The notes under the pieces: generated by a model
Seen by the model: only the letters and a program-made list of their open reading frames with translations
What the model was told of the DNA's origin: nothing
Databases searched by the model: none
Part shown: one piece after another, positions 1-64,000 of the stretch
Position numbering within the stretch: position 1 is the stretch's first letter
Layout: the number at the start of each line of letters is the position of its first letter
Source of the DNA: Candidatus Omnitrophota bacterium
GTDB lineage: Bacteria > Omnitrophota > Gorgyraeia > JAGLLT01
Length of the DNA: 64,000 bases
Assembly (NCBI GenBank): GCA_030632085.1
Contig: DAOVJY010000005.1
Location: forward strand, 37,476 to 101,475
Direction of reading: 5' to 3'
Made by a program: the position numbers and the translations under genes

Positions 1-348
1 TAATTACAGCTACTGAACTAAGATATATAAAACGGTCGATATTCAAATTCTGCGCCAGTTCACATATATTTTGCATACCTAAAACATTAGTTTTATAAAG
101 AAGTTCCTTATTATTACCAACATAGGCAGCACAATGTATAATTACATCAATATTATGACGAAGGATTTTTGTTAGGGTATGTTTTTGGGTAATATCGGCA
201 TAAATAAATTTTACGCCTAAAGGTTCAAGCTCTCGCGCTTTTTTATCATTTCTGACCAGGCAGAATATTTTGTAATCATGTCTCTTGGCTAGTTCCCGCG
301 TTAGATATCCGCCAATAAATCCTGTAGAACCTGTTACAAGAATATTCA
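1..348 (-). CDS. NAD-dependent epimerase/dehydratase, N-terminal part (3' end runs off the window)
   Basis: Reverse-strand translation from ATG at 346-348 gives MNILVTGSTGFIGGYL (Rossmann GxxGxxG); AAGGTGA RBS upstream. Not in ORF track because truncated. Confidence 0.7.
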
Positions 349-416
349 TGAATTTTTCACCTTAAATATATTATGCGCCTATTACTTCTCTATGTCTATA
401 ATTTTTTTTAAACAAA

Positions 417-449
417 ACCCCCGCTTCTCTTTTTATAAAAAACGGGGGT
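417..449 (-). terminator. Candidate hairpin terminator downstream of the CBM-like gene
   Basis: Inverted repeat ACCCCCG (417-423) / CGGGGGT (443-449), followed on the minus strand by a T-rich tract. The 19-nt loop is long for a classical terminator. Confidence 0.4.
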
Positions 450-467
450 ATTTCTAATTAATAAATC

Positions 468-1028
468 TTATCTGGTAATTATAAGCTCGGCATCATCAAA
501 AAAGACTTTACCTGTACTGCCCCTTCCTGCTCCATCCGCGTTCCATAACAAGAGAACAAACTTGGCTAAGTCCGTTCCTTCGGGCGCTGTGATATTAATT
601 TTTACTTTTTTCCAGTCGTTTGTACCGCTTAATCTACCGGCTTCCTCGGCCTTTATAATCTCGCCTCCGCGCCAGAATTCCAACTTGAGTATTGCTTGGA
701 CTTCTACCCCATGCTTACCGGCAAGATTTTCGGTTTTTATCCATACACTGCCGCTTAATTGATCTCCCGCGACAACCCCATTAATATCCTGCGCTAAACC
801 TCCCACGATAAAAGGGCCGTTAGCATCGTTTAGGGTTGGAGCGGCGCTGAATCTCCCACCGGGAGTGTGATTTTCAAGCGTGCTGGTTTCCCCTGTAACA
901 CACCACGTAGACCAACCGCCGATATTACCACCTTCAAAGTCTCCATTAGATAGCTCATTGGCTCCTACAATGGTTATTGAAAGTAATAATATTGTAATGA
1001 CAAAGCTGATAATATACATTTTTTTCAT
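468..1028 (-). CDS. Secreted carbohydrate-binding-module-like protein (CBM4/9-type fold)
   Basis: Signal peptide; NGDFEGG...FFDDAELI pattern typical of CBM4_9-type modules; same module type opens the 2481-aa protein. Confidence 0.5.
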   Translation of the reverse strand: MKKMYIISFVITILLLSITIVGANELSNGDFEGGNIGGWSTWCVTGETSTLENHTPGGRFSAAPTLNDANGPFIVGGLAQDINGVVAGDQLSGSVWIKTENLAGKHGVEVQAILKLEFWRGGEIIKAEEAGRLSGTNDWKKVKINITAPEGTDLAKFVLLLWNADGAGRGSTGKVFFDDAELIITR

Positions 1029-1044
1029 TGTCTCTTTCTCCTTT

Positions 1045-4000
1045 CTATTCCTGACAAGAAACTATTATTTTCGCCGGAATACTTTTAATTTTTATTTTTT
1101 TTGTTTCATCAACCTTAACCGACCTGCCATTAACTTTTGCCGACAAAACATCCCCATCAAAAGGCACCACAAATATTAAATCGTTAGGACAGCTAATGTT
1201 TCCTGTGATATCGCAGGTAATTGTATAGCGGTTTTTCCTAAATATAAAAGTCATGAATTTATTAAGAGATATTTTAAGGCTATAACTGATATTGCCATAA
1301 TAAGTAGGCAGGTTTTTAACTGTTATCTGATTATCTTCAAGCCAATTATCATCAATGCCTGCCGCCAGATACAAAGTATCATCTCTTTCATAAACAAAAA
1401 GGCTTCTTATAAAATTAGCACATATCGCCCCAATCCAGGTATGCGGCATATCACCTATATATTGAGGCCTTTCTATTAAATCATGAACTACCTCTCCCCA
1501 GTGATTCCAGTTGAGCGGCCTTCTATCTCTTAAAAAATAATTCATCATAATAAGAGCTTTTTCTTTCTCGCCCAACATTAAATACGCTGTAGCTGTTCTT
1601 ATTTCATAAGGAGTATAAGCACTTTTAGCTCCTTCGGGGAGCCGAGGGAGAAGAGTATCCTTATAATATGTATCTAAGGTATACATTAAACCTATATCCA
1701 TAAGATAGCTATCTTCTTCCGCGGGCCAAACCGATATAGCAGTTGAGGTCGCGTCAAAGTCAGCTTTTTCAAAACAGCCGGGAATATTTTTTATACCTCT
1801 TTTTTCCTGAATAAGCTTAATGTTATTTATAAGATTTTTTCTTAAATCATTTTCTTCCTTCTTCATCCAGGCAATTTGATCCTCCCGGCCTAATTCTTTA
1901 GCTATATATTGTCCTTCTTTTAACCCCTTTAATGTCCAGAAATCGTCCCAGAGACTATGTTGAGCCGGAAAATAACCTTCGTGGCTGTTGGATTCAGGTA
2001 AGATGCCATAAAAATATGTATTTTCGTATTGAGGGGTTAGTCTTTGTTTTCTTAAGTTTTCAGTAAACTTAAGTGCTTTTAATACACTATCAAATTTATC
2101 TTCTAAAAATTTCTTGTCTTTTGTAAATCTGTAATATTCTGATATGGCAAAGACATAAGCCCCCTGGCCATCCCATTCCGTCCAGGTTTCAGCCCAACCG
2201 GGCATTTGGCCGTTTCTTTCTAAAATACAGGGGAGTTCTCCATCTGGCTTTTGACAGGTGCTTATCCAATCAAGATACTGCCTAACCTCATCAAAATACC
2301 CGGCCCTCAAAAGAGCGGCCGCCATTACAGCCCCATCTCTTATCCAGGAGCGTTCATAATTTCTAGCGCCGGGTTGCAGAGCAAAATCGTCTCTGTTAAT
2401 TAAAAGATAAATTATATTTGATTTAAATACATCCACAACTTCTTTTTGAGGAATATCTATAGTTATTTTACTTAATTTATTATCCCAATAGTTAATTGTT
2501 TCTGAAAGAATTTTGTTATAGTAAGTAGAAGCGTCAGCGATTTTTATGTTCTGCAGCTCGGATGTATATTTGCGGGGCATATAGAAAAATATATCCCGCG
2601 CTTTACCGGCAGCTAAATTGAATTCAAAACAAACCGCGGCTGTAGCCAATTTTTTAGCATCAAAAGTTGTTTTCTTTAAAGGAAGCTTACCTTTAGAAAT
2701 ATAATCAATTATTTCTCCGTCTTGGCTTTTAATAACCCCAGCGTTTTTAGGCTTGCTTAAAATAATCAGAGCGTCTTTGCCATCAATTCTAATTACTGCC
2801 GGGTCATTATTGATTTTACAGTCAATATTTGATATTTCGCTCATACCGCCATACTGCCAGGGGGGATTTAGCTGTACGGGCCTGATAGCTAAATAGACTT
2901 TTCCTTTTTTAGTTGACGAAGTATCGTTCTTCAGCTTATACCAGGCATAAGTAACAGGCGCACCCTTTTCGCCGTGCGCAAAGAGTGTTTGTTCTAACTT
3001 TAAACCGTTATAATCCCAAACCACAGAAGCTATGGGAAGATAGTTTTTCTTGAGCTTTTGATCAACTTTGCAATCATAAGCTGTGATTAATTTATTATCA
3101 ATATATATGAAAGGCATGATACTGAAACCGTTTTTATACGGTTCAATAGTTCCATTCTCTGAAATAAGGGACTCGTTAACATCAGCATCCACCCCAACAA
3201 CCGTCCAATATTCCTGCTTTTTATATAACCACTTAGGGAAATATCCGGGTAAAGATTCTTCAGCTAAAACTTCGTAATATTTCTGCGGAGTCGCGTGCTC
3301 GTTTTTTCCTTTTATGAAAACTTCGCATAAAGAATATCCCTTCGCGCTTGGCTTGTTACACTTAATTTTTATAAATCTCACATCAACGGGATTAATATAA
3401 ATAAGGTCTTTACCGCCGTTGGGTTTTTTGCTTTTATAAACTTGCTTCCAGTTTGTATTATCGCCGGAAACAACTATTTCATAATCAGCGGCATAGTTTT
3501 TACCCCAGTTTAATTGAAAACCTCCAACGGGCTTTACTTTTTTGAGGTCAATGGCTACCCACTGATATCCTCCTTCACTTGTCGTCCAACAGGTCGTTAT
3601 ATCCCCGTCCATAATATTTGATACCTGCGCGCTATTTCCGGATGAAACAACTACCAGAGGAACGTCTTCGGAGCTTTTTAATTTAATTTCAAATATGGAA
3701 GCTCCCCATGAAGTTGCCCTCTTTTGACAGATAATTTTTACATAGCGGGCTTCTTGGGGCTTAAAATAGATATCATCCGTTTTGCCGTCAGCTCCTTTTA
3801 TCTCAAAAACGACCTTCCAATCTTTGCCATCTAAAGAAAGAAGCACCTGATAGTCCTCACCAAAGGCGGCTTCCCAATAAATAATCACACCCGATATAAT
3901 TTTAGGTTGGTCTAATTCCAATAAAAGCCATTGCGGATCGGAAAACTCACTACTCCAACGCGTAGCCATATTGCCATCAATCGCGTTCCGGGGCCCAAAA

Positions 4001-4107
4001 TTCTCCTGGACAGAAGAAGAGGTCGCTTTAATTTCAGAAAAGGCACACAGAGGCGCCAACAAACAAGAAAAGATTATTAATGCCGTTATCGTTCTTAAAT
4101 ATCGCAT
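1045..4107 (-). CDS. Secreted F5/8-type-C (discoidin) domain protein with (alpha/alpha)6-barrel glycoside-hydrolase-like C-terminal domain
   Basis: Signal peptide; two discoidin-like repeats (NAIDGNMATRWSSEF, SNIMDGDITTCWTT); C-terminal SWIRDGA and HSLWDDFW motifs resembling GH15/GH63-type six-hairpin glycosidases. GH family not resolved. Confidence 0.6.
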   Translation of the reverse strand: MRYLRTITALIIFSCLLAPLCAFSEIKATSSSVQENFGPRNAIDGNMATRWSSEFSDPQWLLLELDQPKIISGVIIYWEAAFGEDYQVLLSLDGKDWKVVFEIKGADGKTDDIYFKPQEARYVKIICQKRATSWGASIFEIKLKSSEDVPLVVVSSGNSAQVSNIMDGDITTCWTTSEGGYQWVAIDLKKVKPVGGFQLNWGKNYAADYEIVVSGDNTNWKQVYKSKKPNGGKDLIYINPVDVRFIKIKCNKPSAKGYSLCEVFIKGKNEHATPQKYYEVLAEESLPGYFPKWLYKKQEYWTVVGVDADVNESLISENGTIEPYKNGFSIMPFIYIDNKLITAYDCKVDQKLKKNYLPIASVVWDYNGLKLEQTLFAHGEKGAPVTYAWYKLKNDTSSTKKGKVYLAIRPVQLNPPWQYGGMSEISNIDCKINNDPAVIRIDGKDALIILSKPKNAGVIKSQDGEIIDYISKGKLPLKKTTFDAKKLATAAVCFEFNLAAGKARDIFFYMPRKYTSELQNIKIADASTYYNKILSETINYWDNKLSKITIDIPQKEVVDVFKSNIIYLLINRDDFALQPGARNYERSWIRDGAVMAAALLRAGYFDEVRQYLDWISTCQKPDGELPCILERNGQMPGWAETWTEWDGQGAYVFAISEYYRFTKDKKFLEDKFDSVLKALKFTENLRKQRLTPQYENTYFYGILPESNSHEGYFPAQHSLWDDFWTLKGLKEGQYIAKELGREDQIAWMKKEENDLRKNLINNIKLIQEKRGIKNIPGCFEKADFDATSTAISVWPAEEDSYLMDIGLMYTLDTYYKDTLLPRLPEGAKSAYTPYEIRTATAYLMLGEKEKALIMMNYFLRDRRPLNWNHWGEVVHDLIERPQYIGDMPHTWIGAICANFIRSLFVYERDDTLYLAAGIDDNWLEDNQITVKNLPTYYGNISYSLKISLNKFMTFIFRKNRYTITCDITGNISCPNDLIFVVPFDGDVLSAKVNGRSVKVDETKKIKIKSIPAKIIVSCQE

Positions 4108-7100
4108 TTGTTAACTCCTTTGTTATTTATATTAACTCTTATTTCCACCGGTAGACTGTCAAAATATATGCCTTCATTTAAAAAGTCAGTATATTGTTTA
4201 CCATTAAGAATTACCTCGTAAGCTCCCGCCAAATTCAACCGGAGCTTAAGAAGGAATCCTTTGGGAGGAGTCGCGTTTCCCGCGACATGTATTTGCAAAC
4301 TTCCCCCTTTTTCCTTTATTGAATAACTTATATTTCCATAATATGTTGGAAAATCTCCAATTGATACCTCCGCTTTTTCCGTAATCCACTTCTCAGGTAT
4401 TCCGTGCCCCAAAACAAGACAACCGTCTTTTTCATAAACAAACAAACTTCTAAAAGAATTAATATATATTGAAGCTACCCAGCTATGCGGTAAATCACCG
4501 ATAAACCACGGTTTGCGATCATCGCTTAATGTCCCTTCCGCCCACTGATTCCAGGCGCGCGGCCTTTGCAAATCAAGATACTGCTCAAGCATTCGTATAG
4601 CTTTATCTCTTTGATTAAAAAGAACAAAAACTTGAGATATCCTTAACGCATATGAGGGATATGACCAATTAGACTTATTTTTTAAGGTTGGTGAAAACCG
4701 GTCCGCCCAAAATATGCCGAACGTATTCAATAATGACGCTTGCGGTAAATATTTTGACTCCTCTGTCGGCCAAACGGCAATTGCTGTTGAAGGCGCGTCA
4801 AAATCACCTCTTTCCGCGCAGCCGGGTATATAATTAATTTTATCTAATTCCTGAACTAATCTAATTGAATCATATAAACATTTTCTAAAACTTTTTATTT
4901 CTTTTTTAGCCCTCTCCGCCAGTTCATCTTCCCCTAAAATTTCAGCTATCTTCCGCGCGTCACTCCACCCCCTAAGGCCCCAAAAATCATCCCAATAACT
5001 ATGCACCCCCGGAGGGGGAAAATAACCTTCATGACTAACAGACAAAGGGAAGATGCCATAAAATCTTTTTTTATCCGCGGTTTGATATTTATCTGTCAAA
5101 TTCTTCTTTCTCAACTTCTCCATACAATCAAGAACGCGCGCTACCACAGGCAACTTGCCTCTAAGCCACTCTTCGTCCTTTGTAAAATAATAATACTGTA
5201 AAACACTAAAGATATACTGCCCCTGACTATCATACTCCTCATAAACACTTTCCCACGCGGGGTCGGGCGTGTTTTCCGCGATCATAATAGGAGGAACTTT
5301 GCCATTAGCTTTAACATAATCGCTAATCCAATCAATATACTCCCTCACCTCTTCCTTGTAACCCATTCTTAAAAGAGCGGCGGAACTTACGCAGGCATCC
5401 CGCATCCATGATTTTTCATAAGCGCCGGAGCCGGCTTGAAGCATAGGACCATCTCTATTAATAAGAATGTAAGCCAAACTGCTTCTTATTGTTTTTAGCA
5501 TCTTTTCATTCGGTATCTGAATACTTACTTTATTTAATTTTTTTCGCCAATAGCTGGTGGTTTCTTTTTCCATGGCGGCAAAATCCTCGCAAAGGTCAGC
5601 TTTTTTACATAATTTTACAAATGAAGAGTTTGCTTTTAGTAAGTCACTTGTTGTAACTTTATTATTCTTTAAAGATATAATAAATAAATACTCCTGTGCT
5701 CTTCTTTCGTCTAATACAAAATCATATTCTAACGCCCCCGAAGCATAACCAAACGCGTCTTCAACCAACTTCTGAGAATTTATTTCCCCTGTTTTTATTT
5801 TATCAACAATATCTCCTTCAATATAAGCTGAAGTATCAAATTTATCCGGAGCTTTTAGAGCAATAATTCTATCTTGTCCATTTATACTTATGATATTATT
5901 TAACCCGCGGAGATTAAGGCTTTTAATCTCTGCCATACCTCCCGCCCATTGCCAAGGCGGATTTACCTGAAACGGCCTTATAGTAAAAAATAATTTACCT
6001 TTTAATTCACGGTTGCTTTTATTTTTAAGAATGTAGCGCAGGCAGGCATAAGAATTACCGTTCCTTCGCGCGGCAAAGATTTCCTGAGAAAAAGTTAATT
6101 CCTCATTCTCCCAATTAACTCGCGGGATAGGCAGATAACCATCTTTTAGAGATTGCGTAATTGCGAAATCAGGAGAAGCCAGGAGCTTATTTTCTAAATA
6201 TATAAAAGGCATCAGAGATGGGCCGCGATTGTATATCTGAATCATGCCGTCTTCACAAATAGTGGCTTCGGCCTCGCCCCCATTAGTTCCGACAATTGTC
6301 CAATAAGCTTGACGGCCGCCTGTCCATTGAGGATAATATTTTTTCCGCGAAGGTTTTGCTTTTCTTTGATAATAACTTTGAGCATCAGCTCTTTTTTTGA
6401 GTAACTTTAAACATGAACCATTTTGAAATAATATCATCGGGCGTTCATTGATCCCTCCCGCTCCCCAAAAATCAAACACTCTGATTGTAAAATTATTTAT
6501 TTCACCGGGATTTAAATAATCTCCCAACAAACAAGCTGTTATGGTCCGGCACATACTGGTAGATTCACAAGACATGCTACCAAACGCTCCCACCCGCCGG
6601 CCATTTATAAAAAGTTCATACGCGTCATCCACGCCGCCAAACATTATGCCCGGCTCACAGCCCGCCCAATTCGCGGGAATAAAAATATCATTCTTATACC
6701 AGGCATAGCCGTCATAGTCGGCATAGCCCTGCTCATCCCAAAATTTTCCAGTTTCTATTTTCTGCCAATCGTCTACGGAATAATTGCTTGAAAACCATTT
6801 GTCTTTAACTCCGGTATTTTTTGGGTCTGTTTTAAAAAACCACTCTCCCTCTAAGGATATAATTTCCCCTGAATTAATCTTATTCAAATCACTAAAACCA
6901 ACTCCCTCGGGGCATACTTCAAAAAGCGAATACCCCCATTCGGTAGCTCTTTTTCTGAAAATAATTTTAATATACCTGACTCTGATTTGTCCAAACGAAA
7001 TTTCCTCACAGCCGCCTTTTCCAAGCGTTTGGTTATAAACAACCTTCCAGTTTTTATTATCAATAGAGACAGCAATTTCATAAGAAACGGCGTAAGCCTC

Positions 7101-7337
7101 CTGCCAATATAATAATAAACCCGTTATTTCTCTAATTTCACCAAAATCCAATAAAAGCCACTGCGGATCGGAAAACTCACTGCTCCAGCGAGTGGCCATG
7201 TTGCCATCAACCGCGTTTTGGGGGCCAAAATTCTCCTGAACAGAAGAAGAAGTAGTTTTAATTTCAGAAAAAGCACATAGAGGCGCCAATAAACAAGAAA
7301 AGATTATTAATACCGTTATCGTTTTTAAATATCGCAT
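4095..7337 (-). CDS. Paralogous secreted F5/8-type-C protein with GH2-N-like jelly-roll insert and (alpha/alpha)6 glycoside-hydrolase-like domain
   Basis: N-terminal ~65 aa nearly identical to the 1045-4107 product; extra sugar-binding-like module (GEWFFKTD...GGVDDAYELFINGRRVG); SWMRDAC and YWDDFWGLRGW motifs. Overlaps downstream paralogue by 13 nt. Confidence 0.6.
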   Translation of the reverse strand: MRYLKTITVLIIFSCLLAPLCAFSEIKTTSSSVQENFGPQNAVDGNMATRWSSEFSDPQWLLLDFGEIREITGLLLYWQEAYAVSYEIAVSIDNKNWKVVYNQTLGKGGCEEISFGQIRVRYIKIIFRKRATEWGYSLFEVCPEGVGFSDLNKINSGEIISLEGEWFFKTDPKNTGVKDKWFSSNYSVDDWQKIETGKFWDEQGYADYDGYAWYKNDIFIPANWAGCEPGIMFGGVDDAYELFINGRRVGAFGSMSCESTSMCRTITACLLGDYLNPGEINNFTIRVFDFWGAGGINERPMILFQNGSCLKLLKKRADAQSYYQRKAKPSRKKYYPQWTGGRQAYWTIVGTNGGEAEATICEDGMIQIYNRGPSLMPFIYLENKLLASPDFAITQSLKDGYLPIPRVNWENEELTFSQEIFAARRNGNSYACLRYILKNKSNRELKGKLFFTIRPFQVNPPWQWAGGMAEIKSLNLRGLNNIISINGQDRIIALKAPDKFDTSAYIEGDIVDKIKTGEINSQKLVEDAFGYASGALEYDFVLDERRAQEYLFIISLKNNKVTTSDLLKANSSFVKLCKKADLCEDFAAMEKETTSYWRKKLNKVSIQIPNEKMLKTIRSSLAYILINRDGPMLQAGSGAYEKSWMRDACVSSAALLRMGYKEEVREYIDWISDYVKANGKVPPIMIAENTPDPAWESVYEEYDSQGQYIFSVLQYYYFTKDEEWLRGKLPVVARVLDCMEKLRKKNLTDKYQTADKKRFYGIFPLSVSHEGYFPPPGVHSYWDDFWGLRGWSDARKIAEILGEDELAERAKKEIKSFRKCLYDSIRLVQELDKINYIPGCAERGDFDAPSTAIAVWPTEESKYLPQASLLNTFGIFWADRFSPTLKNKSNWSYPSYALRISQVFVLFNQRDKAIRMLEQYLDLQRPRAWNQWAEGTLSDDRKPWFIGDLPHSWVASIYINSFRSLFVYEKDGCLVLGHGIPEKWITEKAEVSIGDFPTYYGNISYSIKEKGGSLQIHVAGNATPPKGFLLKLRLNLAGAYEVILNGKQYTDFLNEGIYFDSLPVEIRVNINNKGVNKCDI

Positions 7338-7731
7338 CTACGAGTTCCTTTTTATCTATATTACACTATTTACTTGTTCTATGGCGCGAAAAATTTAAAG
7401 ACTAATAAATAATTTAATTCTTTTAAAGATAAAATAGATCCTGCGGTAATTCAAGGTTTTCCTTCTACGCCTTGCGTAAAATCAGCGCTGCTTAAAAAAT
7501 TGGCTTCAGCTGCTACCGGCCAGCCAGCGGTTAATAATAAAGTTAAAACAATTATTATAAATAAAGCTTTTTTTATTAGTCTACCTCCTTTTGTTTTTTT
7601 GTTTTTTTTTATCTATTTAATACTCTCAATAAAAGAGCCGGTTTTAGGGGGCATTAGTAGTATTTTTTCAACCTAAACCCCGTGAGGACATCTATGCAAA
7701 CGTGTGAATAACTTGTCAAAAAAACACTCCC

Positions 7732-8745
7732 CTATTTAATTGAAGATTCTCTTACAATTAATTTCGATTCGAGGGAAATGTCTTCAACGGATCGCTTTGG
7801 ATCATTAATAATTTTTAATAATAAATCAATGGCTTTCCCTCCAATATCTTGTTGCGGCAACCTTATGGTGGTAAGAGCTGGAGTAAAATATTTACCAGCT
7901 TCCAAATCATCAAAACCCACAACAGCTATATCTTCAGGTATTTTGAGGCCTCTATCCCTTATTGCATTTATGGCCGCAATTGCCATTAAATCATTAGCAC
8001 AAAAAACAGCATCAGGTTTTTCCATATTAAGACATAATATTCTCTTCATTTCTTCATAAGCCTCATTATAGAAAAAATTTCCTTCTCCAACTAGACGTTT
8101 GTCAAATTCAATATCATGTTTTTCCAATGCTTTTTTAAACCCTTCAAAACGCTCAACACCGTCAACCGACATCATTCCGCCGTTAATAACCGCAATTCTT
8201 TTTCTGCCTATATTAACCAGATGATCAACGGCTAATTCAACAGCAGAATAGTTATTAATACCAACAGCATTAACCATGCCGCTGCCGATAAATTTATTTA
8301 AAAACACAAATGGGATTTCTTCTTTTTGAAGCTCTTTGATATTGGCTGGTATTTCTTTATGATAAATAACATTATAAATTAAAACACCATCGACTAACCA
8401 ATTTTTGACTACTTCAAGATATGATCTGCTTTCTTCCAACCAGTAATCTGTAGAGAAAAGCATTAGTCCGTAATTAAGTCTGCGGCAGGTATCAGAGATG
8501 CCTTTAATAATAGGTGCAACATGGAGGTTAACATCAGGAGTAATCAAAGCAAAGGCATTAGTTTTACTTTTTACAAGGCCTCTAGCAATAAGATTTGGGC
8601 GGTAGTCTAAATCCGCCATAATTTTAAGAACTTTTTTTTTGGTCTTATCACTTATAGCAGGATTTTCGTTAATAACTCTTGAGACCGTTGAATGATTAAC
8701 GCCTGCTTTTCTGGCTATGTCTTTAATTGTGGTTCTTTTTTTCAT
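7732..8745 (-). CDS. LacI-family transcriptional regulator
   Basis: N-terminal HTH TIKDIARKAGVNHSTVSRVIN followed by periplasmic-binding-protein-like sugar-binding domain. Confidence 0.9.
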   Translation of the reverse strand: MKKRTTIKDIARKAGVNHSTVSRVINENPAISDKTKKKVLKIMADLDYRPNLIARGLVKSKTNAFALITPDVNLHVAPIIKGISDTCRRLNYGLMLFSTDYWLEESRSYLEVVKNWLVDGVLIYNVIYHKEIPANIKELQKEEIPFVFLNKFIGSGMVNAVGINNYSAVELAVDHLVNIGRKRIAVINGGMMSVDGVERFEGFKKALEKHDIEFDKRLVGEGNFFYNEAYEEMKRILCLNMEKPDAVFCANDLMAIAAINAIRDRGLKIPEDIAVVGFDDLEAGKYFTPALTTIRLPQQDIGGKAIDLLLKIINDPKRSVEDISLESKLIVRESSIK

Positions 8746-8879
8746 AATATTTACCTAAATTGGTAACGTGTGCATATATAAGATTACCAATATAAAGCGT
8801 TTATGTCAAGATAAGAAAATTGATTTTATACTGCAATAAGTTGTCGCTGCATTTTTTGGGAGGATTTTTGAGGTTGTTT

Positions 8880-9551
8880 TTAAATATTTTTAACTTTGGT
8901 CAAGATAAAACCTAAACCAATAATAAATATAATTAAAGTTGCCGGTTCAGGAATAACTCCAAAACCACCCGTTTCAGGGCTGCCAGATAGGGTTGTTAAT
9001 TCCGCGGGAAGCCCTCCTCCCGCCCCAACAGCACCCAGGCCGCCTAATAATATATCATTTAGGGCGCCTTCTATGCCGGCTTTTTCAATGTTTAAATTAA
9101 CATCAAATAGTATTTGATTGTTCTTCCAGATAGGAGAAGCAGAACCATCAATAAGAACCAACGGAGCAAGCTCTCCGCTAATTATTGCCTTAAAAGTTAT
9201 TAAATCGCCATCTTTAGCGCCTTCAATCTTTTGAGTAACGGGATCATCGCCAAATATTTGCATTTTGTATTTTTTGGATGAATCTATTGTAGATAAACCG
9301 ATACACATTTCTCTGCCGGCCGCAAAAGTAAAGGCTCCTATAACACCATGCTCTCCAATCGGAAAATTACTAATTTGTCCCTGAAAGGTCGCGCTATAAT
9401 CTGTAGGGCCGTAAGACAGAGTAAAGCCCGAAGCTGAGTTGCCGGCATCCGGGCCTAAAGAGTTAAAAAAGAGATTGGCCGCTTCTGTTTCAGCAAAGAA
9501 CAAAAGCATTAAGAAGAAAACAGCTAAAATTATAAACTTCTTGTAGCGCAT
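8880..9551 (-). CDS. PEP-CTERM sorting-domain secreted protein
   Basis: Signal peptide; C-terminus VIPEPATLIIFIIGLGFILTKVKNI = PEP motif + TM helix + basic tail. Confidence 0.6.
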   Translation of the reverse strand: MRYKKFIILAVFFLMLLFFAETEAANLFFNSLGPDAGNSASGFTLSYGPTDYSATFQGQISNFPIGEHGVIGAFTFAAGREMCIGLSTIDSSKKYKMQIFGDDPVTQKIEGAKDGDLITFKAIISGELAPLVLIDGSASPIWKNNQILFDVNLNIEKAGIEGALNDILLGGLGAVGAGGGLPAELTTLSGSPETGGFGVIPEPATLIIFIIGLGFILTKVKNI

Positions 9552-9663
9552 TTTCGCTCCTTATTGCAAGATCCTCGCGGAGCCTTCTTTTACCGATTAA
9601 TTCAGGGCAGCAAATTCATCCAATAATGTCAAATAGAAAAATTTGTTAAACGTTCGCGTTTTA

Positions 9664-12600
9664 TTATTGTATGTTTTTAATATATGTTTTATTTTCTATT
9701 TTAATTTTCGACGGTAAAACCTTAAACATTAAATCACCGTCAATTAAAGCTGCCGGTTTTCCGTTAAGTGTTATTATTTTATCTTTCAATTCATCAGGCA
9801 AAGGAATTATAAATCCTTTTGGCGGTTTTGCCGCGCCATTTAATTCAATACTTATGATGTTGTCTTTTTCTGTAATACTATAGGATATATTTCCATATAG
9901 GGTGGGTAGATCTTTTACAAAAACTCCCTCACTAAACCAAGCGAGGTCAACCCCTGCAGCTAAAATAAGTTTGCCTTCCAGTTCATAGGCAAATATAGTC
10001 CTGACCGCGCTTATATAACCTGTACCGACCCAGGTGTGGGGCATGTCTCCTATATAAGAAGGAGCCCTGTTTTTAGCATGTACAACTTCCGCCATATGAT
10101 TCCAGGCATAAGGCCGAACAGAATCTTCGGTAAAATATCTGAGCATTATTAATGCCTTGCCCCTATCTCCCATACGAATAAAGGCGTCTGCCGAGCGAAC
10201 TTCATAAGGTGTAAATGTAACCTCGCCGCCCGGTTTTAGGCGTTTAGTAAAATCATTAAAATATTGATTAAATGTATTATCTAAGTAAGGTTGCGGCAAG
10301 TAATTTTCTTCCCCACAGGCCATAACGGCTATAGCTGTTGAAGTAGCATCAAAATCACCAAACTCCACACAGCCCGGTATATACTTTATGTCATTGTCCT
10401 TTATAACCTGCTTAATAGAAGCGTAAATATCTTTTCTAAAATCTTCTACTTCTTCTTCGAGCCACTTCGCGTTCCTCTGATCATTCATTAATTCAGCTAA
10501 ATACAGGCCATCTTTGAATCCCCTTAATATCCAAAAATCATCCCAATAGCTGTGTTTAGCCGGAAAATAACCCTCGTGGCTGTTAGACAACGGAATAATG
10601 CCATAATAAGCTTTCTTCGCGGGATCGTTTATATATTCCGCGGTCATACGCTCTCTTCTAAGCTCTCTTGAAAATTCAAGCGCCTTGATCACTTTAGGAT
10701 AAGCCTGTTTTAGATAATCATAATCATGCGAGAAGTCCACATATTGCCTTACAGCAAAGACAAATTCTCCCTGAGCATCATATTCCTGGCCTTCACCGGT
10801 TTTATCCGGATTGAAGCCTACAGGATGCCCCCCTTCAAAAAATATAAAAGGTACATACCCATTATTGGCCACATGCGGGGTAATGGCATCAAGCCAGCTT
10901 TTAACTTCATCAATATAAGCCATGCGCAACAAAGCAACGCTGGTCATAGCTCCATCTCTCATCCAAGAGTGATTATAATTTCTGGCACCCGGTTTAATCC
11001 AGGGGCCATCCTTATTTAGAAGAACATAAGCAATGTTAGTTTTCATAACATTTATAAGCCGTTCTTCCGGAATATCAATGGTAAATTTACTCAATAAATT
11101 ACTCCAATAGCGTCTTTCTTTTTCCATTTCCTTTTTAAAGAATCTGTCAGGATTTGCCGCTATTTTTTCAAGCAGTTGATTATTGGAACTCAAAGGAAAG
11201 ACTACAATCACATCTTTATAGCTTCCGGGTTTTAAATTGATGTCGTAAACCGCGCCAAAAGATACCCTGCCCTCGCCGTCTGAAGCTGTAAGCGAAGACG
11301 GTACTTTTCCTTTTTCAAGATAAGAAATAATATCATCGTTATCAAAATTAACAGCTCCCATTTTTTGAGGCTGTGTTACCAAGAAACATTTAGCTTCCCC
11401 GTTTACTTTTATGAGAGACTTCTTATCCCTCTTGATACATATGGCCTCTTTTATGGGGCTAAAACCGCCCCTTTGCCAAATTGGATTAACTTGTATGGGC
11501 CTGGCGGCTAAAGCTAATTTGGCCCGTAAATCATTCTTCTTCTTGTTGGTTAGTCTGTATCTTACCGCCGTATATGCTTCTTTGGGCTCACCAAAAGATA
11601 TAAGCTGAATATTAAGATTCCAATCATTATTCTGCCAGCTTACCCAGGGAAGAGGTAAGATTTTATCTATCAATCCCTGGCTGCACTTACAATCCTCCGC
11701 TGTATACAGCTTGTTATCCGTATAAATAAAAGGCATAACGCTAAATCCTGATTTATATGGTTCAATGGTGCCTGTTTCTGTAATGAGGCTTTCTTCGTCG
11801 CCATCAACAACTCCGGTTATAGTCCAAAATTCCTGAATACGCCGCAACCACATAGGATAATAGCCAGGCTTGGCATCTTTGGCAACCGCCTGATATTCTT
11901 TTAAAGCCGTAGCTTGTTCTTCTTTACTTTTTAACTCAATTTCAGCTAATTGAAACCCTCCTGATTTTTCATTTGGCTTAAGACAATTAATACGTATATA
12001 TTTAACCGGTTTAGCTGAAAAATAAACCCAGTCTTTATTACCATTTCCCTTTTTTGTCTTAAATGCTTCTGCCCAATTTTTACCGTCTTTTGATATATCA
12101 ATTGAATAACTTTTAGCGTAATTATCCAACCAGAGAAGCTGCAGGCCCCCAATTGTTACTGTTTTGGGTAGTTCAAAAGTAATAACGGCTTTATCTTCCC
12201 GGCTTTGCCAATAACTGCTTTTGTCGCCGTCCATAGCAAGCTCGGCAAAACTGGCCTCTGTTGTATTATCAGCCTCTGCCCGAGGGCCATTAGAGCCTTC
12301 ATGAAATTCAATTTCCCAGAATGAAAAACCCCAACCTGTTCCTCTTTGGATACCATTAAAACGCAAACTTTTTACCAATTGGGGCGTAAAATAAATAATA
12401 TCTGTATTGCCGTCGCCATCTTCCGTGCTATAAACAGTTTTAAATTCTTTTCCATCTTCAGATACATCTATTTCATAAATTTCACCATAAGCTGTTTCCC
12501 AGTGGAGCGTTAGGCCGTAAAGCTCTTTGGCTTTCGGAAAATCTATCTGCCAATACTGATCATCTTCAAAGGAGCTGCTCCAGCGAGTACCATAATCGCC

Positions 12601-13110
12601 ATCTACCGCCTTCATTGGGCCCATGTCACCGGCACCCGATGATGCCCCTATAACTGCTTTTTTTGGAGGTTCTTTATTTATGGCAACTTCCCAGAGAGAG
12701 TTGCCCCATTCAGTAGCTTTTTCATTAAAAACAATTTTTACATATTTGGCTTTTTGAGGAAGATTAAAGACAATGATTTCCGAAGCTCCGGATCCTTCTG
12801 TCTGATGATGCGCGTCTATCCAATTTTCAGCATTATTAGATAAAAAGATATTGTAATCCTTAGCGTAAGCCGCCTCCCAGTACAATAAAATGTTTTTTAT
12901 TTCTTCTTCCTGCCCTAAATCAATTAGAAGCCATTGAGGATTTGAAAACTCACTGGCCCAGCGCGTTTGTAAATCGTTATCAATCGCTAGCGCGGCTTTG
13001 AAATCTTTTTCGCTGGATGAAGCGCTTATCTGCCACTCAGCGGCACTTGCCGCATGAAAACAAACAACCGCGCAAATAATTGTTAAAACTATCTTCTTAA
13101 TAATTCCCAC
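9664..13110 (-). CDS. Third paralogue: secreted protein with three F5/8-type-C domains and (alpha/alpha)6 glycoside-hydrolase-like domain
   Basis: Three discoidin-like repeats (ALAIDNDLQTRWASEF, MKAVDGDYGTRWSSSF, ELAMDGDKSSYWQS); C-terminal HSWMRDGA and YWDDFWILRGF motifs shared with the other two paralogues. Confidence 0.6.
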   Translation of the reverse strand: MGIIKKIVLTIICAVVCFHAASAAEWQISASSSEKDFKAALAIDNDLQTRWASEFSNPQWLLIDLGQEEEIKNILLYWEAAYAKDYNIFLSNNAENWIDAHHQTEGSGASEIIVFNLPQKAKYVKIVFNEKATEWGNSLWEVAINKEPPKKAVIGASSGAGDMGPMKAVDGDYGTRWSSSFEDDQYWQIDFPKAKELYGLTLHWETAYGEIYEIDVSEDGKEFKTVYSTEDGDGNTDIIYFTPQLVKSLRFNGIQRGTGWGFSFWEIEFHEGSNGPRAEADNTTEASFAELAMDGDKSSYWQSREDKAVITFELPKTVTIGGLQLLWLDNYAKSYSIDISKDGKNWAEAFKTKKGNGNKDWVYFSAKPVKYIRINCLKPNEKSGGFQLAEIELKSKEEQATALKEYQAVAKDAKPGYYPMWLRRIQEFWTITGVVDGDEESLITETGTIEPYKSGFSVMPFIYTDNKLYTAEDCKCSQGLIDKILPLPWVSWQNNDWNLNIQLISFGEPKEAYTAVRYRLTNKKKNDLRAKLALAARPIQVNPIWQRGGFSPIKEAICIKRDKKSLIKVNGEAKCFLVTQPQKMGAVNFDNDDIISYLEKGKVPSSLTASDGEGRVSFGAVYDINLKPGSYKDVIVVFPLSSNNQLLEKIAANPDRFFKKEMEKERRYWSNLLSKFTIDIPEERLINVMKTNIAYVLLNKDGPWIKPGARNYNHSWMRDGAMTSVALLRMAYIDEVKSWLDAITPHVANNGYVPFIFFEGGHPVGFNPDKTGEGQEYDAQGEFVFAVRQYVDFSHDYDYLKQAYPKVIKALEFSRELRRERMTAEYINDPAKKAYYGIIPLSNSHEGYFPAKHSYWDDFWILRGFKDGLYLAELMNDQRNAKWLEEEVEDFRKDIYASIKQVIKDNDIKYIPGCVEFGDFDATSTAIAVMACGEENYLPQPYLDNTFNQYFNDFTKRLKPGGEVTFTPYEVRSADAFIRMGDRGKALIMLRYFTEDSVRPYAWNHMAEVVHAKNRAPSYIGDMPHTWVGTGYISAVRTIFAYELEGKLILAAGVDLAWFSEGVFVKDLPTLYGNISYSITEKDNIISIELNGAAKPPKGFIIPLPDELKDKIITLNGKPAALIDGDLMFKVLPSKIKIENKTYIKNIQ

Positions 13111-13203
13111 AATTATCTCCTTATTATTTATTTTATCTTTGGGTGTTCTTTGAGTTGTTCTACGGGCAATAGCATGGTTTATCTTTGATGCGTAAATAAA
13201 TTT

Positions 13204-14163
13204 TTATCTCACAAAGATGTCATACCCTCTTTGAGGAGGCTGCTTTTCTTCTTTTGAGATTTTTGGCTTGGCTGTTTTCGTTGTCGCGGAAACTGATTTT
13301 GCTTTCGGGTAGGCTTTTTTTACTTCTGTTTTTTTGATTTTGGTTTTCTTTGTTTCATTTACATTGTTGATAAGCAGATAAGACCCTTCAAATGTATAGC
13401 CTCGTTCAATTGATTCCTCTTTTTTAGTTTGTTTTTTAGGTTCATTTGTTTCTTCGCGTTGCCGCCAACTTTTTTTAACAATTTTATCTTGTGCTGATTT
13501 CTCTACATTTTTTTGGGAAGTATACTTCGGTTTATCTTGTGTTTCCTTTACGTCATTAACAACTAAAGAGGAACCTTCAAATACATATCCTTTTTGAATT
13601 TCGGTTGTTTCCGGTTTGGGCATTCTTGCGCGTTTAATCTTTTTAACCCTGGGTATCTTTTTTGCTTTAGGTTGTTTTTGTGTTTTGATTTGTTGCGCCG
13701 CTTTTTTTGTTTCTTTCGTTTCTTTCTTCGGAGCCGCCATCAAATCATAACCTCTTTTAATCTCGGAGCCGCTATCGGTTTTTTCTATTCTCCGGGTTTT
13801 CATTTGCTCTCCGGCTTTGCTGTCACTTTGGCGGATGTACTTTTTCATATTGGGATGGCTGGTTAAATCAAGGGCTTCTTGCCATTGCTCTCTGGCCTCT
13901 TTGAGTTTTCCCTGCTTGTACAACGCGTTGCCTTTCTCAAAATATAACCTGGCTACAGTTTCTCTTTTTTCGTTTTCTTTTGTTATCTTCTGATTTTCTA
14001 TTTCAAGATCAACCCTGTCAATGTTCCCTTGGGCCTGTTTGATAAGTTCTTTTAAGCTTAATGTATAACCGTCGTTACCATTATCATCGCCGCCCGCGAT
14101 AGCTAATCCCGCTAAAGACATGGTGAATATACTTATTAAAATTAAAGCTAATATCTTTTTCAT
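13204..14163 (-). CDS. Secreted Lys-rich protein with TPR-like segment and internal RGY-x-FEGS repeats
   Basis: Signal peptide; repeated RGYDL / KGYVFEGSSLVVNDVKET / RGYTFEGSYLLINNVNET / RGYDIF units. No family assignment. Confidence 0.4.
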   Translation of the reverse strand: MKKILALILISIFTMSLAGLAIAGGDDNGNDGYTLSLKELIKQAQGNIDRVDLEIENQKITKENEKRETVARLYFEKGNALYKQGKLKEAREQWQEALDLTSHPNMKKYIRQSDSKAGEQMKTRRIEKTDSGSEIKRGYDLMAAPKKETKETKKAAQQIKTQKQPKAKKIPRVKKIKRARMPKPETTEIQKGYVFEGSSLVVNDVKETQDKPKYTSQKNVEKSAQDKIVKKSWRQREETNEPKKQTKKEESIERGYTFEGSYLLINNVNETKKTKIKKTEVKKAYPKAKSVSATTKTAKPKISKEEKQPPQRGYDIFVR

Positions 14164-17100
14164 TTCTCCCCGCTCCTTTGTATTTCATTTATTATATTCT
14201 GCCAGAGCTTTCGAGCATCTTCTAATCTTCCTTCCCGGCAATATTTATGGGCTAGCTCGTCTTGTTCTTTTAACTCCCGCTCAAAACAGACTTTCTCTTT
14301 AACATAGTCCTTTTCCTGAATATATAAAGCTCTGGCTTGATTATACACCTGAGCGTAAAGCAGCCTGGCCTCTTTTAGGTAGCCGTCTTTTTGTAATTGT
14401 TTGGCTTTTTTAAGTTGGCTATTAAGTTCTTTAATTAGAATATCGTTTTTCTCGGCGCGCTCAAAAGCCCACTTATCTATATCTTTCCTGAGTTGTTTCT
14501 CTTTGGACTTATCTTTCTCTCTCTCTGACCTGTCGTAGAACTTACCTGTCACCCTGATAAAAGGCCCATGAGATGTGTAATCAAGGTGGGTTAAGTCGTC
14601 ATTAAAGTCGGTAAAGTTATAACCCAGGCCTAATTCGGCGTAGGGGCCGATTTGACGACTGATCTCCAAGAGAGCGCCTTGTTTGTAATCTTTGGCTTGC
14701 TTTTGTTTTAAGAACCTGTATTCGGCTCCTATTTTCCAGTTGTTATCTACAAAATAGTTTAGCCTGTTGACACTTAAAAAGGTCTGGCTTTCGGTAAAAT
14801 CAAAACCTGTCACTCTTTCATCAGTCATTTTAAGGGCTACTTTTTCTACCAGCTGCCATTTTCTCGATAAGTCATAGGCGCCCTCAGCAGCTATAACATG
14901 GGCTTTTTCTTCTTCTATGTTTTCATAGTCATCCTGTGATGAAGGTGAATCATTCCTTAAATATGTATATTTACTAAAGAAGTTCAACTTATCACAGGTA
15001 ACCGGCCTGTAAGCGGCCGCTAAAGAAAATTCCTGATAGAGGCCTTGTCTGGTATCTGCCGTGGTGTTATCGCTTTGAGACAGATTCGCCTTGGCGAAAA
15101 GAGTCGTGTTTTCGTTGGGTTTTAACTCTAGGGCATTATAAGAGAGATACTGCCTGGCATTCTCCCGGGACTTATCAACTCTCAATTCCAGTTTACTGGA
15201 GGCTTTAAACCAGTCATTATCAACATAACTTCCGCCTAAACTTATAGCGTTTCTTTTTGTTTGGGTGCCGTCTAAGTTTTGAACCTCGCCGCGCTCAAAT
15301 TGAACAAAACCGGCGGCCTTATCATTAATATCACCTGATAAGCCGAGGATATTAGTATTGGTCTTTTCGCCTTCTAATAAAGATTTTTCTTCTTCCATTT
15401 TGAATTCCATGCCGTTTTCAAATTTTCTTTTCGTTCCGGTAACCTGAGAATATTTTTTACCTTCTAACTCATCGTGGGAGACGGTATAGGTGTGATATAT
15501 CTCATCGCCCTCATCGCCTTTGGCCCGGGTAGTTAAAGAAAAACTATTATCGGTAGATGAGCTGCCGAAACGGCCTATGGCATAGTCACCTAAAACCTCT
15601 AATTTATCAGTTATGTTATAACTGGCGCCCAAGTTGGTAGCCGCGCCCTTGGTGCCCAGGGCCTGTTTAGCCCTTAAGGTCAGGTTTTCATTTATTTTAG
15701 TTTGGATACCGGCCGTTGTCTGGTTGTTAGTCTCGCCCTTCAGGGTGGTTTGCTGCCCCAGAGATAAAATAACATCTTCGGTTAATTTATAATCGGCCTT
15801 TAAAGCCAGAAGGTCTATGTCCGCGTTAGATTCAGACTCATAGGCGGCAATAACGCCTTCGGCTTTCTGGTGGCGGTATTCGCCGGTAAATTTTAATTTT
15901 TCTAGTTTATGAGTAATCTGAGCTGATGTAGTCTGGGTTTTATTGGCGCCTACCTGCAGGGAGCTTTGAGCGTTGCCGCCATCTATGAGCTCCTGGGTAT
16001 CATGGCGTAAAGCAATGTGGGTATTATCCGTCAGGTTATAAGTTAATTTACCACCGGTAAGCTCTTTACCTTGTTCCTGCGCGGTGCTTATGGAAGAAAA
16101 GTTATCTTCAACTTTCTTATAATAAGCCTCAAGGCCCAGATCTTTGATTATATAGGAACTTAAACTGAGGCCATAGGCTCTTCCTCTGGCGGCTTCATCG
16201 CTTAGAAGCTCGCTAAAAGAAAGGCCGCCATCGGTAGAGATATAGCTGGATAGTTCTTTCGAGCGGCTTTCGGCGTATTCGGCGGTAATGGTGGTTTTAT
16301 CGCCCAGCCTCAAAGAAGCGTCTGTGCCGGCTAACTGATAGTTGTTGTCCACCTGTTCTTCTTTAACATAGGTACCGCCCACCGAGAGATAGTCGCCCAG
16401 CGCCTGTTCAACGCGGCCGCCATAAATACCTCTGTCATATTTGTCTTTTGTTTCATATTCATAGTCTACAGTTACATAGACGGGATTACCGTTAAGTAAA
16501 TAGTTTGAGATAATAGTATCTGACTCGGTTATATGCGATATTGGCTGCCAGAAGATAATCCGGCCGTTATCATAATCTATCTCATAGTCAAAACCTTCGT
16601 CCTGCTCCATAGCGGCCAGAACAAGGCCGCTTATCTTGTCTCTGACTTCAATGGTTATCTTTTCAGACCCCTCTATAACTCTCTTATGTTTAAGGTAGAA
16701 TAAGGAGCCGCCGGTCCCTAAAAACTCAACGTGGGCCGCTTGCTGCTGAGCCCTGGCCTTAAAGGCGATTAAATGGGTTAACGGTTGTCCGAACTTAGTT
16801 TTAGAAACTGACTCATAGTCTAACTTGGCGCCATAGAGGCTGCGTTTAAAGCTCGCTATATCGGTATCGGTAAAGTCGATTACATAATTGCCCCAGGTAA
16901 ATGAAGACTTATCCCATTCAACTAATAAGTAGAGAGCTCCCTGGGTTTGGGTGGCTTGATAATCAATAGTTGAGGTATCTCCATAAATTGGGTAATATTT
17001 ATCCGGATCTAAATTGCGGAAGAGTTCTTTTTGTTTGCGGTCTGTGTCCAGACTTGAAGTGATTAAAAACTTGCCCAGGATTTTGCCTTTTAGATAGTAG

Positions 17101-20100
17101 GCCAGTTTGCCTTCAGACCAGAAGCCTTCCTGATACTTATCGTCATGCCGGATGGGCTCTATGCTACCGGAATGGAAGGTGTAGCCCGCCTTGGCGTCTC
17201 CCATAGCTATAAAGAAAAGATAGCTGTCGTTGACTGAGAGTTTTTTAGTGGTAGTTACCTGTTTGCCGGCGGCATCGGTTCCGCTCACGAAAACTTTATG
17301 CTCTCCTTCCGGAATTATTAATTCATATTCGCTGTTTTGGTTTTGAGTTATAGAATCGGCATCAATTTTTTTTCCATCAACATAAATAACATCTACCGGG
17401 TTTTTGTCGCCTGAATAATTAATAACTTTTGTTTCAAAAATCTCTGTATTTTTAATTAAAAGAGTGTCGCCTTCAACTTTAATGGTTTGTTTCTTGAGAG
17501 AGTTTCCGGCGGCTTCTTTTTTAAGCCACTTGTTTTTCAGCTTTTCTTCTTTTGTTTTTGATAGCTGAGAGCTGACAGCTGATGACTGATAGCTGACGAC
17601 TGAAAGCTTCTTTTCTTTTGTTGTATCCTGCCTGCCATTTTTACCAGTTACGATCAAAACATATACATAATTCCTGTTAGATGTTAAATGCTGAACGCTG
17701 GATGCTTTTGCGTCGGACGTCCGGCGTCGGACGTCTAACTCTCCATTCCAATAAACGGGTTTATTTATATTAAAGCTGTCGCCTCTAAATATCTTCACTA
17801 TTTCTCTGGTGTCTTTGTCTAAAATCTCTATCCGCCATCTTTTAATAAATAGCGAATAATTCGTAAATATTCTAAATTCATAATCAGCTTTCAGCTTTCC
17901 TTCTTTTGTTTTTTTGCTTTTCCTATCCGCTATCCGCTCTACGCTATCCGCTATTTGCCTTGTGTCTTGTGTCTTGTGACTTATAACTTGTGATGGGTAT
18001 AAACTCACATTAAGCCTTGGTTTGGCCGTTTCCTTTTTCTGTATTATTTTTACTTGTGACTGGTGTCTTGTGTCTTGCCTGTGCCCGTCAGGGTATGACT
18101 TATTTTCAGTGTTCACCCCAAAATTTACCTTGGCCAGTAAACCGTTGGTTATATCTACAACAACAACTTTATCCGTAGTTAAGTAAGCGCCTTCGGGCAG
18201 GGTGCTTTCATCTAATCTAAGGAGATGCCTTCCGGGCCTTACGGCCGGAATATGATATCTGCCGTTTTTATCGGTGGTGACTACGGTGCCGTCCTCCATA
18301 ACAATCCGGACATAGGCAATACCTGATTCCGAATTGATAGATGCTGGATGTCCGATGTCCGACGATAAAGCCCCCTGCTTTCTGTTTTTGTCGGACGCTA
18401 TTTTTTTAGTGAGTTGATTAGATTGTTGGTTTTGGCGGCTATTTCGTTGCACAGATTCAGTAAATCCTTCGCCTTTCCATCCTGAAGATACTGAAGTCGA
18501 ACTGCTATTTTGAGCAAGGTCATTACTTCGTACAGGGAACCCCTTGCTTGATAAAGGAACTGAATAAATACTTTGTTGTGATAACAACCCTTCCCTTCCG
18601 CTATGTTCAACGGTACTGAAACTACCGCTCTCTGTAGTTGAGATATCATGCCGAATTATTCCTTGTTTGGAAAATTCTTCGTTATTTTGTAAATTTTCTC
18701 TGTTAGTTCCATCCCTTTCTGCCATACTTCCAACTTCTCGAATTGATACTCCATTTTTCGCTCCTTTTTGACATCCGACATTCGACGTCGGGCATCTAAC
18801 ATTATCTTGATAGCCGTTTTCATTCTTATCCCAAAAGACCTTACCGATAAGATTACCTAAATCAAAGAGAGGGTCGAGGGTTATCTTGACTGTGGCCGAG
18901 TCTTTATTGGAGATAACCGTCTCGTCGGAGTATCTGGCCCAGGCCCTGTTTTCATAGTTGCCCTGGGTAACGCCGGAACCTATTATCAGCTGGTACTTTA
19001 GGGTTCTGGTTGTTTGAGCATTAACTGTGCCTATGTCGAATAATAAGGCGGTTGAGCCTTTAGGGTTAACGGGTATATTATCCAGGATGGCTTTGCCGCT
19101 TACATACTTAAAGCCTCCCGGAATCCTGTCTTCTAAGAAGACGTTTTTAACATCTGTTGAGCCGATGTTCTTGATGGTGACGGTATAGGTGACGATATCG
19201 CCTATGACGGCCTCTTTTTTATTAGCTTCCTTCTTAATTTTCAGCAAGAGGTTGTTAGAGTCCATGGGGTGATCCATCTCTATGATAACCCCGGCGACGG
19301 TAAAGACCTCTCCTTTAGAGCCGGTGACTATCACCCTTCCCGTAGAAAAGGTTGTCTTTTTAGAAGGATATGTATACCCCGGGGCTTCCACGGTGATATA
19401 GAAGTTGGCGTTGGCGCATAAGAAGCTGTAGGCGCCATCGGTGCCTGTCGTCTGGGGGTTAAGGTCACTGCCGGCTATGTCTGTCCCCGGCACGCAGAGC
19501 GTACCGTTCTGATTATAGATAGTTACAATAGCGTTAGCTATGGGTTCGTTGGTGGTTGAATCAAAGACGATACCGAAGGGATCGGTGAAACTATAACTAA
19601 CAACGTCGCTGGCGGTACCGGCAACGGTAACGGTTAGATAGTTAGTGCCCTTTACAAGCGAGGAGGTATAGCTGGAACTAACTATGCTCCAGGTACCATC
19701 CGCGGCGGTAACAGTAGCTGCCACATCCGTTAAAAGCAGGTTGCCGTCGGCGTCCCAGGCTGAGACTGTCACATTTTGCCCCGCTAATCCGGAACCTGAT
19801 AAAGCGGGCTTTGCGCTGCTGATCTTATCTCCGTCAACAGGTGAAGTAATCGTCGGAACTTGATTGGTGGTGGTGGGAACTACTACTGTAACGTTAACAG
19901 GAGCGCCTAAAGTAGCCCCGACATCCGCCCTGATATTATTAGCTCCCGCGGCCAGAGTAGCGCTATAGTCGGCCTGCCGTACTATATAATTACCGTTGGC
20001 ATCGGCGGTTACCTGAGCAACGGTCTGATAAGCGGCGGCTCCAACCGTGCCTTTTATAGTTACCGTATCACCCGCTCCGGAAGAACCTCTTATGGTTGGC

Positions 20101-21605
20101 TGTTGGCCAACGGTCTTGGCCGCTTGAGGTGTTGATATCGAAAGGTTTTTAAAAACCCAGTTAGCGTTATTATTACCTGAATCGGTTGACGCATAACAGG
20201 TTGTTGTATTGGTGTTGGCATCCGCGTCTTTTACATCAACGAAGCTAACCGTCTGGCTGCCGTTAGGCAAAGTGATGTCCCACTTATTACCGGCTGAGGT
20301 TGAACGCAGGGTAACTAAACTTCCGCTTGTTCCGGTTAAGGTTAGGATGTTATCTACCGTTTGGGTGGTACCGACGGTAAAGTTAATCTGTTTGTTGGAC
20401 GTGGTACAGCTTAAGTTATAAAATGTAGAGCTTCCCGAAACAACTGAAGTCTGAGCGCTATCATCAAAGACAACCGTACCGCTTGAGTGAACGAACGCGC
20501 CGCCCGAACGAGCAAAGTTACCGGCAACATTAAAGTCGCCGCTTGGAGCGGTTAATGTGCCGCCGGAAATAACAACATTACTGTCGGCATTTATCGTGCC
20601 GTTTAGCGCATTCAATGTTCCACCGCTTACGGTAAGATCGCCGCTGGTTTTCAAATTTGAAGATGTTGTAAATGTTCCCGCCGAAACTGATAAAGCGCCA
20701 TGGTCAGTCGTTCCTGTCTCGAATTGATTTGAGATATTCCAGCCGCCTCCGGTCAGGCCGCTTAAATCTAAGGTGCAGACATCGCATTTAAAGGTTCCGG
20801 ATGAAGTAAATGAACCTGTATAACCACCGGTTACAGTAAAATCCCCCTGGTCTAAATCAAAGGCGTCAAGAATGCAAACGTTGTTCGTGGCGTTAAAGAT
20901 AACATCGTCGTCTGCGGCCGGGGCTCCATCTCCTACCCAGTTTGCCGCTGTAGTAAAATTGCTATTACCTCCGCCACCATCCCAGACATAAGCATCTGCA
21001 GTAAGTGAAGCATCATCAAACTTACCGGTTTCACTGACCGCAACGCTTCCAAATATAACCCTGACCTTAGCTGTATTTGCGGGGGCGGTTCTGGTTAAGG
21101 TTTTCTGAACCCATGAGGTAGTTACAGTAATGGTGATTTCATCGTTGGATATCTCAACGTCGCCGCTGTCAAACCAGATAAGCTTCATATAGAAACTGCC
21201 GGCGAGAACGCCGGCATCTCTTAATGTCCAAAGCGTATAAGTATATTCAACCCCTTCTGCCGCATTAACCTCCTGATAGGCTTCACCTGTTCCGCCAGCT
21301 ACGAAATCAGCCATAGCCATGCCATAGGTGCCGCTATGATTAGCCCAGTTTTCTCTTTGAGCACAGCCCGATCTTGTCCAGTTATCAGCGTCGGGGCCAA
21401 GTGGTGCAGGATTCTCAAAACCAGGATTTAACAGCAGGTTTCCTGTTGCCGCATAAATATTACCGGGCGCGAACAACAAAAACGCCCCCGCCAAAAATAA
21501 AAAGATGGGAACAATCCCCATCTCTCTTTTAATAGAAAACGCACTCCTAAAATAAGTTACTACCCTTAACAAGCGCCCGACAATCATTCTGCTTCCTTCC
21601 CCCAA
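14160..21605 (-). CDS. Giant (2481 aa) secreted multidomain surface protein: CBM-like N-terminus, Gly/Thr-rich beta-helix-like repeats, Ig-like and SdrD-B/CnaB-like domains, C-terminal beta-rich region and coiled-coil tail
   Basis: Continuous ORF; likely true start at the internal MGIVPIFLFLAGAFLLFA signal peptide; DUF11-like segment (VTYTVTIKNIGSTDVKNV); CnaB-like TDKNGRYHIPAVRPGRHLL. Contains in-frame repeat-derived low-complexity segments (see findings). Confidence 0.6.
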   Translation of the reverse strand: MGEGSRMIVGRLLRVVTYFRSAFSIKREMGIVPIFLFLAGAFLLFAPGNIYAATGNLLLNPGFENPAPLGPDADNWTRSGCAQRENWANHSGTYGMAMADFVAGGTGEAYQEVNAAEGVEYTYTLWTLRDAGVLAGSFYMKLIWFDSGDVEISNDEITITVTTSWVQKTLTRTAPANTAKVRVIFGSVAVSETGKFDDASLTADAYVWDGGGGNSNFTTAANWVGDGAPAADDDVIFNATNNVCILDAFDLDQGDFTVTGGYTGSFTSSGTFKCDVCTLDLSGLTGGGWNISNQFETGTTDHGALSVSAGTFTTSSNLKTSGDLTVSGGTLNALNGTINADSNVVISGGTLTAPSGDFNVAGNFARSGGAFVHSSGTVVFDDSAQTSVVSGSSTFYNLSCTTSNKQINFTVGTTQTVDNILTLTGTSGSLVTLRSTSAGNKWDITLPNGSQTVSFVDVKDADANTNTTTCYASTDSGNNNANWVFKNLSISTPQAAKTVGQQPTIRGSSGAGDTVTIKGTVGAAAYQTVAQVTADANGNYIVRQADYSATLAAGANNIRADVGATLGAPVNVTVVVPTTTNQVPTITSPVDGDKISSAKPALSGSGLAGQNVTVSAWDADGNLLLTDVAATVTAADGTWSIVSSSYTSSLVKGTNYLTVTVAGTASDVVSYSFTDPFGIVFDSTTNEPIANAIVTIYNQNGTLCVPGTDIAGSDLNPQTTGTDGAYSFLCANANFYITVEAPGYTYPSKKTTFSTGRVIVTGSKGEVFTVAGVIIEMDHPMDSNNLLLKIKKEANKKEAVIGDIVTYTVTIKNIGSTDVKNVFLEDRIPGGFKYVSGKAILDNIPVNPKGSTALLFDIGTVNAQTTRTLKYQLIIGSGVTQGNYENRAWARYSDETVISNKDSATVKITLDPLFDLGNLIGKVFWDKNENGYQDNVRCPTSNVGCQKGAKNGVSIREVGSMAERDGTNRENLQNNEEFSKQGIIRHDISTTESGSFSTVEHSGREGLLSQQSIYSVPLSSKGFPVRSNDLAQNSSSTSVSSGWKGEGFTESVQRNSRQNQQSNQLTKKIASDKNRKQGALSSDIGHPASINSESGIAYVRIVMEDGTVVTTDKNGRYHIPAVRPGRHLLRLDESTLPEGAYLTTDKVVVVDITNGLLAKVNFGVNTENKSYPDGHRQDTRHQSQVKIIQKKETAKPRLNVSLYPSQVISHKTQDTRQIADSVERIADRKSKKTKEGKLKADYEFRIFTNYSLFIKRWRIEILDKDTREIVKIFRGDSFNINKPVYWNGELDVRRRTSDAKASSVQHLTSNRNYVYVLIVTGKNGRQDTTKEKKLSVVSYQSSAVSSQLSKTKEEKLKNKWLKKEAAGNSLKKQTIKVEGDTLLIKNTEIFETKVINYSGDKNPVDVIYVDGKKIDADSITQNQNSEYELIIPEGEHKVFVSGTDAAGKQVTTTKKLSVNDSYLFFIAMGDAKAGYTFHSGSIEPIRHDDKYQEGFWSEGKLAYYLKGKILGKFLITSSLDTDRKQKELFRNLDPDKYYPIYGDTSTIDYQATQTQGALYLLVEWDKSSFTWGNYVIDFTDTDIASFKRSLYGAKLDYESVSKTKFGQPLTHLIAFKARAQQQAAHVEFLGTGGSLFYLKHKRVIEGSEKITIEVRDKISGLVLAAMEQDEGFDYEIDYDNGRIIFWQPISHITESDTIISNYLLNGNPVYVTVDYEYETKDKYDRGIYGGRVEQALGDYLSVGGTYVKEEQVDNNYQLAGTDASLRLGDKTTITAEYAESRSKELSSYISTDGGLSFSELLSDEAARGRAYGLSLSSYIIKDLGLEAYYKKVEDNFSSISTAQEQGKELTGGKLTYNLTDNTHIALRHDTQELIDGGNAQSSLQVGANKTQTTSAQITHKLEKLKFTGEYRHQKAEGVIAAYESESNADIDLLALKADYKLTEDVILSLGQQTTLKGETNNQTTAGIQTKINENLTLRAKQALGTKGAATNLGASYNITDKLEVLGDYAIGRFGSSSTDNSFSLTTRAKGDEGDEIYHTYTVSHDELEGKKYSQVTGTKRKFENGMEFKMEEEKSLLEGEKTNTNILGLSGDINDKAAGFVQFERGEVQNLDGTQTKRNAISLGGSYVDNDWFKASSKLELRVDKSRENARQYLSYNALELKPNENTTLFAKANLSQSDNTTADTRQGLYQEFSLAAAYRPVTCDKLNFFSKYTYLRNDSPSSQDDYENIEEEKAHVIAAEGAYDLSRKWQLVEKVALKMTDERVTGFDFTESQTFLSVNRLNYFVDNNWKIGAEYRFLKQKQAKDYKQGALLEISRQIGPYAELGLGYNFTDFNDDLTHLDYTSHGPFIRVTGKFYDRSEREKDKSKEKQLRKDIDKWAFERAEKNDILIKELNSQLKKAKQLQKDGYLKEARLLYAQVYNQARALYIQEKDYVKEKVCFERELKEQDELAHKYCREGRLEDARKLWQNIINEIQRSGEK
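17560..18000. repeat. Composite short-repeat block inside the giant ORF
   Basis: Degenerate tandem 7-mers (CAGCTGA, TCTTGTG, CGCTATC), palindrome CGTCGGACGTCCGGCGTCGGACG (17711-17734), and reverse complement of the TAGAGCG-GTAGCGGATAGG core seen at 36991, 54697, 56738 and 58590. Confidence 0.45.
18347..18797. mobile_element. Inverted-repeat-flanked ~450-bp insertion carrying the four-helix-bundle gene (MITE/IVS-like)
   Basis: Ends GGATGTCCGATGTCCGACG (18347-18365) and GACATCCGACATTCGACGTCGGG (18771-18793) are near reverse complements; the insert interrupts an SdrD-B-like domain yet keeps the host frame open. Confidence 0.4.
18398..18754 (-). pseudogene. Four-helix-bundle protein gene (TIGR02436 / 23S-rRNA-IVS-protein / Avd-like) with in-frame TAA at codon 33, embedded in the giant ORF in another frame
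   Basis: ATG at 18752-18754 with AAAGGAG RBS; translation MEYQFEKLEVWQKGMELTEKIYKITKNFPNKE*FGMISQLQRAVVSVPLNIAEG... carries the family's NIAEG motif; frame offset +1 from host ORF. Confidence 0.6.
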
Positions 21606-21656
21606 GGATTTTGTTTTAAAGCCTTTAAATATTTATCTGTATTAATTACTCTTTAA

Positions 21657-21923
21657 TTACCTACCCATAATTTTTTTTAATTTTTCAATGTCACTCTCGG
21701 TGTATTCGCGCCAGCCATTAACACCATTTCTTCTCGGCTGCGGGAAAACCCCGCTTTTTTCATAACGAAAAACGGTTCTCTTAGAAACTCCCAGGAACTT
21801 CACAGCGTCGCTAATCCTATAAATTTTTAAAGGCTTTAAAGATAATAAATTCTCACCCTGATAGTTTACCATAATTATTAGCAAGTATACACGATACTGG
21901 CAGGCTTTGTCAATGGTTGGCAC
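21657..21923 (-). CDS. Small HTH DNA-binding protein (excisionase/MerR-type HTH_17-like)
   Basis: ISDAVKFLGVSKRTVFRYEKSGVFPQP helix-turn-helix; start is probably an internal Met. Confidence 0.4.
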   Translation of the reverse strand: MPTIDKACQYRVYLLIIMVNYQGENLLSLKPLKIYRISDAVKFLGVSKRTVFRYEKSGVFPQPRRNGVNGWREYTESDIEKLKKIMGR

Positions 21924-22066
21924 GATTTAATAACATCAAAACATGCGCATATTTTTATATAAGCCAATTTTTTAATAAAGCAATATGCCGATTAGCGGCT
22001 TGAGGTATCAGAAAACAGGTGGGTTACATAAGGTACAGATAACAATAAATTATGTACCTATCGTAA

Positions 22067-22921
22067 CTATTTGGTAAGGATTTTGATAAGACGATCAAGG
22101 TCTCTGTTGCTGTAATAATCAATTACTATTTTACCTCTTTTTCGTCCTTTGATGATTGAAACTTTGGTGCCAAGATTATTTCGGAGACTCTCTTCCGCGG
22201 CCTTTAGGTAGGAATCAACTTCTTTGACTTTTTTTGGCTTTGTTCCGCTTGCGGTATGTTTTTTAACTAATAACTCCGTTTCTCTTACGGATAAGCCTTT
22301 TTTTGCAATATTTTCAACAAGTATTATTTGTTTGTTCGCGCTCTCGATGGAAAGTAAGGCTCTTGCGTGCCCCATTGAAACTGTTCCACGTGAAACATAA
22401 TCCTGCACTACAAGCGGTAACTTAAGCAAGCGTAATGAATTAGCAATCGTTGATCTGTTCTTGCCTACAGCATCAGAAACGTTTTCTTGAGATAAGTTAA
22501 ACTCATTTATAAGGCGTTCGTAAGCGTGGGCTTCTTCTATAGCGTTGAGCTCCTGCCTTTGTATATTCTCAACCAAAGACAACTCTAATGCTTCTTTATC
22601 CTTAACGTGCCTAATAATAACAGGTGCCTTTGCTTGCCCCAGCTCTTTAAGTGCCCGATACCTTCTTTCACCTGCTATTAATTCATATTTTTGCTCTCCC
22701 GCGCCACTTCTTAAAGGGCGAACAATTAAAGGCTGTACTATTCCCTTCTCTTTTATCGATGAAACAAGCTCTTCATGCTTGGAGGCATCAAAATTCATTC
22801 TTGGCTGAAATCTGCCCGGCTCAAGCAATTTAATGTCAACTTCTTTTATTGTCTGTTGAGAGCCTTCTGCTTTTTTGGGTATTAAGGCCTCAATTCCCCT
22901 TCCAAGCGCTTTCTTCTTCAT
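22067..22921 (-). CDS. parB: Chromosome partitioning protein ParB
   Basis: ParB/Spo0J box GERRYRA, HTH region, adjacent to parA and parS. Confidence 0.9.
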   Translation of the reverse strand: MKKKALGRGIEALIPKKAEGSQQTIKEVDIKLLEPGRFQPRMNFDASKHEELVSSIKEKGIVQPLIVRPLRSGAGEQKYELIAGERRYRALKELGQAKAPVIIRHVKDKEALELSLVENIQRQELNAIEEAHAYERLINEFNLSQENVSDAVGKNRSTIANSLRLLKLPLVVQDYVSRGTVSMGHARALLSIESANKQIILVENIAKKGLSVRETELLVKKHTASGTKPKKVKEVDSYLKAAEESLRNNLGTKVSIIKGRKRGKIVIDYYSNRDLDRLIKILTK

Positions 22922-23178
22922 GTTAGGTCTCCGTAGTTATTAACAAATTATTCAACTAAACAATATTTGTAGTTGCTCTCATAAATAAAAAAAGGCTTAA
23001 CACAAATATAACAGCCAGTGCAATTGCTAAACAAGCAAGGCCATTGCCCTTTCTATTATTCAAAGACGTGTCGCGAAACGCTAAAACCGCAAACAAAAAG
23101 GCGAGCACGGCCTTCTCTGTACCCAGAAACTGCACATAACAACTTAAGCCTAAAAGTAGGGCAGCTATAGCAAAAGCA

Positions 23179-24021
23179 CTAGTCTCTTGTGTCTGGCGAG
23201 TCAAGAACTTCCTCCTGAGCTAATTGTTCATAATCACTTTCAATTGAAGCAGTTACGTCCATATTTCTTTGTAGAAACTCTTCTGTTAGCTCTTTATACT
23301 TCTCCGCCCCCACCGAACCCTTATCATACAAAAGGACCGGCTTTCCAAATCCGGGCGCCTCGCTTAACCTGATGTTTCTTGGAATTACGCTTTTAAAAGT
23401 TTTTTCCGGAAAATGTTTTTTGATTTCATCAATTACTTCATGTGTAAGCTTAGTTCTAAAGTCAGCCATAGTTAAAACAACCCCGACAATTTCTATTGCC
23501 GGATTTAAATTATTCTTTACTAAATCTAAAGTATTCAACAACTTACTCAAGCCTTCAAGTGCGTAATATTCACACTGCAACGGCACCAAGACCATGTCAC
23601 ATGCGGTTAGAGCATTTATAGTTAAAAGTCCCAACGAAGGAGGCGTGTCAATAATCGTATAATCATACCTCCGCTTTGCCTCTTCGAGAACTTTTTTAAG
23701 CTTGTATTCTCTTGCAATTGTTCCCACGAGTTCCACTTCGAGACCGGTTAAATCAATATTTGAAGGAATGATAAATAAATTAGGTAGGTGTATGTTCTTA
23801 ACGATGTTGTTTAATTTTGCCTTTTCGAGCATTAAATCATACAAGCTCTCTTTTACGGTTTCCTTGTTAACACCTATTCCGCTAGTCGCGTTTCCTTGCG
23901 GATCCGCATCAACAATAAGTGTTTTTTTGCCCGCAAAAGCCAAAAAAGCGGCAAGGTTGATGGCGGTTGTGGTTTTCCCAACTCCACCTTTTTGATTACA
24001 TATGGTTACTATTTTACCCAT
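23179..24021 (-). CDS. parA: Chromosome partitioning ATPase ParA/Soj
   Basis: Deviant Walker A KGGVGKTT; conserved ParA architecture. Confidence 0.9.
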   Translation of the reverse strand: MGKIVTICNQKGGVGKTTTAINLAAFLAFAGKKTLIVDADPQGNATSGIGVNKETVKESLYDLMLEKAKLNNIVKNIHLPNLFIIPSNIDLTGLEVELVGTIAREYKLKKVLEEAKRRYDYTIIDTPPSLGLLTINALTACDMVLVPLQCEYYALEGLSKLLNTLDLVKNNLNPAIEIVGVVLTMADFRTKLTHEVIDEIKKHFPEKTFKSVIPRNIRLSEAPGFGKPVLLYDKGSVGAEKYKELTEEFLQRNMDVTASIESDYEQLAQEEVLDSPDTRD

Positions 24022-24245
24022 TAAGTTTGTTTTGTTTCACGTGAAACATTTTTTTGAGGCTCCTTAAGAGAAACCTTAACTTTGGCTTGTTTTGACCCCT
24101 TCATACCAAAAAGGCCCTTGTTGCCTTCCACCAAAACTTTTACTTCTACGCAATCACGCTCAACTCCAAGCTTGAGGAGTGCTTTTTTTATCGCATCTTT
24201 AACTGTGACGCCTTCAATATCAATAGACCTCATCTTTCTATTCAT
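24021..24245 (-). CDS. Small Jag/KhpB-like RNA-binding protein
   Basis: Position directly downstream of yidC as in the canonical yidC-jag arrangement; short KH-like fold sequence. Weak sequence evidence. Confidence 0.4.
   Translation of the reverse strand: MNRKMRSIDIEGVTVKDAIKKALLKLGVERDCVEVKVLVEGNKGLFGMKGSKQAKVKVSLKEPQKNVSRETKQT
24033..24048. promoter_or_regulatory. parS centromere-like site
   Basis: Exact 16-bp palindrome TGTTTCACGTGAAACA matching the canonical parS consensus, immediately upstream of parA. Confidence 0.8.
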
Positions 24246-25897
24246 TATACATCCACCAATATTGTTTTTTCAAGCTTTTTTTGTATTATGAAGTGAGCCA
24301 GAGCCATTAAAGCGGTATTGACCGTCCAATACAACACCAACCCCGACGGCAGGCTATAAAAAATAAATCCAAAAACTATCGGCATCATAATCATCATTTT
24401 TTGTTGTTGCTGTTCCTGGGGGCTCTTTTCACCACTACCGCTCCTGGCACTCATGGATATTTTCTGCTGAACCACCATCGCAATCATCATTAATACAGGA
24501 AGCAGATTAAAGTTGTCGCCCAAAATAGGCAGCGTTCTGCCAAACGAAAATAATGCGTCCGGCAATGACAAGTCCTTTATCCATAGAAAGTTAGAACCTT
24601 TTAACATGGGAGATCTGGCCAGCGTCACATATAGAGAAATAAATATGGGCATCTGTAAAAGCATGGGTAGGCAGCCGCCCATAGGGTTTACATTGTGCTC
24701 TTTGTAAAGCTTCATCATCTCTGCCTGTAATTTTTTCTGGTCAGCTTTGTGTGTTTCTCTTAATTTTGTTAGGTGAGGCTGAACGGCCTGCATGTGCCTC
24801 ATTGACTTAACGTTTTTATATGTAAGGGGATACGTAAATATGTTTATTAAAATTACAAGGAATATGATTGCAACTCCGTAACTACCTGTTAAATTATAAA
24901 AAAAAGTTAATACTTTTATCAACAACTTACAAACAACATTTAACTTCCCATAATTTACAGCTTCGCCCATGCCGAGTGGCACCAGGTTTTTCTCCATCGT
25001 GGGGCCGGCATATAACATATACTGATGAACCGCCTCTGATCCACCCGGAACAATTACCGATTCAACGCCAGCACCTAAAGACCAGTCGTCTTGGTCCTTT
25101 GAGGCACCTTTGGACCACGATAAATATGTATAACTTATGTCCTGGCGTGGTGTTATGATGGCTGAAGAGTGTGTGTTTCTTAAAACGGCCCACTTGGGAT
25201 TTTTAGCAAAATTATATACTTCCCCGCTTTTGGCGGCTTTTATCGCGTCTTTTGTTTTAACCCACAATAAATTTTTTCCATCATAGCTTCCCGCGTTTAA
25301 AAAACGCTTGTCCAAAACTGATGAAAACTGCAGATTAGTTGCTGCTGCCAGATCATACGAAATAACTTTGTCGCTCTTTGATTTATTGGAGAAAGTGATA
25401 TATAACTGTATATCATAGTTAGAGTTAGAAAAAATAAATCTTTTTTTAATTTCTAAATCTTTGTTGGCTTTGCTTATTAATGTAACTTCGTTTTCTGTAA
25501 TTTCAACAATCTTAAATTCGACAAGCTCTTCGCTTGAGCCCTTTAAAATCAGCTCCAGGGTTTTTAGAGCGTTTGGGCCCGCTAGCAGCAGGGGTTTTTC
25601 TGAAAACCCAGCATCACCATTTCCTTTAATCCAGAGCTTATTTATCCCCGCGCTGGCGGTGGATAATTCCGCCTTAAGAAAAGCCGTTTTAATTTCAACT
25701 ATCTTTTCATCGCTCTTCTTTCTTTTTGCTGTTTTTTCTACTACCGGTGACTTAAGGGGCTCTACGGCCGTTTCTTCGGCCACCCTTTCGTTTGTGCTTT
25801 TTTTAGCCGGTTTATTTGTAGGCGTTAATAATGAATAAGCTCCCAAGATGGCCATGATTAATACAATGGCTGCTATAAATCTTTTTTGATCATTCAT
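24245..25897 (-). CDS. yidC: Membrane protein insertase YidC
   Basis: N-terminal TM, periplasmic domain, conserved C-terminal TM core (GGCLPMLLQMPIFISLY). Confidence 0.9.
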   Translation of the reverse strand: MNDQKRFIAAIVLIMAILGAYSLLTPTNKPAKKSTNERVAEETAVEPLKSPVVEKTAKRKKSDEKIVEIKTAFLKAELSTASAGINKLWIKGNGDAGFSEKPLLLAGPNALKTLELILKGSSEELVEFKIVEITENEVTLISKANKDLEIKKRFIFSNSNYDIQLYITFSNKSKSDKVISYDLAAATNLQFSSVLDKRFLNAGSYDGKNLLWVKTKDAIKAAKSGEVYNFAKNPKWAVLRNTHSSAIITPRQDISYTYLSWSKGASKDQDDWSLGAGVESVIVPGGSEAVHQYMLYAGPTMEKNLVPLGMGEAVNYGKLNVVCKLLIKVLTFFYNLTGSYGVAIIFLVILINIFTYPLTYKNVKSMRHMQAVQPHLTKLRETHKADQKKLQAEMMKLYKEHNVNPMGGCLPMLLQMPIFISLYVTLARSPMLKGSNFLWIKDLSLPDALFSFGRTLPILGDNFNLLPVLMMIAMVVQQKISMSARSGSGEKSPQEQQQQKMMIMMPIVFGFIFYSLPSGLVLYWTVNTALMALAHFIIQKKLEKTILVDV

Positions 25898-25915
25898 TCC
25901 TTAGTCTCTTTTCTT

Positions 25916-26161
25916 TTATTTTAGAGGATCGTATCCGCCCGCCGAAAAAGGATTGCATCTTACTATCCTTTTTACTGCCAACAACAAACCTTTGCTCAAT
26001 CCATATTTAGAAATAGCTTCGGTGGCATATTGACTGCAGCTGGGATAATATTTGCAGCACGGTGCTTTAAACGCTGTTAAATAGCGTCGATAAAACATTA
26101 TTATCAGCAAAAGTATTTTTTGAAATAGGCTACTAAATTTATTCATATTGCAGACAAACAA
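25916..26161 (-). CDS. yidD: Membrane protein insertion efficiency factor YidD
   Basis: YYPSCSQYA...RCNPFSAGGYDP motif characteristic of YidD. Confidence 0.85.
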   Translation of the reverse strand: MFVCNMNKFSSLFQKILLLIIMFYRRYLTAFKAPCCKYYPSCSQYATEAISKYGLSKGLLLAVKRIVRCNPFSAGGYDPLK

Positions 26162-26200
26162 CGAGCGCCTTTATAACGCCCGCCACTTTTATTTTTCATT

Positions 26201-26338
26201 TTATGCCGCTAGTTTTTTTCGGCCTTTTTGTCTTTTGGCCTTAATTATTTTTCGGCCGTCTCCGGTCTTCATTCTCTTTCTGAAACCGTGTTTTCTTTTT
26301 CTTTTCTTGTTTGATATTGGCTTTAAATTCTTTTTCAT
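26201..26338 (-). CDS. rpmH: 50S ribosomal protein L34
   Basis: Not in ORF track (45 aa). Minus-strand translation [45 protein letters not shown] matches the L34 pattern (KRKRxHGFRxRM...GRK). Confidence 0.85.
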
Positions 26339-26546
26339 AGTGCAACGATTATAACATAGTATTGTTTTAAGTCAAGTTTTTTTGCCTTATGTTTTAATGG
26401 GGATGCGGGGAGGTATAGTAAGTGTTTTTTTTATTTGAAAATTTTTCTTGAATAAAGTATTTGTTTTGTTATAATGCAACAAGATGGCAGGCATTAGCGC
26501 GTGTGGCCTGTTAATAACTTGTGGAAAACTTTAAAAAATTTTTAAT
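26339..26546. promoter_or_regulatory. oriC-associated region upstream of dnaA with dnaA promoter and DnaA-box-like sites
   Basis: Sigma70-like promoter TTGAAT(26448-26453)-16 nt-TATAAT(26470-26475); box-like TTTTCCACA (rc of 26520-26528) and TTATTAACA (rc within CTGTTAATAACTTGT). Gene strand switches from minus to plus here. Confidence 0.5.
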
Positions 26547-27893
26547 ATGTCAGAACTTCTATCAAAAGATATTTGGACTCAAGTCAAGGCTGTTCTAAAA
26601 GATAAGCTAAACCCTCAAAGCTTTAATGTTTGGTTTGCGCCTACAAAATCACTTTCATTAGACAATAACGTTTTGCGCGTAGAGGTTCCCAATAAGTTTT
26701 TTAAAGATTGGCTCGAGGAACATTATAGCCAGATAGCAACTCAAACCCTAAGCGCCTTAGCGGGCAAAACTTTGGATGTCGTTTATATTATCAGTAAAAG
26801 TAAACCTATTTGGCTTGATGATGACGCTCCTAAAACAGGCAGCCTCATTAAAGACAAAACGTCAGCGCTTAACGCCTTTAACCCTAAATATACCTTTGAT
26901 AACTTTGTTGTGGGCGCTTCAAATCGTTTTGCTCACGCGGCCGCGCTGGCCGTTTCAGAGCGTCCTGCTGAAGCATATAACCCTCTTTTTTTATATGGGG
27001 GTGTCGGCTTAGGAAAAACCCATTTAATGCAGGCGATTTGCCACCACATTTTAACTAAAAATCCTCAAATCAAGGCTGTTTATTTATCAAGCGAAAAATT
27101 CACCAATCAATTAATTGATGCTATTCAAAAAGGAACAACCCTAAAATTTAGAGAAAAATATCGTAATGTGGATATTCTTTTGGTAGACGATATTCATTTT
27201 ATTGCCGGCAAACAGAGCACCCAGGAAGAATTTTTTCACACATTCAACGCTCTCCGAGAAGCGCACAAGCAAATCGTTATTTCAAGCGATAGGCCCCCAA
27301 AAGAAATTTCCACCCTTGAAGAAAGGCTCGTTTCTCGCTTTGAGGGGGGATTAATAACCGATATACAAGCACCTGATTTTGAAACCCGGATAGCAATCCT
27401 AAGGAAAAAAGCTGAAAAGGAAGTTATTAACGTTCCCAACGAAGTCACCGCTTTTATTGCTGAAAAAATAGATAGTAATATTAGAGAATTAGAGGGCGCT
27501 TTAATAAGGGCCGTAGCCTATGCTTTATTAATAGGCGAAGAAGTAACCCTTGATTTAACTAAAGAGGTTTTAAAAGACACTCTGGCTGCCGGGCAAGAAA
27601 AAAGAATTACAATTGATTTAATACAAAAAAAAGTTGCCGAGTATTTTGATGTTAGGATTTCAGATATGAAAATCAAAAAAAGAACTCAAGCTGTTGCTTT
27701 TCCTAGACAAATTGCTATGTATTTATCTAGGGAGCTAACTGATAATTCTCTTCCGGATATAGGTGAAGCGTTTGGGGGCAAAGATCATACAACCGTTCTT
27801 CACGCTTACAAAAAAATATCTAAGCTTATATTGGAAGATGTGGATAAAAGAGCTACTATTGATAGGATAACCTCTGAATTAAAGAGGCATTAG
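26547..27893 (+). CDS. dnaA: Chromosomal replication initiator protein DnaA
   Basis: AAA+ Walker A GGVGLGKTHL, Walker B LLVDDIHF, C-terminal DNA-binding domain. Confidence 0.95.
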   Translation: MSELLSKDIWTQVKAVLKDKLNPQSFNVWFAPTKSLSLDNNVLRVEVPNKFFKDWLEEHYSQIATQTLSALAGKTLDVVYIISKSKPIWLDDDAPKTGSLIKDKTSALNAFNPKYTFDNFVVGASNRFAHAAALAVSERPAEAYNPLFLYGGVGLGKTHLMQAICHHILTKNPQIKAVYLSSEKFTNQLIDAIQKGTTLKFREKYRNVDILLVDDIHFIAGKQSTQEEFFHTFNALREAHKQIVISSDRPPKEISTLEERLVSRFEGGLITDIQAPDFETRIAILRKKAEKEVINVPNEVTAFIAEKIDSNIRELEGALIRAVAYALLIGEEVTLDLTKEVLKDTLAAGQEKRITIDLIQKKVAEYFDVRISDMKIKKRTQAVAFPRQIAMYLSRELTDNSLPDIGEAFGGKDHTTVLHAYKKISKLILEDVDKRATIDRITSELKRH

Positions 27894-28096
27894 CTGTTAA
27901 TAACTTGTTAATACTTTCTGTTTTTTTTGTTTGTTACTGTTTTCTTGTTAATTAAAGTTACAAACTGTTATTGTTTTGTGGATATTTTATTGATGTAACT
28001 TATTATTTAATAGTGAGTTATAATTATATACACATATTCACAACGTTATGATTATTACTATTAATTTATTAATAAATATATAAAAGGAATAATGAT
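27894..28096. promoter_or_regulatory. dnaA-dnaN intergenic oriC segment (AT-rich, DnaA-box-like sites)
   Basis: AT-rich ~200 bp; ATATCCACA (rc of TGTGGATAT near 27975-27985) is 8/9 to TTATCCACA; second copy of CTGTTAATAACTTGT at 27893-27907. Confidence 0.5.
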
Positions 28097-29187
28097 ATGG
28101 AACTTACCGCCTTAAAAGCCGATTTAATAAAAGCTACGCAAATAACTCAAAATGTTATTTCTAATCAAGCAGCACTTCCCATACTATCTAATTTATTATT
28201 AGAAGCAAAAAACGATATAATTAAAATAATAACAACAGACCTGGATATAGGAATAAGTTATTCATTTAAAGCGGATATAATTAATGATGGAGTAATAACT
28301 ATACCGGCTAAGAAGTTTTCGGATATTATTAAGGAATTGCCCAATGAGGAAGTTAGGATAATTGTAAAAAAGAATAACATTGTAGAGGTGAGGTCTGCTA
28401 ACGCGTATTTTAAATTAATGGGCATAGCAAAAGAAGAGTTTCCTAAACTACCAACATTTGTAAATAAAGAATTTGTAACAATATCACAAAGTAGACTTAA
28501 GAAGATGTTAGAGATGAGTTTTTTTGCTATATCAAGAGATGAAACAAGGTATGTTTTGAATGGAGTTTTGATAGAGCTAAAAGAAAACCACATCAAAACA
28601 GTAGCAACGGACGGAAGAAGGCTTGCTTTAATAGAGACGCGGGGAAACTTCCCTCAAAAAATAAATAAAAAAATAATAATACCTTCTAAAACGGCACAAG
28701 AATTAATGAGGAACCTAAATCAAGAAGGGGAAGCGAGAATAATATTTTCTGAAAATCAGGCGTGTTTTGAATTTGATAATATTATTTTAACTACCAGATT
28801 AATAGAGGGAGAGTTTCCGGAGTATAATAAGGTTATACCAAAAGAAATAAAAGGTAAAATAAAGATAAATAAAAGTAATTTATTTAAGGCGATTAAAAGA
28901 GTAGCCTTGTTTACAAACCCCGATTCAGTAGCAATAAAACTAGATATAACAAAAGATAAAATAGTTTTATCTAAAAGAACGCCGGATTTAGGTGAGGCAA
29001 GGGACGAAGTAGAGGTAAGGTTTGAAGGTAAGGAGATGTCAATTGGTTTTAACCCCAACTATCTAATAGATATATTGAAAGTTATTGATGAGGATGAAAT
29101 TGAGGTTGAGGTTGTGGATCCTCAGAAACCGGCAGTTATTAGGAGAACAGGTAAATTTGTCTTTATAGTATTACCTATGCAATTAAC

Positions 29188-29191
<4 letters not shown>
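28097..29191 (+). CDS. dnaN: DNA polymerase III beta sliding clamp
   Basis: Position after dnaA; three-domain clamp length (364 aa) and sequence character. Confidence 0.9.
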
Positions 29192-31990
<2,799 letters not shown>

Positions 31991-32015
31991 AAATGAAAAG
32001 AAATAGGAAAAAATA

Positions 32016-34460
32016 ATGTATACCAAGGGCGAAAAAATAATTCCGGTTTATATTGAAGACGAAATGAAAAGCTCATACATTGATTATGCGATGAGCGTAA
32101 TTGTGGGCAGGGCTTTGCCCGACATTAGAGACGGCTTAAAACCCGTACATAGGCGAATACTTTTTTCAATGAAAGATCTTTCGCTGTGGCATAATAAGCC
32201 CTATAAAAAGTGCGCTAGAATTGTTGGTGATTGTCTGGGCCGCTTTCATCCCCACGGCGATACAGCTGTTTATGATGCCCTGGTGAGAATGGTTCAGGAA
32301 TTTTCATTGAGGTATCCCTTGATTGAGGGCCAGGGTAACTTTGGCTCTATAGACGGTGATCCGGCCGCCGCAATGAGATATACTGAGGCAAGAATGCAGG
32401 CCATCACGAATGAGATGTTAAAGGACCTTGAAAAAGATACGGTTGATTTTGCTCCTAATTTTGACAACTCTCTAAAAGAGCCCAGGGTTTTGCCGGCAGC
32501 TATACCAACATTGCTTATAAATGGCTCTAGCGGTATCGCGGTCGGTATGGCCACAAATATACCCCCGCACAACTTGGGCGAAGTTGTTGACGCGATTATA
32601 ACTGTAGTTGATAATCCGGAAACTAGCATTAAAGACTTGATGAAAATAATTAAAGGGCCGGATTTTCCCACCGGCGGCACAATATGCGGCAGAGAAGGAA
32701 TAAGAGCGGCATATAATACGGGACGTGGGCGCATAAAATTAAGAGGTAAGGCCTATATCGAAACCTCTAAAAACAGCAGAGAAGCTATAATAATTTCTGA
32801 ATTACCGTATCAGGTAAATAAAACTAATCTTGTTGAGCAAATTGCCGCTTTAGTTCAAAACAAAAAGATTGAAGGCATCAGCGACTTAAGAGATGAATCT
32901 TCAAAAGAAGGCATACGAGTAGTTATTGATGTTAAAAGGGGCCACCCGCCGCAGGTTATTTTAAATCAATTATACAAGCATACTCAAATGGAGACAACGT
33001 TTGGCATCATTATGCTGGCGTTGGTTAGTAATCAACCCCGAGTGCTCAACCTTAAAGAAGTGATTGAGCATTTTATTAAACATCGTATAGATATTATAAC
33101 CAGAAGAACGAAGTTTGAATTGGCCAAAGCGGAAGCCAGGGCACATATTCTCGAGGGACATAAGGTTGCTCTTAAAAACCTGGACGAAGTTATAAAAATA
33201 ATTAAAAAGTCAAAAACGCCCGCCGCCGCCAAGGAAAACCTCATCAAAAAGTTTGTTTTCAGCTCTATTCAGGCGCAAGCGATTCTTGAAATGCAGCTTC
33301 AGCGTTTAACCAACATGGAAGTAGAAAAAATAGAAAAAGAGTATCTGGAATTACTTAAAACTATAGAGAAATTAAAGTTTATTCTTGAAAACCCCAAGAA
33401 AGTGCTGGGGATTATCAAAGATGAGCTGAGGGAAATTAAAAAAAAATACAACGACGACAGGCGAACGGATATAGTGGCAGCGGTTGATGAACTTGATGTG
33501 GAGGATTTGATCGCTAACGAAAGTATGGTTATGACCATGAGTCACGCGGGTTATATAAAGAGAATACCGGTTTCTTCTTATAAAAAACAGAGACGCGGCG
33601 GTGTGGGCGTCATTGGGGCTCAGTTGCGGGAAGAGGATTTTGTAGAGCATCTCTTTATTGCATCAACGCACGATTACATCCTTTTCTTTACGGATAAGGG
33701 CAAGGTGTATTGGTTGAAGGTTTATGGGGTGCCGCAAAGCACCAGAACAGCCAAAGGAAGAGCTGTGGTTAATTTATTGCAATTGACCAAAGACGAAAAT
33801 ATCACTTCTTTTATACCCGTGGTGGAATTTTCAGAAGATAAATATTTGGTTTTAGCTACAACAAAGGGTATAATTAAGAAAACAAAATTATCATCCTATA
33901 GCAATCCTCGCAAGGGTGGCATCATCGCAATTACACTCAAAGAAGACGACAAGCTTATCGCTTGCGGAGTTACTGATGGTAAAGATGAGATTTTGATGGC
34001 CGCGCGCATGGGCAAAGCAATAAGGTTCTCCGAGTCTCAGGTAAGAGATATGGGCAGGTCGGCCGCTGGCGTTAGAGGAATAAAGCTTAGCGAAAAAGAT
34101 ACTTGCATAGGCATGGAAATAGCCAAAAAAGACGCGGACCTACTTTCCGTTACGCAGGAGGGATTTGTAAAACGCACACCCATAGACAAGTATAGAAATC
34201 AATCTCGCGGAGGCAGAGGCGTTATCAATATAAAAGCTACCAAACGCAACGGTGAAGTTGTGGCTATTAATACAGTTGATGACAAAGATGAGTTGATGGT
34301 AATAACTTCCGGCTCAATGATAGTCCGTTGCGCCGTTAAAGACATAAGATCTATTGGCCGCAACACACAGGGCGTTAAACTTATTTCGTTAAAAAATAAT
34401 GATAAAGTTGTGGCCGTTGCTAAAATTGCATCAGAGGAAGAGGCAGAAAAAGAAGAATAA
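32016..34460 (+). CDS. gyrA: DNA gyrase subunit A
   Basis: Active-site region [10 protein letters not shown], GyrA-box-like beta-pinwheel repeats in C-terminal domain. Confidence 0.95.
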
Positions 34461-34471
34461 AAAGGGGGAGC

Positions 34472-35020
34472 ATGACAGAGGACGCGATAAGGATTATATC
34501 TAATGCCTTTATTATTTGCGGATTATTTCTCTTTGCCTCCGCTGTCGCTTTGGTTATTATTAGAGAAAGGTATAATAGAAAAAGCAACGACCCTTTTAAA
34601 ACAAGCGAACAAACAAGCGTCAAACAAAAAGAATTACGACACCTCAAAAGGGCTAATTACGAAAAAGACGTAAAATACAGCCATGCAGAGCCTCCCTACG
34701 CCGAAGGTATTGCCAAGGGAAAAAACTTGCATCAATCGGGCGCAGGCCTTATGATGCCAATTCACGCGAAGGTAAGGAGCGGCACAAAACTTGACTTGGA
34801 ATTATTTTTAGACGGCAAGAAAGAACCCTTGCGAATTACAGGAGAAGTTGTTTGGACAGAGGGCCTGGAAGACGAAAAAATGGAAAAGCTTTCGTTAATA
34901 TCCGAATTCTTCGCGAGGCGGGTGGGTGTAAGATTTAATGATATGAATGAAGAAAAGAAACAGCGAATTAAAATAGCTATTAAAGGTATAATCGCGGAAA
35001 GTAACACAGAAGATGCTTGA
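34472..35020 (+). CDS. Membrane-anchored PilZ-like domain protein
   Basis: N-terminal TM helix; C-terminal segment with PilZ-like character (GEVVWTEG). Tentative. Confidence 0.35.
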   Translation: MTEDAIRIISNAFIICGLFLFASAVALVIIRERYNRKSNDPFKTSEQTSVKQKELRHLKRANYEKDVKYSHAEPPYAEGIAKGKNLHQSGAGLMMPIHAKVRSGTKLDLELFLDGKKEPLRITGEVVWTEGLEDEKMEKLSLISEFFARRVGVRFNDMNEEKKQRIKIAIKGIIAESNTEDA

Positions 35021-36299
35021 TTTAAAATTTATAAGGTCCAACCCTGATACAATAAAGAAATCCTTGGCAAACCGCAAAGTAAGAATTGATATTGATAAAC
35101 TACTTTCTCTTGACCTCAAAAGAAGGCAAATGCTTCAGGAAACAGAAACCCTAAAAAACGAAAGAAATATAACGTCAAAAGAAATAGGTGAGTTAATAAA
35201 GCGTGGCGAAAAGGTTGAAAGTAAAAAAAATGGCGTAAAAGCTTTATCCCAAAAAATAACAGAAATTGACGACAATGTGGAGGGTTTATCTGTAAAAATT
35301 GATACAATCGTACATGCAATCCCAAATGTACCTCACAAAAGTGTACCGATTGGGCCTGATGAAAAAGCTAATATCATCGTAAGAGAGTGGGGCGTGATAA
35401 AAAAACCCGCTTTTGAACCAAAAGATCATATAGAATTAGCCCAACTGCTTGATATTATAGATTTTGAGCGAGCAACAAAAGTCGCGGGCTCCAATTTTTC
35501 CTTATATAAAGGAGATGGAGCGCGCTTGGTAAGGGCTTTGATTAATTATATGCTGGATGTCCACAGCGGAAAAAATGGTTATACGGAAATATGGGCCCCG
35601 GCCTTAGTTTGTGAAGAATCAATGTTTGCCACCGGACAGCTTCCAAAGATGGAAGAAGACATGTATAAGCTTAGGGATGATAATTTATATTTAGTTCCAA
35701 CGGCTGAAGTTCCGGTTACGAATATGTATCGCGGTGAAATAATAAATGAAAACGAGCTGCCCATATGTATGTGCGCTTACACCCCTTGTTTTAGAAGAGA
35801 AGCGGGGTCTTATGGTAAGGGCACCAGAGGGCTCATAAGGGTGCACCAATTTGATAAAGTTGAATTGGTGAAAATCGTGTTGCCGGAAAATTCAGACGAC
35901 GAATATGAAAAACTTCTTAAGAACGCGGAGAGCATTTTGCAGGCTTTAAAGTTGCCTTATAGAGTAATGGCTTTATCGGCGGGGGAGTTAAGTTTTGCGG
36001 CAGCTAAGTGTTATGATATCGAAGTTTGGGCGCCGGGAGCGGGCCGCTATTTTGAAGTTTCCAGCGTCAGTAATTTTGACGATTTTCAGGCAAGAAGAGG
36101 AAACATCAGGTATAAAGACAGCAAGACTCAAAAAGTAACATATGTTCACACGCTAAATGGTTCCGGCGTTGCTTTGGCCAGGACGATAATTTGCATATTA
36201 GAAAACTATCAACAGAAAGACGGTTCTGTTGTTGTTCCTGAAGTTCTGAAACCTTATATGGCTAATCGGGACCGCATAAAACCAAGCATAAATAAATGA
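35013..36299 (+). CDS. serS: Seryl-tRNA synthetase
   Basis: N-terminal coiled-coil arm, class II aaRS motifs (FRREAGSYGKGTRGLIRVHQFDKVE, GSGVALARTI). Confidence 0.9.
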   Translation: MLDLKFIRSNPDTIKKSLANRKVRIDIDKLLSLDLKRRQMLQETETLKNERNITSKEIGELIKRGEKVESKKNGVKALSQKITEIDDNVEGLSVKIDTIVHAIPNVPHKSVPIGPDEKANIIVREWGVIKKPAFEPKDHIELAQLLDIIDFERATKVAGSNFSLYKGDGARLVRALINYMLDVHSGKNGYTEIWAPALVCEESMFATGQLPKMEEDMYKLRDDNLYLVPTAEVPVTNMYRGEIINENELPICMCAYTPCFRREAGSYGKGTRGLIRVHQFDKVELVKIVLPENSDDEYEKLLKNAESILQALKLPYRVMALSAGELSFAAAKCYDIEVWAPGAGRYFEVSSVSNFDDFQARRGNIRYKDSKTQKVTYVHTLNGSGVALARTIICILENYQQKDGSVVVPEVLKPYMANRDRIKPSINK

Positions 36300-36961
36300 T
36301 AAAGCGCACGTTTAAAATGGCATTAGGCATCCTGATGCTGCCCGCCTCGTTTTCCTTTGGCGCCAACCTTTTTAAACAAATATCAAATATTTCATCTATT
36401 GGAAACATAGAACATTATTTCTTTTGCGGAATTACCGCGTATGCAATTTTGCACATTGTTTTTTTCAAACCGGTCTATATTTATGTGTTGGGGCACGAGT
36501 CCATGCACGCTTTGGCAACGTGGATATGTGGAGGCAAAGTAACATCGTTTAAGGTGTCGTCTTCCGGGGGAAGCGTTGAGACAACCAAGCCCAATTTTTT
36601 TGTAGCTCTGGCCCCGTATTTATTTCCTTTTTATGCCATTATCGCATCACTTGTTTTTGGCGGGCTTTCTTTGGTGGTTGATATTTCGGCATTTCTCAAC
36701 ATTTTTGTTTTTACGTTAGGCTTTACTCTTATTTTCCATTTAATTATGACTATAGAGATGGTTAAGAAGAAGCAGCAAGACATAGCGGAGACGGGGTATA
36801 TTTTTTCAATTAATTTTATATTCATTTGCAATTTGGTCATATTTGCTTTTATATTGAGCGCGCTTTTCAGTGATGTAAATTTTACAAATTTTATAATGTA
36901 TTCCATCGTGGACACAAAAGAAATTTTTTGCACCACCTTCAACCAGCTTTTTAATTACTAG
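36296..36961 (+). CDS. Polytopic membrane protein with HExxH motif (putative membrane metalloprotease)
   Basis: Multiple TM helices; HESMH within a TM segment. Family not resolved. Confidence 0.35.
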   Translation: MIKRTFKMALGILMLPASFSFGANLFKQISNISSIGNIEHYFFCGITAYAILHIVFFKPVYIYVLGHESMHALATWICGGKVTSFKVSSSGGSVETTKPNFFVALAPYLFPFYAIIASLVFGGLSLVVDISAFLNIFVFTLGFTLIFHLIMTIEMVKKKQQDIAETGYIFSINFIFICNLVIFAFILSALFSDVNFTNFIMYSIVDTKEIFCTTFNQLFNY

Positions 36962-36990
36962 CTTTAATACACCATGTGTTTATTGGCGCA

Positions 36991-37014
36991 TAGCGTAGAG
37001 CGCGTAGCGGATAG
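36991..37014. repeat. Copy of dispersed TAGCGTAGAGCGCGTAGCGGATAG repeat core
   Basis: Shares core with elements at about 17922-17955 (rc), 54697-54724, 56738-56763 and 58590-58629. Confidence 0.5.
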
Positions 37015-37109
37015 AAAAAGCTCTAAAGGGGCCCAAGCGTGCCGATGAAGTATTGGGCAAGGGTTTGTGATGATGTGGCTAATCGGGATTTATATTAAAA
37101 AAGCCAGCA

Positions 37110-37138
37110 TTGACAAAGTGCCACCAACCTTATATAAT
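37110..37138 (+). promoter_or_regulatory. Consensus sigma70-type promoter upstream of tRNA-Ser
   Basis: TTGACA (37110-37115), 17-nt spacer, TATAAT (37133-37138). Confidence 0.55.
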
Positions 37139-37170
37139 AAAACTCCACTTAACTTGATTAATAACATTTG

Positions 37171-37294
37171 AGATCTCACACCCGCCCTTGGCAGGTTCGA
37201 GATCCAATTTGCTTGTTGAAATTACACGTAAAAGATCTCTCGCCCGTCTTTGGCGAGTTCGAGATCCAATTTGCTTGTTGAAATTGTACAAATT
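37171..37294 (+). repeat. Tandem ~60-nt leader repeat (2 units) immediately 5' of tRNA-Ser(UGA)
   Basis: Two units of AGATCTC-N17-GTTCGAGATCCAATTTGCTTGTTGAAATT; the same arrangement precedes the second tRNA-Ser at 56511-56607. Confidence 0.5.
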
Positions 37295-37382
37295 GGAGGA
37301 GTGGCTGAGCGGTTGAAAGCGGCGGTCTTGAAAACCGTTGTGCCGAAAGGTACCGTGGGTTCAAATCCTACCTCCTCCGCCA
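37295..37382 (+). tRNA. tRNA-Ser (anticodon UGA)
   Basis: Cloverleaf by eye: acceptor GGAGGAG/CTCCTCC, 3-bp D-stem, anticodon loop CTTGAAA, long variable arm, T-loop TTCAAAT, ends GCCA. Confidence 0.85.
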
Positions 37383-39053
37383 GTGATACCAATTCGAACC
37401 TTTGCGTTTCTCGTCTAAGAGCGCAAGGGTTTGAATTTTTGTATGGGCGACATAGTACGGCTTGAATTTCTTTTCGCCGCTATGGATAATCTGATAAAAG
37501 TCTGAATCCTCATCAGATATTGGCTCAAGCCGAATTGGCCCAAGAACCTCTTTAAGAGCCAGGCCGGCTGTAACAGTATTCTTATTCAGTGTTTCGCGTA
37601 ATCTCTCAAGTCTTAAGTTAATCCATTCCTTTGCAGGCGCCTTAAAGGTATTCTGCTGCTGAAATTCCAACGAGACAATTTCCTGTTTTAGGCTTTCACT
37701 CCTCTTTTCTGTTTCATTTAGAGCCTGTGATACTGATTTAGAAAAGTTTCCTATTTTAATGTAGTTAAGATAATTTTGTAGTTCAGATAGAAGCTTATCA
37801 AGCCGCGATTTCTTTTTTTTAATCAATTCAGGCACTTCATTCAGGCCGGAAGTAACAAGCTTTTCTACATTTTTATAAACGTAGCTTAAATTTTCAGCGG
37901 TTAATATCTTTTGCTTTAACTCTGAGATAATGGTTTGTTCTATTCTTTTGCGCGGCACAAGAAGGTTATTATTGCAGGTTTTTCTTCTGGCGTTATAGCA
38001 CCCGTAATAACCGCTTCCTTTTCCGCTAATAAGGACGATAGCTCCGCCGCAGATATCACATTTCATTAGCCCTGAAAGTAAGTAATTGGGACTGCCATAC
38101 ACATAACTTCTTTGCTTTGTTTGACTATTTTTTTCATTTTTTCTTATAGGCCATGTTCCCTTGATTTCTACCCATCTTTTTTGAGCCTTTCTCCATGTTT
38201 CCTTGTCAATTATAATTAATTCTTTTTTAAATATAGACAATTGTTCTTCTTTTGGGCGAGGAACCTTTTTTATTCTTCCCGTTATAGGATCTCTGAGATT
38301 TTTGTACTTTCTCCATATCCATAAGCCGGTATACTTTTCATTTTTTAAAATTCTACTTATAGTTGATATGTTCCATCCACCGGGACGCCCTCTTTTAGTT
38401 GGAATCTTATTTTTGTTAAGGTCCCGCGCTATTTTATTTAAACTTTTTCCTTCAATAAAGTTTTTATATATATCGCTAACAACATCAACTTCAGCGGGAT
38501 TTATTTTATGAACCATTCCTTCGTATTTAGGCTGCCCCTTCTTGTTTAGCTTTAATTCACCCGAGGGCTGGGTGTGATAGCCATAAACATGCTCGCCGGT
38601 GCTGAAACCTCTTATTTTTTGCCCCTCTAAGCCGCGCATTGTCTTTTTCTTAAGGTCATCAAGATATAACTCATTCATAAGCCCCCGTATATGAATACCT
38701 AATTTAGAATTTTCATCATCTGTTACAATGCCATCTGAAACAGAGATTATTTTAATTTGAAGGTAGTTAAATTTAAGCACAAGTGTCAACATTTGATGAT
38801 TGCTTCGAGAAAGACGGGATAAGTCATCTACCATAACCGCTTCAAATTCCTTATTTTCAGCAGCTATTTGCAGAGATTGTAATGCGGGACGATTAATAAT
38901 AGAACCTGAAATTGCTTCATCAATATAGATATGTCTATTTTTAACACTCATATCGTTGTCACGCGCGTAATTTTTACAGACTCTAATTTGATCATCAATG
39001 CTCTTTTCACTTTGATTTTCAGAAGAATACCTTGCGTATATTGCTACTTTCAT
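37368..39053 (-). CDS. Large serine recombinase (integrase)
   Basis: N-terminal resolvase catalytic domain ([12 protein letters not shown]), recombinase and zinc-ribbon domains (CDICGG...[10 protein letters not shown]); 3' end overlaps tRNA-Ser by 15 nt. Confidence 0.85.
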
Positions 39054-39122
39054 TTTAACCCCCCTTAATGACTACATGATTTACGAAAATCTTTGATTTT
39101 CTTAAATCGTTTGTAGGAATTA

Positions 39123-39164
39123 ATCCCCCCTGATTTGTTTTGCGGCGCAAAACATGTGGGGGAT
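39123..39164. promoter_or_regulatory. 42-bp imperfect palindrome upstream of the integrase (candidate recombinase site)
   Basis: ATCCCCCC-TGATTTG-TTTTGCG-G-CGCAAAA-CATGT-GGGGGAT: outer and inner arms are reverse complements. Could alternatively be an operator or terminator hairpin. Confidence 0.3.
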
Positions 39165-39566
39165 ATAAATTATATCAATTTGTCAATTTCAGCACCTATC
39201 TTCATTTGAAAAAGTTTCAGGATTTTGTTTGGCTATGCTGATGTATTCATCGGCAATTATAGAAGCCGCAACATCCAATAGTTCTTGAACAGAGAGATTA
39301 TCAGCCCAGCTTAAATTTATTGGTTGAATTGTTGGATTATTTAGCAGTTTTGTTTTCACTAAAAAACCTCTTGATATTAAAAAATCCAGCGTTATAATAG
39401 CATTATAAGGAAAGCAATAAATTAATAGTTATCTAATAATATAATAATAGCATTATATTGATAGTATGTCAATAGAAATCATCAACAATTTTAAGTGCAC
39501 CTAAAAGATTTATATTGATCCTGAAGTCGAAGGCTGAAGGATCTTAGAATCTAAAGTGAGGGGATT

Positions 39567-39761
39567 ATGCTTTCAAAAAACATAAAACAACTAAGAAAGA
39601 AACACAATTTATCTCAGGAACAGCTTGCCCAAAAAGCGGGAATTACTTACAGCACGCTTATTAAAATAGAGTCGGGGGCAAACAAAAATCCTACGCTCGA
39701 AACTCTAAGAAAAATTTCTAATGTTTTTAAAATTAAGATAGATGAGTTGGTTGGGAGGTAG
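39567..39761 (+). CDS. XRE-family HTH transcriptional regulator
   Basis: Cro/CI-type HTH (LSQEQLAQKAGITYSTLIKIESG). Confidence 0.8.
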   Translation: MLSKNIKQLRKKHNLSQEQLAQKAGITYSTLIKIESGANKNPTLETLRKISNVFKIKIDELVGR

Positions 39762-40512
39762 TAATTGGAGAAGGATAGGTATGAGTAATAAAAAATTATA
39801 TTCAAACGCTATTCGGAACTGGCCAGAGGAGGACCGGCCCCGAGAAAAGTTGCTCAAATACGGAGAACATACGTTGAGCAATGCGGAATTAATAGCCATT
39901 CTTATCAGAATAGGCACACCGGGCAAAAGTGCTGTTGATATTGCTCGGGAATTATTACAAAAATTTAAAACACTGCGTTCCTTAAGCAGTATGGATATTA
40001 CAGAATTCAGACAAATAACCGGATTAAAAGACGCTAAGATCACTCAGATAAAAGCAGCAGTCGAATTAGGAAGAAGATTGATGAGCGAAGAAAAGGCCTT
40101 TATCGGCACTGTAAAAAAATCGTCCGATGTGGCTCATTTTCTTATGCCGCTTATGCGGGATTTAAAAAGAGAGTGTTTTAAACTCTTATTGCTGGATAAA
40201 AGGAACAGCATCACCAATATCCTTGATATTGAAAAAGGCTCTGTTGATAAAGTAAGTCCATCAATACGTGAAATACTTCATGTCGCCATAAAATTTCAGG
40301 CTCCAGGGCTTATCATTGTTCATAATCATCCGTCCGGCGACATTGAACCAAGTGATGCGGACAAATCCTTAACCCGTGCATTAGTTATCGCTGCTTCATC
40401 AATGGAATTGCGCGTATTCGATCACATCATTGTTGGAGAAAATCAACATTTCAGCTTTACTGATAAGGGATTAATAGAAGAATATGAAATGCTGGCAGTA
40501 AGTAAAATATAA
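39742..40512 (+). CDS. radC: RadC-like JAB/MPN domain protein
   Basis: HhH N-terminal region; JAMM motif HNHPSGD; probable true start at ATG 39781 (MSNKKLY) with RBS. Confidence 0.85.
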   Translation: MSWLGGSNWRRIGMSNKKLYSNAIRNWPEEDRPREKLLKYGEHTLSNAELIAILIRIGTPGKSAVDIARELLQKFKTLRSLSSMDITEFRQITGLKDAKITQIKAAVELGRRLMSEEKAFIGTVKKSSDVAHFLMPLMRDLKRECFKLLLLDKRNSITNILDIEKGSVDKVSPSIREILHVAIKFQAPGLIIVHNHPSGDIEPSDADKSLTRALVIAASSMELRVFDHIIVGENQHFSFTDKGLIEEYEMLAVSKI

Positions 40513-40527
40513 GAGGAGGGGCCAACC

Positions 40528-42582
40528 GTGACAAAATTATCAAAAAGGGACCGTAAAAGAATCAGCGAACTATTGCGGGCTGGCGAAGGAATCCCTCTTG
40601 ATTACAAAAATATTCTTTTCCCTCCGGAAAAGAGAGAATACGAGTTAGTCTATGCCGGCAAAGAAAGGGAAGAAGATATCCTTGCTGATACTATGGCCGT
40701 TCCTCTTCAAGCAGTGAAAACTTTTGGAAAAAACGGTAAGGGTTGGACAAATAAACTTATCTTTGGTGATAACCTCCAGATTATGAAAAAGCTACTCGAC
40801 GATCCAGAGGTAAATGGCCGAGTAAAACTGATCTATATTGACCCCCCGTTTGCTACGAAACAAGAGTTTCGGGGAAGCCAGGATCAAAAAGCATATCAGG
40901 ATAAAATCGCAGGGGCAGCGTTTATTGAGTTTTTAAGAAAACGGCTCATTTCTCTTAGAGAATTGTTAAGTAAAGATGGTGCAATTTTTGTTCATCTCGA
41001 TTACCGCAAAAAACATTATATAAAAGCAATAATGGATGAAGTATTTGGAGAAAACAATTTTAGAAATGAAATTGCTGTAAATAGAGTGAAAAAGAATGTC
41101 AGAGAAAGAGAACTCGTGAAAAAGCTAAACGAGGAGTTTGATACAATCTTATTCTATTCAAAAAATGCATCATTGTTGATTTTGCCTCCAGATAAAGAAG
41201 ATTATAAGCCTGATAGGTGGCATGCTTTTGATGCCGCAGGTTTTAGAAATGGAATGGATTACGAAATATTTGGTTTTAAGCCAGCAACAACCAGACATTG
41301 GCATTGGACAAAAGAAAAAGCCTATGAAGCAAAGAAAAATTATGAGGTGTGGAAAAGCACGCTTTCAAGCAAAATGACTCTTGGAGAATATTGGGTTAAA
41401 ATGGGGCAAAAACTTAGATTTGTTAGGCCAAGTCAAAATACGAGGAAGCCAGAATATTTTATTCCGGCTACTGAACAAACTCTTTGCAATAATTTGTGGA
41501 ATGATTTATCAGCATACTCTTTTCAGCATAGTTACCCGACAGAAAAAAACGAAAAACTTCTTAAACGAATTATAAATATGGCTACATCAAAGGGGGATAT
41601 CGTACTTGATGCTTTTGCCGGTTCTGGTACGACGTGTGTAGTTGCGGAAAAGTTAGGCTGCCGTTGGATTGGTATTGATTGCGGCAAGCTGGCGATTTAC
41701 ACTATCCAGAAAAGAATGCTTAACTTGAAATCTGAAATCGGCAATAAAGGAAAAAAATTAAATCCCAAACCGTTTACGCTTTATAATGCCGGTCTTTATG
41801 ATTTTCCAAAGTTAAAAAAACTTCCCTGGCAGGATTGGCGCATCTTTGCCTTACATCTTTTTAATTGCCACGACGATAAACATACCGTCTCAGGCATTGA
41901 GCTTGATGGTTACAAAGGAAGGACAGATGTTCTTGTTTTTAATCATCAGCAAGACGGCGGCGTGATTCTTGACTATGGTTTTATTGATGATTTACATTCC
42001 ATGCTTGGCTCAAAAACAGGTAAACAATTTTTTATTATCGTGCCGGCGGCCAGTGTGACATTCTTGGAAGACTACATTGATAGGGGCAATACTCGTTACT
42101 ATGTTCTGCGTATACCGTATTCCATAATAAACGAATTGCATAATCGTGCCTTTGAAGCCATAAAACAGCCTATTGATGAAACCCAGGTCAACGATACCGT
42201 TGACGCCGTGGGTTTTGATTTCATCCGGCAGCCAAAGGTAGAATGCGAATATTTTACTAAAGATGATACTGCCACCATCAAAATAAAAACTTTTAAAAGC
42301 GAGGCAATGACCAAAGGAGTGAGCATTCTTAGCAATAGAGAATCTCTTTCTATGGTAATGGTAGATTTCAATTATGCTGGTGAAATTTTTAATTTAAAAA
42401 AAGTGTATTACGCCAGTGAGATAGAAAAAAATAAGTGGGGAATTCATCTCCCTGTTGAATCAATTAAGAGCCAGCTTATGATCATTTATCTGGATATCTA
42501 TGGCAATGAATACCGCGAGATTAAAACATTAAAAGATTTTAAACCCTTTGAGAATAGGAAAAAAGTAAAAGGGAGAAAATAG
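40528..42582 (+). CDS. Type III restriction-modification Mod-like DNA methyltransferase (N6-adenine/N4-cytosine, beta class)
   Basis: GTG start with RBS; catalytic DPPF (LIYIDPPFAT) precedes AdoMet motif FAGSGTT. Confidence 0.8.
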   Translation: MTKLSKRDRKRISELLRAGEGIPLDYKNILFPPEKREYELVYAGKEREEDILADTMAVPLQAVKTFGKNGKGWTNKLIFGDNLQIMKKLLDDPEVNGRVKLIYIDPPFATKQEFRGSQDQKAYQDKIAGAAFIEFLRKRLISLRELLSKDGAIFVHLDYRKKHYIKAIMDEVFGENNFRNEIAVNRVKKNVRERELVKKLNEEFDTILFYSKNASLLILPPDKEDYKPDRWHAFDAAGFRNGMDYEIFGFKPATTRHWHWTKEKAYEAKKNYEVWKSTLSSKMTLGEYWVKMGQKLRFVRPSQNTRKPEYFIPATEQTLCNNLWNDLSAYSFQHSYPTEKNEKLLKRIINMATSKGDIVLDAFAGSGTTCVVAEKLGCRWIGIDCGKLAIYTIQKRMLNLKSEIGNKGKKLNPKPFTLYNAGLYDFPKLKKLPWQDWRIFALHLFNCHDDKHTVSGIELDGYKGRTDVLVFNHQQDGGVILDYGFIDDLHSMLGSKTGKQFFIIVPAASVTFLEDYIDRGNTRYYVLRIPYSIINELHNRAFEAIKQPIDETQVNDTVDAVGFDFIRQPKVECEYFTKDDTATIKIKTFKSEAMTKGVSILSNRESLSMVMVDFNYAGEIFNLKKVYYASEIEKNKWGIHLPVESIKSQLMIIYLDIYGNEYREIKTLKDFKPFENRKKVKGRK

Positions 42583-42583
42583 C

Positions 42584-45118
42584 GTGCCGGATCAAAAACG
42601 ATTTCTTAACCAGGATTTAGTGTTAAGGGTTACTGAAAACATTAATCTTTCTGTATTTGATATTAATAAGTATGAGGGTTTCATTGATGCTCTATGCGGT
42701 GATCGCGACTATCAGAAAGAAGCTATCCGAGCAACCCTTCGCTATCTACTCGGTGATCAATACCGCAATCTTTCCGCCCTTGCGGAAGAAAATCTAAAGT
42801 CTAATATAATCTTGCAAGATTTATATGGCTCATTTAATGAAATGAAAAAACACCTCCAGTTTTCCAATAAGCTTTCCTGTTCTCTGGACATGGCCACCGG
42901 CACCGGAAAAAGCTATGTAATCTACGCTATTGCGCGCATTATGCTGGCTGAAGGTGTTGTGGATCACGTTCTTGTGGTGTGTCCTTCCACCACCATAGAA
43001 ACAGGTCTTATGGAAAAATTTAGACTGCTTTCTGGTGATGCGACATTACGAGATCTTCTTCCAGACAACTCTATCATTAAAAATCCCCACATTATCAATG
43101 CCACCGAAAGCATAGCGACCGGTGCAATCTGCGTGGAAAACTGCCATGCTCTTTATGAACATGTAAAATCATCCATCCGCGAAAGCCTTGCCGGAAAAGG
43201 AGAGCGTACACTTATCGTTAATGATGAAACACACCATGTATACAATCAAACCGGGAAAGATTTCAAAAAATGGAAAGAATTTATCCTGGAGAAAGAGTTT
43301 AATTTCAAATACATCGTGGGACTTTCTGGAACTTGTTATATCAATGATGAATATTTTACTGATGTCATCAGTCGTTATTCTCTTAAGGAGGCTATCGAAC
43401 AAGGCTTTATAAAAACAATTGATTATGTTGCTCAAGATACATCTACTACCCAGAATGAAAAATTTCAAAAAATATATGACAACCACATTGAAAACAAAAA
43501 CACCAAATACCGCTTAATAAAGCCTCTTACCATTTTAATCACAAAAGACATCCGCGCCTGCAACAAACTTGCCGAAGATTTAATAAAGTTCCTTTCAAAA
43601 AAAGAAGGCATTTCCGTAGACGATGCTTCTCAGAAAGTATTAGAAGTAACTTCTTCGCCAAAACACAAAGAAAATGTTTGTAAACTTACAGAAGTAGACA
43701 GAAAAAATTGTCCTATAGAGTGGATTGCCTCAGTAAGTATGTTAACCGAAGGTTGGGATGTAAAAAATGTTTTTCAAATCGTTCCTCATGAAGAACGCGC
43801 TTTTAATAGTAAACTTCTTATTGCTCAAGTACTAGGACGGGGCTTAAGGATTCCGGAAGTGTATCTTGGCCAAAGACCGGTGGTTACCGTATTTAATCAT
43901 GATCGCTGGTCTAGCAGGATAAAGCACCTTGTTGATGAAGTGCTCGAAATAGAAAATAGAATCTACTCCTATCCCGTAAAAAAAAGACCTGACTACAACT
44001 TTTATATCCACCAGATTGATTATGCCCGTTTAAAAGAAACCGAAGAATACAAACAAGAAAAGGAATACGAATTTAAAAAAGGGTTTATCACCTTCATCAG
44101 GCAAGCCCCAGCGCTTGAACGAGAAACAGAATATATTCGCGTAACCACACAAGAAATCAGAAAAAAGAAGACGCTTGTCACATACAAAATGTTCTCCATA
44201 GAAGAAATTGCCGAACAGATATATAATCGTTTTAGATCAATCGATATGGAAACGGCCGTGTCAGATATGCCCACTAACTATACAAACAAATACAGCATCG
44301 ACTGGTTGAAAGTCCTCATTAAGAAATCTTTGGAACGTATCGGCGAGAAAGGTAGCCAGGTCAGCGATGAAAACAGGCAAAGGATATACCAGGCATTTGG
44401 CGTTCTTCATCGATCGGCCGCCAAAGCCGTCCGTTATAAAATGTCCCCAAAGGCCTTGGTTAAAATTAAAACGCAGGGGCGAAAAAAGTGCAGTGCTGGT
44501 TTTGCGTCCTTAAGGCGCGGCGACGCTACTATCTTCTGGGACGATAATTCAAAAAACCTGTGCGCAGAAGAAGACATAAATTTTATAAAAGAACTCAAAA
44601 CTCAAAAAGACGAACTTCCTGGCAGCGCAATGCAATATGTATCAAATGCCTACCATTTCAAAACCCCTTTAGGCATTGCAATCGCCAGCCATAAACCAGA
44701 ACGCCTTTTTATCCGCGGACTTGTCAAGGAGGAAAACGCCAAAATAATTGACAGCTGGATCAAATCAACCGATCAAGAATTCTATCCTATTGATTATTCA
44801 TGGAGAAAAGGAGAGCATCCTAAACGTGCACGTTTCAATCCGGATTTTTTTATTAAAGTTGGCAAGTCCATCCTTGTGGCAGAAATAAAAGGCGATGAAG
44901 AAATCAAAGATCCTTCTGATGAAAACAAAGCAAAATATAAAGCAGCTAAAAGGCACTTTGCTATCTTGAACAAGCAACAATCAGAGTTCAACTATTTTTT
45001 TAATTTCTTAACTCCCGACGATTACGACTACTATTTCAATCACCTGCGTAAAAAAAACTTTACATTTAACTCAAAACTCGATGCAGAACTTGATAAAAAT
45101 GGTAATGGCAAAAAATAA
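42584..45118 (+). CDS. Type III restriction enzyme Res subunit (SF2 helicase-nuclease)
   Basis: Walker A MATGTGKS, DEAH-like NDETHH, helicase C-terminal motifs; directly follows mod with 1-nt gap. Confidence 0.8.
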   Translation: MPDQKRFLNQDLVLRVTENINLSVFDINKYEGFIDALCGDRDYQKEAIRATLRYLLGDQYRNLSALAEENLKSNIILQDLYGSFNEMKKHLQFSNKLSCSLDMATGTGKSYVIYAIARIMLAEGVVDHVLVVCPSTTIETGLMEKFRLLSGDATLRDLLPDNSIIKNPHIINATESIATGAICVENCHALYEHVKSSIRESLAGKGERTLIVNDETHHVYNQTGKDFKKWKEFILEKEFNFKYIVGLSGTCYINDEYFTDVISRYSLKEAIEQGFIKTIDYVAQDTSTTQNEKFQKIYDNHIENKNTKYRLIKPLTILITKDIRACNKLAEDLIKFLSKKEGISVDDASQKVLEVTSSPKHKENVCKLTEVDRKNCPIEWIASVSMLTEGWDVKNVFQIVPHEERAFNSKLLIAQVLGRGLRIPEVYLGQRPVVTVFNHDRWSSRIKHLVDEVLEIENRIYSYPVKKRPDYNFYIHQIDYARLKETEEYKQEKEYEFKKGFITFIRQAPALERETEYIRVTTQEIRKKKTLVTYKMFSIEEIAEQIYNRFRSIDMETAVSDMPTNYTNKYSIDWLKVLIKKSLERIGEKGSQVSDENRQRIYQAFGVLHRSAAKAVRYKMSPKALVKIKTQGRKKCSAGFASLRRGDATIFWDDNSKNLCAEEDINFIKELKTQKDELPGSAMQYVSNAYHFKTPLGIAIASHKPERLFIRGLVKEENAKIIDSWIKSTDQEFYPIDYSWRKGEHPKRARFNPDFFIKVGKSILVAEIKGDEEIKDPSDENKAKYKAAKRHFAILNKQQSEFNYFFNFLTPDDYDYYFNHLRKKNFTFNSKLDAELDKNGNGKK

Positions 45119-45252
45119 CCTGAAGGGAAAAAGGGGGAAATGGGAACAGGCCTAATTAATATTGCTAAAATAATTGACAGGAATTTTAGAAAACAGTAGC
45201 CTTGGTAAAAAAAGTAATTATTGTGTCCCCGGATTCTGCAACGAACCTTTAA

Positions 45253-46518
45253 ATGGTGCGGTTTAATATGACAAAAAAGTTGGTGCAAAGACAATTTACT
45301 GTTGTTGACCTTTTTGCGGGAGCAGGAGGATTGCTTGAGGGATTCAGGAGGAAAGGGTTCAATATAATTTCTTCTGTCGAAATGAATTCCCATGCCTGCG
45401 ATACGCTCAAGACCAGACATACTTATTGGGATTATAAGGTAAAGAAAAAGCAAAGCGCATATTGGGATTATGTGCAGAAAAAAATCACCAGAGAAGTATT
45501 CCTGAATGGTTTGCCGGAAAACGCAGTTATAAATGTAGAGATTTCTCCCAAAACTATAAATGAGATTTCTCGACGGATTAGAGAGCAAATGAAGGAGATG
45601 AATGTATCTTCTATTGATGTTTTTATCGGAGGTCCTCCCTGTCAGGCATATTCCCTTGTAGGGAGAGCGCGAGACCCCAAAAGCATGAAGGATGACCCAA
45701 GAAAACAGCTATATAAGCACTATGTTCAATTACTGAAAAAGTTCATGCCTGAAGTCTTTGTGTTCGAGAACGTGCCGGGAATACTTTCAGCTGATGGTGG
45801 CGCATTATTTGAAGAGGTAAAGAAATATTTTGGAAAAGCAGGATACGTTGTTGAGCACAAAAAGCTGATTGCTTCTGACTTTATGGTTCTTGAGAACAGA
45901 AAAAGGGTTATATTAATTGGCTGGAAAAAGGATCGTGATCTGAAATATCCAGAGTTTAAACCCAAAAAACATGATTATCTTACAGCAGAATTATTTAAGG
46001 ATTTACCTCCACTAAACCCCGGAGAGGGTAGTGATGTTTCAGAGTACGTTAATAACGTATCAGATTATCTGAAGAAATCAAAAATTAGACATATAGAGCC
46101 CGTGCTTACGCACCACGTGACGAGGCCAATTAATGATAATGACAGAGAGATTTATAAAGAAGCTCTTGTTTTGTGGGAAACAGAAGGGAAAAGGCTTAAT
46201 TACGCTGATCTGCCAGAGAAACTAAAAACACATAAAAACCAGGCTTCGTTTCTTGACAGATTCAAAGTAGTAGCCGCTAATGAAGCAGCATCACACACAG
46301 TTGTTGCACACATCGCAAAAGACGGACACTATTATATACATCCAGACATCAAACAGCTAAGGTCAATAAGCGTCCGAGAAGCAGCACGAATACAGTCTTT
46401 TCCAGATAACTACTTTTTTGAGGGTCCGAGAACTGCAAAACTTGCCCAGATAGGAAATGCAGTGCCACCGCTTATGGCAGAAGCTATTGCTGGTAAGATA
46501 AAGGAGATGTTGAAATGA
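45253..46518 (+). CDS. dcm: DNA (cytosine-5)-methyltransferase
   Basis: Motif I FAGAGG, motif IV GGPPCQAYS, motif VI ENV, motif X QIGNAVPP. Confidence 0.9.
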   Translation: MVRFNMTKKLVQRQFTVVDLFAGAGGLLEGFRRKGFNIISSVEMNSHACDTLKTRHTYWDYKVKKKQSAYWDYVQKKITREVFLNGLPENAVINVEISPKTINEISRRIREQMKEMNVSSIDVFIGGPPCQAYSLVGRARDPKSMKDDPRKQLYKHYVQLLKKFMPEVFVFENVPGILSADGGALFEEVKKYFGKAGYVVEHKKLIASDFMVLENRKRVILIGWKKDRDLKYPEFKPKKHDYLTAELFKDLPPLNPGEGSDVSEYVNNVSDYLKKSKIRHIEPVLTHHVTRPINDNDREIYKEALVLWETEGKRLNYADLPEKLKTHKNQASFLDRFKVVAANEAASHTVVAHIAKDGHYYIHPDIKQLRSISVREAARIQSFPDNYFFEGPRTAKLAQIGNAVPPLMAEAIAGKIKEMLK

Positions 46519-48629
46519 AGGGAAATAAATTTCGGACACGTGCCAGACTTATTCAACAATTAGGTCTTCAGTTAATCAAGAATGAGGGTATTGCGCTTTT
46601 GGAATTAGTTAAAAATTCTTATGATGCAGATGCTTCATTTTGTACAGTAGAAATGAATAAGGTTAATATTCCTCAAAAGGGTTCTATTGTTATTACAGAT
46701 GATGGAGAGGGGATGGATGACGATATTTTACGCTCTGCCTGGCTTGAGATTGGGACAAGTCACAAAGAAGAATTAGCCTCTAATCCGGAAACCAAACGTA
46801 CAGACAAATTCAAGAGATTACGTTTAGGAGAAAAGGGAATTGGGAGACTTGGAGTTCATAGATTAGGGAAGTTTATAAAAATTATTACTAAAAGGGGCGA
46901 ATATGAATATGTTCTCGAAATTGATTGGGACAAATTTGAGCAAAAAAAATATATAGAAGATGTTGAGATTGTTATAAAAAGGCGTACTCCTGAAATCTTT
47001 GAGAAAAAAGAATCAGGGACAAAGATCATTATTACTAAATTACGAATTGCTTGGACACGAAAAAGAGTGCGTGAGTGTTGTAGGGCAATCACTTCTTTAA
47101 ATTCCCCTTTTCAGGACAAAACATCATTCAAGGCAACTCTTAATATTGATAATAAAGATTGGATAAAGGGATTGCTTGATTTTAATAATATTAAAAAATA
47201 TAAACTTTTTGAGTTTTCAATATGCATGGAAAAAAATGAGATAACAGAATTCAATTATAAATTTATTCCGTGGAGTACAATGCCTAAGTTAAAAGTGAGG
47301 CATATTACCAAGGATAACAAAGAAATAAAGTCTGTGCTGAGAATGGTATATAAAGATAAGGAAACTAGAGAATATCAAGATATAGATTTGTCAAAGCATA
47401 AAATTGGTCCAGTTCAATTTAAAGGTGTGATCTTTGATAGAGATGCGCGTGTTTTAGAATTGGGAGTTCAAGATAAAAGCGGTTTAAAGAAATATTTAGA
47501 TGCAAATGGGGGTATTAGGGTTTTTAGAGACAATATGCGCGTACTGGATTATGGTGAGCCAGGGAATGATTGGCTTGACTTGGGCGGAAGACGTGTTAAT
47601 GTTCCAACAAAAAGAATAAGTAATAACATTATAATTGGGGGAGTTTTTCTCAATCGTGCTAAAAGTAGTGACCTTAAAGAAAAAGCTAACAGAGAAGGGT
47701 TCCTTGAAGATGATGCTTATGATGAACTTGTTAAAGCAGTCCTCTATGCAATAGATAAGCTTGAAACATTCAGAAAGACAGATAAAGATTTATTAAGAAA
47801 ATATTATGGCCCTCAAAAAAATATTGAGCCAGTAATCACATCAATTGCAGAGCTAAAAGATATTGTTGAAAAAAATGTTAAAGAGAAAAATGTCCAGAAT
47901 ACGATCAATGTATACCTTGACCGTATAGAGCAGGATTATGAACGAATTACTGAAAGCTTAATTAAAAGTGCCGGAGCTGGATTAAATCTTATCGTTGTGA
48001 TACATCAGATAGAGAAAATAATTAAAGATATTAAAGCTGCACTTAAAAGTAAGGCGGTTAATAAAAGTATTTTGGGAAGAGTTGAAGATCTTGCTTCTCT
48101 TGTCGAAGGATATAGTATTCTCATAAAAAATTCTGAAAAAAAAGAGCGCAACTTAAAAGGTATAATAAATCAGTCATTATTTAATACAAAATTTCGCTTT
48201 GAAGCGCATGGCATAAATGTTAGGAAAGAATATGAGTCAAAAAGAAAGGGATTTGATGCTATTTGTTCGGAAGGACACGTTTTGAATGCCCTGATGAATC
48301 TTTTTGATAATTCTATATGGTGGCTGGGATATTCAAAAACTAAAAATCCAGAAATTTATATCGATGTTTCTGATGCAGTGCCTGGGGGCTATGTAAGCAT
48401 TATTATTGCAGATAATGGCCCGGGTTTCTCAATGCCGGTAGAAGAGCTTACGAAACCATTTGTGAGTAATAAGCCGGGAGGTATGGGAATAGGACTTCAC
48501 CTTACAAATGAAATCATGAAGTCTCTAAAAGGAAGATTGGTTTTTGATGTGGAGGAGTATTTTGATATACCGTCTAAATATAAAAATGGTGCAGTAATCG
48601 CTCTGGCATTTAAGAAAGAGGAGAAATGA
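46515..48629 (+). CDS. Dual Bergerat-fold ATPase: N-terminal MutL/MORC-type GHKL domain and C-terminal histidine-kinase-type HATPase_c domain
   Basis: N-terminal ELVKNSYDADA, DDGEGM, GEKGIGRLG; C-terminal NALMNLFDNS, IADNGPGF, GGMGIGLHL. ATGA start-stop overlap with dcm. Confidence 0.6.
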   Translation: MKGNKFRTRARLIQQLGLQLIKNEGIALLELVKNSYDADASFCTVEMNKVNIPQKGSIVITDDGEGMDDDILRSAWLEIGTSHKEELASNPETKRTDKFKRLRLGEKGIGRLGVHRLGKFIKIITKRGEYEYVLEIDWDKFEQKKYIEDVEIVIKRRTPEIFEKKESGTKIIITKLRIAWTRKRVRECCRAITSLNSPFQDKTSFKATLNIDNKDWIKGLLDFNNIKKYKLFEFSICMEKNEITEFNYKFIPWSTMPKLKVRHITKDNKEIKSVLRMVYKDKETREYQDIDLSKHKIGPVQFKGVIFDRDARVLELGVQDKSGLKKYLDANGGIRVFRDNMRVLDYGEPGNDWLDLGGRRVNVPTKRISNNIIIGGVFLNRAKSSDLKEKANREGFLEDDAYDELVKAVLYAIDKLETFRKTDKDLLRKYYGPQKNIEPVITSIAELKDIVEKNVKEKNVQNTINVYLDRIEQDYERITESLIKSAGAGLNLIVVIHQIEKIIKDIKAALKSKAVNKSILGRVEDLASLVEGYSILIKNSEKKERNLKGIINQSLFNTKFRFEAHGINVRKEYESKRKGFDAICSEGHVLNALMNLFDNSIWWLGYSKTKNPEIYIDVSDAVPGGYVSIIIADNGPGFSMPVEELTKPFVSNKPGGMGIGLHLTNEIMKSLKGRLVFDVEEYFDIPSKYKNGAVIALAFKKEEK

Positions 48630-49918
48630 TGCAGTTATCTAAAAATGGGAAAGTTGTGATTGTCGATAATGTTTTTACAGAAGCTAAACCTTTACTTGAT
48701 GTTTTAAATATGAACCAAATCCCCTATTTATATTTTGATGGTAAGGTTGATTCTTTACCTGAAACTCCTTGCAAAGGGATTAGATTTGTTTTTCTTGATA
48801 TAGCTTTGGAAGGAATGGATGGCGCAGATACAAAAACAAAAGCTTCAGCAATCGTAGGGATATTAGAAAAAATTATTTCGAAGGATAATGGTCCTTATGC
48901 GATTATTTTCTGGACAAAACATCCCGAAGTTATTGAAAGAACTCTTAAAAACTGTCAAATAAGGGGAATAAAGCCTGTAATTTCACTTGATCTAGATAAA
49001 TCAGAATGTAAAGAAGGTGAGACGTACTCTCTTAAGGCGATTTTAGAAAAATTAAAAACAAAGGCAGAAAAATTGGGTCCATATAGTTTATATATAATGT
49101 GGGAAAATATAGCTGCTGATTCAGGGACTGAATTTATTAACAGTTTTGCTAACATCTTTGAATTTGATGATAACTGGAGTGAAAACACAAGGCATCTTTT
49201 TTATCGTCTATATAAGGCTTATACTGAAAAAAATGAGGTTTCAGATGATAAAGACAAGATATTGTGCGTTCTGCAACTCATTAATCGAAGCTTTAAGGAT
49301 TTGCTAGATAATAATACTGTTAACTGTAGAGAAAAATTAAATTTATTTGAATTCCCATCGACTCCTACTGACGAAGAAGAAAAGAGGACTTTTTCCCAGA
49401 AAATCAATGAAATAATTTCCGATGAAATAATCGCTAAAATAAATAATAGTCTTTTTATTATTGATAATCCTGATTTCTCGCAATTATCCACAGTTGTTTT
49501 TAAATATGCTGACGAAGAATTGAAAAATATTTTTTTGGATAAATGTTTTGAAAAGATTTCAGAAGTAGCTAAAGCATCTGCCCAACTTTGTCGTCTTGTG
49601 ATAACACCTCAATGTGATATATGTCAAGATAAAGCCATATTGCATAGAGTCCTGTATGGAATTATTTTCAACGAAGATGATGCCACTAAATGTAGAAAAG
49701 GGCCGTTATTTCCTTTTGGTCCCTTTTATTTCCATGATAGTTCCAAGTCGATAGTTTTTCACTTGCAATCAATAACTACTTGTAAGAAAGATGAATTGTG
49801 TTCTAAAGAGGTGTTATTTGGACTACGAAAAGATTTATTTTTTGATATACAGGCCAATTCTGCAAATCATGTTAACCGACATGGTAATTTTGCAATAAAA
49901 AAGCAATTTAAAATATAA
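48626..49918 (+). CDS. Uncharacterised protein with receiver (CheY)-like N-terminal domain and unknown Cys-rich C-terminal domain
   Basis: VVIVDN...RFVFLDIALEG...IIFWTKHPE resembles REC beta1/beta3/beta4 elements (inference); ATGA overlap with upstream ATPase gene. Confidence 0.35.
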   Translation: MMQLSKNGKVVIVDNVFTEAKPLLDVLNMNQIPYLYFDGKVDSLPETPCKGIRFVFLDIALEGMDGADTKTKASAIVGILEKIISKDNGPYAIIFWTKHPEVIERTLKNCQIRGIKPVISLDLDKSECKEGETYSLKAILEKLKTKAEKLGPYSLYIMWENIAADSGTEFINSFANIFEFDDNWSENTRHLFYRLYKAYTEKNEVSDDKDKILCVLQLINRSFKDLLDNNTVNCREKLNLFEFPSTPTDEEEKRTFSQKINEIISDEIIAKINNSLFIIDNPDFSQLSTVVFKYADEELKNIFLDKCFEKISEVAKASAQLCRLVITPQCDICQDKAILHRVLYGIIFNEDDATKCRKGPLFPFGPFYFHDSSKSIVFHLQSITTCKKDELCSKEVLFGLRKDLFFDIQANSANHVNRHGNFAIKKQFKI

Positions 49919-49919
49919 C

Positions 49920-50093
49920 GTGGTTATTGTGCATGTATTCAACTTTGAAAATAGTGTCAGAAATAAATTATTTTTATGGTTTAAGAAAAATGCACGTTCA
50001 TTTCCATGGCGAACTATTAAAGACCCCTATCGTTTGATGGTTGCCGAGTTCATAAAAAAAGGGGTCAGAGTCATTTTTCATTCTGGTAGATAA
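49920..50093 (+). pseudogene. N-terminal fragment of a MutY/Nth-family (HhH-GPD) DNA glycosylase
   Basis: Translation ...LFLWFKKNARSFPWRTIKDPYRLMVAEFI then degenerates and stops; matches N-terminal signature of MutY/Mig-type glycosylases. Not in ORF track. Confidence 0.35.
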
Positions 50094-50495
50094 ATGTTGT
50101 ATCGCCAGATTTTCGCATGTTCCCAGATTTATTGGGATGTGTCCCTATTAAAATGGAGATAGGGGGCGATTCTATTTTAAAATAGTATGTGTTTTGATAA
50201 AAATTAATTTAAAAGAAGTGTAGAATCAGAGGGGACACAATACTAATTTTAGTAATAAAACAGAAGGCAAATAATAAATAGGTATCGTGTCACCAGATTT
50301 TTAGAAAATACATAATTGTTAGGAAGAATTTCCGCAAAACAACTTTGTCGATAAAATATTTTTCCAAAAAGCCAAGTATTTATTCTTTATATTAAAACGA
50401 CTTATCAAGCAAAAGCTAGCTTCAAATTCACATAATGTCTGATTATAGGATCCTGAGGTTCTTATTTATATTTTGTTTCCCTTTATCTAACTCCG

Positions 50496-52355
50496 TTGTA
50501 TAATAAAAAGAAAAATGGAGGAAAAATGTATATAAAACGAATCGTTATAAAGAATTACCGAAATTTAAAAGATATAGACCTTTCCTTTGGCGCAGGGTTA
50601 ACTTGTATTGTAGGTGAAAACAATTCTGGAAAAAGTAATTTTTTACATGCAATACGGTTGGCCTTAGACATGAATCTGCCGTATTATGTTAGACAGTTAA
50701 CAGAAGATGATTTCGCCAAAGAAGTAGACTTCAGCGTGCCACAACAGATTGTGGTAGGAGTACAATTTACGGATTTTTTTTCAGGTGCAGATGACGATAA
50801 GGTAAAGGAGCACGCTCTAGCGCAAGAGTGGGGTTTGGACGGGGAAACAGCACAAGTATGTTATCGGTTTAGACCTAAAGGTTCAGTGCGTAGGAATATA
50901 GCTTCTGGTGAGCGTGAACCAAAAAATTTAACCATAGAGGATTATGATTCAGAACTAGTAGCTGGGCCGATAGTTTGTGAAGACGGAGGCACAAAAGATT
51001 TGTCAGAGGTTTGTTGGGACGATGATTTTTCAACAGCTGTAAAATTTAATAGGCTATCAACGTATCGAGTAGCATTTTTACAACCTATTCGAGATGTTGA
51101 AGATGATCTGCGCCGACAAGCACGCTCCCCATTGTATAAGCTGATAAAAGTATCGGATATGTCTGATGAAAAGAAAAAAGAACTAATAAAAAAGATAGAT
51201 GATGTAAATAAAGAGATATCATCTGAAGCGGAAATCCAACAAATTGCTCAAGACATAGATGATTCCTTCAGTGCAGCGGTAGGCTCTATATTTAAAATGA
51301 ATACAAAGATAGGCATGATGTCGCCAACCTTTAGAGACATCACCCGCTCTTTAAAAATTTTACTGTCCGGACAGGGGCTGGAAGAGGCGAATATTTCTAG
51401 AAATGGGTTAGGGTTAAATAATATTTTATACATGAGTATGTTGTTGGAATATTACAAGAAACAAGGGGAGCAAGAAGATACCGCTGGCGAATTATTGTTG
51501 ATTGAAGAACCAGAGGCGCATCTACATCCCCAACTGCAAAGAGTCTTGCTGGGAAGATTAGAAAACAAAGAATGTCAAATAATCACGACCAGTCATAGTA
51601 CGCATATTACTTCACGTGTGGATTTAAATGAAGTGATAGTTTTTACGCGAAATACGGAGTATGAGATATCAGCTAAAAGATTGAGTGATAACAATTGGTC
51701 GTCTGATAACGATAAGGATGATTTGGAGAGATATATAGATGCTACAAAATCAGTTTTGTTATTTGCTAAAAAGGTTATTCTGGTAGAGGGAATGGCAGAA
51801 GTTTTCCTGATTCCTTTTTTAGTGAAAAAGATCAAAGAAATAGATCTAGAAGAGCATGGCATATCAATAGTTCCCATTCACGGCGTTCATTTTTCTTCAT
51901 ACTTAAAACTTTTTGGAAATGAAGCTATAAAAAAGAAATGTGCAGTTATAACCGACGGGGATCTAAGGCCTAGCGATTCATTTAATTCGGAAGAGGGGGA
52001 TTTCCCAAGAGTAGATTCTTTGAGAGATTTTGAAAATGACTTTGTAAGGATATTTCATTGTGGAACAACATTTGAAATAGAAACCGCATCTCCCAGCAAT
52101 TTAAAGATGTTCGCAAGTTCAGCTAATGAGCTAGGAGCGCCGCGAGTGGCGAAAGATCTAATGGAAAGCTATAAAAAGAAAAGTGAATTATCTGCGAAAG
52201 AAAAACTAGAAATGAGTAAAAAAGTTTTGAACACCGCAAAAAGGTTTGGTAAGGCACGATATGCACAGATATCATCACGGTATTCACAGTATGCCGAAGA
52301 ATTACCGACATATTTAGATAATGCAATTGATTGGTTGATAGATGAAGCTGACTAG
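50496..52355 (+). CDS. gajA: OLD-family ATP-dependent nuclease (GajA-like: ABC-type ATPase + Toprim)
   Basis: Walker A GENNSGKSN, Walker B LLLIEEPEAHLHP, Toprim residues VILVEGMAE and ITDGD; probable true start ATG 50526 with GGAGG RBS. Confidence 0.8.
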   Translation: MYNKKKNGGKMYIKRIVIKNYRNLKDIDLSFGAGLTCIVGENNSGKSNFLHAIRLALDMNLPYYVRQLTEDDFAKEVDFSVPQQIVVGVQFTDFFSGADDDKVKEHALAQEWGLDGETAQVCYRFRPKGSVRRNIASGEREPKNLTIEDYDSELVAGPIVCEDGGTKDLSEVCWDDDFSTAVKFNRLSTYRVAFLQPIRDVEDDLRRQARSPLYKLIKVSDMSDEKKKELIKKIDDVNKEISSEAEIQQIAQDIDDSFSAAVGSIFKMNTKIGMMSPTFRDITRSLKILLSGQGLEEANISRNGLGLNNILYMSMLLEYYKKQGEQEDTAGELLLIEEPEAHLHPQLQRVLLGRLENKECQIITTSHSTHITSRVDLNEVIVFTRNTEYEISAKRLSDNNWSSDNDKDDLERYIDATKSVLLFAKKVILVEGMAEVFLIPFLVKKIKEIDLEEHGISIVPIHGVHFSSYLKLFGNEAIKKKCAVITDGDLRPSDSFNSEEGDFPRVDSLRDFENDFVRIFHCGTTFEIETASPSNLKMFASSANELGAPRVAKDLMESYKKKSELSAKEKLEMSKKVLNTAKRFGKARYAQISSRYSQYAEELPTYLDNAIDWLIDEAD

Positions 52356-54114
52356 AGAACAGGTAAACGCTGTAAAATGTAGTAGCAATGTTGCTTTGGA
52401 ATCTTGTCCAGGAAGCGGAAAGACAAGAACCATTGTGGCGAAGCTTTTAGAATGCCTGGATGACGTCAGACAAACTACAAGAATGATTAGTTGTATAACA
52501 TATTTGAACTCAGCTGTAAATGAAATTAATCACAGATTAAGTAGTTGTATAACTCATGAAGAGCTAGAAGATTATTATGAGATAGGAACGATACATTCTT
52601 TTTGCCTGAGGAATATCTTTCGGCTAAATTATTGGAGGATAGATAAGTTTTCAGGAGGGTTTGCGATTATAACGCCAGACGATGATGAGTATAAAGAATT
52701 TGTTAGCAATATTATTGAGAATAATTCTCTCGACCCAAAATCATTCGATGACTTCAGCTTTTTGGTGAGAGAAGGCAAGATTTCGGGTAGGATGTCAGAT
52801 AAAGCCGCAAAAGAGTATTGGGAATATCTAGATGATAATAATTTAGTGGACTTTAACGATATAATATATTATTCAGCATGTCTAATACGGGAGAATGAAT
52901 ATATTATCGCTGGTCTCTCAGCAAAATATGCATGGATTTTAGTAGATGAATTTCAAGATACATCTATCCATCAAAAAGAGATCCTCAAAGCTATTTCAGA
53001 TTATAAAAGGACAAAGTTTTTTATTGTAGGGGATCCCTGTCAATCGATTATGGGTTTTGCTGGAGGAAGTTCGCTCTTAATGAAGCAGTTTTCAAAGGAG
53101 ATAGTTGCAAAGAATGATTTTTCATTAACGGGTAATTTCCGGAGTTCCAGTAGAATAATTAATTGTGCTGAAGAATTGCTTCCTCGTGATCCAAAAATGG
53201 ACGCAGTTGGAGAAAATAAATATTATAATCATAGCCCATTATGGATAAGAGCATGTGATTCCTTTTCTGGAATAGATGAATATTTTCTTCCAGCAATTAA
53301 GGAACATAATATTTCTTTAGGAGAATGCGCAATTTTAGCTCCAAATTTTTATATTTTCTTAAAGTTGGCTCCTAAAATGAGAGAAGCTGGCATATCTATA
53401 CTTGGTCCAGGATCACGCCCATACCGTAGGTCAAATCACATAATAGCTCCTTTAATTGAAGAGGTTTGCTTATTTATAGAAACACAGGACATAAAACAGA
53501 TAAAGATTATCCGATATAAAATTTTGGATGTAATTACTATATGCGAAGATAAAGTGGACAAAGATTTCTTTACGTTAAAAGGTGATATTGCTATCTTAAA
53601 AATATTGAACGCAGCAAAGAACTTAAAGAACAAAAATGTAAATGCTAAGCAATTTATTGTATCTTTTTCAGAAGAAATTGCTTCGTTGTTGCATGAGAGA
53701 GGATTCATAAAAAAAGAGGCCATAAGTCATATAGCGACCTCTGGGAAAGGATTAGTTTCTGATATAGAGGAACATTGTTCTGGCGATCCGTATAGTGGAG
53801 ACAATTTAACTATAGAAGATTTAAGCTTATTTAGTATCAATTCTGAGAGCATTAAATTATTAACCTTGCATAGGGCCAAGGGGAGGGAGTTTGATGCTGT
53901 AGCTGTAATATGCGTTCATGATGGATTGATTCCTTATGGCGCCCCTTATGCTGGTAGCGATGAGGAAAATGAATCAAGGCGCTTATTTTATGTTGGCATG
54001 ACAAGGGCTCGTAAATTGCTAATGTTTTTTACAGAGGTGAGGAACCTTAGGAGTCCTTCTCGTTTTCTGACAGAATTATTCCCAGCTGGTCCACACATAA
54101 TAGCTGACGTCTAA
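52342..54114 (+). CDS. gajB: UvrD/PcrA-like SF1 helicase (GajB-like)
   Basis: Walker A GSGKT, DExQD-type LVDEFQDTS, motif III GDPCQSI, motif VI YVGMTRARK; 14-nt overlap with the OLD nuclease gene. Confidence 0.8.
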   Translation: MKLTREQVNAVKCSSNVALESCPGSGKTRTIVAKLLECLDDVRQTTRMISCITYLNSAVNEINHRLSSCITHEELEDYYEIGTIHSFCLRNIFRLNYWRIDKFSGGFAIITPDDDEYKEFVSNIIENNSLDPKSFDDFSFLVREGKISGRMSDKAAKEYWEYLDDNNLVDFNDIIYYSACLIRENEYIIAGLSAKYAWILVDEFQDTSIHQKEILKAISDYKRTKFFIVGDPCQSIMGFAGGSSLLMKQFSKEIVAKNDFSLTGNFRSSSRIINCAEELLPRDPKMDAVGENKYYNHSPLWIRACDSFSGIDEYFLPAIKEHNISLGECAILAPNFYIFLKLAPKMREAGISILGPGSRPYRRSNHIIAPLIEEVCLFIETQDIKQIKIIRYKILDVITICEDKVDKDFFTLKGDIAILKILNAAKNLKNKNVNAKQFIVSFSEEIASLLHERGFIKKEAISHIATSGKGLVSDIEEHCSGDPYSGDNLTIEDLSLFSINSESIKLLTLHRAKGREFDAVAVICVHDGLIPYGAPYAGSDEENESRRLFYVGMTRARKLLMFFTEVRNLRSPSRFLTELFPAGPHIIADV

Positions 54115-54262
54115 TTATACCCACACAATAAAAACTTGTATATAGAGAGATAATGAGGAAAAAATCTATTTTCCTTGATTTTCTATTCGTATTTATTATA
54201 TATAACCGTCTCTTTTGTTCTCAAAGTGATGATACTAAGAATTCCAGAAGCACAATATCTAA

Positions 54263-54466
54263 CTAACCAACAACATTTTTTTTAACATAAATTTCAAAGA
54301 TACCGTTTCTTAGCCTTGTCCCATGTATTTTTGACTTCGGGATCCAGATTTTCATGCCGTTATCTACCAATATAGCTTTATCAGTCTCATGTAAGATGCG
54401 GACTTGAATCCAGATGTATTTTTCGTCAGGGTATAATAGTCTATAAATGTTGAATGGCCGGGGCAT
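54263..54466 (-). CDS. Small hypothetical protein
   Basis: 67-aa ORF directly downstream of the HTH ORF on the same strand; no recognisable motif. Confidence 0.2.
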   Translation of the reverse strand: MPRPFNIYRLLYPDEKYIWIQVRILHETDKAILVDNGMKIWIPKSKIHGTRLRNGIFEIYVKKNVVG

Positions 54467-54470
54467 AGGG

Positions 54471-54668
54471 TTATCTCCTTTTAAATTGACAGGCTTTTTT
54501 GGCAGTATTCTTGCCTATTTTTAAAGCTTTGGCTATTTGCTTGTAAGTCATTCCCAGTAAATGCAATTCACTTGCTTTTTGGGCTAATTTTTGGTATAAA
54601 TAGATTCGTTGGGCGGGTTGAATCTTGATATGAGCCGATATTTCAGCAATAGTTCGAATTGGTTGCAA
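54471..54668 (-). CDS. Small HTH protein, possibly a transposase N-terminal fragment
   Basis: HTH-like LGMTYKQIAKALKIGKNTAKK; only 65 aa, at the distal edge of the island. Confidence 0.25.
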   Translation of the reverse strand: MQPIRTIAEISAHIKIQPAQRIYLYQKLAQKASELHLLGMTYKQIAKALKIGKNTAKKACQFKRR

Positions 54669-54696
54669 CCGCGTCCGCCATTATAGCAAAGAGCCC

Positions 54697-54724
54697 GTAG
54701 TGTAGAGCGTAGGGCAAAGATAGA
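54697..54724. repeat. Copy of dispersed TAGAGCG-core repeat
   Basis: GTAGTGTAGAGCGTAGGGCAAAGATAG followed by CCAAAAAAAGGATTTTAAGGGAAAAGAT; about 70-75% identical to 56738-56830. Confidence 0.45.
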
Positions 54725-54855
54725 TTGCGCAGGGACGAGAACCCAAAAAAAGGATTTTAAGGGAAAAGATTGCTCCCTCTCCTCAGGGGTTTAGGCTTCT
54801 ACTTTAAGGTAATTAAATAGCGCGTTCCTCGATTTTTTGCAAAAATAGGAGGTGC

Positions 54856-55308
54856 TTGATGAAGCAGTTTTTTAAATGTGCGATAGGCGCAAGTGTGGTT
54901 TTATTTATGTTAATTTCCGGGGTATGTGCCCAAGATCAAAACCCGATTGCGATTTTCTACGGCGGCTTAGCTGATATTATTCAAGAAAACATGAATTCAC
55001 CGCAGCAATGTGTTGCTGAAGCTGAGAGTTTTATTGATGTTAATATCGGCCCTCTCCAGAGAGCTATGCAGCGGGGCGCGCAGATGTCTCGATCCGACAG
55101 CCACAAGCAAATGGATGAAAGTCAATTCCAAGCCTCTCTGGAACAAATGGGCAAGTTGATGTCCCAAGACGGCGGAATACAAGCCATGAATAGGTATGTG
55201 GACGCCATTACTATTTTTGGAGACAAGTACCCTGAGTACGCAGAACAAATTATGATTAAACTAAACAGCCATAGCCAAGAACAATTTCAGGGATTTAAGG
55301 ATTATTAG
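54856..55308 (+). CDS. Secreted hypothetical protein
   Basis: Signal peptide MMKQFFKCAIGASVVLFMLISGVCA; Gln/Met-rich; no family recognised. Confidence 0.4.
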   Translation: MMKQFFKCAIGASVVLFMLISGVCAQDQNPIAIFYGGLADIIQENMNSPQQCVAEAESFIDVNIGPLQRAMQRGAQMSRSDSHKQMDESQFQASLEQMGKLMSQDGGIQAMNRYVDAITIFGDKYPEYAEQIMIKLNSHSQEQFQGFKDY

Positions 55309-55360
55309 CCAGGGTAAATATAGGGATACAATGCTTAATCATCCAACAACGCTTTCCTAA

Positions 55361-56338
55361 ATGAGACCTGAAGAAAGGATTGATAGTATGTACAGACCGG
55401 AAATAAAAGCATTAGATTGCACCATCAGGGACGGAGGCCTCATTAATAATCACAACTTTGACCATAAATTCGTCAAAGAAGTTTATAAAGCTATTTCCGC
55501 TTCAGGGGTAGATTATATTGAATTAGGCTACAAGAATTCTAAAGAGCTTTTTTCGTCCAATGAATACGGTTATTGGAAGTTCTGTGAAGATGACGAAATT
55601 AAAAAGATTAAAGAAGGAGTTGAGTCAGATACAAAAGTAGCAGTTATGGTAGATGTTGGCCGAGTTAAATTGGATGACGTAAAACCGGCCTCCGAAAGCC
55701 CGGTTGATATGATCAGAACAGCTACTTATGTTAAGGATATTGATAAAGCCATATTTATGGCTAATCATTTTTATGAAAAAGGGTACGAGACTACACTTAA
55801 TATTATGGCTATTTCTCGTGATAGCGGTCCCGAGCTGACAGATGCCCTGGAACAGATAGAACGAGAAAGTAATGTAATAGCTGTGTATATAGTTGATAGT
55901 TTTGGTGCCTTGTATCAGGAAACAACCGAAGAGTTAGTGAAAAGATATAAAAAAATCCTTAAGAACAAGGAAGTCGGCTTTCATGGGCACAACAACCAGC
56001 AACTTGGTTTTGGTAATACCATCGAAGCCATCATTCATGGAGCGAACTATCTTGATGCCACAGTTTACGGCATAGGGCGCGCTGCCGGCAATTGTCCGCT
56101 AGAACTATTGGTTGGTTTTCTTAAAAATCCCAAATTTGATATACGGCCTATTTTAGACTTAATTGCAAAAGAGTTTATTCCTTTAAGAGAAAAGCTGGAA
56201 TGGGGATATATTATTCCTTATGCTATTTCAGGTATGATGGGCGAACACCCAAGGGCCGCTATGGCTCTTCGAAAAAGCGACAAGAAAGAAAATTACCGCG
56301 AGTTTTATGAAAGCCTGACTAATACAGGGCTAGACTAA
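55361..56338 (+). CDS. HMGL-like/DRE-TIM aldolase-family protein
   Basis: N-terminal LDCTIRDGG resembles the TxRDG motif of pyruvate-carboxyltransferase/HMGL-like TIM barrels; likely start MYRPE at 55388. Confidence 0.45.
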   Translation: MRPEERIDSMYRPEIKALDCTIRDGGLINNHNFDHKFVKEVYKAISASGVDYIELGYKNSKELFSSNEYGYWKFCEDDEIKKIKEGVESDTKVAVMVDVGRVKLDDVKPASESPVDMIRTATYVKDIDKAIFMANHFYEKGYETTLNIMAISRDSGPELTDALEQIERESNVIAVYIVDSFGALYQETTEELVKRYKKILKNKEVGFHGHNNQQLGFGNTIEAIIHGANYLDATVYGIGRAAGNCPLELLVGFLKNPKFDIRPILDLIAKEFIPLREKLEWGYIIPYAISGMMGEHPRAAMALRKSDKKENYREFYESLTNTGLD

Positions 56339-56340
56339 CC

Positions 56341-56532
56341 ATGGATATAAATCAGTTCAAGCAACTTCCTATCATGGGAATATTGCGCGGAATTGATGAA
56401 GAATCTATTACTCCCCCTACCGAAAGCATTATTTCTTCAGGCCTCAAGACGGTTGAAATCACAATGAACACTACTGGCGCTGCATCTTTAATTAAAAAGA
56501 TGGACGAGTTCGAGATCCAATTTGCTTGTTAA
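56341..56532 (+). pseudogene. Truncated KDPG/KHG aldolase (Eda-like) N-terminal fragment
   Basis: LPIMGILRG...TVEITMNT matches Eda N-terminus; ORF ends after 63 aa where the tRNA leader repeat begins. Confidence 0.45.
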
Positions 56533-56607
56533 AATTGTACGTAAAATATCTCTCACCTACTTTTGATAGGTTCGAGATCCAATTTGTTTGTTAAAATTGT
56601 ACAAATT
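56511..56607 (+). repeat. Second copy of the tandem tRNA leader repeat
   Basis: GTTCGAGATCCAATTTGCTTGTTAAAATTGTAC occurs twice, matching 37171-37294. Confidence 0.5.
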
Positions 56608-56695
56608 GGAGAGATGGCAGAGCGGTTGAATGCGGCGCATTCGAAATGCGTTGTGCCGAAAGGTACCGGGGGTTCGAATCCTCCTCTCTCCGCCA
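56608..56695 (+). tRNA. tRNA-Ser (anticodon CGA)
   Basis: Acceptor GGAGAGA/TCTCTCC, anticodon loop TTCGAAA, long variable arm, T-loop TTCGAAT, ends GCCA. Confidence 0.85.
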
Positions 56696-56737
56696 CCGTA
56701 CCACGTAGGGTACGGTGCGCGCATTGTAACAAAGAAC

Positions 56738-56763
56738 GTACAGTATAGAGCGTAAGATAAAAG
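56738..56763. repeat. Copy of dispersed TAGAGCG-core repeat downstream of tRNA-Ser(CGA)
   Basis: GTACAGTATAGAGCGTAAGATAAAAG ... CCAAAAAAAGGGCTTTAGGGGAAAAGAT, homologous to 54697-54790. Confidence 0.45.
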
Positions 56764-57286
56764 TAGAATGTTTTGGGATGAGAATCCAAAAAAAGGGCTT
56801 TAGGGGAAAAGATAATTTTCCCTTATTGGCGAAGTTTACTTTTTCAGCGGGAGGAAAGAAAGTATTAAAAGGAGGCAATTAAAATGAAAAGATATGGTTG
56901 GATGATTGGATGAACTGTAATTTTCAGTGCAGGCATGATGATGGCAATAGAATATGTTCCTGAGAATGTTTGGCAACAGGTTGTACAAACGTTGAATTTT
57001 ACAAATACATTGTTGCTTGTTTCAGTAGTGTTGCAAGCTGGGATTTTAGCGAACTTAAAAAACTAAAACTATATATCTGTAGGAGAAAAAAACTTTTTAG
57101 GGCTTGGAGAAAACATGAATGTTTATTTTGAAACTGATGAGGGAAAAATTTTAATAAGAGATTACATGCAGGCATTTCCTATAATCCAAGTAAAGGGCGT
57201 AACGTTTATTATATCGATAGTTGCATCAATTTTTGTTTCAATAGGTATTGTTTTATTTTTTCACGTTTTGTAGATAAATAGTTTTT

Positions 57287-57320
57287 GTGTCCACACAACA
57301 CCAAAACAACGGCAAACAAA
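57287..57320. repeat. Left copy of ~33-bp direct repeat flanking the HTH/ImmA module
   Basis: GTGTCCACACAACACCAAAACAACGGCAAACAA versus right copy GTGCCCACACAACCAAAACAACGGCAAACAA. Confidence 0.5.
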
Positions 57321-57444
57321 ACATCTGACCGGTCTATTTGCTTGACATTATTTGTTACATTGTGTATGGTTATTATATACGTTGTAACAATTATACAACA
57401 TATGGGTATTTTCTAAAAACAAAAAGGGTAGGGGGTGAGCTATT

Positions 57445-57819
57445 ATGGCGAAGGAATCTTTTGGAGATTTGCTAAGGAAACTAAGACTAAAAAAGGGATA
57501 TGGGTTAAGGTCGTTTGCAAAGAAAATCAACTGGCTTCCATCTAATCTCAGCCATTTGGAAACTGGAAGAATTAATCCTCCGAGAGACAAAAAAATGCTG
57601 TATCATATTGCAAAAGCACTTGATCTTAAAAAGGGTTCTAAAGAGCAGAATCGCTTCTTTGACCTTGCGGTGGATGATGTGCCAGATCGACTGCCTGCTG
57701 ACATAACAGAGTATGTGAATGAACACTCTTTAGCTCCTGTTATGCTAAGAACAGTCGCTAATAAGAAGCTTACAAAATTTCAGATTCAAAGATTGATTAA
57801 AGATATAAAAAATATGTAG
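57445..57819 (+). CDS. XRE-family HTH regulator (ImmR-like)
   Basis: HTH LRSFAKKINWLPSNLSHLETGR; preceded by TTGACA-17-TATGGT promoter overlapping a GTTACA...TGTAAC palindrome. Confidence 0.7.
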   Translation: MAKESFGDLLRKLRLKKGYGLRSFAKKINWLPSNLSHLETGRINPPRDKKMLYHIAKALDLKKGSKEQNRFFDLAVDDVPDRLPADITEYVNEHSLAPVMLRTVANKKLTKFQIQRLIKDIKNM

Positions 57820-57820
57820 A

Positions 57821-58423
57821 ATGAAAAAATCTAAAATTCAAATCTATGATGTCCTTACCTTAGAAGAAATCGCAAAGGCTTTTCTAGATAAATATGATAA
57901 CTCAGACAGTCTTGAAGTTGATATAGAATATATCATTGAAAACAAGTTAGAATGGAAAATCATAGGTGTTTCTTTCTTAAGGGAAAAGTATTGTATTGAA
58001 GCATATTTTAATAAAAATAAAGAACTCTATGTTGATTCATTCCTTATGGATTCTAGGGAAAGGAGATATCGTTTTACTTTAGCTGAAGAAGTGGCCCATC
58101 ATATAATTCATCGTGATATATATGCACAGTGTGCTAATTTGGAGGAGCATCTCGAAATATATGGTAAAATAACAGCAAATGAATATCACAGCATGGAAAG
58201 AAATGCTAAGTATTTAGCTTCAGCAATAATTATGCCTAGTATTTCATTTGAAAAACAAGCAATAAAAATTTGTAAAAAAATTAATAAGAAAGAATATGAA
58301 ACTAATCAGGAAGTATTGTATAAAATAGCATTAACTTTATCAAATGATTTTAATGTAAGTGATGAGGCTGCAAGAATAAGATTTATAAAATTAGGATTGC
58401 AGCAAAAACTAATAACCCTATAA
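57821..58423 (+). CDS. ImmA/IrrE-family zinc metallopeptidase
   Basis: HExxH motif (EEVAHHIIH) in a ~200-aa protein directly downstream of an XRE regulator. Confidence 0.65.
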   Translation: MKKSKIQIYDVLTLEEIAKAFLDKYDNSDSLEVDIEYIIENKLEWKIIGVSFLREKYCIEAYFNKNKELYVDSFLMDSRERRYRFTLAEEVAHHIIHRDIYAQCANLEEHLEIYGKITANEYHSMERNAKYLASAIIMPSISFEKQAIKICKKINKKEYETNQEVLYKIALTLSNDFNVSDEAARIRFIKLGLQQKLITL

Positions 58424-58445
58424 ATTATAATTTTGTGCCCAAATT

Positions 58446-58479
58446 GTGCCCACACAACCAAAACAACGGCAAACAAGCC
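58446..58479. repeat. Right copy of direct repeat flanking the HTH/ImmA module
   Basis: See 57287-57320. Confidence 0.5.
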
Positions 58480-58589
58480 TATTTTTGTAAATTGTAATCA
58501 CAAGCGCGGCTGCGTAATCTGTTCGAGGCGAAGCCTCGAACAAAATACATAAAAAAATAAAAAGCTTACAGCTATCAGCTTTCAGCAAA

Positions 58590-58629
58590 GATAGCGTTTA
58601 GCATAGAGCGCGTAGCGGATAGGAAAAGC
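58590..58629. repeat. Copy of dispersed repeat core with flanking CAGCTATCAGCTTTCAG
   Basis: GATAGCGTTTAGCATAGAGCGCGTAGCGGATAGGAAAAGCAAAAAAACAAG matches the reverse complement of 17900-17955 inside the giant gene. Confidence 0.5.
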
Positions 58630-58719
58630 AAAAAAACAAGAAATAAGAAACAAGTCACAAATCGGAAAACAAAAGAACATATCCGAAACGCGGCGGTTCA
58701 GATACAGGCCAAAGAAGAA

Positions 58720-59364
58720 ATGAAAAAAACGGTCGCTGTCCCTATTAAAACTAAAAAAATGAAAGTTTTATTTCTCACAATCCTAATTGGCCTGGTACCT
58801 TTGATTGTTTTGGCTGAGCAGCCCGATATTACAACTCAGGTTGGCCCTGAACGTTCAGAAGAAACTGAAAAGCCTGAGGGCTCAGACTTAAGCATGGAGC
58901 AAATAATGCAAGAATTAGAACGAGTAAAAGAACAATTAAAAAATGTTGGAAAGACACATGACCAATTAGAAATTGACCGCCGGAAATTAGGACGACTTAT
59001 CATAGATAACAATGAGTTTTTCACTCTCAGGGTAATGGAGAATATCGCCACAGCCTGTAAATTGTTTCGCGCGGATCAAGAACTGCAAACTTTTCCCAGA
59101 AGATTTAGAGATTTAGAAGATTATGTTTCCGAGGACATAATCAATGCTACCAATTCCTCCAAAGCTATCCACGGGTATTATTATCAATATAATTTTATAA
59201 ATAAAGATAGATTTAGGCTAAAGGCCATTCCCGCTACTAAAGGTAAAACGGGAGAGAGGACATTTGTTTTTGATGACGCGGGCGGCATTATCAACGAGGA
59301 GACAGGCAGACCCGTAAGTCTAAAGAAAGAGAAAGACAAACAAAAATCAGGAGGAACAAAATGA
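58720..59364 (+). CDS. Secreted hypothetical protein
   Basis: Signal peptide/TM (VLFLTILIGLVPLIVLA); no family recognised. Confidence 0.4.
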   Translation: MKKTVAVPIKTKKMKVLFLTILIGLVPLIVLAEQPDITTQVGPERSEETEKPEGSDLSMEQIMQELERVKEQLKNVGKTHDQLEIDRRKLGRLIIDNNEFFTLRVMENIATACKLFRADQELQTFPRRFRDLEDYVSEDIINATNSSKAIHGYYYQYNFINKDRFRLKAIPATKGKTGERTFVFDDAGGIINEETGRPVSLKKEKDKQKSGGTK

Positions 59365-60065
59365 AAAATATTGTAATTTTATTAATGCTTGTTTGTTTTT
59401 TTGCTGTAACTGTTTCTGCCGGTGAGTATTCAAAAAATTACACCTTTGTCCATAATTTAATTAGTTGCTTGGATAGGTTAGAATTAGCTGCCCAGCGTAG
59501 CATTGAGGATGTAGAATATGAATCGATATCACCAAATCTTTATAAGCAGATATGTTACTTAAGAGATGCAAAGATATTTATGAAGGCAGGGTTAAAGAAC
59601 AGAAAAAAGGCGATTAAGGCCACTGCTATGGGGATGTATGTGGATATTTCTGAAATAGAAGGCGCTTGTAAGAATTTAGTAAATGTTTTAAGTGAACCGA
59701 CGCCGGAGAATATGCCGGAAATATCCGGATATTCTTCACAGATAGGGGCGGCGTGGAATAAAATTTTCCAAACCAGTAGTCTCGCTCTTTGGGTTATTGC
59801 CAAGCCCGCGAAATCTAAAAATCCTAAAGGAAAAATTCGCTTTATTATCTCCAAAAAAGAACGACAAGAGCTGCTTAGATATCTTAATGAAAGATTTGGA
59901 AAAAAGTTTAAGGAATATGACAAATTATTGAGTCAAAAAAATAAAGGCGTAATTGATGAATTTAAACTTACAATTCCTGTTTGGTCGGCATTACATTTGC
60001 GCTCGCTCTTAACTCAAGAAACATATGAACAAGCCGCGGAAAAGAGCAGATACGAAACCCCTTGA
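59361..60065 (+). CDS. Secreted hypothetical protein
   Basis: Signal peptide (IVILLMLVCFFAVTVSA); 4-nt overlap with upstream gene. Confidence 0.4.
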   Translation: MKNIVILLMLVCFFAVTVSAGEYSKNYTFVHNLISCLDRLELAAQRSIEDVEYESISPNLYKQICYLRDAKIFMKAGLKNRKKAIKATAMGMYVDISEIEGACKNLVNVLSEPTPENMPEISGYSSQIGAAWNKIFQTSSLALWVIAKPAKSKNPKGKIRFIISKKERQELLRYLNERFGKKFKEYDKLLSQKNKGVIDEFKLTIPVWSALHLRSLLTQETYEQAAEKSRYETP

Positions 60066-60169
60066 CACTGCTGAAGGCGGGCTTCGCTTGACAAAGTTTA
60101 TTGTATATGCTATAACTATAACATATACTAAAAATATAGTGGTGAGCTAACTCATCAACAAAAAATTAA

Positions 60170-60391
60170 ATGGAGAATGGGATGTTGATTTCTTCACAGG
60201 AGATTGTTGAAAAACATAATATTTCGTATCAGACGCTAAATTACTATACAGGCCTTGGCTTTTTGGTAGTGAGAAAGAGAAGGGGTAACGGAAGGCTGTA
60301 TAATCAGGGAGAGGTTGAAAAAAATTTAAAGAGAATTGCAGAATTAAAAGATCAAGGCTATCCCTTGAGACTTATCTGTAAGATGCTGTAA
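60170..60391 (+). CDS. Small MerR-type HTH DNA-binding protein
   Basis: HNISYQTLNYYTGLGFL matches the MerR-family HTH pattern. Confidence 0.55.
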   Translation: MENGMLISSQEIVEKHNISYQTLNYYTGLGFLVVRKRRGNGRLYNQGEVEKNLKRIAELKDQGYPLRLICKML

Positions 60392-60458
60392 AGGGCGGCT
60401 GTTACAAAAAAAGCAATGCGTAAAATATAACATTTTTGCGGGGAGCAATAATTGAGAG

Positions 60459-61325
60459 ATGAGTTACTATAAAGTATTGGGTTTAGAAAGAGAGCCTTTT
60501 TCCACTAGTCCAGACCCGGATTTTTTCTATAAATCGCTGGAGCATAAGACCGCTTTGACTAACATATTGATAGAGATTAGATTAAGGCGGGGATTAAGTA
60601 TTATCCTGGGAGATGTGGGGACCGGCAAAACCACTCTCAGTAGAAAACTTTTCCAGCTCTTGGCTTCCCGGCAAGACATTGAGTTCTATATGGTTCTCGA
60701 CCCCAGCTATGATACAGAATATCTGTTTTTATTATCGCTGCTCAAAACATTTGGTATTGGAATTGACATCGCCAACCCTACCATCCTCGACCTTAAAGAA
60801 GAACTCAAGCGATTCCTTTTTCAAAAAGGGGTCAATGAGAATAAAACCGTCGTTTTGCTTATTGATGAAGCCCAGAAGCTCAACCCGATGTCCCTGGAGG
60901 CATTGCGCATACTTTTAAACTACGAAACCAATGAGTTTAAATTACTTCAATTGGTGCTTCTGGGACAGATGGAAGTTCTCCCCCACCTCATCAACACCAA
61001 AAATCTGATGGATAGGGTTAGTTTAAAATATACACTGGGGCCATTTAATAATGAAGAAGAGACTAGAGAAATGATTGAATTTCGCATAAGGCAGGCCGGT
61101 TATAATGGCAGGGAGAAATTGTTTCTAAGGGAGGCTTTTAAAGAAATACACAAACATACTAAAGGTTATCCGCGCCGCATCGCTTTTGTTTGCCACAAAG
61201 CCCTAAAGAGCCTGGTAATGAAAAATAAACCAGTTGTAAACACTGAAATCATAAAAGAAATTATTAATTCCGAGGCAAAATTAGGATGGCAAAAAGAAGA
61301 ATTACTCCTGAAGAACAACTATTAA
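60459..61325 (+). CDS. ExeA/GspA-like AAA ATPase (type II secretion / MSHA-pilus biogenesis type)
   Basis: N-terminal EREPFSTSPDPDFFYKS...H followed by Walker A GDVGTGKTT, as in ExeA/MshM proteins. Confidence 0.7.
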   Translation: MSYYKVLGLEREPFSTSPDPDFFYKSLEHKTALTNILIEIRLRRGLSIILGDVGTGKTTLSRKLFQLLASRQDIEFYMVLDPSYDTEYLFLLSLLKTFGIGIDIANPTILDLKEELKRFLFQKGVNENKTVVLLIDEAQKLNPMSLEALRILLNYETNEFKLLQLVLLGQMEVLPHLINTKNLMDRVSLKYTLGPFNNEEETREMIEFRIRQAGYNGREKLFLREAFKEIHKHTKGYPRRIAFVCHKALKSLVMKNKPVVNTEIIKEIINSEAKLGWQKEELLLKNNY

Positions 61326-61939
61326 ATTTAATAGAGAAAAAAGACAAACCAGGGGCTGTTAAATTTAAGCGGAGAAGAAGTTTTTTATTGGGTTTTGCTA
61401 ACCTGGAGAGCTTGCGGCTGTCTTTGGGCAGAGGCATAAAACAGAGTTTTGATGTATTTAAAAGTGGTTTAAGAGAGCCAAATCTTAAAGTACTGAATAA
61501 ATTTTTTTTTATTTTCTCGTTTGTTCTCTTAAGCTATTCAATAGCAGGTTTTGTTTTTGGCCGTCCAAGCATAGAGAATGTTTATGAAAAGATTCAGATC
61601 CCGCAAGAAAAAGAACTAGAGGAAAAAGTAACGCCTCCGGCGCGTCCGTTTTTGCATTACTTGAATATGGTACGCAGGAGAAATATTTTCAACCCCGTAG
61701 AGCTAAAAGAACCCGAAAAAGCCGAGGTTAAAGAAAAGCGATTACAAGAAATAGCTAAAGACTTAAGCCTTGTAGGAATATCCTGGGATAAAGAGCCTAT
61801 AGCTATGATTGAGGATAGAGCGGCGAAGAAGACTTATTTTCTTAAAAAAGGAGATTCGATTAACAAATTTAAACTCGATGACATTTTAATAGACAGGGTT
61901 ATCTTAATTCTTGAAGGAGAAAGGATTGAGTTGATGTAA
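61286..61939 (+). CDS. Hypothetical membrane protein, possible secretion-system accessory
   Basis: One TM helix (FFFIFSFVLLSYSIAGFVF); sits between the ExeA-like ATPase and the secretin. Confidence 0.3.
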   Translation: MAKRRITPEEQLLNLIEKKDKPGAVKFKRRRSFLLGFANLESLRLSLGRGIKQSFDVFKSGLREPNLKVLNKFFFIFSFVLLSYSIAGFVFGRPSIENVYEKIQIPQEKELEEKVTPPARPFLHYLNMVRRRNIFNPVELKEPEKAEVKEKRLQEIAKDLSLVGISWDKEPIAMIEDRAAKKTYFLKKGDSINKFKLDDILIDRVILILEGERIELM

Positions 61940-61979
61940 CCTGTTTGGTAGCTGGTTGCTGATTATCATTTAACCAATT

Positions 61980-63665
61980 ATGAAAAAGATAATTTTACTA
62001 TTATTAATACTATTTGTTGTAGGCTGGGGGGCTAGATTAGTCCGCGCGCAAGCCGGGGAGCCTTTAAATCTTAAGCAAATACGAGGTAAGCCTTTAAAGC
62101 CCGATGAACCTCTGAGCCTCAAGCAAACCAGTTTCAGTATGGAAGAGGGGTTGGCCAAAAAAGTTTCCCTGGATTTGCGGGGCATGGATATTGTAGATAC
62201 TATAAAATTTTTATCGATGAAGGGTAACCTGAACATCGTAATCAGTAAAAATGTTGCCGGCAGGATAACACTATTTTTGAAAGATGTAACTATTGGCGAT
62301 ACTCTGGAGGTAATTCTACTTACCAATAAGCTGGCCTGCGAAAAAAAGAAAAATATAATTACTATTATGACCGAAGCCGAATATGAGGGACTTTACGGAA
62401 GAAAATATGTCGACAAAAGAGAAATCAAGACATTCAAGCTTAAATACGCCTTACCTTCCAAGGTGGGAGCGGCCTTAGAGAGCCTAAAAAGTACCATCGG
62501 TAAAGTTATTATGGATGATGCCACGGGTACCATGATTCTCATCGATACCCCTGAGAAGATAGAGGAGATGAAAAAGACCGCCCTCAATCTCGATAAAGGG
62601 CTTGTGGAAAAAGAAATATCCACCACTTCTCAGATATTTGAACTGGAATATGCCGAAACCGCGACCATTGAAGAGAAGATATCGGCAATGTTAAGTGAAG
62701 GTATAGGTTCTGTCCATTCAGACGAGAGGACAAACAGGATTTTAGTGCATGATTTACCCAATAGGCTCAAAGAGATTGAAACGATGGTTGCCGCCTTTGA
62801 TGCCAAGACTAAAGAGGTAGTAATTGAAGTAAAGATTGTAGAGATAACTTTAAATGATGAATTTGCTATGGGTATGAGTTGGGAGCAGGTATTTAACGCA
62901 AGCACAAGAAATGTGAATCTTTTAGGCACCTTTCCTATTACTTATCCCACAGGCGCGACGGGTCAGCATAACAGGATTGCTATAGGGACCTGGAAGCCGG
63001 GGTATTATATAGATGAAGGAACGGCTGACGAAAAATGGTACGGTGGAACTATGGATCCTCGTCAGACCGATCAAGCCTTGAATTTCTTGAGATCGATTGG
63101 CAAAGTAAAGATTATCTCATCTCCTCATATTGCTGTCTGTAATAATGAAGAGGCCAAGATTATGGTGGGCACGCGCCAGCCCTATGCTACCAGCACAATC
63201 TCCCAGAGTGAGACTACCGCCACAACTTCCTGGAGCGCGGAATTTGTAGATGTAGGCATAACCCTTACCGTTACCCCCACTATTAATAAAAGCGGTTTTG
63301 TAAGAATGCGTATCAAGCCGGAGGTAAGCACCCTGACAGGTTGGTTTGAAATAGTCGACGACGCCGGCACCGCGCAAATCCGCCTGCCCGAGGTGGATAC
63401 CTCTAATGCCGAGACAGATGTCCTGGTTGAGGACGGCCGTACGATTATCATTGCCGGGTTAATCAAAGACACAGAGTATAAACGTAGAAAGAGGCTCCCT
63501 ATTCTGGGTGATATTCCGATTCTGGGAGGTTTGTTTGGTTCAACATCTACCGGAGTCATCGGCAAAGAATTAATTATATTTATTACTCCCCGCATCATCA
63601 CAGGGGGGGAAGACCTGCTCTATGTGGAAGAGAACGAAAAAGCTAGGAAACCAAAGAAAAAATGA
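61980..63665 (+). CDS. Secretin (type II secretion / type IV pilus GspD/PilQ family)
   Basis: Signal peptide; N-domains; C-terminal secretin signature VLVEDGRTIIIAGLIKD...LPILGDIPILGGLFG...ELIIFITPRII. Confidence 0.85.
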   Translation: MKKIILLLLILFVVGWGARLVRAQAGEPLNLKQIRGKPLKPDEPLSLKQTSFSMEEGLAKKVSLDLRGMDIVDTIKFLSMKGNLNIVISKNVAGRITLFLKDVTIGDTLEVILLTNKLACEKKKNIITIMTEAEYEGLYGRKYVDKREIKTFKLKYALPSKVGAALESLKSTIGKVIMDDATGTMILIDTPEKIEEMKKTALNLDKGLVEKEISTTSQIFELEYAETATIEEKISAMLSEGIGSVHSDERTNRILVHDLPNRLKEIETMVAAFDAKTKEVVIEVKIVEITLNDEFAMGMSWEQVFNASTRNVNLLGTFPITYPTGATGQHNRIAIGTWKPGYYIDEGTADEKWYGGTMDPRQTDQALNFLRSIGKVKIISSPHIAVCNNEEAKIMVGTRQPYATSTISQSETTATTSWSAEFVDVGITLTVTPTINKSGFVRMRIKPEVSTLTGWFEIVDDAGTAQIRLPEVDTSNAETDVLVEDGRTIIIAGLIKDTEYKRRKRLPILGDIPILGGLFGSTSTGVIGKELIIFITPRIITGGEDLLYVEENEKARKPKKK

Positions 63666-64000
63666 ACAAGATTAGATTATTTAGTATTGTTTTCCGGACT
63701 GTATTAGTTATAATTCTTGTCAGTGCAGCCGCGGTAAGTTTTATAAATTATAGCCGCAAGATGAACAACGAAGTAAAACTCTTAGAAAGAGATTTAGAAA
63801 AGACTAAAGGCGAACTTCAAAAGCTAATCAGGAAAAGCGCTTTTTTGACTGTAGAGAATAAGGATTTGAATAGGGAGTTCCTTTCACTGAAAGAAAACGT
63901 TACAGCCATGCAGCAGGCCAAAGATATGCTGGGCGGCCAGATTGAGGCGTTGTCTTTGGAAAAGAAAAACATAGAAAATAAACTAATAGAATCAACACTC
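63662..64000 (+). CDS. Membrane-anchored coiled-coil protein, partial (runs off window)
   Basis: ATG overlapping the secretin stop; N-terminal TM helix then heptad-rich sequence. No stop before window end. Confidence 0.35.
   Translation, partial: MNKIRLFSIVFRTVLVIILVSAAAVSFINYSRKMNNEVKLLERDLEKTKGELQKLIRKSAFLTVENKDLNREFLSLKENVTAMQQAKDMLGGQIEALSLEKKNIENKLIESTL

Follow-up and report, generated by a model that had tools for sequence, protein, structure and literature searches.

Probable remnant of a MutY/Mig-type DNA glycosylase gene between a cytosine methylase module and Gabija in an Omnitrophota defence island

Genes and features of the locus

The window (the whole 64,000-nucleotide stretch of a Candidatus Omnitrophota contig that was analysed) includes, at 37295-54700, what looks like a mobile defence island, in which a type III restriction-modification (R-M) system, a Dcm/GHKL/receiver module and Gabija follow one another (Table 1). 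Elsewhere in the window, a very large ORF (2481 aa, 14160-21605, minus strand) was observed where GC content is locally raised (0.43-0.50).

Table 1 Features of the defence island and of the stub-spacer region, in window coordinates
Feature	Coordinates	Strand	Basis or remark
tRNA-Ser(tga)	37295-37382		Overlaps the 3' end of the serine recombinase gene
Large serine recombinase	37368-39053	minus	
RadC	39742-40512		
Type III R-M, Mod	40528-42582		
Type III R-M, Res	42584-45118		Followed by the Dcm/GHKL/receiver module and Gabija
C5 cytosine DNA methylase, Dcm-type, intact	45253-46518	+	Pfam (PF00145)
GHKL ATPase, 704 aa, paraMORC / HK-like	46515-48629	+	HATPase_c_3 N-terminal, HATPase_c C-terminal
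430-aa protein	48626-49918	+	N-terminal receiver (REC) fold; C-terminal domain without family match
Stub ORF, 57 codons	49920-50093	+	GTG start, TAA stop at 50091-50093; ORF list, sequence
Parts of the stub ORF	49920-50093	+	Codons 1-45, probable Mig/MutY-type HhH-GPD glycosylase remnant; codons 46-57 (KKGVRVIFHSGR, then stop), unrelated read-out
Glycosylase-homologous segment, aa 10-45, ENSVRNKLFLWFKKNARSFPWRTIKDPYRLMVAEFI	49947-50054	+	Alignment, profile, tblastn match 49962-50072
Homopolymer run A7G4	50054-50064	+	Similarity stops exactly here
AT-rich non-coding spacer ahead of gajA	50094-50525	.	Presumably with the gajA promoter region
CCAGATTT, three copies	50105-50300	+	At 50105, 50123 and 50293; two preceded by GTATCG
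Inverted repeat GTGTCCC / GGGACAC	50139-50238	.	Arms at 50139-50145 and 50232-50238, 86 nt apart; chance level
Putative gajA start signals	50499-50528	+	TATAAT perfect hexamer 50499-50504, GGAGG Shine-Dalgarno 50517-50521, ATG 50526; sequence reading
Gabija (gajA 50526-52355, gajB 52342-54114)	50526-54114	+	
Two small ORFs after Gabija	54263-54466 and 54471-54668	minus	The latter with a weak HTH
Second tRNA-Ser(cga)	56608-56695		

Within the methylase module, the GHKL ATPase matches Pfam PF13589 over residues 27-169 and PF02518 over residues 589-699, and the 430-aa protein belongs to a rare family (11 clusters among 5.8 billion proteins) whose genes are preceded by Dcm and GHKL genes wherever enough context is visible; no relatives of the 430-aa protein were recovered from genome contigs or from viral contigs. 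The receiver fold was seen in an AF2 model (block-mean pLDDT of ~75-92 over residues 11-130) for which a Foldseek search of the PDB returned PorX, FixJ, PmrA, CheY and Spo0F, all at probability 1.0, and D14, D15 and D58, the residues of the receiver acidic pocket, are invariant or nearly so across the family. Neither PF19191 (HEF_HK) nor PF19192 (Response_reg_2) matched the window proteins or any of the 11 family members at E<=1. The C-terminal half of the 430-aa protein matched nothing in Pfam or PADLOC, and the protein may act as the effector in the methylase module, perhaps as a nuclease. Invariant residues P328, C330, D331 and R341 and a conserved ...NHVNR.G... tail were observed in that half.

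Gabija was recognized by PADLOC (GajA, E=5e-206; GajB, E=7e-170) in the order GajA (ABC ATPase plus OLD-type TOPRIM) then GajB (UvrD-like helicase), with which Pfam agrees, and alignment to the GajA model begins with the very first residue of the protein starting at ATG 50526. The nearest GajA relative is only 60% identical; a genome-contig search with GajA returned nothing close, and GajA relatives on viral contigs reached at most 38% identity (~30% or less for full-length matches). At a separate locus (L099, 984-5821), Gabija was likewise observed directly 3' of a type III R-M system, resembling the island of the window without its Dcm module; the Res proteins of the two loci share only 26% identity and the arrangement therefore reflects defence-island clustering, which looks convergent, rather than shared ancestry.

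Between the methylase module and Gabija lie a short ORF (hereafter, the stub) and an AT-rich spacer. As initially annotated, the stub begins 1 nt after the 430-aa gene, the stop codon of which (TAA) occupies 49916-49918, and it is in this way physically linked to the last gene of the C5-methylase operon. Inspection of the sequence revealed no Shine-Dalgarno ahead of the GTG, and the gene caller behind the metagenome annotation preferred to the stub an ORF of 34 aa that lies in a different frame (49933-50037). The 57-aa product of the stub reads VVIVHVFNFENSVRNKLFLWFKKNARSFPWRTIKDPYRLMVAEFIKKGVRVIFHSGR. The 57-codon ORF is real.

Glycosylase homology of the stub

Sequence searches returned significant glycosylase similarity for the stub, in agreement with the HhH-GPD N-terminal signature that had been proposed for it. 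The curated NCBIfam model TIGR01084 (mutY; 277 positions) matched through its positions 3-41 with E=3.9e-5, and phmmer against PDB sequences retrieved Geobacillus MutY (E=2.6e-4, with stub residues 15-51 aligned to MutY residues 15-51) and the T:G glycosylase Mig.MthI (1kea; E=8.6e-3). An exhaustive phmmer search of 1.84 billion representative proteins yielded 126 proteins with E values of 1e-3 or lower, the best being 1.3e-5; in each of these matches, stub residues ~10-51 were aligned to the N-terminus of the other protein. The glycosylase-like residues thus delimited are ~10-45, possibly up to 51, a signal carried by only ~36-42 residues. A Pfam scan of the 57-aa product gave no match, the HhH-GPD model beginning downstream of the retained region, and a word-indexed search of the product against 5.8 billion proteins found no relative sharing 5-mer words.

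Within the retained region, in an alignment of 12 sequences, the stub keeps all eight invariant N-terminal residues (W20, N24, P29, W30, R31, P36, Y37 and E43), and the N-terminal helix region is present with its W…R.(F/L)PWR…DPY…E motif, including the MutY-type catalytic Glu. At the end of the similarity, in the same alignment, KKGV replaces a nearly universal LQxT. The helix-hairpin-helix motif, the Gly/Pro-rich loop and the catalytic Asp are absent, nothing beyond profile position 46 being found in any frame; the C-terminal Cys-x6-Cys-x2-Cys-x5-Cys loop of the [4Fe-4S] cluster was not found in 50058-50560 or 54090-54900; and no sequence for the C-terminal NUDIX/MutT-like domain of MutY proper accompanies the stub.

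To place the stub within the family, its full-length matches are informative. Those scanned carry HhH-GPD, and most also HHH. Among matches of Mig length (~218-279 aa), seven of the eight scanned against Pfam lack NUDIX (including P0013, P0014, P0017, P0024, P0030 and P0044), and one, P0044, has in addition a match to the EndIII Fe-S model; by comparison, NUDIX is present in the MutY-sized matches P0028, P0033 and P0049. Those Mig-sized matches that were scanned against NCBIfam scored highest with the mutY model TIGR01084, below its cut-off. Because the Mig-length relatives lack NUDIX, the ancestry of the stub is more likely of Mig type. One of these intact relatives, the 224-aa glycosylase P0017, shares 54% identity with the stub over 35 aa. 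These similarities make it very probable that the stub encodes a truncated N-terminal piece of an HhH-GPD glycosylase of MutY/Mig type.

Extent of the loss and the junction with Gabija

How much of the gene survives was assessed with a profile of 32 full-length relatives (254 positions), the 53.7-bit score of which is circular, the profile having been built from the matches to the stub, and which served for extent only. This profile matches the stub at positions 11-46 of 254; the six frames of 49850-50560 hold no further match, and neither does 54090-54900 after gajB. A second profile, restricted to the C-terminal ~175 residues, reached at best -2.9 bits on the + strand, and its best score overall was equalled by 21 of 200 shuffles. 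Likewise, when four glycosylases, two HhH-GPD proteins of 233 aa and a pair of Vsr proteins served as tblastn queries against the entire 64-kb window, the only match was at 49962-50072, with no second glycosylase and no Vsr. What is retained therefore amounts to about one fifth (~45 codons) of a glycosylase gene, ~80% of which is missing.

The initial annotation had the reading frame degenerate at an A8/G4 homopolymer run. Similarity does stop at such a run, at I45, although the run is A7G4 rather than A8. Similarity ends abruptly, and the codons ahead of that point show no decay, which argues for a breakpoint at 50054-50072 and against both frameshift and slow erosion. We infer that the HhH-GPD motif, the catalytic Asp and the Fe-S cluster were lost through a recombination or deletion event with its breakpoint there; the loss is a truncation and not a frameshift, and the stub is non-functional, its predicted product being unable to act as a glycosylase with those three elements gone.

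The alternative that survives best concerns how the junction arose, namely that, along the lines of the initial annotation, a Gabija cassette with its own leader was inserted in the glycosylase gene, such that the junction lies at 50054-50072 and the spacer is wholly incoming. The abrupt end of similarity after 45 undegraded codons would suit a junction better than slow decay, some Gabija relatives have leaders of ~340 nt (for example, L099), and the island has a mosaic make-up, with several defence systems beside a serine recombinase and a tRNA-Ser. However, the 3' portion of a glycosylase was not found after gajB, either with the profile in 54090-54900 or by tblastn in the 64-kb window, so the event was not a simple insertion, and the spacer DNA is shared by none of the examined leaders of GajA relatives: the upstream DNA of the nine metagenome GajA loci (41-44% identity) in which it was long enough to use is high in GC, and the 339-nt leader of L099, where Gabija is 58% identical and an A7G6 run of its own is present, aligned with the spacer no better than chance (98 of 300 shuffles were as good). 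A 10-nt match, CCAGATTTTC, that flanks Gabija (50105 / 54344) was considered as a target-site duplication and rejected, because 10-mer matches number well over a hundred and this one is at chance level. Deletion, or a Dcm module that arrived already truncated, would fit equally well, and insertion of Gabija into the gene is accordingly a live but tentative possibility. The truncation probably took place on the spot, where the operon meets the segment that bears Gabija.

The spacer itself had been described as structured, which did not hold up: folding of the spacer RNA did not depart from that of shuffled sequences (z-scores of -0.62 for the + strand and -1.51 for the - strand), an Rfam scan gave nothing better than E=3.7, no terminator-like site was seen in the spacer, promoter-like hits were at background and neither strand holds an ORF of >=30 aa. 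The repeats that had been pointed out fared unevenly, in that the letters are there and their excess over chance is not. GTATCG followed by CCAGATTTT occurs at 50099-50113 and GTATCG followed by TGTCA and CCAGATTTTT at 50282-50302, and the self-alignment score of this gapped repeat, GTATCG(N0/5)CCAGATTTT, which is 22, was reached by 57 of 100 shuffles; exact inverted repeats of >=8 nt, longer than the GTGTCCC arms, occurred in 300 of 300 shuffles. The octamer CCAGATTT stands out slightly more, with three copies within 200 nt and four in the whole 64 kb, an enrichment that is marginal (some 8-mer appeared three times in 44 of 1000 spacer shuffles, P about 0.04). This marginal clustering, together with the occurrence of a long leader before gajA also in L099, would be the grounds for giving the spacer a function, whether structural or regulatory (as an sRNA, as a leader or through CCAGATTT operators controlling Gabija). 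We consider such a function unlikely, given the folding and Rfam results, the chance level of the gapped and inverted repeats, the absence of CCAGATTT upstream of gajA in nine relatives and the dissimilarity of the L099 leader. The spacer is ordinary AT-rich intergenic DNA, neither a recognisable decayed glycosylase nor a structured element, in which the TATAAT hexamer is the likeliest gajA promoter element, a putative one with no good -35.

A further alternative is a gene that is frameshifted yet otherwise complete, through slippage in the A7G4 run and with its remainder in 50065-50495. The break does coincide with the homopolymer, a frameshifted Vsr occupies the same slot at another locus (L009, below), and frame +2 contains a stretch, ...DFRMFPDLLG..., loosely like the F..KYPDLL motif of the family. 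This last resemblance was set aside as a continuation of the glycosylase, the C-terminal profile giving it no significance against shuffles. More generally, neither the full nor the C-terminal-only profile recovered further glycosylase signal in any of the six frames, no ORF of >=30 aa follows the stub before gajA, and only 430 nt are left before gajA, against the ~530 nt needed for ~175 missing codons, which together render a frameshifted but complete gene highly improbable.

An assembly artefact uniting two contigs near 50060 is scarcely tenable: the data are metagenome-derived and the junction sits at a homopolymer, but two records assembled separately, from ENA and Logan, contain the identical sequence (100% over 15.7 kb), and an NCBI record, with a 107-kb contig, encodes the same 430-aa protein (P0001, 429 aa, 100% identical), with the proviso that these three assemblies may share reads or derive from one sample. 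Equally hard to credit is a chance resemblance in a spurious intergenic frame or in part of another small gene, for which the short match, the blank Pfam scan, the annotated ORF in a different frame and the GTG without Shine-Dalgarno might speak, but against which stand three independent searches with E values of 1e-5 to 3e-4, matches that are without exception N-terminal to their own proteins, the retention of all invariant residues and a position that is exactly the slot of Vsr in sister operons.

Repair genes of related methylase modules

To interpret the truncated glycosylase, we compared the locus with published and newly recovered relatives of the methylase module. [quoted passage not shown] These triads (Bellieny-Rabelo et al. 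2021) and the window share the order C5-methylase, GHKL HK-like ATPase, receiver protein and T:G repair gene; they differ in that the slot is taken by a Vsr endonuclease in the triads and would have held a glycosylase in the window, a type of enzyme that the paper does not mention, and in that the GHKL and 430-aa proteins of the window miss Pfam PF19191 / PF19192.

Among loci with homologues of the 430-aa protein, repair genes recur in the same slot or close by. L007 carries an intact Vsr that starts 10 nt after the end of the 430-aa homologue, and L005 an intact, uncalled Vsr with a tblastn match from 5 nt after the end of the homologue. In L010, Vsr lies upstream; in L003 (3850-4551) and L012 (570-1271), a 233-aa HhH-GPD protein is encoded just upstream of Dcm; and no repair gene was seen in L004, where TatD is next, or in L014, where the contig ends. 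The Vsr of L005/L006 (9244-9648) is apparently intact, missed by the source annotation, directly 3' of a 412-aa homologue and 60% identical to the Vsr of L007. The 233-aa HhH-GPD protein of L003/L012 is a different glycosylase, its best NCBIfam match being the DR2438-type monofunctional glycosylase. T:G repair genes of at least three kinds, with distant or no relationship to one another, have therefore joined the module.

A parallel to the window is offered by L009, where a Vsr gene directly 3' of a 427-aa homologue is split over two frames (9288-9690, a pseudogene) and is followed by GmrSD, such that in both loci a decayed T:G repair gene occupies the identical position ahead of another defence gene. 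In L009, however, Vsr is whole in two frames, whereas the gene of the window is ~80% gone and of a different family. L009 is a second, independent decay of a T:G repair gene in the same slot. It might be proposed more broadly that loss of T:G repair is recurrent, the fourth slot being a hot spot in which Vsr and Mig-type genes are swapped and are destroyed (as in the window and L009) when Gabija or GmrSD dock at the 3' end, with the stub and its CCAGATTT leader serving as a docking or regulatory sequence that gives Gabija read-through control; we regard this combined proposal as quite unlikely.

The closest full-length relatives of the stub have comparable neighbourhoods. P0013 is encoded immediately 3' of a C5-methylase in an R-M locus, and P0017 lies in a Logan contig (L018, SRR22580799, 10-4717) in the order GHKL (707 aa), 403 aa, 225 aa and glycosylase, downstream of the GHKL gene and in the same orientation. 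The two GHKL proteins are homologous (26% identity, E=5e-34), but the 403-aa protein has no BLASTP similarity to the 430-aa protein of the window, the middle genes being not detectably similar, and a 225-aa gene is additional; because of the dissimilar 403-aa gene, L018 counts as a cousin of the module in the window rather than as another example of it. The contig of L018 begins inside the GHKL gene, and a methylase is consequently not seen. No family match was observed for the 403-aa or 225-aa protein.

Among characterized enzymes, the nearest likeness is to Mig.MthI, the T/U:G glycosylase of the Methanothermobacter plasmid pFV1, which has in common with the stub the N-terminal …W…N.R.FPWR…DPY..L+.E… pattern; the subfamily with only the MutY catalytic domain (~220 aa, HhH-GPD and HHH, no NUDIX), to which Mig belongs, includes the closest full-length relatives of the stub, and linkage to a C5-methylase is found in the Mig.MthI subfamily (here P0013) as it is for the stub. 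According to Horst and Fritz in 1996, Mig is said to act on the T left by deamination of 5-methylcytosine (5mC), and the Mig.Mth gene is reportedly linked to a C5-methylase. Compared with Mig.MthI, the stub represents ~20% of a gene, without the HhH motif, catalytic Asp or Cys4 cluster, and is a remnant rather than a working member of the subfamily.

Mig is described as narrowly restricted in sequence context, with a role in removing T from deaminated 5mC (PMC2926615). Together with this role, the repair genes of the sister loci, whether Vsr or HhH-GPD, and the neighbourhoods of P0013 and P0017 lend good support to the proposal, made in the initial annotation, that the stub is a decayed gene whose product was the T:G repair partner of the C5-methylase module upstream, with the caveat that no close genome provides an intact orthologue at this position for a comparison of the states before and after the loss. 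Under this repair-partner reading, the stub would be the first ~45 codons of a Mig-type gene for a T:G/U:G mismatch DNA glycosylase with a MutY-like catalytic domain and no NUDIX, a gene that formerly stood fourth in the C5-methylase / GHKL 'HK-like' ATPase / receiver operon and was translationally coupled. The searches demonstrate the homology and how far it reaches, the lack of any further part of the gene and the comparative context; beyond these, the ancestral job would, by knowledge of the family, have been removal of thymine after deamination of the 5-methylcytosine made by the operon methylase, the role that Vsr has in the sister operons; activity of the ancestor on T:G mismatches in the sequence context of the methylase is predicted, and the stub itself cannot have it.

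The stub is a genuine but ordinary pseudogene fragment, of a known enzyme family with a known functional association. For annotation, the 57-codon ORF would become a glycosylase pseudogene fragment and the spacer intergenic DNA. More broadly, these comparisons suggest that the poorly understood C5-methylase / paraMORC-HK-like / receiver modules have Vsr or a Mig-type glycosylase as an anti-deamination partner, and that this partner is dispensable enough to be lost, as seen twice in about nine instances. If the methylase of the window is still active, its host would have 5mC sites without linked repair, and C-to-T decay is predicted at the target sites of the methylase unless a chromosomal enzyme compensates.

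What the first reader, a model, noticed from the sequence alone, without database searches (positions are those of the whole stretch)
50496..54114. Gabija-like two-gene system (OLD-family nuclease + UvrD-like helicase)
The first protein has ABC-type ATPase motifs plus Toprim residues (VILVEGMAE, ITDGD) like GajA/class-2 OLD nucleases. The second is an SF1 UvrD-type helicase like GajB, and the two genes overlap by 14 nt. Both are somewhat longer than typical GajA/GajB.
Basis: partly seen in the sequence, partly recalled or inferred. Interest (0 to 1): 0.5.

Follow-up and report, generated by a model that had tools for sequence, protein, structure and literature searches.

The report
Ordinary two-gene Gabija anti-phage system
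The two overlapping genes are an intact Gabija-type phage-defence pair (a Class 2 OLD nuclease plus its UvrD-like partner) inside a 23.5-kb island of defence genes in an uncultured bacterium; this is a new member of a very common, well-described system.

Summary
Two co-directional ORFs, gajA-like (most likely ATG 50526 to 52355, 609 aa) and gajB-like (52342-54114, 590 aa), overlap by 14 nt. The quoted motifs VILVEGMAE and ITDGD are present. Both proteins match PADLOC Gabija models end to end: GajA PDLC00092 at 684 bits and GajB PDLC00130 at 564 bits. Every ABC-ATPase motif and every Class 2 OLD catalytic residue is present and invariant in the subfamily (E421, E425, G453, D477, D479, T515, E517, K576). 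All SF1 helicase motifs are present. The helicase is not housekeeping: it scores 150-160 bits against PcrA/UvrD/Rep models whose cut-offs are 900-1150, it has a shortened separation pin, and it lacks the UvrD C-terminal tail. Only these two genes are conserved across related loci, and 75 of 78 related loci keep the helicase immediately downstream. The pair lies in a 23.5-kb insertion (36970-60458) that close relatives lack, next to restriction-modification systems. One nuance: this subfamily is far from the B. cereus reference. GajA is nearer to the B. pseudomallei Class 2 OLD, and GajB is nearer to Rep/UvrD than to B. cereus GajB, so biochemical details may differ.

The parts
50526..52355 (+). 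gajA: Class 2 OLD-family nuclease, 609 aa (the longest ORF starts at TTG 50496; ATG 50526 is preferred)
   Evidence: PADLOC GajA PDLC00092 at 683.8 bits, residues 1-606 on model positions 1-603 of 604. Pfam AAA_15 plus OLD-like_TOPRIM. The AF2 model (pLDDT 80.5) has B. cereus GajA structures as its top Foldseek hits, E 2.8e-22. RBS GGAGG upstream of the ATG. The same 609-aa gene call is made on contig L001.
50526..51695 (+). GajA N-terminal ABC-type ATPase domain with inserted helical (dimerisation-like) region, residues 1 to about 390
   Evidence: Walker A GENNSGKS (K36, nt 50631-50633), signature-like NGLGLNN 293-299, Walker B/catalytic Glu IEEPE 326-330, H-loop SHSTH 356-360. It aligns to B. 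cereus GajA residues 1-94 and 148-338.
51705..52352 (+). GajA C-terminal Toprim domain with the Class 2 helical insert, residues 394-609
   Evidence: The subfamily profile aligns over the whole B. pseudomallei Class 2 OLD C-terminal region, 6nk8, E 3e-26. Catalytic set: E421/E425 (nt 51786-51800), G453, D477/D479 (nt 51954-51962), T515/E517, K576. All are invariant in A1 and correspond to BpOLD E400/E404/D455/D457/T506/E508/K562 (PMC6755086) and BcGajA E379/G409/D432/D434 (PMC10781630).
52342..54114 (+). gajB: SF1A UvrD-like helicase/ATPase partner, 590 aa; overlaps gajA by 14 nt
49919..50525 (+). 607-nt AT-rich non-coding spacer upstream of gajA; presumed promoter/regulatory region of the two-gene operon (inferred, not shown)
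   Evidence: No ORF of 60 aa or more. No Rfam match. Promoter-like sites are no more frequent than in shuffles. Only weak repeats. It separates Gabija from the upstream methylase cluster.
36970..60458 (.). 23.5-kb variable genomic island that carries the Gabija pair and other defence genes
   Evidence: Relatives with 82-84% identical GyrB (L082-L084) are collinear up to window position 36969 (L082; the L083/L084 nucleotide matches end at 36831) and again from 60459, with only about 145 nt between the flanking genes. GC drops to 0.32-0.36 at 46-54 kb. Contents: serine recombinase, RadC, type III-like RM, m5C methylase/GHKL cluster, Gabija, CapH/CapP-like pair.

Best explanation
This is a complete, apparently functional Gabija (Class 2 OLD) anti-phage system, carried on a horizontally acquired defence island of an uncultured bacterium whose GyrB is nearest to Candidatus Omnitrophota. 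gajA and gajB are translationally coupled through a 14-nt overlap. By analogy with solved Gabija complexes, they are expected to assemble into a GajA-tetramer/GajB hetero-oligomer. GajA cleaves DNA with its Toprim domain by two-metal catalysis: E421/D477/D479 at metal A, E425/T515/E517 at metal B, and K576 at the scissile phosphate. Its ABC-ATPase domain acts as the nucleotide-binding regulatory or sensor module. GajB is an ATP-driven SF1 motor/(d)NTPase that acts on or senses DNA ends. It probably does not unwind processively like UvrD, because the separation pin is truncated and no GIG motif is evident. The outcome is cleavage of invading linear phage DNA, or blocking of its circularisation. 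What is shown here: gene structure, domain and motif integrity, family membership by profile and by fold, conserved pairing, and the island context. What is inferred from B. cereus, B. pseudomallei and P. aeruginosa work: complex formation, the cleavage chemistry in vivo, the trigger, and the anti-phage phenotype.
For: End-to-end PADLOC GajA and GajB matches. Pfam architecture AAA_15 plus OLD-like_TOPRIM, and UvrD-helicase plus UvrD_C. The subfamily profile hits TsOLD (9e-33), BpOLD and XccOLD Class 2 C-terminal regions (3e-26, 1e-24) and B. cereus GajA (2e-24), with catalytic residues aligned. All catalytic and ATPase residues are present and invariant, as defined in PMC6755086 and PMC10781630. 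The top structural neighbours of the GajA model are B. cereus GajA chains. All GajB helicase motifs are intact. Only the two genes are conserved among the 8 closest genome loci, with gene junctions from small overlaps to a few nt. In 75 of 78 related loci with room downstream, a UvrD-like ORF follows directly on the same strand. The pair is located in an island absent from close relatives and packed with RM genes. The family is large: 582 representatives at 50% clustering with E<=1e-30, and 159 plasmid records, 100 of them conjugative. By definition, Class 2 OLD next to a UvrD-like helicase equals Gabija (PMC10568477).
Confidence: 0.9

Rival explanations
1. The pair is a DNA-repair or replication-associated OLD nuclease plus UvrD/Rep-type helicase doing a housekeeping job, not a defence system.
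For: The helicase model is structurally nearer to Rep/UvrD/PcrA than to B. cereus GajB, and the subfamily profile scores higher on Rep/PcrA/UvrD (about 200 bits) than on BcGajB (115 bits). Earlier literature speculated that OLD proteins act in repair or replication (quoted in PMC8136825). The locus lies about 24 kb from dnaA.
Against: Scores against the housekeeping equivalog models are 6- to 10-fold below their cut-offs. The separation pin is truncated and the C-terminal extension is missing. The genes lie in a 23.5-kb island that relatives with 82-84% identical GyrB lack entirely, so they are dispensable. The neighbours are RM systems and a recombinase. Homologues are frequent on conjugative plasmids.
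Confidence: 0.04
2. The two genes are part of a larger multi-gene system together with their neighbours: the upstream m5C methylase/GHKL ATPase/430-aa gene cluster, or the downstream 150-aa ORF.
For: All genes from 39742 to 56338 are on the same strand in one island. The 430-aa and 150-aa proteins have no family assignment.
Against: In the 8 closest genome loci only gajA and gajB are shared; no flanking ORF recurs. A 607-nt non-coding gap separates gajA from the upstream cluster, and a 741-nt gap separates gajB from the next ORF. The upstream genes overlap one another (46515/46518, 48626/48629) as a separate unit.
Confidence: 0.04
3. The locus is a decaying, non-functional remnant.
For: Some related loci from MAGs show split gajA or gajB ORFs (L008, L009).
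Against: Here both ORFs are full length, match their models end to end, and retain every catalytic and nucleotide-binding residue.
Confidence: 0.02

Closest known systems
Gabija (GajA/GajB) of Bacillus cereus VD045 (PDB 8SM3, 8J4T, 8JQB, 8TJY)
   Same: Two-gene operon in the same order. GajA is an ABC ATPase plus a Toprim domain with the E...DxD active site (window E421/D477/D479 correspond to Bc E379/D432/D434). GajB is an SF1A UvrD-like protein with Walker A and a DExQD box. The GajA model's best structural neighbours are BcGajA chains.
   Different: The sequence relationship is very remote: there is no phmmer hit, and only 12-17% identity in structural alignment. GajA is 609 aa versus 578 aa. 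GajB is 590 aa versus 494 aa and is structurally closer to Rep than to BcGajB. It is untested whether the site-specific, NTP-inhibited nicking of BcGajA applies here.
Class 2 OLD nucleases of Burkholderia pseudomallei and Xanthomonas campestris (PDB 6NK8, 6NJV; Schiltz et al. 2019, PMC6755086)
   Same: These are the closest solved relatives of the nuclease half: about 44% identity over the 86-residue Toprim core (my count on the alignment). The profile alignment covers the whole C-terminal region, including the helical insert and the GK(G/A)R(F/Y)AQ lysine motif. The full two-metal residue set and the catalytic lysine are conserved. [quoted passage not shown]
   Different: Only their isolated C-terminal regions are solved. 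Their defence phenotype is unknown. BpOLD is reported as a non-specific, ATP-insensitive nuclease whose ATPase hydrolyses ATP. This behaviour may or may not hold for the window protein.
Gabija of Pseudomonas aeruginosa PA14 (Hong et al. 2025 preprint, PMC12407980)
   Same: A gajA-gajB pair carried on a mobile island. Both genes and their ATPase/Toprim/DExx residues are required for broad defence. The native upstream region is regulatory.
   Different: The sequence relationship to the window proteins was not measured because I did not have the PA14 sequences. The mechanism proposed there (targeting linear DNA lacking RecBCD) presupposes a RecBCD-type complex, and whether this organism has one is unknown.
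Class 1 OLD (P2 Old, Thermus scotoductus OLD 6P74) and Class 3 retron Eco8 OLD
   Same: The same ABC-ATPase plus Toprim architecture. TsOLD is the best sequence hit in PDB. Eco8 OLD appears among the structural neighbours.
   Different: Class 1 proteins are stand-alone genes without the Toprim helical insert. Class 3 proteins are linked to a retron RT/ncRNA. Here there is a helicase partner and the Class 2 insert, and no RT or ncRNA.
Housekeeping UvrD / Rep / PcrA
   Same: The same SF1A fold with all seven helicase motifs, and the best structural match for GajB.
   Different: The protein is about 130 aa shorter, the 2B region is reduced, no GIG motif counterpart is evident, the separation-pin hairpin is 6 residues shorter, and the C-terminal extension is absent. 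It falls far below the NCBIfam equivalog cut-offs.

Membership tests
Gabija (PADLOC/DefenseFinder sense) = Class 2 OLD system | GajA: N-terminal ABC-type ATPase with Walker A, signature, Walker B and H-loop | tested here: met
   K36, NGLGLNN 293-299, IEEPE 326-330, H357/H360. All are invariant or nearly invariant in A1. Pfam AAA_15, AAA_21 and SMC_N.
Gabija (PADLOC/DefenseFinder sense) = Class 2 OLD system | GajA: C-terminal Toprim domain with an invariant Glu, an invariant Gly and a DxD motif | tested here: met
   E421, G453 and D477-x-D479 align to BcGajA E379, G409 and D432/D434. Pfam OLD-like_TOPRIM 9e-21.
Gabija (PADLOC/DefenseFinder sense) = Class 2 OLD system | Class 2-specific helical insert in the Toprim region carrying the metal-B ligands (T, E) and the catalytic Lys | tested here: met
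   T515, E517 and K576 are invariant. The profile aligns across the whole BpOLD C-terminal region including the GKGRFAQ motif. The residues are as defined in PMC6755086. The model shows helices 516-605.
Gabija (PADLOC/DefenseFinder sense) = Class 2 OLD system | GajB: SF1 UvrD/PcrA/Rep-like protein with Walker A and a DExQD box | tested here: met
   GSGKT 24-28 and DEFQD 202-206, plus motifs III-VI. Pfam UvrD-helicase 3e-41 and UvrD_C 7e-22.
Gabija (PADLOC/DefenseFinder sense) = Class 2 OLD system | gajA immediately upstream of gajB on the same strand, as a two-gene module | tested here: met
   14-nt overlap. Only these two genes are conserved in the 8 closest loci. The pair is conserved in 75 of 78 related loci.
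Gabija (PADLOC/DefenseFinder sense) = Class 2 OLD system | Match to curated Gabija profile HMMs | tested here: met
   PDLC00092 at 683.8 bits and PDLC00130 at 564.1 bits, both end to end. The PADLOC/DefenseFinder programs themselves, with their system rules, were not run.
Gabija (PADLOC/DefenseFinder sense) = Class 2 OLD system | GajA4:GajB4 supramolecular complex | not testable with these tools
Gabija (PADLOC/DefenseFinder sense) = Class 2 OLD system | Protection against phage that requires both genes | not testable with these tools
   This needs an experiment. The only indirect support is the defence-island context.
B. cereus-type GajA biochemistry | Site-specific nicking that is inhibited by NTP/dNTP, with no ATP hydrolysis | not testable with these tools
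   The sequence cannot decide this. The nearest characterised relative, BpOLD, behaves differently (non-specific, ATP-insensitive, hydrolyses ATP).
Housekeeping UvrD/Rep/PcrA | Score above the NCBIfam equivalog cut-off | tested here: not met
   pcrA 160.7 versus 911; DNA helicase II (NF008743) 154 versus 965; uvrD (TIGR01075) 150.9 versus 1144; rep (TIGR01074) 149.1 versus 951.
Housekeeping UvrD/Rep/PcrA | Full-length separation pin, GIG motif in 2B, and C-terminal extension | tested here: not met
   Alignment A4 with E. coli UvrD shows a 6-residue deletion at the pin, no conserved counterpart of RGIGDRT, and no C-terminal 70 aa. The alignment within 2B is of low reliability.
Class 1 OLD (stand-alone) | Single gene without a helicase partner | tested here: not met
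   A helicase partner overlaps the gene by 14 nt.
Class 3 OLD (retron) | Adjacent reverse transcriptase and msr/msd ncRNA | tested here: not met
   No RT domain in the neighbours. No Rfam retron hit in 49800-56800. NCBIfam retron_eff_Eco8 scores 60 versus a cut-off of 250.

The most novel reading that the evidence does not exclude
This BpOLD-like GajA / Rep-like GajB lineage (PADLOC PDLC00092/PDLC00130) may be a mechanistically distinct branch of 'Gabija'. It could be a non-specific, ATP-hydrolysing processive nuclease coupled to a still-active SF1 translocase, rather than the NTP-inhibited site-specific nickase plus non-helicase (d)NTPase described for B. cereus. If so, conclusions from the B. 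cereus paradigm would not transfer to a large share of annotated Gabija systems.
Probability: 0.3. Interest if true: 0.35.

Novelty: new member of a known kind. Interest (0 to 1): 0.15.

Why it matters
On its own it matters little. Gabija is among the most common defence systems, reported in 8.5-15% of genomes (PMC10568477), and this pair is recognised end to end by existing models. There are two modest points of value. First, it documents an intact Gabija on a variable defence island in a poorly studied, uncultured lineage near Candidatus Omnitrophota, only about 10 kb beyond the dnaA-dnaN-gyrBA-serS core block. Second, it belongs to a sub-lineage that is only remotely related to the B. cereus reference and closer to the B. 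pseudomallei Class 2 OLD, for which phage-defence data are lacking. Such members are reasonable candidates for testing how general the competing Gabija mechanisms are.

Tried and rejected
1. A single-sequence phmmer search of GajA against PDB does not find B. cereus GajA even at E<=10. A 37-sequence profile was needed to reach it, at 2e-24.
2. The housekeeping-helicase idea was rejected on NCBIfam cut-offs, the alignment with UvrD, and the island context.
3. I looked for a conserved third gene in the 8 closest loci and found none.
4. An Rfam scan of 49800-56800 found only the tRNA-Ser.
5. The sigma-70 promoter and terminator scan of 49800-55000 found no more sites than in shuffles (14 versus 19.6 expected; 2 versus 2.8), so no promoter or terminator is claimed.
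6. A repeat search of the two flanking intergenic regions found only weak AT-rich matches.
7. I looked for att-like direct repeats bounding the island. The only long repeat is the pair of tRNA-Ser genes with their upstream elements, and it does not coincide with the island ends defined by synteny.
8. The organism could not be named. The exact proteins carry no source name, and the nearest named GyrB proteins are Candidatus Omnitrophota at about 65% identity.
9. The first python attempts stopped on parsing errors. The output printed before the error was still usable, and one search was repeated.
Full report
**Observation.** The region holds two long co-directional ORFs on the + strand, 50496-52355 (619 aa from a TTG) and 52342-54114 (590 aa from ATG).
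- They overlap by 14 nt, 52342-52355.
- The first gene most probably starts at ATG 50526 (609 aa). A GGAGG lies 6 nt upstream. The 37-sequence family alignment begins at the equivalent MYISR. The gene call on the identical public metagenome contig (L001, ENA ERZ23498525) is 609 aa.

**Identity of the first protein.**
- Against PADLOC-DB it matches a GajA model over its full length: PDLC00092, 683.8 bits, residues 1-606 on model positions 1-603 of 604, E 5e-206. About twenty further GajA models follow.
- Pfam gives AAA_15/AAA_21/SMC_N at the N-terminus and OLD-like_TOPRIM at residues 412-479.
- As a single sequence, its best solved relatives are Thermus scotoductus OLD (6P74) and the C-terminal regions of the Class 2 OLD nucleases of Burkholderia pseudomallei (6NK8) and Xanthomonas campestris (6NJV). 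The B. cereus GajA chains are not found even at E<=10.
- A profile of 37 homologues (A1) reaches B. cereus GajA at 2e-24, TsOLD at 9e-33 and BpOLD at 3e-26.
- In those alignments, window E421/E425 align with BcGajA E379/E383, and D477/D479 with BcGajA D432/D434. Walker A K36 aligns with BcGajA K35.

**Catalytic residues of the first protein.**
- The literature defines the Class 2 OLD catalytic set as E400, E404, D455, D457, T506, E508 and K562 in BpOLD (PMC6755086). In BcGajA it is E379, G409 and D432/D434 (PMC10781630).
- The window equivalents are E421, E425, D477, D479, T515, E517 and K576, plus G453. All are present and invariant in A1.
- The ABC motifs are also intact: Walker A GENNSGKS, NGLGLNN, IEEPE and SHSTH.
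- An AlphaFold2 model (mean pLDDT 80.5, pTM 0.79) has B. cereus GajA chains as its best Foldseek hits in PDB: 8x5i, 8u7i and 8sm3, E 3e-22 to 3e-19, aligned over the full length. TsOLD follows, then the retron Eco8 OLD.

**Identity of the second protein.**
- It matches PADLOC GajB model PDLC00130 end to end: 564.1 bits, residues 1-578 on model positions 2-583 of 589. Pfam gives UvrD-helicase and UvrD_C.
- All SF1A motifs are present: GSGKT, TIHS, DEFQD, GDPCQSI, NFRS, GPGSRPYRR, LTLHRAKGREF and VGMTRAR.
  - NCBIfam equivalog models for PcrA, UvrD and Rep score 122-161 bits against cut-offs of 911-1168.
  - An alignment with E. coli UvrD (fetched; alignment A4) shows that the whole subfamily has a 6-residue deletion in the separation-pin hairpin between motif VI and PSRF. 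It also shows no conserved counterpart of the GIG motif, several deletions in 2B, and no C-terminal extension of about 70 aa.
  - Its closest homologues are all 547-640-aa proteins. Several share contigs with the GajA homologues, as shown by identical longest-contig lengths.
  - The gene is absent from close relatives of the organism (see below).
- The missing UvrD elements are the same ones reported missing in B. cereus GajB, which has no detectable helicase activity (PMC10681800).

**The pair as a module.**
- Eighty related loci were retrieved from GTDB species-representative genomes. Of these, 78 have at least 800 nt downstream of the OLD gene, and 75 of those carry a UvrD-like ORF directly downstream on the same strand.
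- In the eight closest loci (40-44% identity, from Planctomycetota, Myxococcota, Alphaproteobacteria and Cyanobacteria-related MAGs), only these two genes are shared. Their junctions range from small overlaps to a few nucleotides.
- The family is large. There are 3659 proteins at E<=1e-10 among the scored candidates. Among 50%-identity representatives, 582 have E<=1e-30 and 10,212 have E<=1e-3. There are also 159 plasmid records, 100 of them predicted conjugative.
- The best non-identical relatives are 60% (GajA) and 57% (GajB) identical.

**Context.**
- The window is the replication-origin region of a bacterial chromosome: yidC, dnaA, dnaN, gyrB, gyrA and serS, with a GC-skew sign change near 26-27 kb.
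- The nearest named GyrB proteins belong to Candidatus Omnitrophota at about 65% identity. Unnamed metagenomic relatives reach 82-91%.
- Three contigs from relatives with 82-84% identical GyrB (L082-L084) are collinear with the window up to position 36969 and again from 60459. Only about 145 nt lie between the two flanking genes there.
- Window 36970-60458 is therefore a 23.5-kb variable island. It carries the following:
  - two tRNA-Ser genes;
  - a serine recombinase and RadC;
  - a type III-like methylase/helicase-nuclease pair;
  - an m5C methylase with a GHKL ATPase (N-terminus weakly BbrUII/HgiDII-like) and a 430-aa unknown protein;
  - the Gabija pair;
  - a 150-aa unknown protein and an HMGL-like aldolase;
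  - an HTH/M78-peptidase (CapH/CapP-like) pair followed by two unknown genes.
- GC falls to 0.32-0.36 around the Gabija genes. This is a typical defence-island setting.

**Mechanism.**
- Shown here: an intact nuclease active site, intact nucleotide-binding sites in both proteins, tight gene coupling, and family membership.
- Inferred from characterised relatives:
  - GajA and GajB assemble, 4:4 in B. cereus (PMC10781630, PMC10822852).
  - The Toprim domain cuts DNA by two-metal catalysis (PMC6755086).
  - The ABC domain regulates cleavage. In B. cereus, NTPs inhibit a site-specific nickase (PMC8136825). BpOLD, in contrast, is a non-specific, ATP-insensitive nuclease (PMC10568477).
  - GajB contributes ATP/dNTP hydrolysis rather than classical unwinding (PMC10681800).
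- In P. aeruginosa PA14, Gabija is non-abortive. It blocks circularisation of injected linear DNA that is not protected by RecBCD (PMC12407980).
- The nuclease half of the window protein is much nearer to BpOLD (about 44% identity over the Toprim core by my count on the alignment) than to BcGajA. I therefore consider BpOLD-like, less sequence-specific cleavage at least as likely as BcGajA-like nicking. This cannot be decided from sequence.

[quoted passage not shown] Every sequence-testable defining feature is met. Complex formation and phenotype are untestable here. The locus is a new member of a known kind. The only mildly non-routine aspects are the host lineage and the remoteness of this sub-lineage from the B. 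cereus paradigm.

**Negative results.** There are no Rfam hits other than the tRNA, no promoter or terminator signal above background, no meaningful repeats in the flanking spacers, and no conserved third gene.

**Verdict.** Observation confirmed, interpretation supported, interest low (0.15).

Noticed in passing
window 36970-60458: A 23.5-kb block is absent from three contigs of close relatives (GyrB 82-84% identical), where the flanking 221-aa and AAA_22 genes are only about 145 nt apart. It is a variable island about 10 kb downstream of dnaA, made almost entirely of defence and mobility genes.
   Followed up: yes
window 37195-37382 and 56508-56695: Two tRNA-Ser genes (anticodons TGA and CGA) lie inside the island. 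Each is preceded by two copies (period 62 nt) of a 33-nt element, GTTCGAGATCCAATTTGCTTGTTGAAATTGTAC. There are 4 copies in the window against 0 expected by chance. The relatives' syntenic contigs have no tRNA at this position. The function of the element (tandem promoter, or recombination site?) is unknown.
   Followed up: partly
window 37368-39053 (-): A large serine recombinase (Resolvase + Recombinase + Zn_ribbon_recom) is encoded here. Its 3' end overlaps the last 15 nt of tRNA-Ser(TGA) on the opposite strand. It is a plausible integrase of the island, but no att-type repeats matching the synteny-defined island ends were found.
   Followed up: partly
window 40528-45118 (+): A type III-like restriction-modification pair: an N6/N4 methylase (684 aa; PADLOC MTase_II/MTase_III) followed, 1 nt later, by an 844-aa ResIII/SWI2-SNF2 protein with only weak REase_III and BPTD_3080-family matches. 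It is preceded by a RadC/JAB gene (39742-40512).
   Followed up: partly
window 45253-49918 (+): A three-gene overlapping cluster. It consists of an m5C methylase (best PADLOC hit DrmMII, 573 bits, end to end), a 704-aa protein with two GHKL ATPase domains whose N-terminus weakly resembles BbrUII/HgiDII restriction enzymes, and a 430-aa protein with no family match in Pfam, NCBIfam or PADLOC. It is possibly an atypical type II or ATP-dependent restriction system.
   Followed up: partly
window 57445-60065 (+): An HTH protein (124 aa) and an M78/IrrE-type peptidase (200 aa; PADLOC capP 5e-14) form a CapH/CapP-like regulator pair. They are followed by two overlapping genes (214 and 234 aa) with no family match. 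This is a candidate regulated defence module of unknown type.
   Followed up: partly
window 24245-36961: Chromosomal origin neighbourhood: yidC (-), dnaA, dnaN, gyrB, gyrA, a PilZ-like gene, serS and a 221-aa gene, with a GC-skew sign change near 26-27 kb. The nearest named GyrB relatives are Candidatus Omnitrophota (about 65% identity).
   Followed up: partly
window 14160-21605 (-) and 1045-13110 (-): There is a 2481-aa ORF in a stretch of raised GC (0.44-0.49). Nearby are three proteins of 1020-1148 aa with F5/8 type C (discoidin) domains, one of which also has a GH2 sugar-binding domain. They are probably secreted or surface carbohydrate-active proteins.
   Followed up: no
L008 5743-7799 and L009 6001-9542: In two related loci from MAGs, the gajA (and in L009 also gajB) reading frames are split into two ORFs. 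This could be pseudogenisation or assembly frameshifts.
   Followed up: no
L011 966-2873 and L024 9204-11024: There are two exceptions to the usual gajA-gajB junction. In L011 the stop-to-stop frame that carries the helicase match begins at or before the OLD match. In L024 the UvrD-like gene lies about 1.8 kb downstream of the OLD gene, which suggests an inserted gene.
   Followed up: no

Follow-up and report, generated by a model that had tools for sequence, protein, structure and literature searches.

The stretch of DNA analysed here (the window) comprises 64,000 nt from a Candidatus Omnitrophota bacterium (GCA_030632085.1, contig DAOVJY010000005.1, positions 37,476-101,475 of the forward strand). 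It contains two tRNA genes, tRNA-Ser(UGA) and tRNA-Ser(CGA), each identified by ARAGORN and by the Rfam tRNA model, and direct repeats with a spacing of 62 nt abut the 5' side of both (Table 1). The 33-mer GTTCGAGATCCAATTTGCTTGTTGAAATTGTAC is present in four copies with two mismatches or fewer (at 37195, 37257, 56508 and 56570), all on the + strand, where the chance expectation is 0 (100 shuffles). A preliminary description of this DNA had placed two units of a ~60-nt element before each tRNA-Ser gene; repeats are found at both, and the UGA locus does hold two full units, but the CGA locus holds one full unit and the 3' two-thirds of another (1.5 units). Similarity between the two loci is limited to about 190 nt (37193-37382 vs 56506-56695) that extend up to the tRNA CCA ends, and neither terminal repeats nor target-site duplications are found at its edges. 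The 7-bp hairpin that had been described after tRNA-Ser(CGA) is present, and the tRNA of a relative (L002) is followed by the same trailer stem with a longer loop (14 nt). As a separate observation on the 3' side of these genes, elements that carry a large serine recombinase and bring in defence systems have repeatedly landed at tRNA-Ser 3' ends in this clade.

Table 1. Features of the two tRNA-Ser loci, in window coordinates.
Feature	Position	Strand	Remarks
Consensus sigma-70 promoter TTGACA-17-TATAAT of tRNA-Ser(UGA)	37110..37138	+	12/12 match; upstream of the repeats
Spacer apparently copied from the CGA locus, left edge of the copied block	37155..37170	+	TGATTAATAACATTTGA vs L001 TGATTGATAGCATTTAA (includes eda stop)
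Repeat unit 1a, distal to tRNA-Ser(UGA)	37171..37232	+	Tail slightly degenerate, AAATTACAC
Repeat unit 1b, abuts tRNA-Ser(UGA) position +1	37233..37294	+	CM R1, 89 bits
tRNA-Ser(UGA)	37295..37382	+	ARAGORN, Rfam; CGA-type variable arm GTGCCGAAAGGTAC
HMGL-like aldolase gene, first of the HMGL-like/eda pair	55388..56338	+	PF00682, E=2.8e-26
eda (KDPG aldolase) remnant, codons 1-54	56341..56502	+	PF01081; aligns to L001 eda codons 1-54
Apparent deletion junction	56503..56509	.	CGAG microhomology common to eda (GATGGCCGAGGT) and unit (TTTGACGAGTT)
Truncated repeat unit 2a, without 5' hairpin arm	about 56503..56545	+	CGA locus
Repeat unit 2b, abuts tRNA-Ser(CGA) position +1	56546..56607	+	CM R1, 90.5 bits
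tRNA-Ser(CGA)	56608..56695	+	ARAGORN, Rfam
7-bp trailer hairpin CCGTACC-ACGTAG-GGTACGG	56696..56715	+	Directly after the CCA end of tRNA-Ser(CGA)

Each complete unit is 62 nt long and consists of a variable hairpin and an invariant 33-nt tail. When nine complete units of the window and three relatives are aligned, little or no variation is seen in the base of the hairpin (ATCTC/GAGAT), its 2x2 internal loop (TC/TC) or the tail GTTCGAGATCCAATTTGYTTGTTRAAATTGTAC. Read as RNA, the 5-bp base of the hairpin is AUCUC/GAGAU and the 2x2 internal loop is UC/UC, while the apical 7-bp stem, which is free in sequence, is capped by a UUU loop. The A/U-rich tail reads GUUCGAGAUCCAAUUUGYUUGUURAAAUUGUAC, of which the first 11 nt are the 3' arm of the hairpin. 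The apical stem comes in three types (CCCGTC..GACGAG, CCGGCC..GGCAGG and CCTAC..GATAGG). The hairpin-forming character attributed to the element in the preliminary description is borne out, as the hairpin is predicted in every unit at -12 to -18 kcal/mol (z about -2 to -3). A weak second A/U hairpin, H2 (CAAUUU-N8-AAAUUG), is also possible and hardly varies across units. The register of the unit relative to tRNA position +1 is constant.

The unit did not correspond to a described element in several searches. No Rfam family matched the units, even at E values up to 10, and only the tRNA reached its gathering score. A scan for intrinsic terminators (a G+C-rich stem followed by a U tract) returned no site on the + strand and a terminator-like call on the complementary strand only. 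The array does not have the character of a CRISPR, in that the 29-nt intervals between the 33-nt cores are mutually homologous (they are the hairpin arms) and no cas genes lie nearby. The unit was also considered as a promoter, and this was rejected: at no locus did a pair of sigma-70 hexamers with 16-18 nt spacing inside the units reach 9/12 matches. Derivation of the unit from a tRNA, suggested by a T-loop-like GGTTCGAGATCC and an acceptor-like ATCTCTC, was likewise rejected; the best local alignment between leader and tRNA (GGTTCGA-ATCC, 11/12 including a gap) was matched by 6-26 of 300 shuffles (2-9%), and the similarity is not significant.

At the CGA locus, the 63-aa open reading frame at 56341-56532 had been described as eda-like, and it is not a chance reading frame. 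It matches the KDPG/KHG aldolase family (PF01081) with E=1.7e-6 and 28.1 bits (cutoff 27.8), its residues 4-54 corresponding to profile positions 3-53 of 196, and it is 84% identical to residues 1-56 of the intact 208-aa Eda of a relative, L001 (tblastn E=9e-26). The frame runs nine codons into truncated unit 2a and stops at 56530-56532. Since the full-length barrel (about 200 aa) is missing and a search for further eda fragments across the 64-kb window found none, the frame is a pseudogene remnant. In the alignment to L001, eda can be traced in the window up to and including codon 54 (…AAGATGG), after which the sequence is that of the middle of a unit (…ACGAGTTCGAGATCC). Relative to a three-unit ancestor, the window lacks the spacer, about 1.5 units and about 465 nt of eda. 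A deletion of roughly 0.6 kb at the CGAG microhomology thus appears to have removed eda codons 55-208 and about 1.5 units. The same stub and junction are found in a contig of a second assembly (L019; Logan SRR13892601), which is 100% identical over 54654-56599.

The preliminary description had one copy of the repeat truncating an eda-like gene, and the relatives speak against an arrival of the repeat in eda. The HMGL-like/eda pair is widely conserved in Omnitrophota, and tRNA-Ser(CGA) follows an intact eda in all relatives seen (L001, L002 and L020-L024). The tRNA gene is therefore native to this position in the clade and did not move into eda. In L026, which comes from the same sample as L009 and has an HMGL-like protein 96% identical to that of the window, eda is unbroken through at least codon 103. 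One further relative, L016, has also lost most of eda, and its leader was considered as the remnant of a deleted array; this was rejected because the deletion in its eda is internal, preserves the frame and runs between two direct repeats, TTAATTA (codons about 50-52 and about 199-201), and because the final codons of the gene (SYKT*) are still there, joined to the tRNA by the short native junction. The eda loss in L016 is therefore independent of that in the window and occurred in a lineage without units. The left eda breakpoints of the two lie about 10 nt or less apart, through coincidence or a local hot spot.

A graded series of loci, assembled from homologues of the flanking proteins, shows how the copy number of the unit varies. 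At the CGA locus there are three units in L001 and L002, 1.5 in the window and none in L020-L024 and L016. In L001 and L002 the order is intact eda, a spacer of about 8-13 nt, three units and the tRNA, with one of the L002 units split by a 110-nt insert. In L020-L024 the order is HMGL-like gene, intact eda (207 aa), 3 nt and tRNA-Ser(CGA), with zero units; their HMGL-like protein falls in a 90%-identity cluster with that of L016 and is 95.6% identical to that of the window. At the UGA locus, the counts are zero in L010, L011, L018 and L020, one in L009 and two in the window. L009 and the window share 96.5% identity over the 4.9 kb from gyrA to serS. In the unit-less UGA loci, a leader of about 26 nt connects the TTGACA-17-TATAAT promoter to the tRNA. 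Because close relatives have no copies at either locus, the units are dispensable for the tRNA.

Beyond these loci, the unit is very scarce. The exact 22-base core pattern was found in 2 of 185,579 species genomes, both of them Candidatus Omnitrophota MAG contigs (L001 and L002), and the sole metagenome match (L003) was set aside as chance, there being no tRNA at that position. The idea that further copies might exist was not borne out: the window holds none beyond the four, the unit is absent from the other tRNA genes of L002 (Ser-GCU, Ser-GGA and Arg-ACG), and covariance model R1, built on the unit, gave no other convincing match, either in the window or across 27 related loci. One match on the complementary strand of the window (39490-39549; 19.7 bits, E=0.044) was treated as chance, for want of a convincing hairpin or core. 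A proto-unit in the unit-less leaders of L020 and L010 (the L020 insert ATCTCGCCGTTTTATAAGGCGGGG...AATTTG) was also rejected, with scores within the range of shuffles and nothing found by R1. Collections of phage, plasmid and viral contigs contained nothing similar to the unit, and no source was found there. As far as the data go, the unit is restricted to one Omnitrophota sublineage.

The leader of the UGA locus provides a record of how its units may have come to be there. The consensus promoter of this gene also precedes tRNA-Ser(UGA) in L009, L010, L011, L018 and L020, and the position of the units downstream of it suggests that they are transcribed as part of a 5' leader. Between promoter and units lies a 15-nt spacer that corresponds to the sequence following the eda stop codon at the CGA locus. 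Upstream of their first UGA-locus unit, both the window and L009 read TGATTAATAACATTTGA followed by GATCTC, and L001 reads TGATTGATAGCATTTAA followed by GATCTC after the last codons of eda; across spacer and unit start (window 37155-37177, TGATTAATAACATTTGAGATCTC, against the post-eda sequence of L001, TGATTGATAGCATTTAAGATCTC), 20/23 positions are identical. The spacer was sought in the unit-less leaders of L010 and L020 and is absent there, the unit-less UGA leaders reading …AAGTTGAT directly followed by GGCC. In addition, the single unit of L009 has the hairpin type of the CGA-proximal unit of the window, and the variable arm of the window tRNA-Ser(UGA) is of the CGA type, GTGCCGAAAGGTAC, in place of the GTACTGCAAGGTAC of unit-less relatives.

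The spacer match, the L009 hairpin type and the CGA-type variable arm together indicate that the UGA leader received a copied block that spans the post-eda spacer, one or more units and part of the tRNA. The left junction of this block has a TGAT microhomology and its right edge lies inside the tRNA. The direction of copying would be from the CGA locus to the UGA locus, which makes the CGA locus the apparent home of the array, and the UGA-locus array appears to have gained its second unit later. The two tRNA genes of the compact arrangement flank the HMGL-like/eda operon and are separated by only about 1.8 kb. The preliminary description had regarded the tRNA with its leader as duplicated or mobilised; the spacer and the variable arm bear out copying between the loci, but mobility is contradicted by the lack of element ends, of target duplications and of dispersal.

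Transcription of the CGA locus is likely to differ from this. No sigma-70-like promoter was found in the CGA-locus units or in the 3' part of eda, and inspection of the unit by eye revealed no sigma-54, sigma-32, ECF or extended -10 motifs. Given the lack of a sigma-70-like promoter there, and given that the tRNA of L020 starts 3 nt past the eda stop codon, co-transcription with HMGL-like/eda is the simplest reading, and tRNA-Ser(CGA) is probably co-transcribed with the HMGL-like gene.

The sequence of the unit also bears on whether it is under constraint. Between the window and L001, the tails of the tRNA-proximal units differ at 1/33 positions, compared with only 60.6% identity at the four-fold degenerate sites of the adjacent HMGL-like gene, and the tRNA compared alongside the core differs in the D arm, the anticodon stem and the variable arm. 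By this measure the 33-nt core appears far better conserved than neutral sites and better conserved than the tRNA that it precedes. It is possible, however, that core conservation reflects recent lateral exchange or concerted evolution and not function. In the hairpin, 92.5% of alignment cells are paired, compared with 21-46% when the partner is slid. Changes on both sides were seen in 3/12 hairpin pairs, and 230/500 shuffles fell below that number of double changes. The covariation statistics are weak because the nine units are not independent: the three hairpin types are shared across genomes, which suggests conversion or exchange. Compensatory-looking changes in the hairpin can also arise without selection, by template switching in quasi-palindromes, and the counts of G-U and C-A pairs are balanced and thus uninformative as to strand.

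All of these observations suggest that the element is a lineage-specific, structured 62-nt spacer 5' of tRNA-Ser(CGA), variable in copy number (0-3), which may serve in processing or stabilisation. We consider this account, history and role combined, somewhat more probable than its negation; in the history taken alone we have high confidence, and in the molecular role taken alone our confidence is low. The ancestor would have had the order promoter, tRNA-Ser(UGA), HMGL-like gene, eda, 3 nt and tRNA-Ser(CGA), with zero units. In the sublineage of the window, an array would then have arisen between the eda stop codon and tRNA-Ser(CGA), and ectopic recombination or gene conversion would have carried the post-eda spacer, one or more units and part of the tRNA into the leader of tRNA-Ser(UGA), the paralogous gene nearby. 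After this copying, the UGA-leader array would have expanded from one unit to two. Loss of about 0.6 kb at CGAG would have fused eda codon 54 to mid-unit sequence, leaving the 63-aa stub.

The role that the units could play within this history is less clear. The units would be part of the tRNA precursor, which would start at the consensus promoter at the UGA locus and arise by read-through from the HMGL-like/eda operon at the CGA locus, and cleavage by RNase P at tRNA position +1 would remove them. Most plausibly, the stable hairpins and the single-stranded A/U-rich linker would act as processing and insulation modules. The units could offer an entry site for an endonuclease and leave a protective 3'-terminal stem-loop on the upstream mRNA, the end of which, in the ancestral arrangement, would have been unprotected 3 nt past the stop codon. 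The units at the UGA locus would be passengers of the conversion event. Three points count against such a role. First, the UGA locus has no upstream mRNA to protect, which speaks against a stabiliser. Second, an invariant 33-nt sequence is not required by processing or stabilisation alone. Finally, units that are dispensable could be neutral.

This last point leads to the alternative that survives best, in which the array is a functionless minisatellite: slippage or unequal crossing-over would have produced it and would change its copy number, gene conversion would keep its units alike, and quasi-palindrome template switching would supply the hairpin variants. The variation from 0 to 3 copies among close relatives, with units dispensable at both loci, would be expected of such an array, as would the very narrow distribution of the exact 22-base core (2 of 185,579 species representatives), the degenerate or interrupted units at its edges (L001_a, window 1a and L002_a) and the hairpin types common to loci and genomes. 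We nevertheless regard it as the less probable course, if a serious one. A core in which 1/33 positions differ, against about 40% at neutral sites, is not readily explained in this way unless the arrays were recently exchanged or homogenised, and neither the invariance of hairpin base and internal loop beside an apex that varies freely yet stays paired nor the constant register to tRNA position +1 fits an array without function.

It is also conceivable that the 62-nt module is an undescribed cis-acting RNA motif of pre-tRNA-Ser leaders. A protein or another RNA would recognise the sequence of its invariant hairpin base, internal loop and 33-nt tail specifically; this partner could be, for instance, an sRNA, an enzyme of RNA processing or modification, or a complex of the Nus type. 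The main support for this is that the core is more conserved than its tRNA and far more so than neutral sites. How strongly tRNA-Ser(CGA/UGA) or the upstream operon is expressed would then be tuned by copy number, or the released units could be small RNAs. We advance this reading tentatively and think it unlikely.

Recognition could alternatively occur at the level of DNA, the units forming an operator array for a regulator of the tRNA genes that binds the palindrome CAATTT-N8-AAATTG in the core. Nearly all units carry the palindromic arms, the core is invariant, the 62-bp phasing is constant and corresponds to about 6 helical turns, and tRNA position +1 is overlapped by an extended dyad (CCAATTTG-N15-CAAATTGG) of the tRNA-proximal unit. 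However, no candidate regulator is conserved beside the loci, the units at the UGA locus lie downstream of the promoter, the compensated apex of the hairpin argues for a single-stranded (RNA) structure, and the same palindromic arms are equally able to form the weak RNA hairpin H2, so that this explanation seems improbable.

Antitermination by Nus factors appears, if anything, more doubtful still. Here the hairpin would be boxB and UGYUUGUURAAA a diverged boxA, shielding the untranslated stretch from eda to the tRNA from Rho. A hairpin conserved in structure, followed after a few nucleotides by an invariant linear element in an untranslated stable-RNA leader, is what such a system would look like, and GTTTGTTAAAA matches the boxA consensus GYTCTTTAANA with two mismatches (PMC5725501), a consensus that is gamma-proteobacterial. 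It is established that boxA differs from phylum to phylum and is not confined to rRNA operons (PMC7665894). Neither the window nor the related loci retrieved contain an rRNA operon. On the other hand, boxA matches with two mismatches or fewer occur in the window at chance frequency (266 found, 255 expected), and one of the mismatches falls at position 4 of the consensus; at the E. coli suhB boxA, the double mutation C4T/T6C abolished recruitment of SuhB (PMC5725501). Antiterminators are, moreover, normally single-copy, and the distance in need of protection is tiny here.

Finally, a mobile or duplicated cassette of tRNA and repeat leader, one copy of which landed in eda and truncated it, would account for the about 190 nt of leader and tRNA common to both loci, for the large serine recombinase gene that adjoins tRNA-Ser(UGA) and for the variable DNA that both tRNAs border, but we hold it to be highly improbable: the synteny of relatives, in which tRNA-Ser(CGA) directly follows an intact eda with or without units, contradicts it, the remaining part of eda is absent and not displaced, the junction is a microhomology and not an element end, the recombinase lies on the 3' side of tRNA-Ser(UGA) with a junction that is also found in unit-less relatives, and no dispersed copies occur in the window, the 27 loci, the 185,579 species genomes, or the phages, plasmids and viral contigs.

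What looked like a mobile tRNA cassette would then be the combined outcome of gain and loss of tandem repeats, ectopic gene conversion and a microhomology-mediated deletion at a compact, tRNA-flanked operon, and its value lies mainly in being a worked example of three ordinary processes. Were the role of the core to prove sequence-specific, the unit would add a new motif to the known leaders of tRNA genes in bacteria, from a phylum without genetics. It would then also offer a natural copy-number series (0, 1, 1.5, 2 and 3) for the effects of 5' spacers on tRNA maturation and on the stability of the upstream mRNA.

Among known systems, REP-type stem-loops such as those of E. coli malE-malF are intercistronic 3' stabilisers of mRNA that are often tandem, vary in copy number between strains and are dispensable; they exist in hundreds of dispersed copies and are linked to RAYT transposases. 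As stable hairpins in a transcribed intergenic spacer, they are the closest functional analogy to the 62-nt units. Unlike REPs, the 62-nt unit is found at two neighbouring loci only and has a long invariant tail outside the hairpin. The boxB-boxA leaders of rrn operons share with it the succession of a hairpin and a conserved linear element in an untranslated stable-RNA leader; they differ in that the 62-nt unit is tandemly repeated and its sequence match to boxA is not above chance.

A further parallel is 3'ETS-leuZ, an external transcribed spacer of a tRNA that acts as an sRNA sponge in the account summarised in PMC8144298. By this analogy, spacer RNA freed in tRNA maturation could have a function of its own, although 3'ETS-leuZ, as outlined there, is a single-copy 3' spacer whereas the 62-nt units are tandem and lie upstream, and no complementarity of the units to a target was identified. 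The nearest described class is that of the tRNA-linked repeats (TLRs) of E. coli (Egan and Landy 1978; Rudd 1999). According to the summary in PMC8144298, TLRs are confined to tRNA and rRNA operons and transcribed along with them, lie downstream of the gene and terminate in 18-19 bp that exactly repeat the 3' end of the gene before them; they originate by local duplication or unequal recombination, and some are processed into small RNAs (PMC8144298). The 62-nt units resemble TLRs, as characterised in that source, in being short repeats present in one to several tandem copies per locus inside a tRNA operon. They differ in lying upstream of the tRNA and in having no significant similarity to it, and so lack the property by which TLRs are defined in the same account. 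With TLRs as its nearest relatives, the element is best filed among tRNA-operon-associated tandem spacer repeats.

The 3' end of tRNA-Ser(UGA) is the complement of the final 15 nt of a serine-recombinase ORF (window 37368-37483), and relatives in which the rest of the recombinase has been lost keep roughly 100 nt of its 3' end, conserved at this same junction (three such junctions are listed in the table). A similar sequence (...ACCA..TCGAACC...) lies 3' of tRNA-Ser(CGA) in another related locus, L020 (4169-4230). From the recombinase remnants at the UGA junction together with this second sequence, it appears that serine-recombinase elements have repeatedly used the 3' ends of tRNA-Ser genes in this clade as attachment sites.

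L020 also carries partial copies of tRNA-Ser(UGA). Between 2028 and 2183, a 36-nt 5' half of the tRNA gene lies downstream of the promoter and is separated from the complete tRNA by an insert of ~120 nt, and a second tRNA-Ser(UGA) 3' end (TCCTACCTCCTCCGCCATTTATT) occurs approximately 180 nt downstream, at 2453-2478. On either side of the tRNA, these features look like scars left by earlier integrations or excisions. The window segment 3' of tRNA-Ser(CGA) (56696-60458) may be another integrated element. The entire stretch from 36962 to 60458 is missing from the related loci L012-L015, where a membrane-protein gene is followed directly by an AAA_22 ATPase and secretin cluster.

Features at the tRNA-Ser genes and in the neighboring DNA (L, loci of related Omnitrophota)
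Feature	Locus	Coordinates	Strand	Remark
Conserved recombinase 3'-end junction	L010	4817-4917		
Conserved recombinase 3'-end junction	L011	2034-2134		
Conserved recombinase 3'-end junction	L018	1145-1245		
Large serine recombinase	window	37368-39053	-	in ~17-kb variable region
RadC	window	within 37368-54442		in ~17-kb variable region
Type III RM, Mod	window	40528-42582		paired with Res
Type III RM, Res	window	42584-45118		paired with Mod
C5 methylase, DrmMII-like	window	within 37368-54442		E=1e-172
HATPase-type REase-like protein	window	within 37368-54442		accompanies C5 methylase
430-aa unknown protein	window	within 37368-54442		accompanies C5 methylase
Gabija GajA	window	50496-52355		E=5e-206
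Gabija GajB	window	52342-54114		E=7e-170
XRE-family HTH	window	57445-57819		3' of tRNA-Ser(CGA)
ImmA/IrrE-type M78 peptidase	window	57821-58423		3' of tRNA-Ser(CGA)
Two secreted proteins	window	within 56696-60458		3' of tRNA-Ser(CGA)

Divergence in this part of the genome is mosaic. Whereas the gyrA-serS region (window 32296-37221) is 96.5% identical to that of L009, the HMGL-like gene (55388-56338) is only 88.6% identical, and 65% at four-fold sites, to that of L026, which comes from the same sample as L009. This reflects either the presence of two populations or a recombinational exchange of the tRNA-flanked segment. The HMGL-like gene and a small HTH gene (window 54629-55360) are separated in the window, L016 and L019 by a gene for a 150-aa predicted secreted protein (54856-55308 in the window) that is missing from L001.

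The eda gene of L016, which belongs to a lineage without repeat units, carries a lesion (L016 1424-1594) independent of that in the window. It is an internal deletion, in frame and between TTAATTA direct repeats, after which a 56-aa ORF remains. The left breakpoints of the two lesions lie no more than ~10 nt apart. Since L016 and the window both have an intact HMGL-like partner, eda seems to have been lost repeatedly while the HMGL-like gene was retained. In a further relative, L002, the first repeat unit is split by a 110-nt insert (164-273) with two near-identical G+C-rich hairpins (CCGCAGTAAACTGCGG), and this insert may be a small MITE-like element. Elsewhere in the window, 14160-21605 on the minus strand is taken up by a very large ORF (2481 aa), in a region where G+C is raised (0.42-0.46).

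Approximately 17 kb of variable DNA (window 37368-54442) separates tRNA-Ser(UGA) from the HMGL-like locus. Only ~0.9 kb, with an AbrB-type pair, is found at this position in L011 and L018. In the window, the region looks like a defence island.

Follow-up and report, generated by a model that had tools for sequence, protein, structure and literature searches.

A small XRE-M78 regulatory unit in an Omnitrophota genome, probably an integrase-less remnant of a tRNA-Ser-targeting integrative element

The window analyzed here is a 64-kb stretch of DNA from an Omnitrophota bacterium. It contains a two-gene operon that encodes an XRE-family helix-turn-helix (HTH) protein and a protein of the M78 family. 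The operon is preceded by a tRNA-Ser gene and bracketed by two copies of a direct repeat. The features of the locus, by position in the window, are as follows.

56608..56695, + strand: tRNA-Ser(cga), found by ARAGORN and Rfam
57285..57334, + strand: repeat copy A, P-arm-like, with a TGTGTCCA unit, a spacer, CAAAACAACGGCAAACAA, then AAACATCTGACCGG
57342..57370, + strand: predicted sigma-70-type promoter of the XRE-M78 operon, TTGACA-17-TATGGT
57382..57398, no strand assigned: candidate operator TTGTA-N7-TACAA, just 3' of the -10 box
57445..57819, + strand: XRE-family HTH protein, 124 aa, presumed repressor (HTH_31, E = 1.3e-7; also HTH_19 and HTH_3)
57821..58423, + strand: M78 protein (ImmA/IrrE/CapP fold), 200 aa (Pfam Peptidase_M78, E = 4.4e-8; PADLOC capP, 5.3e-14)
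58434..58478, + strand: repeat copy B, P-arm-like, beginning 10 nt past the M78 stop codon

The XRE and M78 genes lie on the same strand with a gap of 1 nt. The operon is intact, and two other sequencing runs contain it in identical form; a flanking 52-aa ORF was found only on the same three contigs, and the flanking 214-aa protein has no orthologue on record. The XRE protein consists of an N-terminal HTH, where the three Pfam models match residues 6–61, and a C-terminal extension of about 60 residues, and it is matched to capH by PADLOC (1.6e-5). In relatives, the XRE gene is always paired with an M78 gene. The HTH_31 and Peptidase_M78 matches bear out an earlier note on this DNA, which had read the two genes as an HTH repressor with a partner of the ImmA/IrrE type.

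Promoters comparable to the predicted one are visible in relatives by reading. The candidate operator TTGTA-N7-TACAA is located 63–75 nt 5' of the XRE start codon in five of the six module loci, and in the sixth it occurs with one mismatch. A GTTACA...TGTAAC palindrome had been proposed as the operator-like element. Both halves are present, with GTTACA (57354–57359) inside the promoter spacer and TGTAAC (57383–57388) overlapping TTGTA-N7-TACAA, but it is the latter palindrome that is conserved among relatives. Judged by sequence, XRE and M78 form one operon with a candidate autoregulatory operator at its promoter.

The AlphaFold2 model of the M78 protein (mean pLDDT 91.5) comprises the peptidase and linker helices only, and a GAF domain is absent from the 200-aa protein. 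The best Foldseek matches of the model are CapP, PprI, and IrrE (probability 1.00, TM about 0.5). None of the NCBIfam ImmA models matched the protein above cut-off, a PDB sequence search with a profile of its close family returned nothing at E <= 0.01, and its relatives on viral contigs are only two and distant. The HExxH motif previously ascribed to it is not present; the sequence reads AEEVAHHIIH, which is EExxH. In an alignment to CapP (7t5t), E89 takes the place of the first zinc-binding His of the CapP HELGH motif, and all 25 relatives compared have E89, E90, and H93 unchanged. At the third ligand position the protein has E126, where close relatives have D. Because the metal site is non-canonical, proteolytic activity of the M78 protein is not assured. 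A whole clade of ImmA/IrrE-like proteins has this EExxH zinc site, which bears on whether its members are still proteases.

The direct repeats are near-identical, as had been described for copies of ~33 bp. In a gapped comparison, copy A is 35 nt long (57285–57319) and copy B 33 nt (58444–58476), with one mismatch and a 2-nt indel between them; the ungapped match covers 32 nt at 88% identity (57288–57319 and 58445–58476). From repeat to repeat the unit measures 1157 nt, and XRE and M78 are the only genes inside it. Copy A contains one TGTGTCCA (57286–57293), an 8-nt spacer, CAAAACAACGGCAAACAA (57302–57319), and a continuation, AAACATCTGACCGG, that is typical of the family. Copy B contains TGTGCCCA at 58434–58441 and, 11 nt further on, at 58445–58452, followed by a 6-nt spacer and CAAAACAACGGCAAACAA (58459–58476), 3' of which the family similarity stops. 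The TGTGCCCA unit at 58434–58441 is additional to copy B and lacking from copy A. The repeats belong to a composite motif of TGTGCCCA units at 11-nt spacing that lead into C/A-rich 10-nt repeats.

A search of the 64-kb window for a 28-nt repeat pattern with up to three mismatches returned copies A and B only (0.00 expected from shuffles), and so did a search for the exact 17-mer core (0.03 expected). Both copies flank the module, and within the window the repeat is not a common dispersed motif unrelated to the segment boundaries. A dispersed repeat was also rejected on a wider scale. The 18-mer core gave 76 single matches in a scan of 185,579 species genomes, nearly all of them without similarity beyond the 18-mer, as would fit chance matches. 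The two matches with the extended motif are loci L038 and L074. The unit's outer flanks showed no homology to any fetched locus. A sigma-54 promoter on the opposite strand is mimicked by GG-N10-GC, yet by reading it would be antisense to all neighboring genes. An RNA element was likewise rejected, with no Rfam match at E <= 1 over the repeat copies or the XRE-M78 operon in a search of 56500–58900, where Rfam matched the tRNA and, below threshold, two models overlapping the tRNA, and nothing else. No conserved hairpin was found in the repeats.

A full-length relative that carries the XRE-M78 module together with an integrase was found at locus L178, which comes from another organism and sample than the window. 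L178 is a complete 8.1-kb element whose ends are exact 20-nt repeats of the 3' end of a tRNA-Ser(cga) gene (tRNA at 39–127, repeats at 108–127 and 8229–8248), and its M78 protein is 58% identical to that of the window. It encodes a tyrosine integrase (Phage_integrase, 2.2e-36) and an excisionase-like protein (HTH_17, 4.6e-12). A pair of TGTGCCCA lies inward of each att site, by 73 nt at attL and by 129 nt at attR, and XRE-M78 stops 8 nt before the attR-side pair. The attP arm spacing inferred from L178 is 241 nt. The order in complete relatives begins with the tRNA-Ser 3' end (attL core), the P' arm, and cargo with the integrase, and continues with the HTH_17 excisionase-like gene, XRE, M78, the P arm, and the attR core. 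The P arm in these elements is made up of two TGTGCCCA units followed by C/A-rich 10-nt repeats. This context in L178 supports, at the level of sequence, the residence of XRE-M78 in an integrative element. It also upholds the comparison with the ImmR/ImmA switch, since the same module forms the attR-proximal end of a complete element.

The relation of the repeats to L178 also bears on what they mark. A target-site duplication was rejected, because the repeats are part of the composite att-arm motif that is found inside attR of L178. The proposal that they are the boundaries of the segment therefore stands in part: they are related to element boundaries, but as arms of att sites and not as target duplications or integron-type cassette ends. 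In other genomes, too, the repeat motif recurs at att sites.

The tRNA-Ser(cga) of the window lies 590 nt 5' of copy A in the same orientation as the module. Its last 20 nt (56676–56695, GAATCCTCCTCTCTCCGCCA) match the attL/attR core of L178 exactly and are single-copy in the window. A second copy of the tRNA 3' end was not found in the window, even with five errors allowed, and the canonical attR core is therefore missing. The sequence at 56722–56813 is 75% identical to 54679–54770 and appears to be the native downstream flank of the tRNA. With this apparent native flank directly behind the tRNA, the att site itself is not where the unit is located. The sequence past copy B was also compared with the flank as a possible third copy, but its alignment score was no better than that of shuffles. 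No tyrosine recombinase ORF of at least 120 aa was found in the whole window, which agrees with the earlier statement that no integrase is adjacent; the one recombinase present, a large serine recombinase, is encoded 18 kb upstream. The defense island nearby, 2.6 kb off and beyond a tRNA, is an element of its own with a serine recombinase. The genes downstream of the unit (58720–60065) encode signal-peptide proteins without a Pfam, NCBIfam, or PADLOC match, and in relatives their homologues occur without the XRE-M78 module. No empty site could be defined; the loci with orthologues of the 234-aa gene (L102 and L103) share only that gene or a gene pair.

Other loci place the motif in a similar setting. 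The distance from the M78 stop codon to the motif is 8 nt in L178, L011, and L012 and 10 nt in L101. In L101 (67% identity), the same 1.2-kb unit (1205 nt) is situated between 31-nt repeats that contain a tRNA-Ser-like core. An arm pair adjoins the 3' side of its M78 stop codon, and one unit further on there is a third core. Flanking of an integrase-less unit by attL/attR cores is thus seen in L101 and not in the window. The composite motif recurs in L038/L098, L074, L089, L090, and L094. In L038 an exact 23-nt repeat of a tRNA-Ser(gga) 3' end follows it after 114 nt, and in L090 a tRNA-Ser-like core follows ~147 nt past each of both P-type copies. In L089 the motif is located between convergent genes. 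In L094 it adjoins an IS3-family element; an IS terminal repeat was rejected, as the motif is outside the element's own inverted repeats (TGACCTGACCCC). The neighbors of the module differ in every relative. The module in L003 has no flanking repeats, and the contig of L181, the second-closest relative, starts inside the XRE gene, so that the upstream flank is uncovered.

The paired motif TGTGCCCA-N3-TGTGCCCA was also found in 74 IMG/VR loci. In 23 of them a tyrosine integrase ORF is no more than 500 nt away, compared with 8.5 expected for random positions in the same loci. Overlap of the motif with the integrase ORF is seen in eight of these loci, and in the six overlaps that are readable it falls in the last 13–32 codons of the integrase in two different reading frames, which points to conservation at the level of DNA rather than protein. 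Eight further loci contain two TGTGCCCA sets 211–266 nt apart, a spacing that matches the 241 nt inferred for attP from L178. Literature mentioning TGTGCCCA together with an integrase consisted of primer coincidences only.

Taken as a whole, the segment is probably an integrase-less, attR-proximal remnant, or a decayed or CIME-like unit, of a tRNA-Ser-specific element with a lambda-type tyrosine integrase. The earlier note had suggested a remnant, and this holds up, with the same module in the complete tRNA-Ser(cga) element L178 and no tyrosine integrase in the window. The mobilizable cassette that it named beside the remnant is a possible reading. Integrated elements are known to decay to CIMEs and to undergo tandem accretion at att sites (PMC5704250). 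The window would have retained the XRE-M78 operon, the P arm (copy B), and a second, partial P arm (copy A), the latter just upstream of the XRE-M78 promoter; the direct repeats are thereby explained as two copies of an att-site arm. The most plausible origin of the duplicated arm would be that two related elements accreted in tandem and then underwent deletions. Against such a history, accretion and deletion require at least two deletions and no intermediate documents them, and the repeats that flank the window's unit are arm segments, not cores.

The regulation of such an element can be outlined from described systems, as the mechanism of ImmR/ImmA, DdrO/IrrE, and CapH/CapP has been reported (10.1101/2022.04.27.489752). 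XRE would repress its own promoter through TTGTA-N7-TACAA and, in an intact element, the excision functions as well. By analogy with ImmA, IrrE, and CapP, the M78 protein might lift this repression on a stress signal by cleaving or antagonizing the repressor. From their positions, the TGTGCCCA pairs may be bound by the arm-binding domain of the integrase and the C/A-rich repeats by the excisionase.

An unlikely alternative to the remnant is that the 1157-nt unit is an active, non-autonomous mini-element, excised as an A x B circle and re-integrated by an integrase (and excisionase) acting in trans, with XRE-M78 as its sole cargo and possibly an addiction or immunity module. Copy A has the family-typical right continuation and copy B the family-typical left part, and closing B to A in a circle would restore a single intact P arm immediately 5' of the XRE promoter. 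The circle junction would read M78 end, TGTGCCCAAAT, the shared 33 nt, AACATCTGACCGG, XRE promoter, and the empty site would read …GATAAATAGTTT, one repeat, GCCTATTTTTG…; neither was seen, and the same integrated arrangement is present in the window and two independent runs. The L101 unit is of nearly the same size, with core-containing repeats as its ends, and integrase-less units with exact tRNA-derived repeats are known in the L038 pilin unit and the L090 array, whereas the window has no core copy at the unit and crossover by tyrosine integrases takes place in the core rather than in the arms. Many M78-bearing contigs are just 1.2–2.4 kb long, which would fit assembly breaks at repeats. Nevertheless, the window encodes no cognate integrase, the L003 module has no flanking repeats, and in L181 the contig leaves the upstream flank uncovered. 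Far less probable is a purely cis-regulatory role without mobility, with copy A as a transcription factor site for XRE-M78 and copy B for the downstream secreted-protein or secretion genes. Both copies are upstream of same-strand genes, winged-helix activators typically have direct sites spaced 11 nt apart like the TGTGCCCA units, and P'-type pairs in L090 and L178 lie ~20 nt upstream of -35 boxes. This does not account for the convergent genes around the motif in L089, for the fixed distances at which it is found inside the exact tRNA-derived repeats at element ends, or for its enrichment in unrelated viral contigs at positions beside and overlapping tyrosine integrase genes. Moreover, A and B are nearly identical even in their non-consensus spacer, which points to duplication and not to independent sites.

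It is also hardly probable that the pair is a regulator of the CapH/CapP type that switches on an adjacent defense or toxin operon after DNA damage, with the repeats incidental. The PADLOC matches to capP (5.3e-14) and capH (1.6e-5), CapP as the best structural match, the nearby defense island, and the many immune operons under CapH/CapP-like pairs (10.1101/2022.04.27.489752) agree with this. The island, however, is the separate element 2.6 kb away past a tRNA, and the genes at 58720–60065 encode signal-peptide proteins without a family or defense match and are free of the module in relatives. The neighbors of the module change from relative to relative, and the 200-aa M78 protein is without the GAF domain of CapP. 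An integron-type gene cassette with the repeats as attC sites can practically be discounted and is already contradicted. Cassette-like units between short direct repeats occur here and as arrays in L004, L090, and L101, and toxin-antitoxin-like cargo is typical of chromosomal integrons. But the window encodes neither an integron integrase nor any tyrosine recombinase and has just two repeat copies, not an attC array. By reading, the 33–45-nt repeats lack RYYYAAC...GTTRRRY inverted boxes, and their single-strand folds are no stabler than shuffles on either strand (z-scores -0.02 to -0.69). The boundaries in relatives are instead tRNA 3' ends, as used by lambda-type integrases.

Read as a remnant, the seemingly free-standing "regulatory cassette" becomes a piece of a family of tRNA-Ser-targeting mobile elements in a poorly known, uncultivated phylum. 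The family has a DNA signature, TGTGCCCA-N3-TGTGCCCA followed by C/A-rich 10-nt repeats at ~115–130 nt from a tRNA-derived core, that can be used for delimiting islands in metagenome-assembled genomes. The object is of a fairly ordinary kind, here in a little-studied phylum, and its novelty is modest. A broader proposal, which we regard as speculative and distinctly unlikely, is that tRNA-Ser genes of Omnitrophota and related PVC bacteria serve as gene-capture platforms, where small integrase-less units accumulate in tandem and are shuffled in trans by lambda-type integrases. The unit in the window would then be active, recombining within the arm-proximal repeat, and TGTGCCCA-N3-TGTGCCCA would be an arm code common to integrases across many phyla. 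Each unit may have its own att arm of TGTGCCCA pairs and C/A-rich repeats. The cargoes seen in such units are XRE-M78 modules, pilin-like genes, Fic toxin-antitoxin pairs, and metabolic genes. If small integrase-less units are mobile, they would provide an integron-like route of gene capture, and the platforms would be a functional analogue of the integron that is built from arm-dependent tyrosine integrases.

Among known systems, the pair resembles ImmR/ImmA of ICEBs1 and phi105 (Bacillus subtilis), where an XRE-type HTH repressor gene is followed by an M78-fold gene in one operon. As there, the pair in L178 lies beside the recombination module, with the HTH_17 gene directly upstream and the att arm directly downstream. 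Like ImmA, the M78 protein here is small and has no GAF domain. In contrast to ImmR/ImmA, the integrase is not co-transcribed with the pair: L178 has it at the opposite element end, and the window has none. The M78 protein also has Glu instead of the first zinc-binding His (EExxH), and the host belongs to the Omnitrophota, not the Firmicutes. CapH/CapP (CBASS-associated) and DdrO/IrrE (PprI) give the best profile and fold matches and share the two-protein architecture. CapP senses single-stranded DNA through its C-terminal GAF domain (10.1101/2022.04.27.489752), which has no counterpart here, and the pair differs further in its EExxH motif, in having no CBASS or other immune operon alongside, and in its integrative-element context. 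CapH/CapP is encoded next to, and usually divergent from, the defense operon it represses, an arrangement that the pair in the window does not have. Promoter-bearing small cargo units in same-strand arrays with short direct repeats between them are reminiscent of integron cassettes and CALINs, but there is no IntI, attC structure, or single-strand hairpin, and the boundaries are tRNA-derived cores and arm sites.

The att sites are comparable to a lambda-type attP in their direct repeats at helical spacing 70–130 nt either side of the core, in a second class of tandem repeats on one arm only, and in a total span of ~240 nt (L178, L090, and the eight viral loci). In lambda attP, both arms carry arm-type integrase sites and the P arm carries Xis sites. 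The sites here depart from it in that the putative arm motif TGTGCCCA-N3-TGTGCCCA is common to integrases whose G+C backgrounds differ widely and frequently overlaps the stop region of the integrase. The unit as a whole is similar to CIMEs and the tandem accretion of ICESt1-type elements in streptococci (PMC5704250), in which integrase-less units are located between att-derived direct repeats. Unlike in CIMEs, the repeats in the window are arm segments and not attL/attR cores, and the unit is tiny (1.16 kb); no transfer or mobilization genes are seen in any relative. In agreement with a CIME, a cis-mobilizable element that has lost its genes for integration and transfer but retains attL and attR, there are no integrase or transfer genes inside, with only XRE and M78 between the repeats. 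As in CIME accretion, arrays of units adjoin a tRNA gene in L101, L090, L038, and L102, and such units coexist with a full-length, integrase-bearing relative, L178.

The segment at 57287-58479 carries two plus-strand open reading frames, separated by 1 nt, between two direct repeats, here called copy A and copy B. Its features are:

57285-57319, repeat copy A
57342-57370, predicted promoter, TTGACA-17-TATGGT
57354-57359, hexamer GTTACA
57382-57398, palindrome TTGTA-N7-TACAA, directly past the -10 box
57383-57388, hexamer TGTAAC
plus strand, XRE-family HTH protein of 124 aa (HTH_31, 1.3e-7)
57821-58423, plus strand, Peptidase_M78 protein of 200 aa (Peptidase_M78, 4.4e-8)
58444-58476, repeat copy B

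Both family matches agree with the pair of an HTH repressor and an ImmA/IrrE-fold protein proposed in the earlier note. An AlphaFold2 model of the M78 protein, built on 25 relatives, has a mean pLDDT of 91.5, and its best neighbours in the PDB are CapP, PprI/IrrE and an XRE-fused homologue from M. tuberculosis, each with a probability of 1.00. The HExxH motif read earlier is actually EEVAH: every one of the 25 proteins found in this M78 clade carries EExxH in place of HExxH (window residues 89-97), and E89, E90 and H93 are unchanged throughout. In the alignment to CapP, E89 occupies the place of the first zinc-binding His; the CapP ligands were taken from 10.1101/2022.04.27.489752. The third ligand position holds Glu (residue 126) in the window protein and Asp in close relatives. 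The catalytic Glu and the second His are retained, and Glu is able to ligate zinc. The clade could consist of altered-metal proteases or of non-catalytic partners.

As for the operator-like GTTACA...TGTAAC, both hexamers are present, but the palindrome kept in relatives is TTGTA-N7-TACAA. Five of six loci have it 63-75 nt 5' of the XRE start codon, and the sixth has it with one mismatch.

The tight M78 family contains 13 proteins with 49-68% identity to the window protein. Relatives bear the name Omnitrophota or Omnitrophica in their source records. An XRE gene of ~124 aa precedes the M78 gene in every fetched locus with the upstream region present. The neighbours are a Fic gene (locus L003), RHH-Fic toxin-antitoxin units and a giant gene (L004-L009), AbiE (L010), two small genes (L181) or an integrase-bearing island (L011/L178). 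The constant partner amid differing neighbours indicates that the pair moves as a unit. In L004 (691-4530), as in L005-L009, four direct copies of GCCTCGAGACCGGTTTTGAGCACA lie between RHH-Fic, metallophosphatase, RHH-Fic and XRE-M78-103aa units. This array, just upstream of a 4309-aa gene, is cassette-like, and its boundary repeat is unlike that of the window, which has a 2481-aa open reading frame of its own at 14160-21605 (minus strand).

Two near-identical direct repeats do bracket the segment, as had been claimed. Aligned without gaps over 32 nt (57288-57319 versus 58445-58476), they are 88% identical; with a 2-nt indel, copies A and B match over 35 and 33 nt with one mismatch. Both a 28-nt pattern (up to 3 mismatches) and an exact 17-mer core match only at these two copies, both flanking the module, in the 64-kb window, and shuffled sequences give almost none, which speaks against the common dispersed repeat named as a refutation. 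Copy B has two TGTGCCCA units, and its likeness to the family motif described below ends past CAAACAA. Copy A has a single unit (TGTGTCCA) followed by the family-typical continuation AAACATCTGACCGG, so that the two truncations complement each other. The reverse complement of a TGTGCCCA unit of copy B, with the upstream ATTATA, gives a 10/12 sigma-70-like match on the minus strand (58424-58452, TGGGCA-17-TATAAT) that would drive antisense transcription into the M78 gene; it is probably due to chance. Neither repeat matched an Rfam family, and tRNA was the only family at its gathering score in the segment region.

An 18-mer core scan with one genome per species returned mostly chance single hits. 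Two loci, L038 (Omnitrophota) and L074 (Planctomycetia), contained a longer motif of TGTGCCCA, 8 nt and CAAAACAACGGCAAACAA. A metagenome scan with inspection of all loci located it also in L089, L090 (two copies), L094, L098 and L178/L011/L012, and L101 has a degenerate pair, TGTGCCCCAAATTGTACCCA. In the alignment, a single TGTGCCCA unit or two units at 11-nt spacing come first, then a 6-8-nt spacer and 2-4 C/A-rich units of ~10 nt (AAACAnCGGn), the last of them finishing close to ACAG(G)TAgAATCC.

The geometry is clearest in L178, a full 8.35-kb contig with a 58%-identical relative, which holds a complete integrated element:

39-127, tRNA-Ser(cga)
73 nt inside the left repeat, left TGTGCCCA pair
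after the left pair and before the integrase, gene for a 310-aa protein
tyrosine integrase (Phage_integrase, 2.2e-36)
between the integrase and the HTH_17 gene, cargo genes
before the XRE and M78 genes, HTH_17 excisionase-family gene (4.6e-12)
8 nt past the M78 stop codon, right TGTGCCCA pair and C/A-rich repeats
8229-8248, 129 nt further, right repeat, an exact copy of the last 20 nt of the tRNA (GAATCCTCCTCTCTCCGCCA)

The arm pair begins 8-10 nt past the M78 stop codon in the window, L178/L011/L012 and L101. In L038 the motif lies 114 nt ahead of an exact 23-nt tRNA-Ser(gga) 3'-end repeat, which supports the same geometry. Such repeats bound an integrase-less unit of ~790 nt there, with a pilin-like gene only (350-1250, minus strand). 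In L090 a tRNA-Ser-like core follows each of two C/A-rich-type copies by ~147 nt, and around one core the distance from a C/A-rich-type to a promoter-type copy is 239 nt, which is how a P-O-P' junction of tandem units should look. The two units (365-5107, minus strand) are integrase-less, bounded by tRNA-Ser(gga) 3'-end repeats, and carry metabolic genes (radical-SAM-like and alanine-dehydrogenase-like). Each opens with a TGTGCCCA pair and a promoter almost the same in both, and closes with a TGTGCCCA pair, C/A-rich repeats and a core.

The pair TGTGCCCA-N3-TGTGCCCA occurs in 74 IMG/VR viral loci (L104-L177), AT-rich to GC-rich. It lies within 500 nt of a tyrosine-integrase-like open reading frame in 23 of the 74, where random positions in those loci would give 8.5. 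All nine of these frames tested belong to the Phage_integrase family, three with an Arm-DNA-bind_4 match. Overlap with the integrase-like frame occurs in eight loci, within the last 13-32 codons in six readable cases, and is read in two frames (…NVPKMCPK… and …KCAQSVPT…), indicating conservation of DNA and not of protein. IMG/VR pairs also adjoin tRNA genes. In eight loci two sets occur at a distance of 211-266 nt, in agreement with the P-to-P' spacing of 241 nt in the attP implied by L178. We infer that TGTGCCCA pairs are putative integrase arm-type sites. The C/A-rich repeats, present in one arm only, are putative excisionase sites by likeness to lambda attP.

Two tRNA-Ser genes lie upstream of the module, the first followed directly by a defence island of ~17.3 kb (within 37295-54770):

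37295-37382, tRNA-Ser(tga)
37368-39053, minus strand, large serine recombinase
island, RadC
40528-45118, type III RM-like genes
island, type II restriction-modification components
island, C5 methyltransferase, GHKL ATPase and a 430-aa protein
50496-54114, Gabija GajA/GajB
37389-37399 and 54652-54662, 11-bp inverted repeat at the island ends (CCAATTCGAAC and GTTCGAATTGG)
56608-56695, plus strand as the module, tRNA-Ser(cga), 590 nt 5' of copy A

The terminal 20-mer of tRNA-Ser(cga) is identical to the L178 repeat. The 92 nt 3' of the island (54679-54770) and of tRNA-Ser(cga) (56722-56813) are 75% identical, and the latter stretch is probably the native downstream flank. Ahead of both tRNA-Ser genes lie two copies of the same ~62-nt unit (37196-37294 and 56505-56607). 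A KDPG-aldolase-like frame (56341-56532) is cut short exactly at the unit start, suggesting that duplication or conversion brought a tRNA block to this place. Downstream of copy B, two signal-peptide proteins (214 and 234 aa, without family hits; 58720-60065) may themselves be island cargo. The pair recurs in another Omnitrophota genome (L102:1385-4585), again downstream of a tRNA-Ser gene and directly past a tRNA-derived core repeat closing an HTH_17-Fic unit.

The window repeats are read as copies of an att arm, neither a target duplication nor a dispersed repeat. Together with copy B, the XRE-M78 operon matches the part of an L178-type element nearest attR, and copy A would be another arm, incomplete. 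The earlier view of a leftover ICE/prophage-type switch is supported. For the window module, the integrase, excisionase gene, cargo and both cores of that element were not found. For tyrosine recombinases, the reported lack of an adjacent integrase extends to the whole window, where an iterated profile search seeded with the integrases found later detected no such frame of at least 120 aa. Such decay is described: an integrated element that loses its genes for integration and transfer turns into a CIME, and relatives pile up in tandem at one att site (PMC5704250). L101, a clear example for this module, has its 1205-nt XRE-M78 unit flanked by 31-nt repeats with a tRNA-Ser-like core and a third core one unit on; in the L004-L009 lineage four copies of a different 22-24-nt repeat separate units. 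On the literature and these arrays, we consider it fairly probable that the window segment was left by accretion and deletion. Some points fit poorly: the flanking repeats are arm segments, not cores, and tRNA-Ser(cga) is directly followed by probable native flank.

An active mini-element mobilised in trans is a rival reading: a 1157-nt circle would restore an intact arm just 5' of the XRE promoter, and the same topology would arise if a small circle integrated through recombination inside the shared 33 nt. We regard this as unlikely, since no circle junction, empty site or polymorphism was found and two other sequencing runs have the identical arrangement. Purely regulatory repeats are also unlikely, as the motif keeps a fixed geometry to the tRNA-derived ends of elements and is associated with integrases. 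Nor do the data support CapH/CapP-type control of an adjoining defence operon: the genes downstream encode uncharacterised signal-peptide proteins that occur elsewhere without the module, and the M78 protein has no GAF domain. An integron cassette was rejected, with no IntI or attC boxes and single-strand folds no better than shuffles.

The XRE protein would probably bind TTGTA-N7-TACAA and repress its own operon, which in an intact element would keep excision functions silent until the M78 partner inactivated the repressor upon a signal. Such inactivation has been shown for ImmA, IrrE and CapP (10.1101/2022.04.27.489752). The window pair is intact, identical in three data sets and probably still expressed; that it confers immunity against incoming relatives is speculation.

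Of side interest are the cross-phylum arm motif, the EExxH M78-fold clade and the integrase-less mini-unit arrays at tRNA-Ser genes. TGTGCCCA-N3-TGTGCCCA looks like an arm-type site code common to many integrases, of which we found no description in the searchable literature. The window segment itself is probably of a familiar sort, a decayed integrative element whose module resembles ImmR/ImmA.
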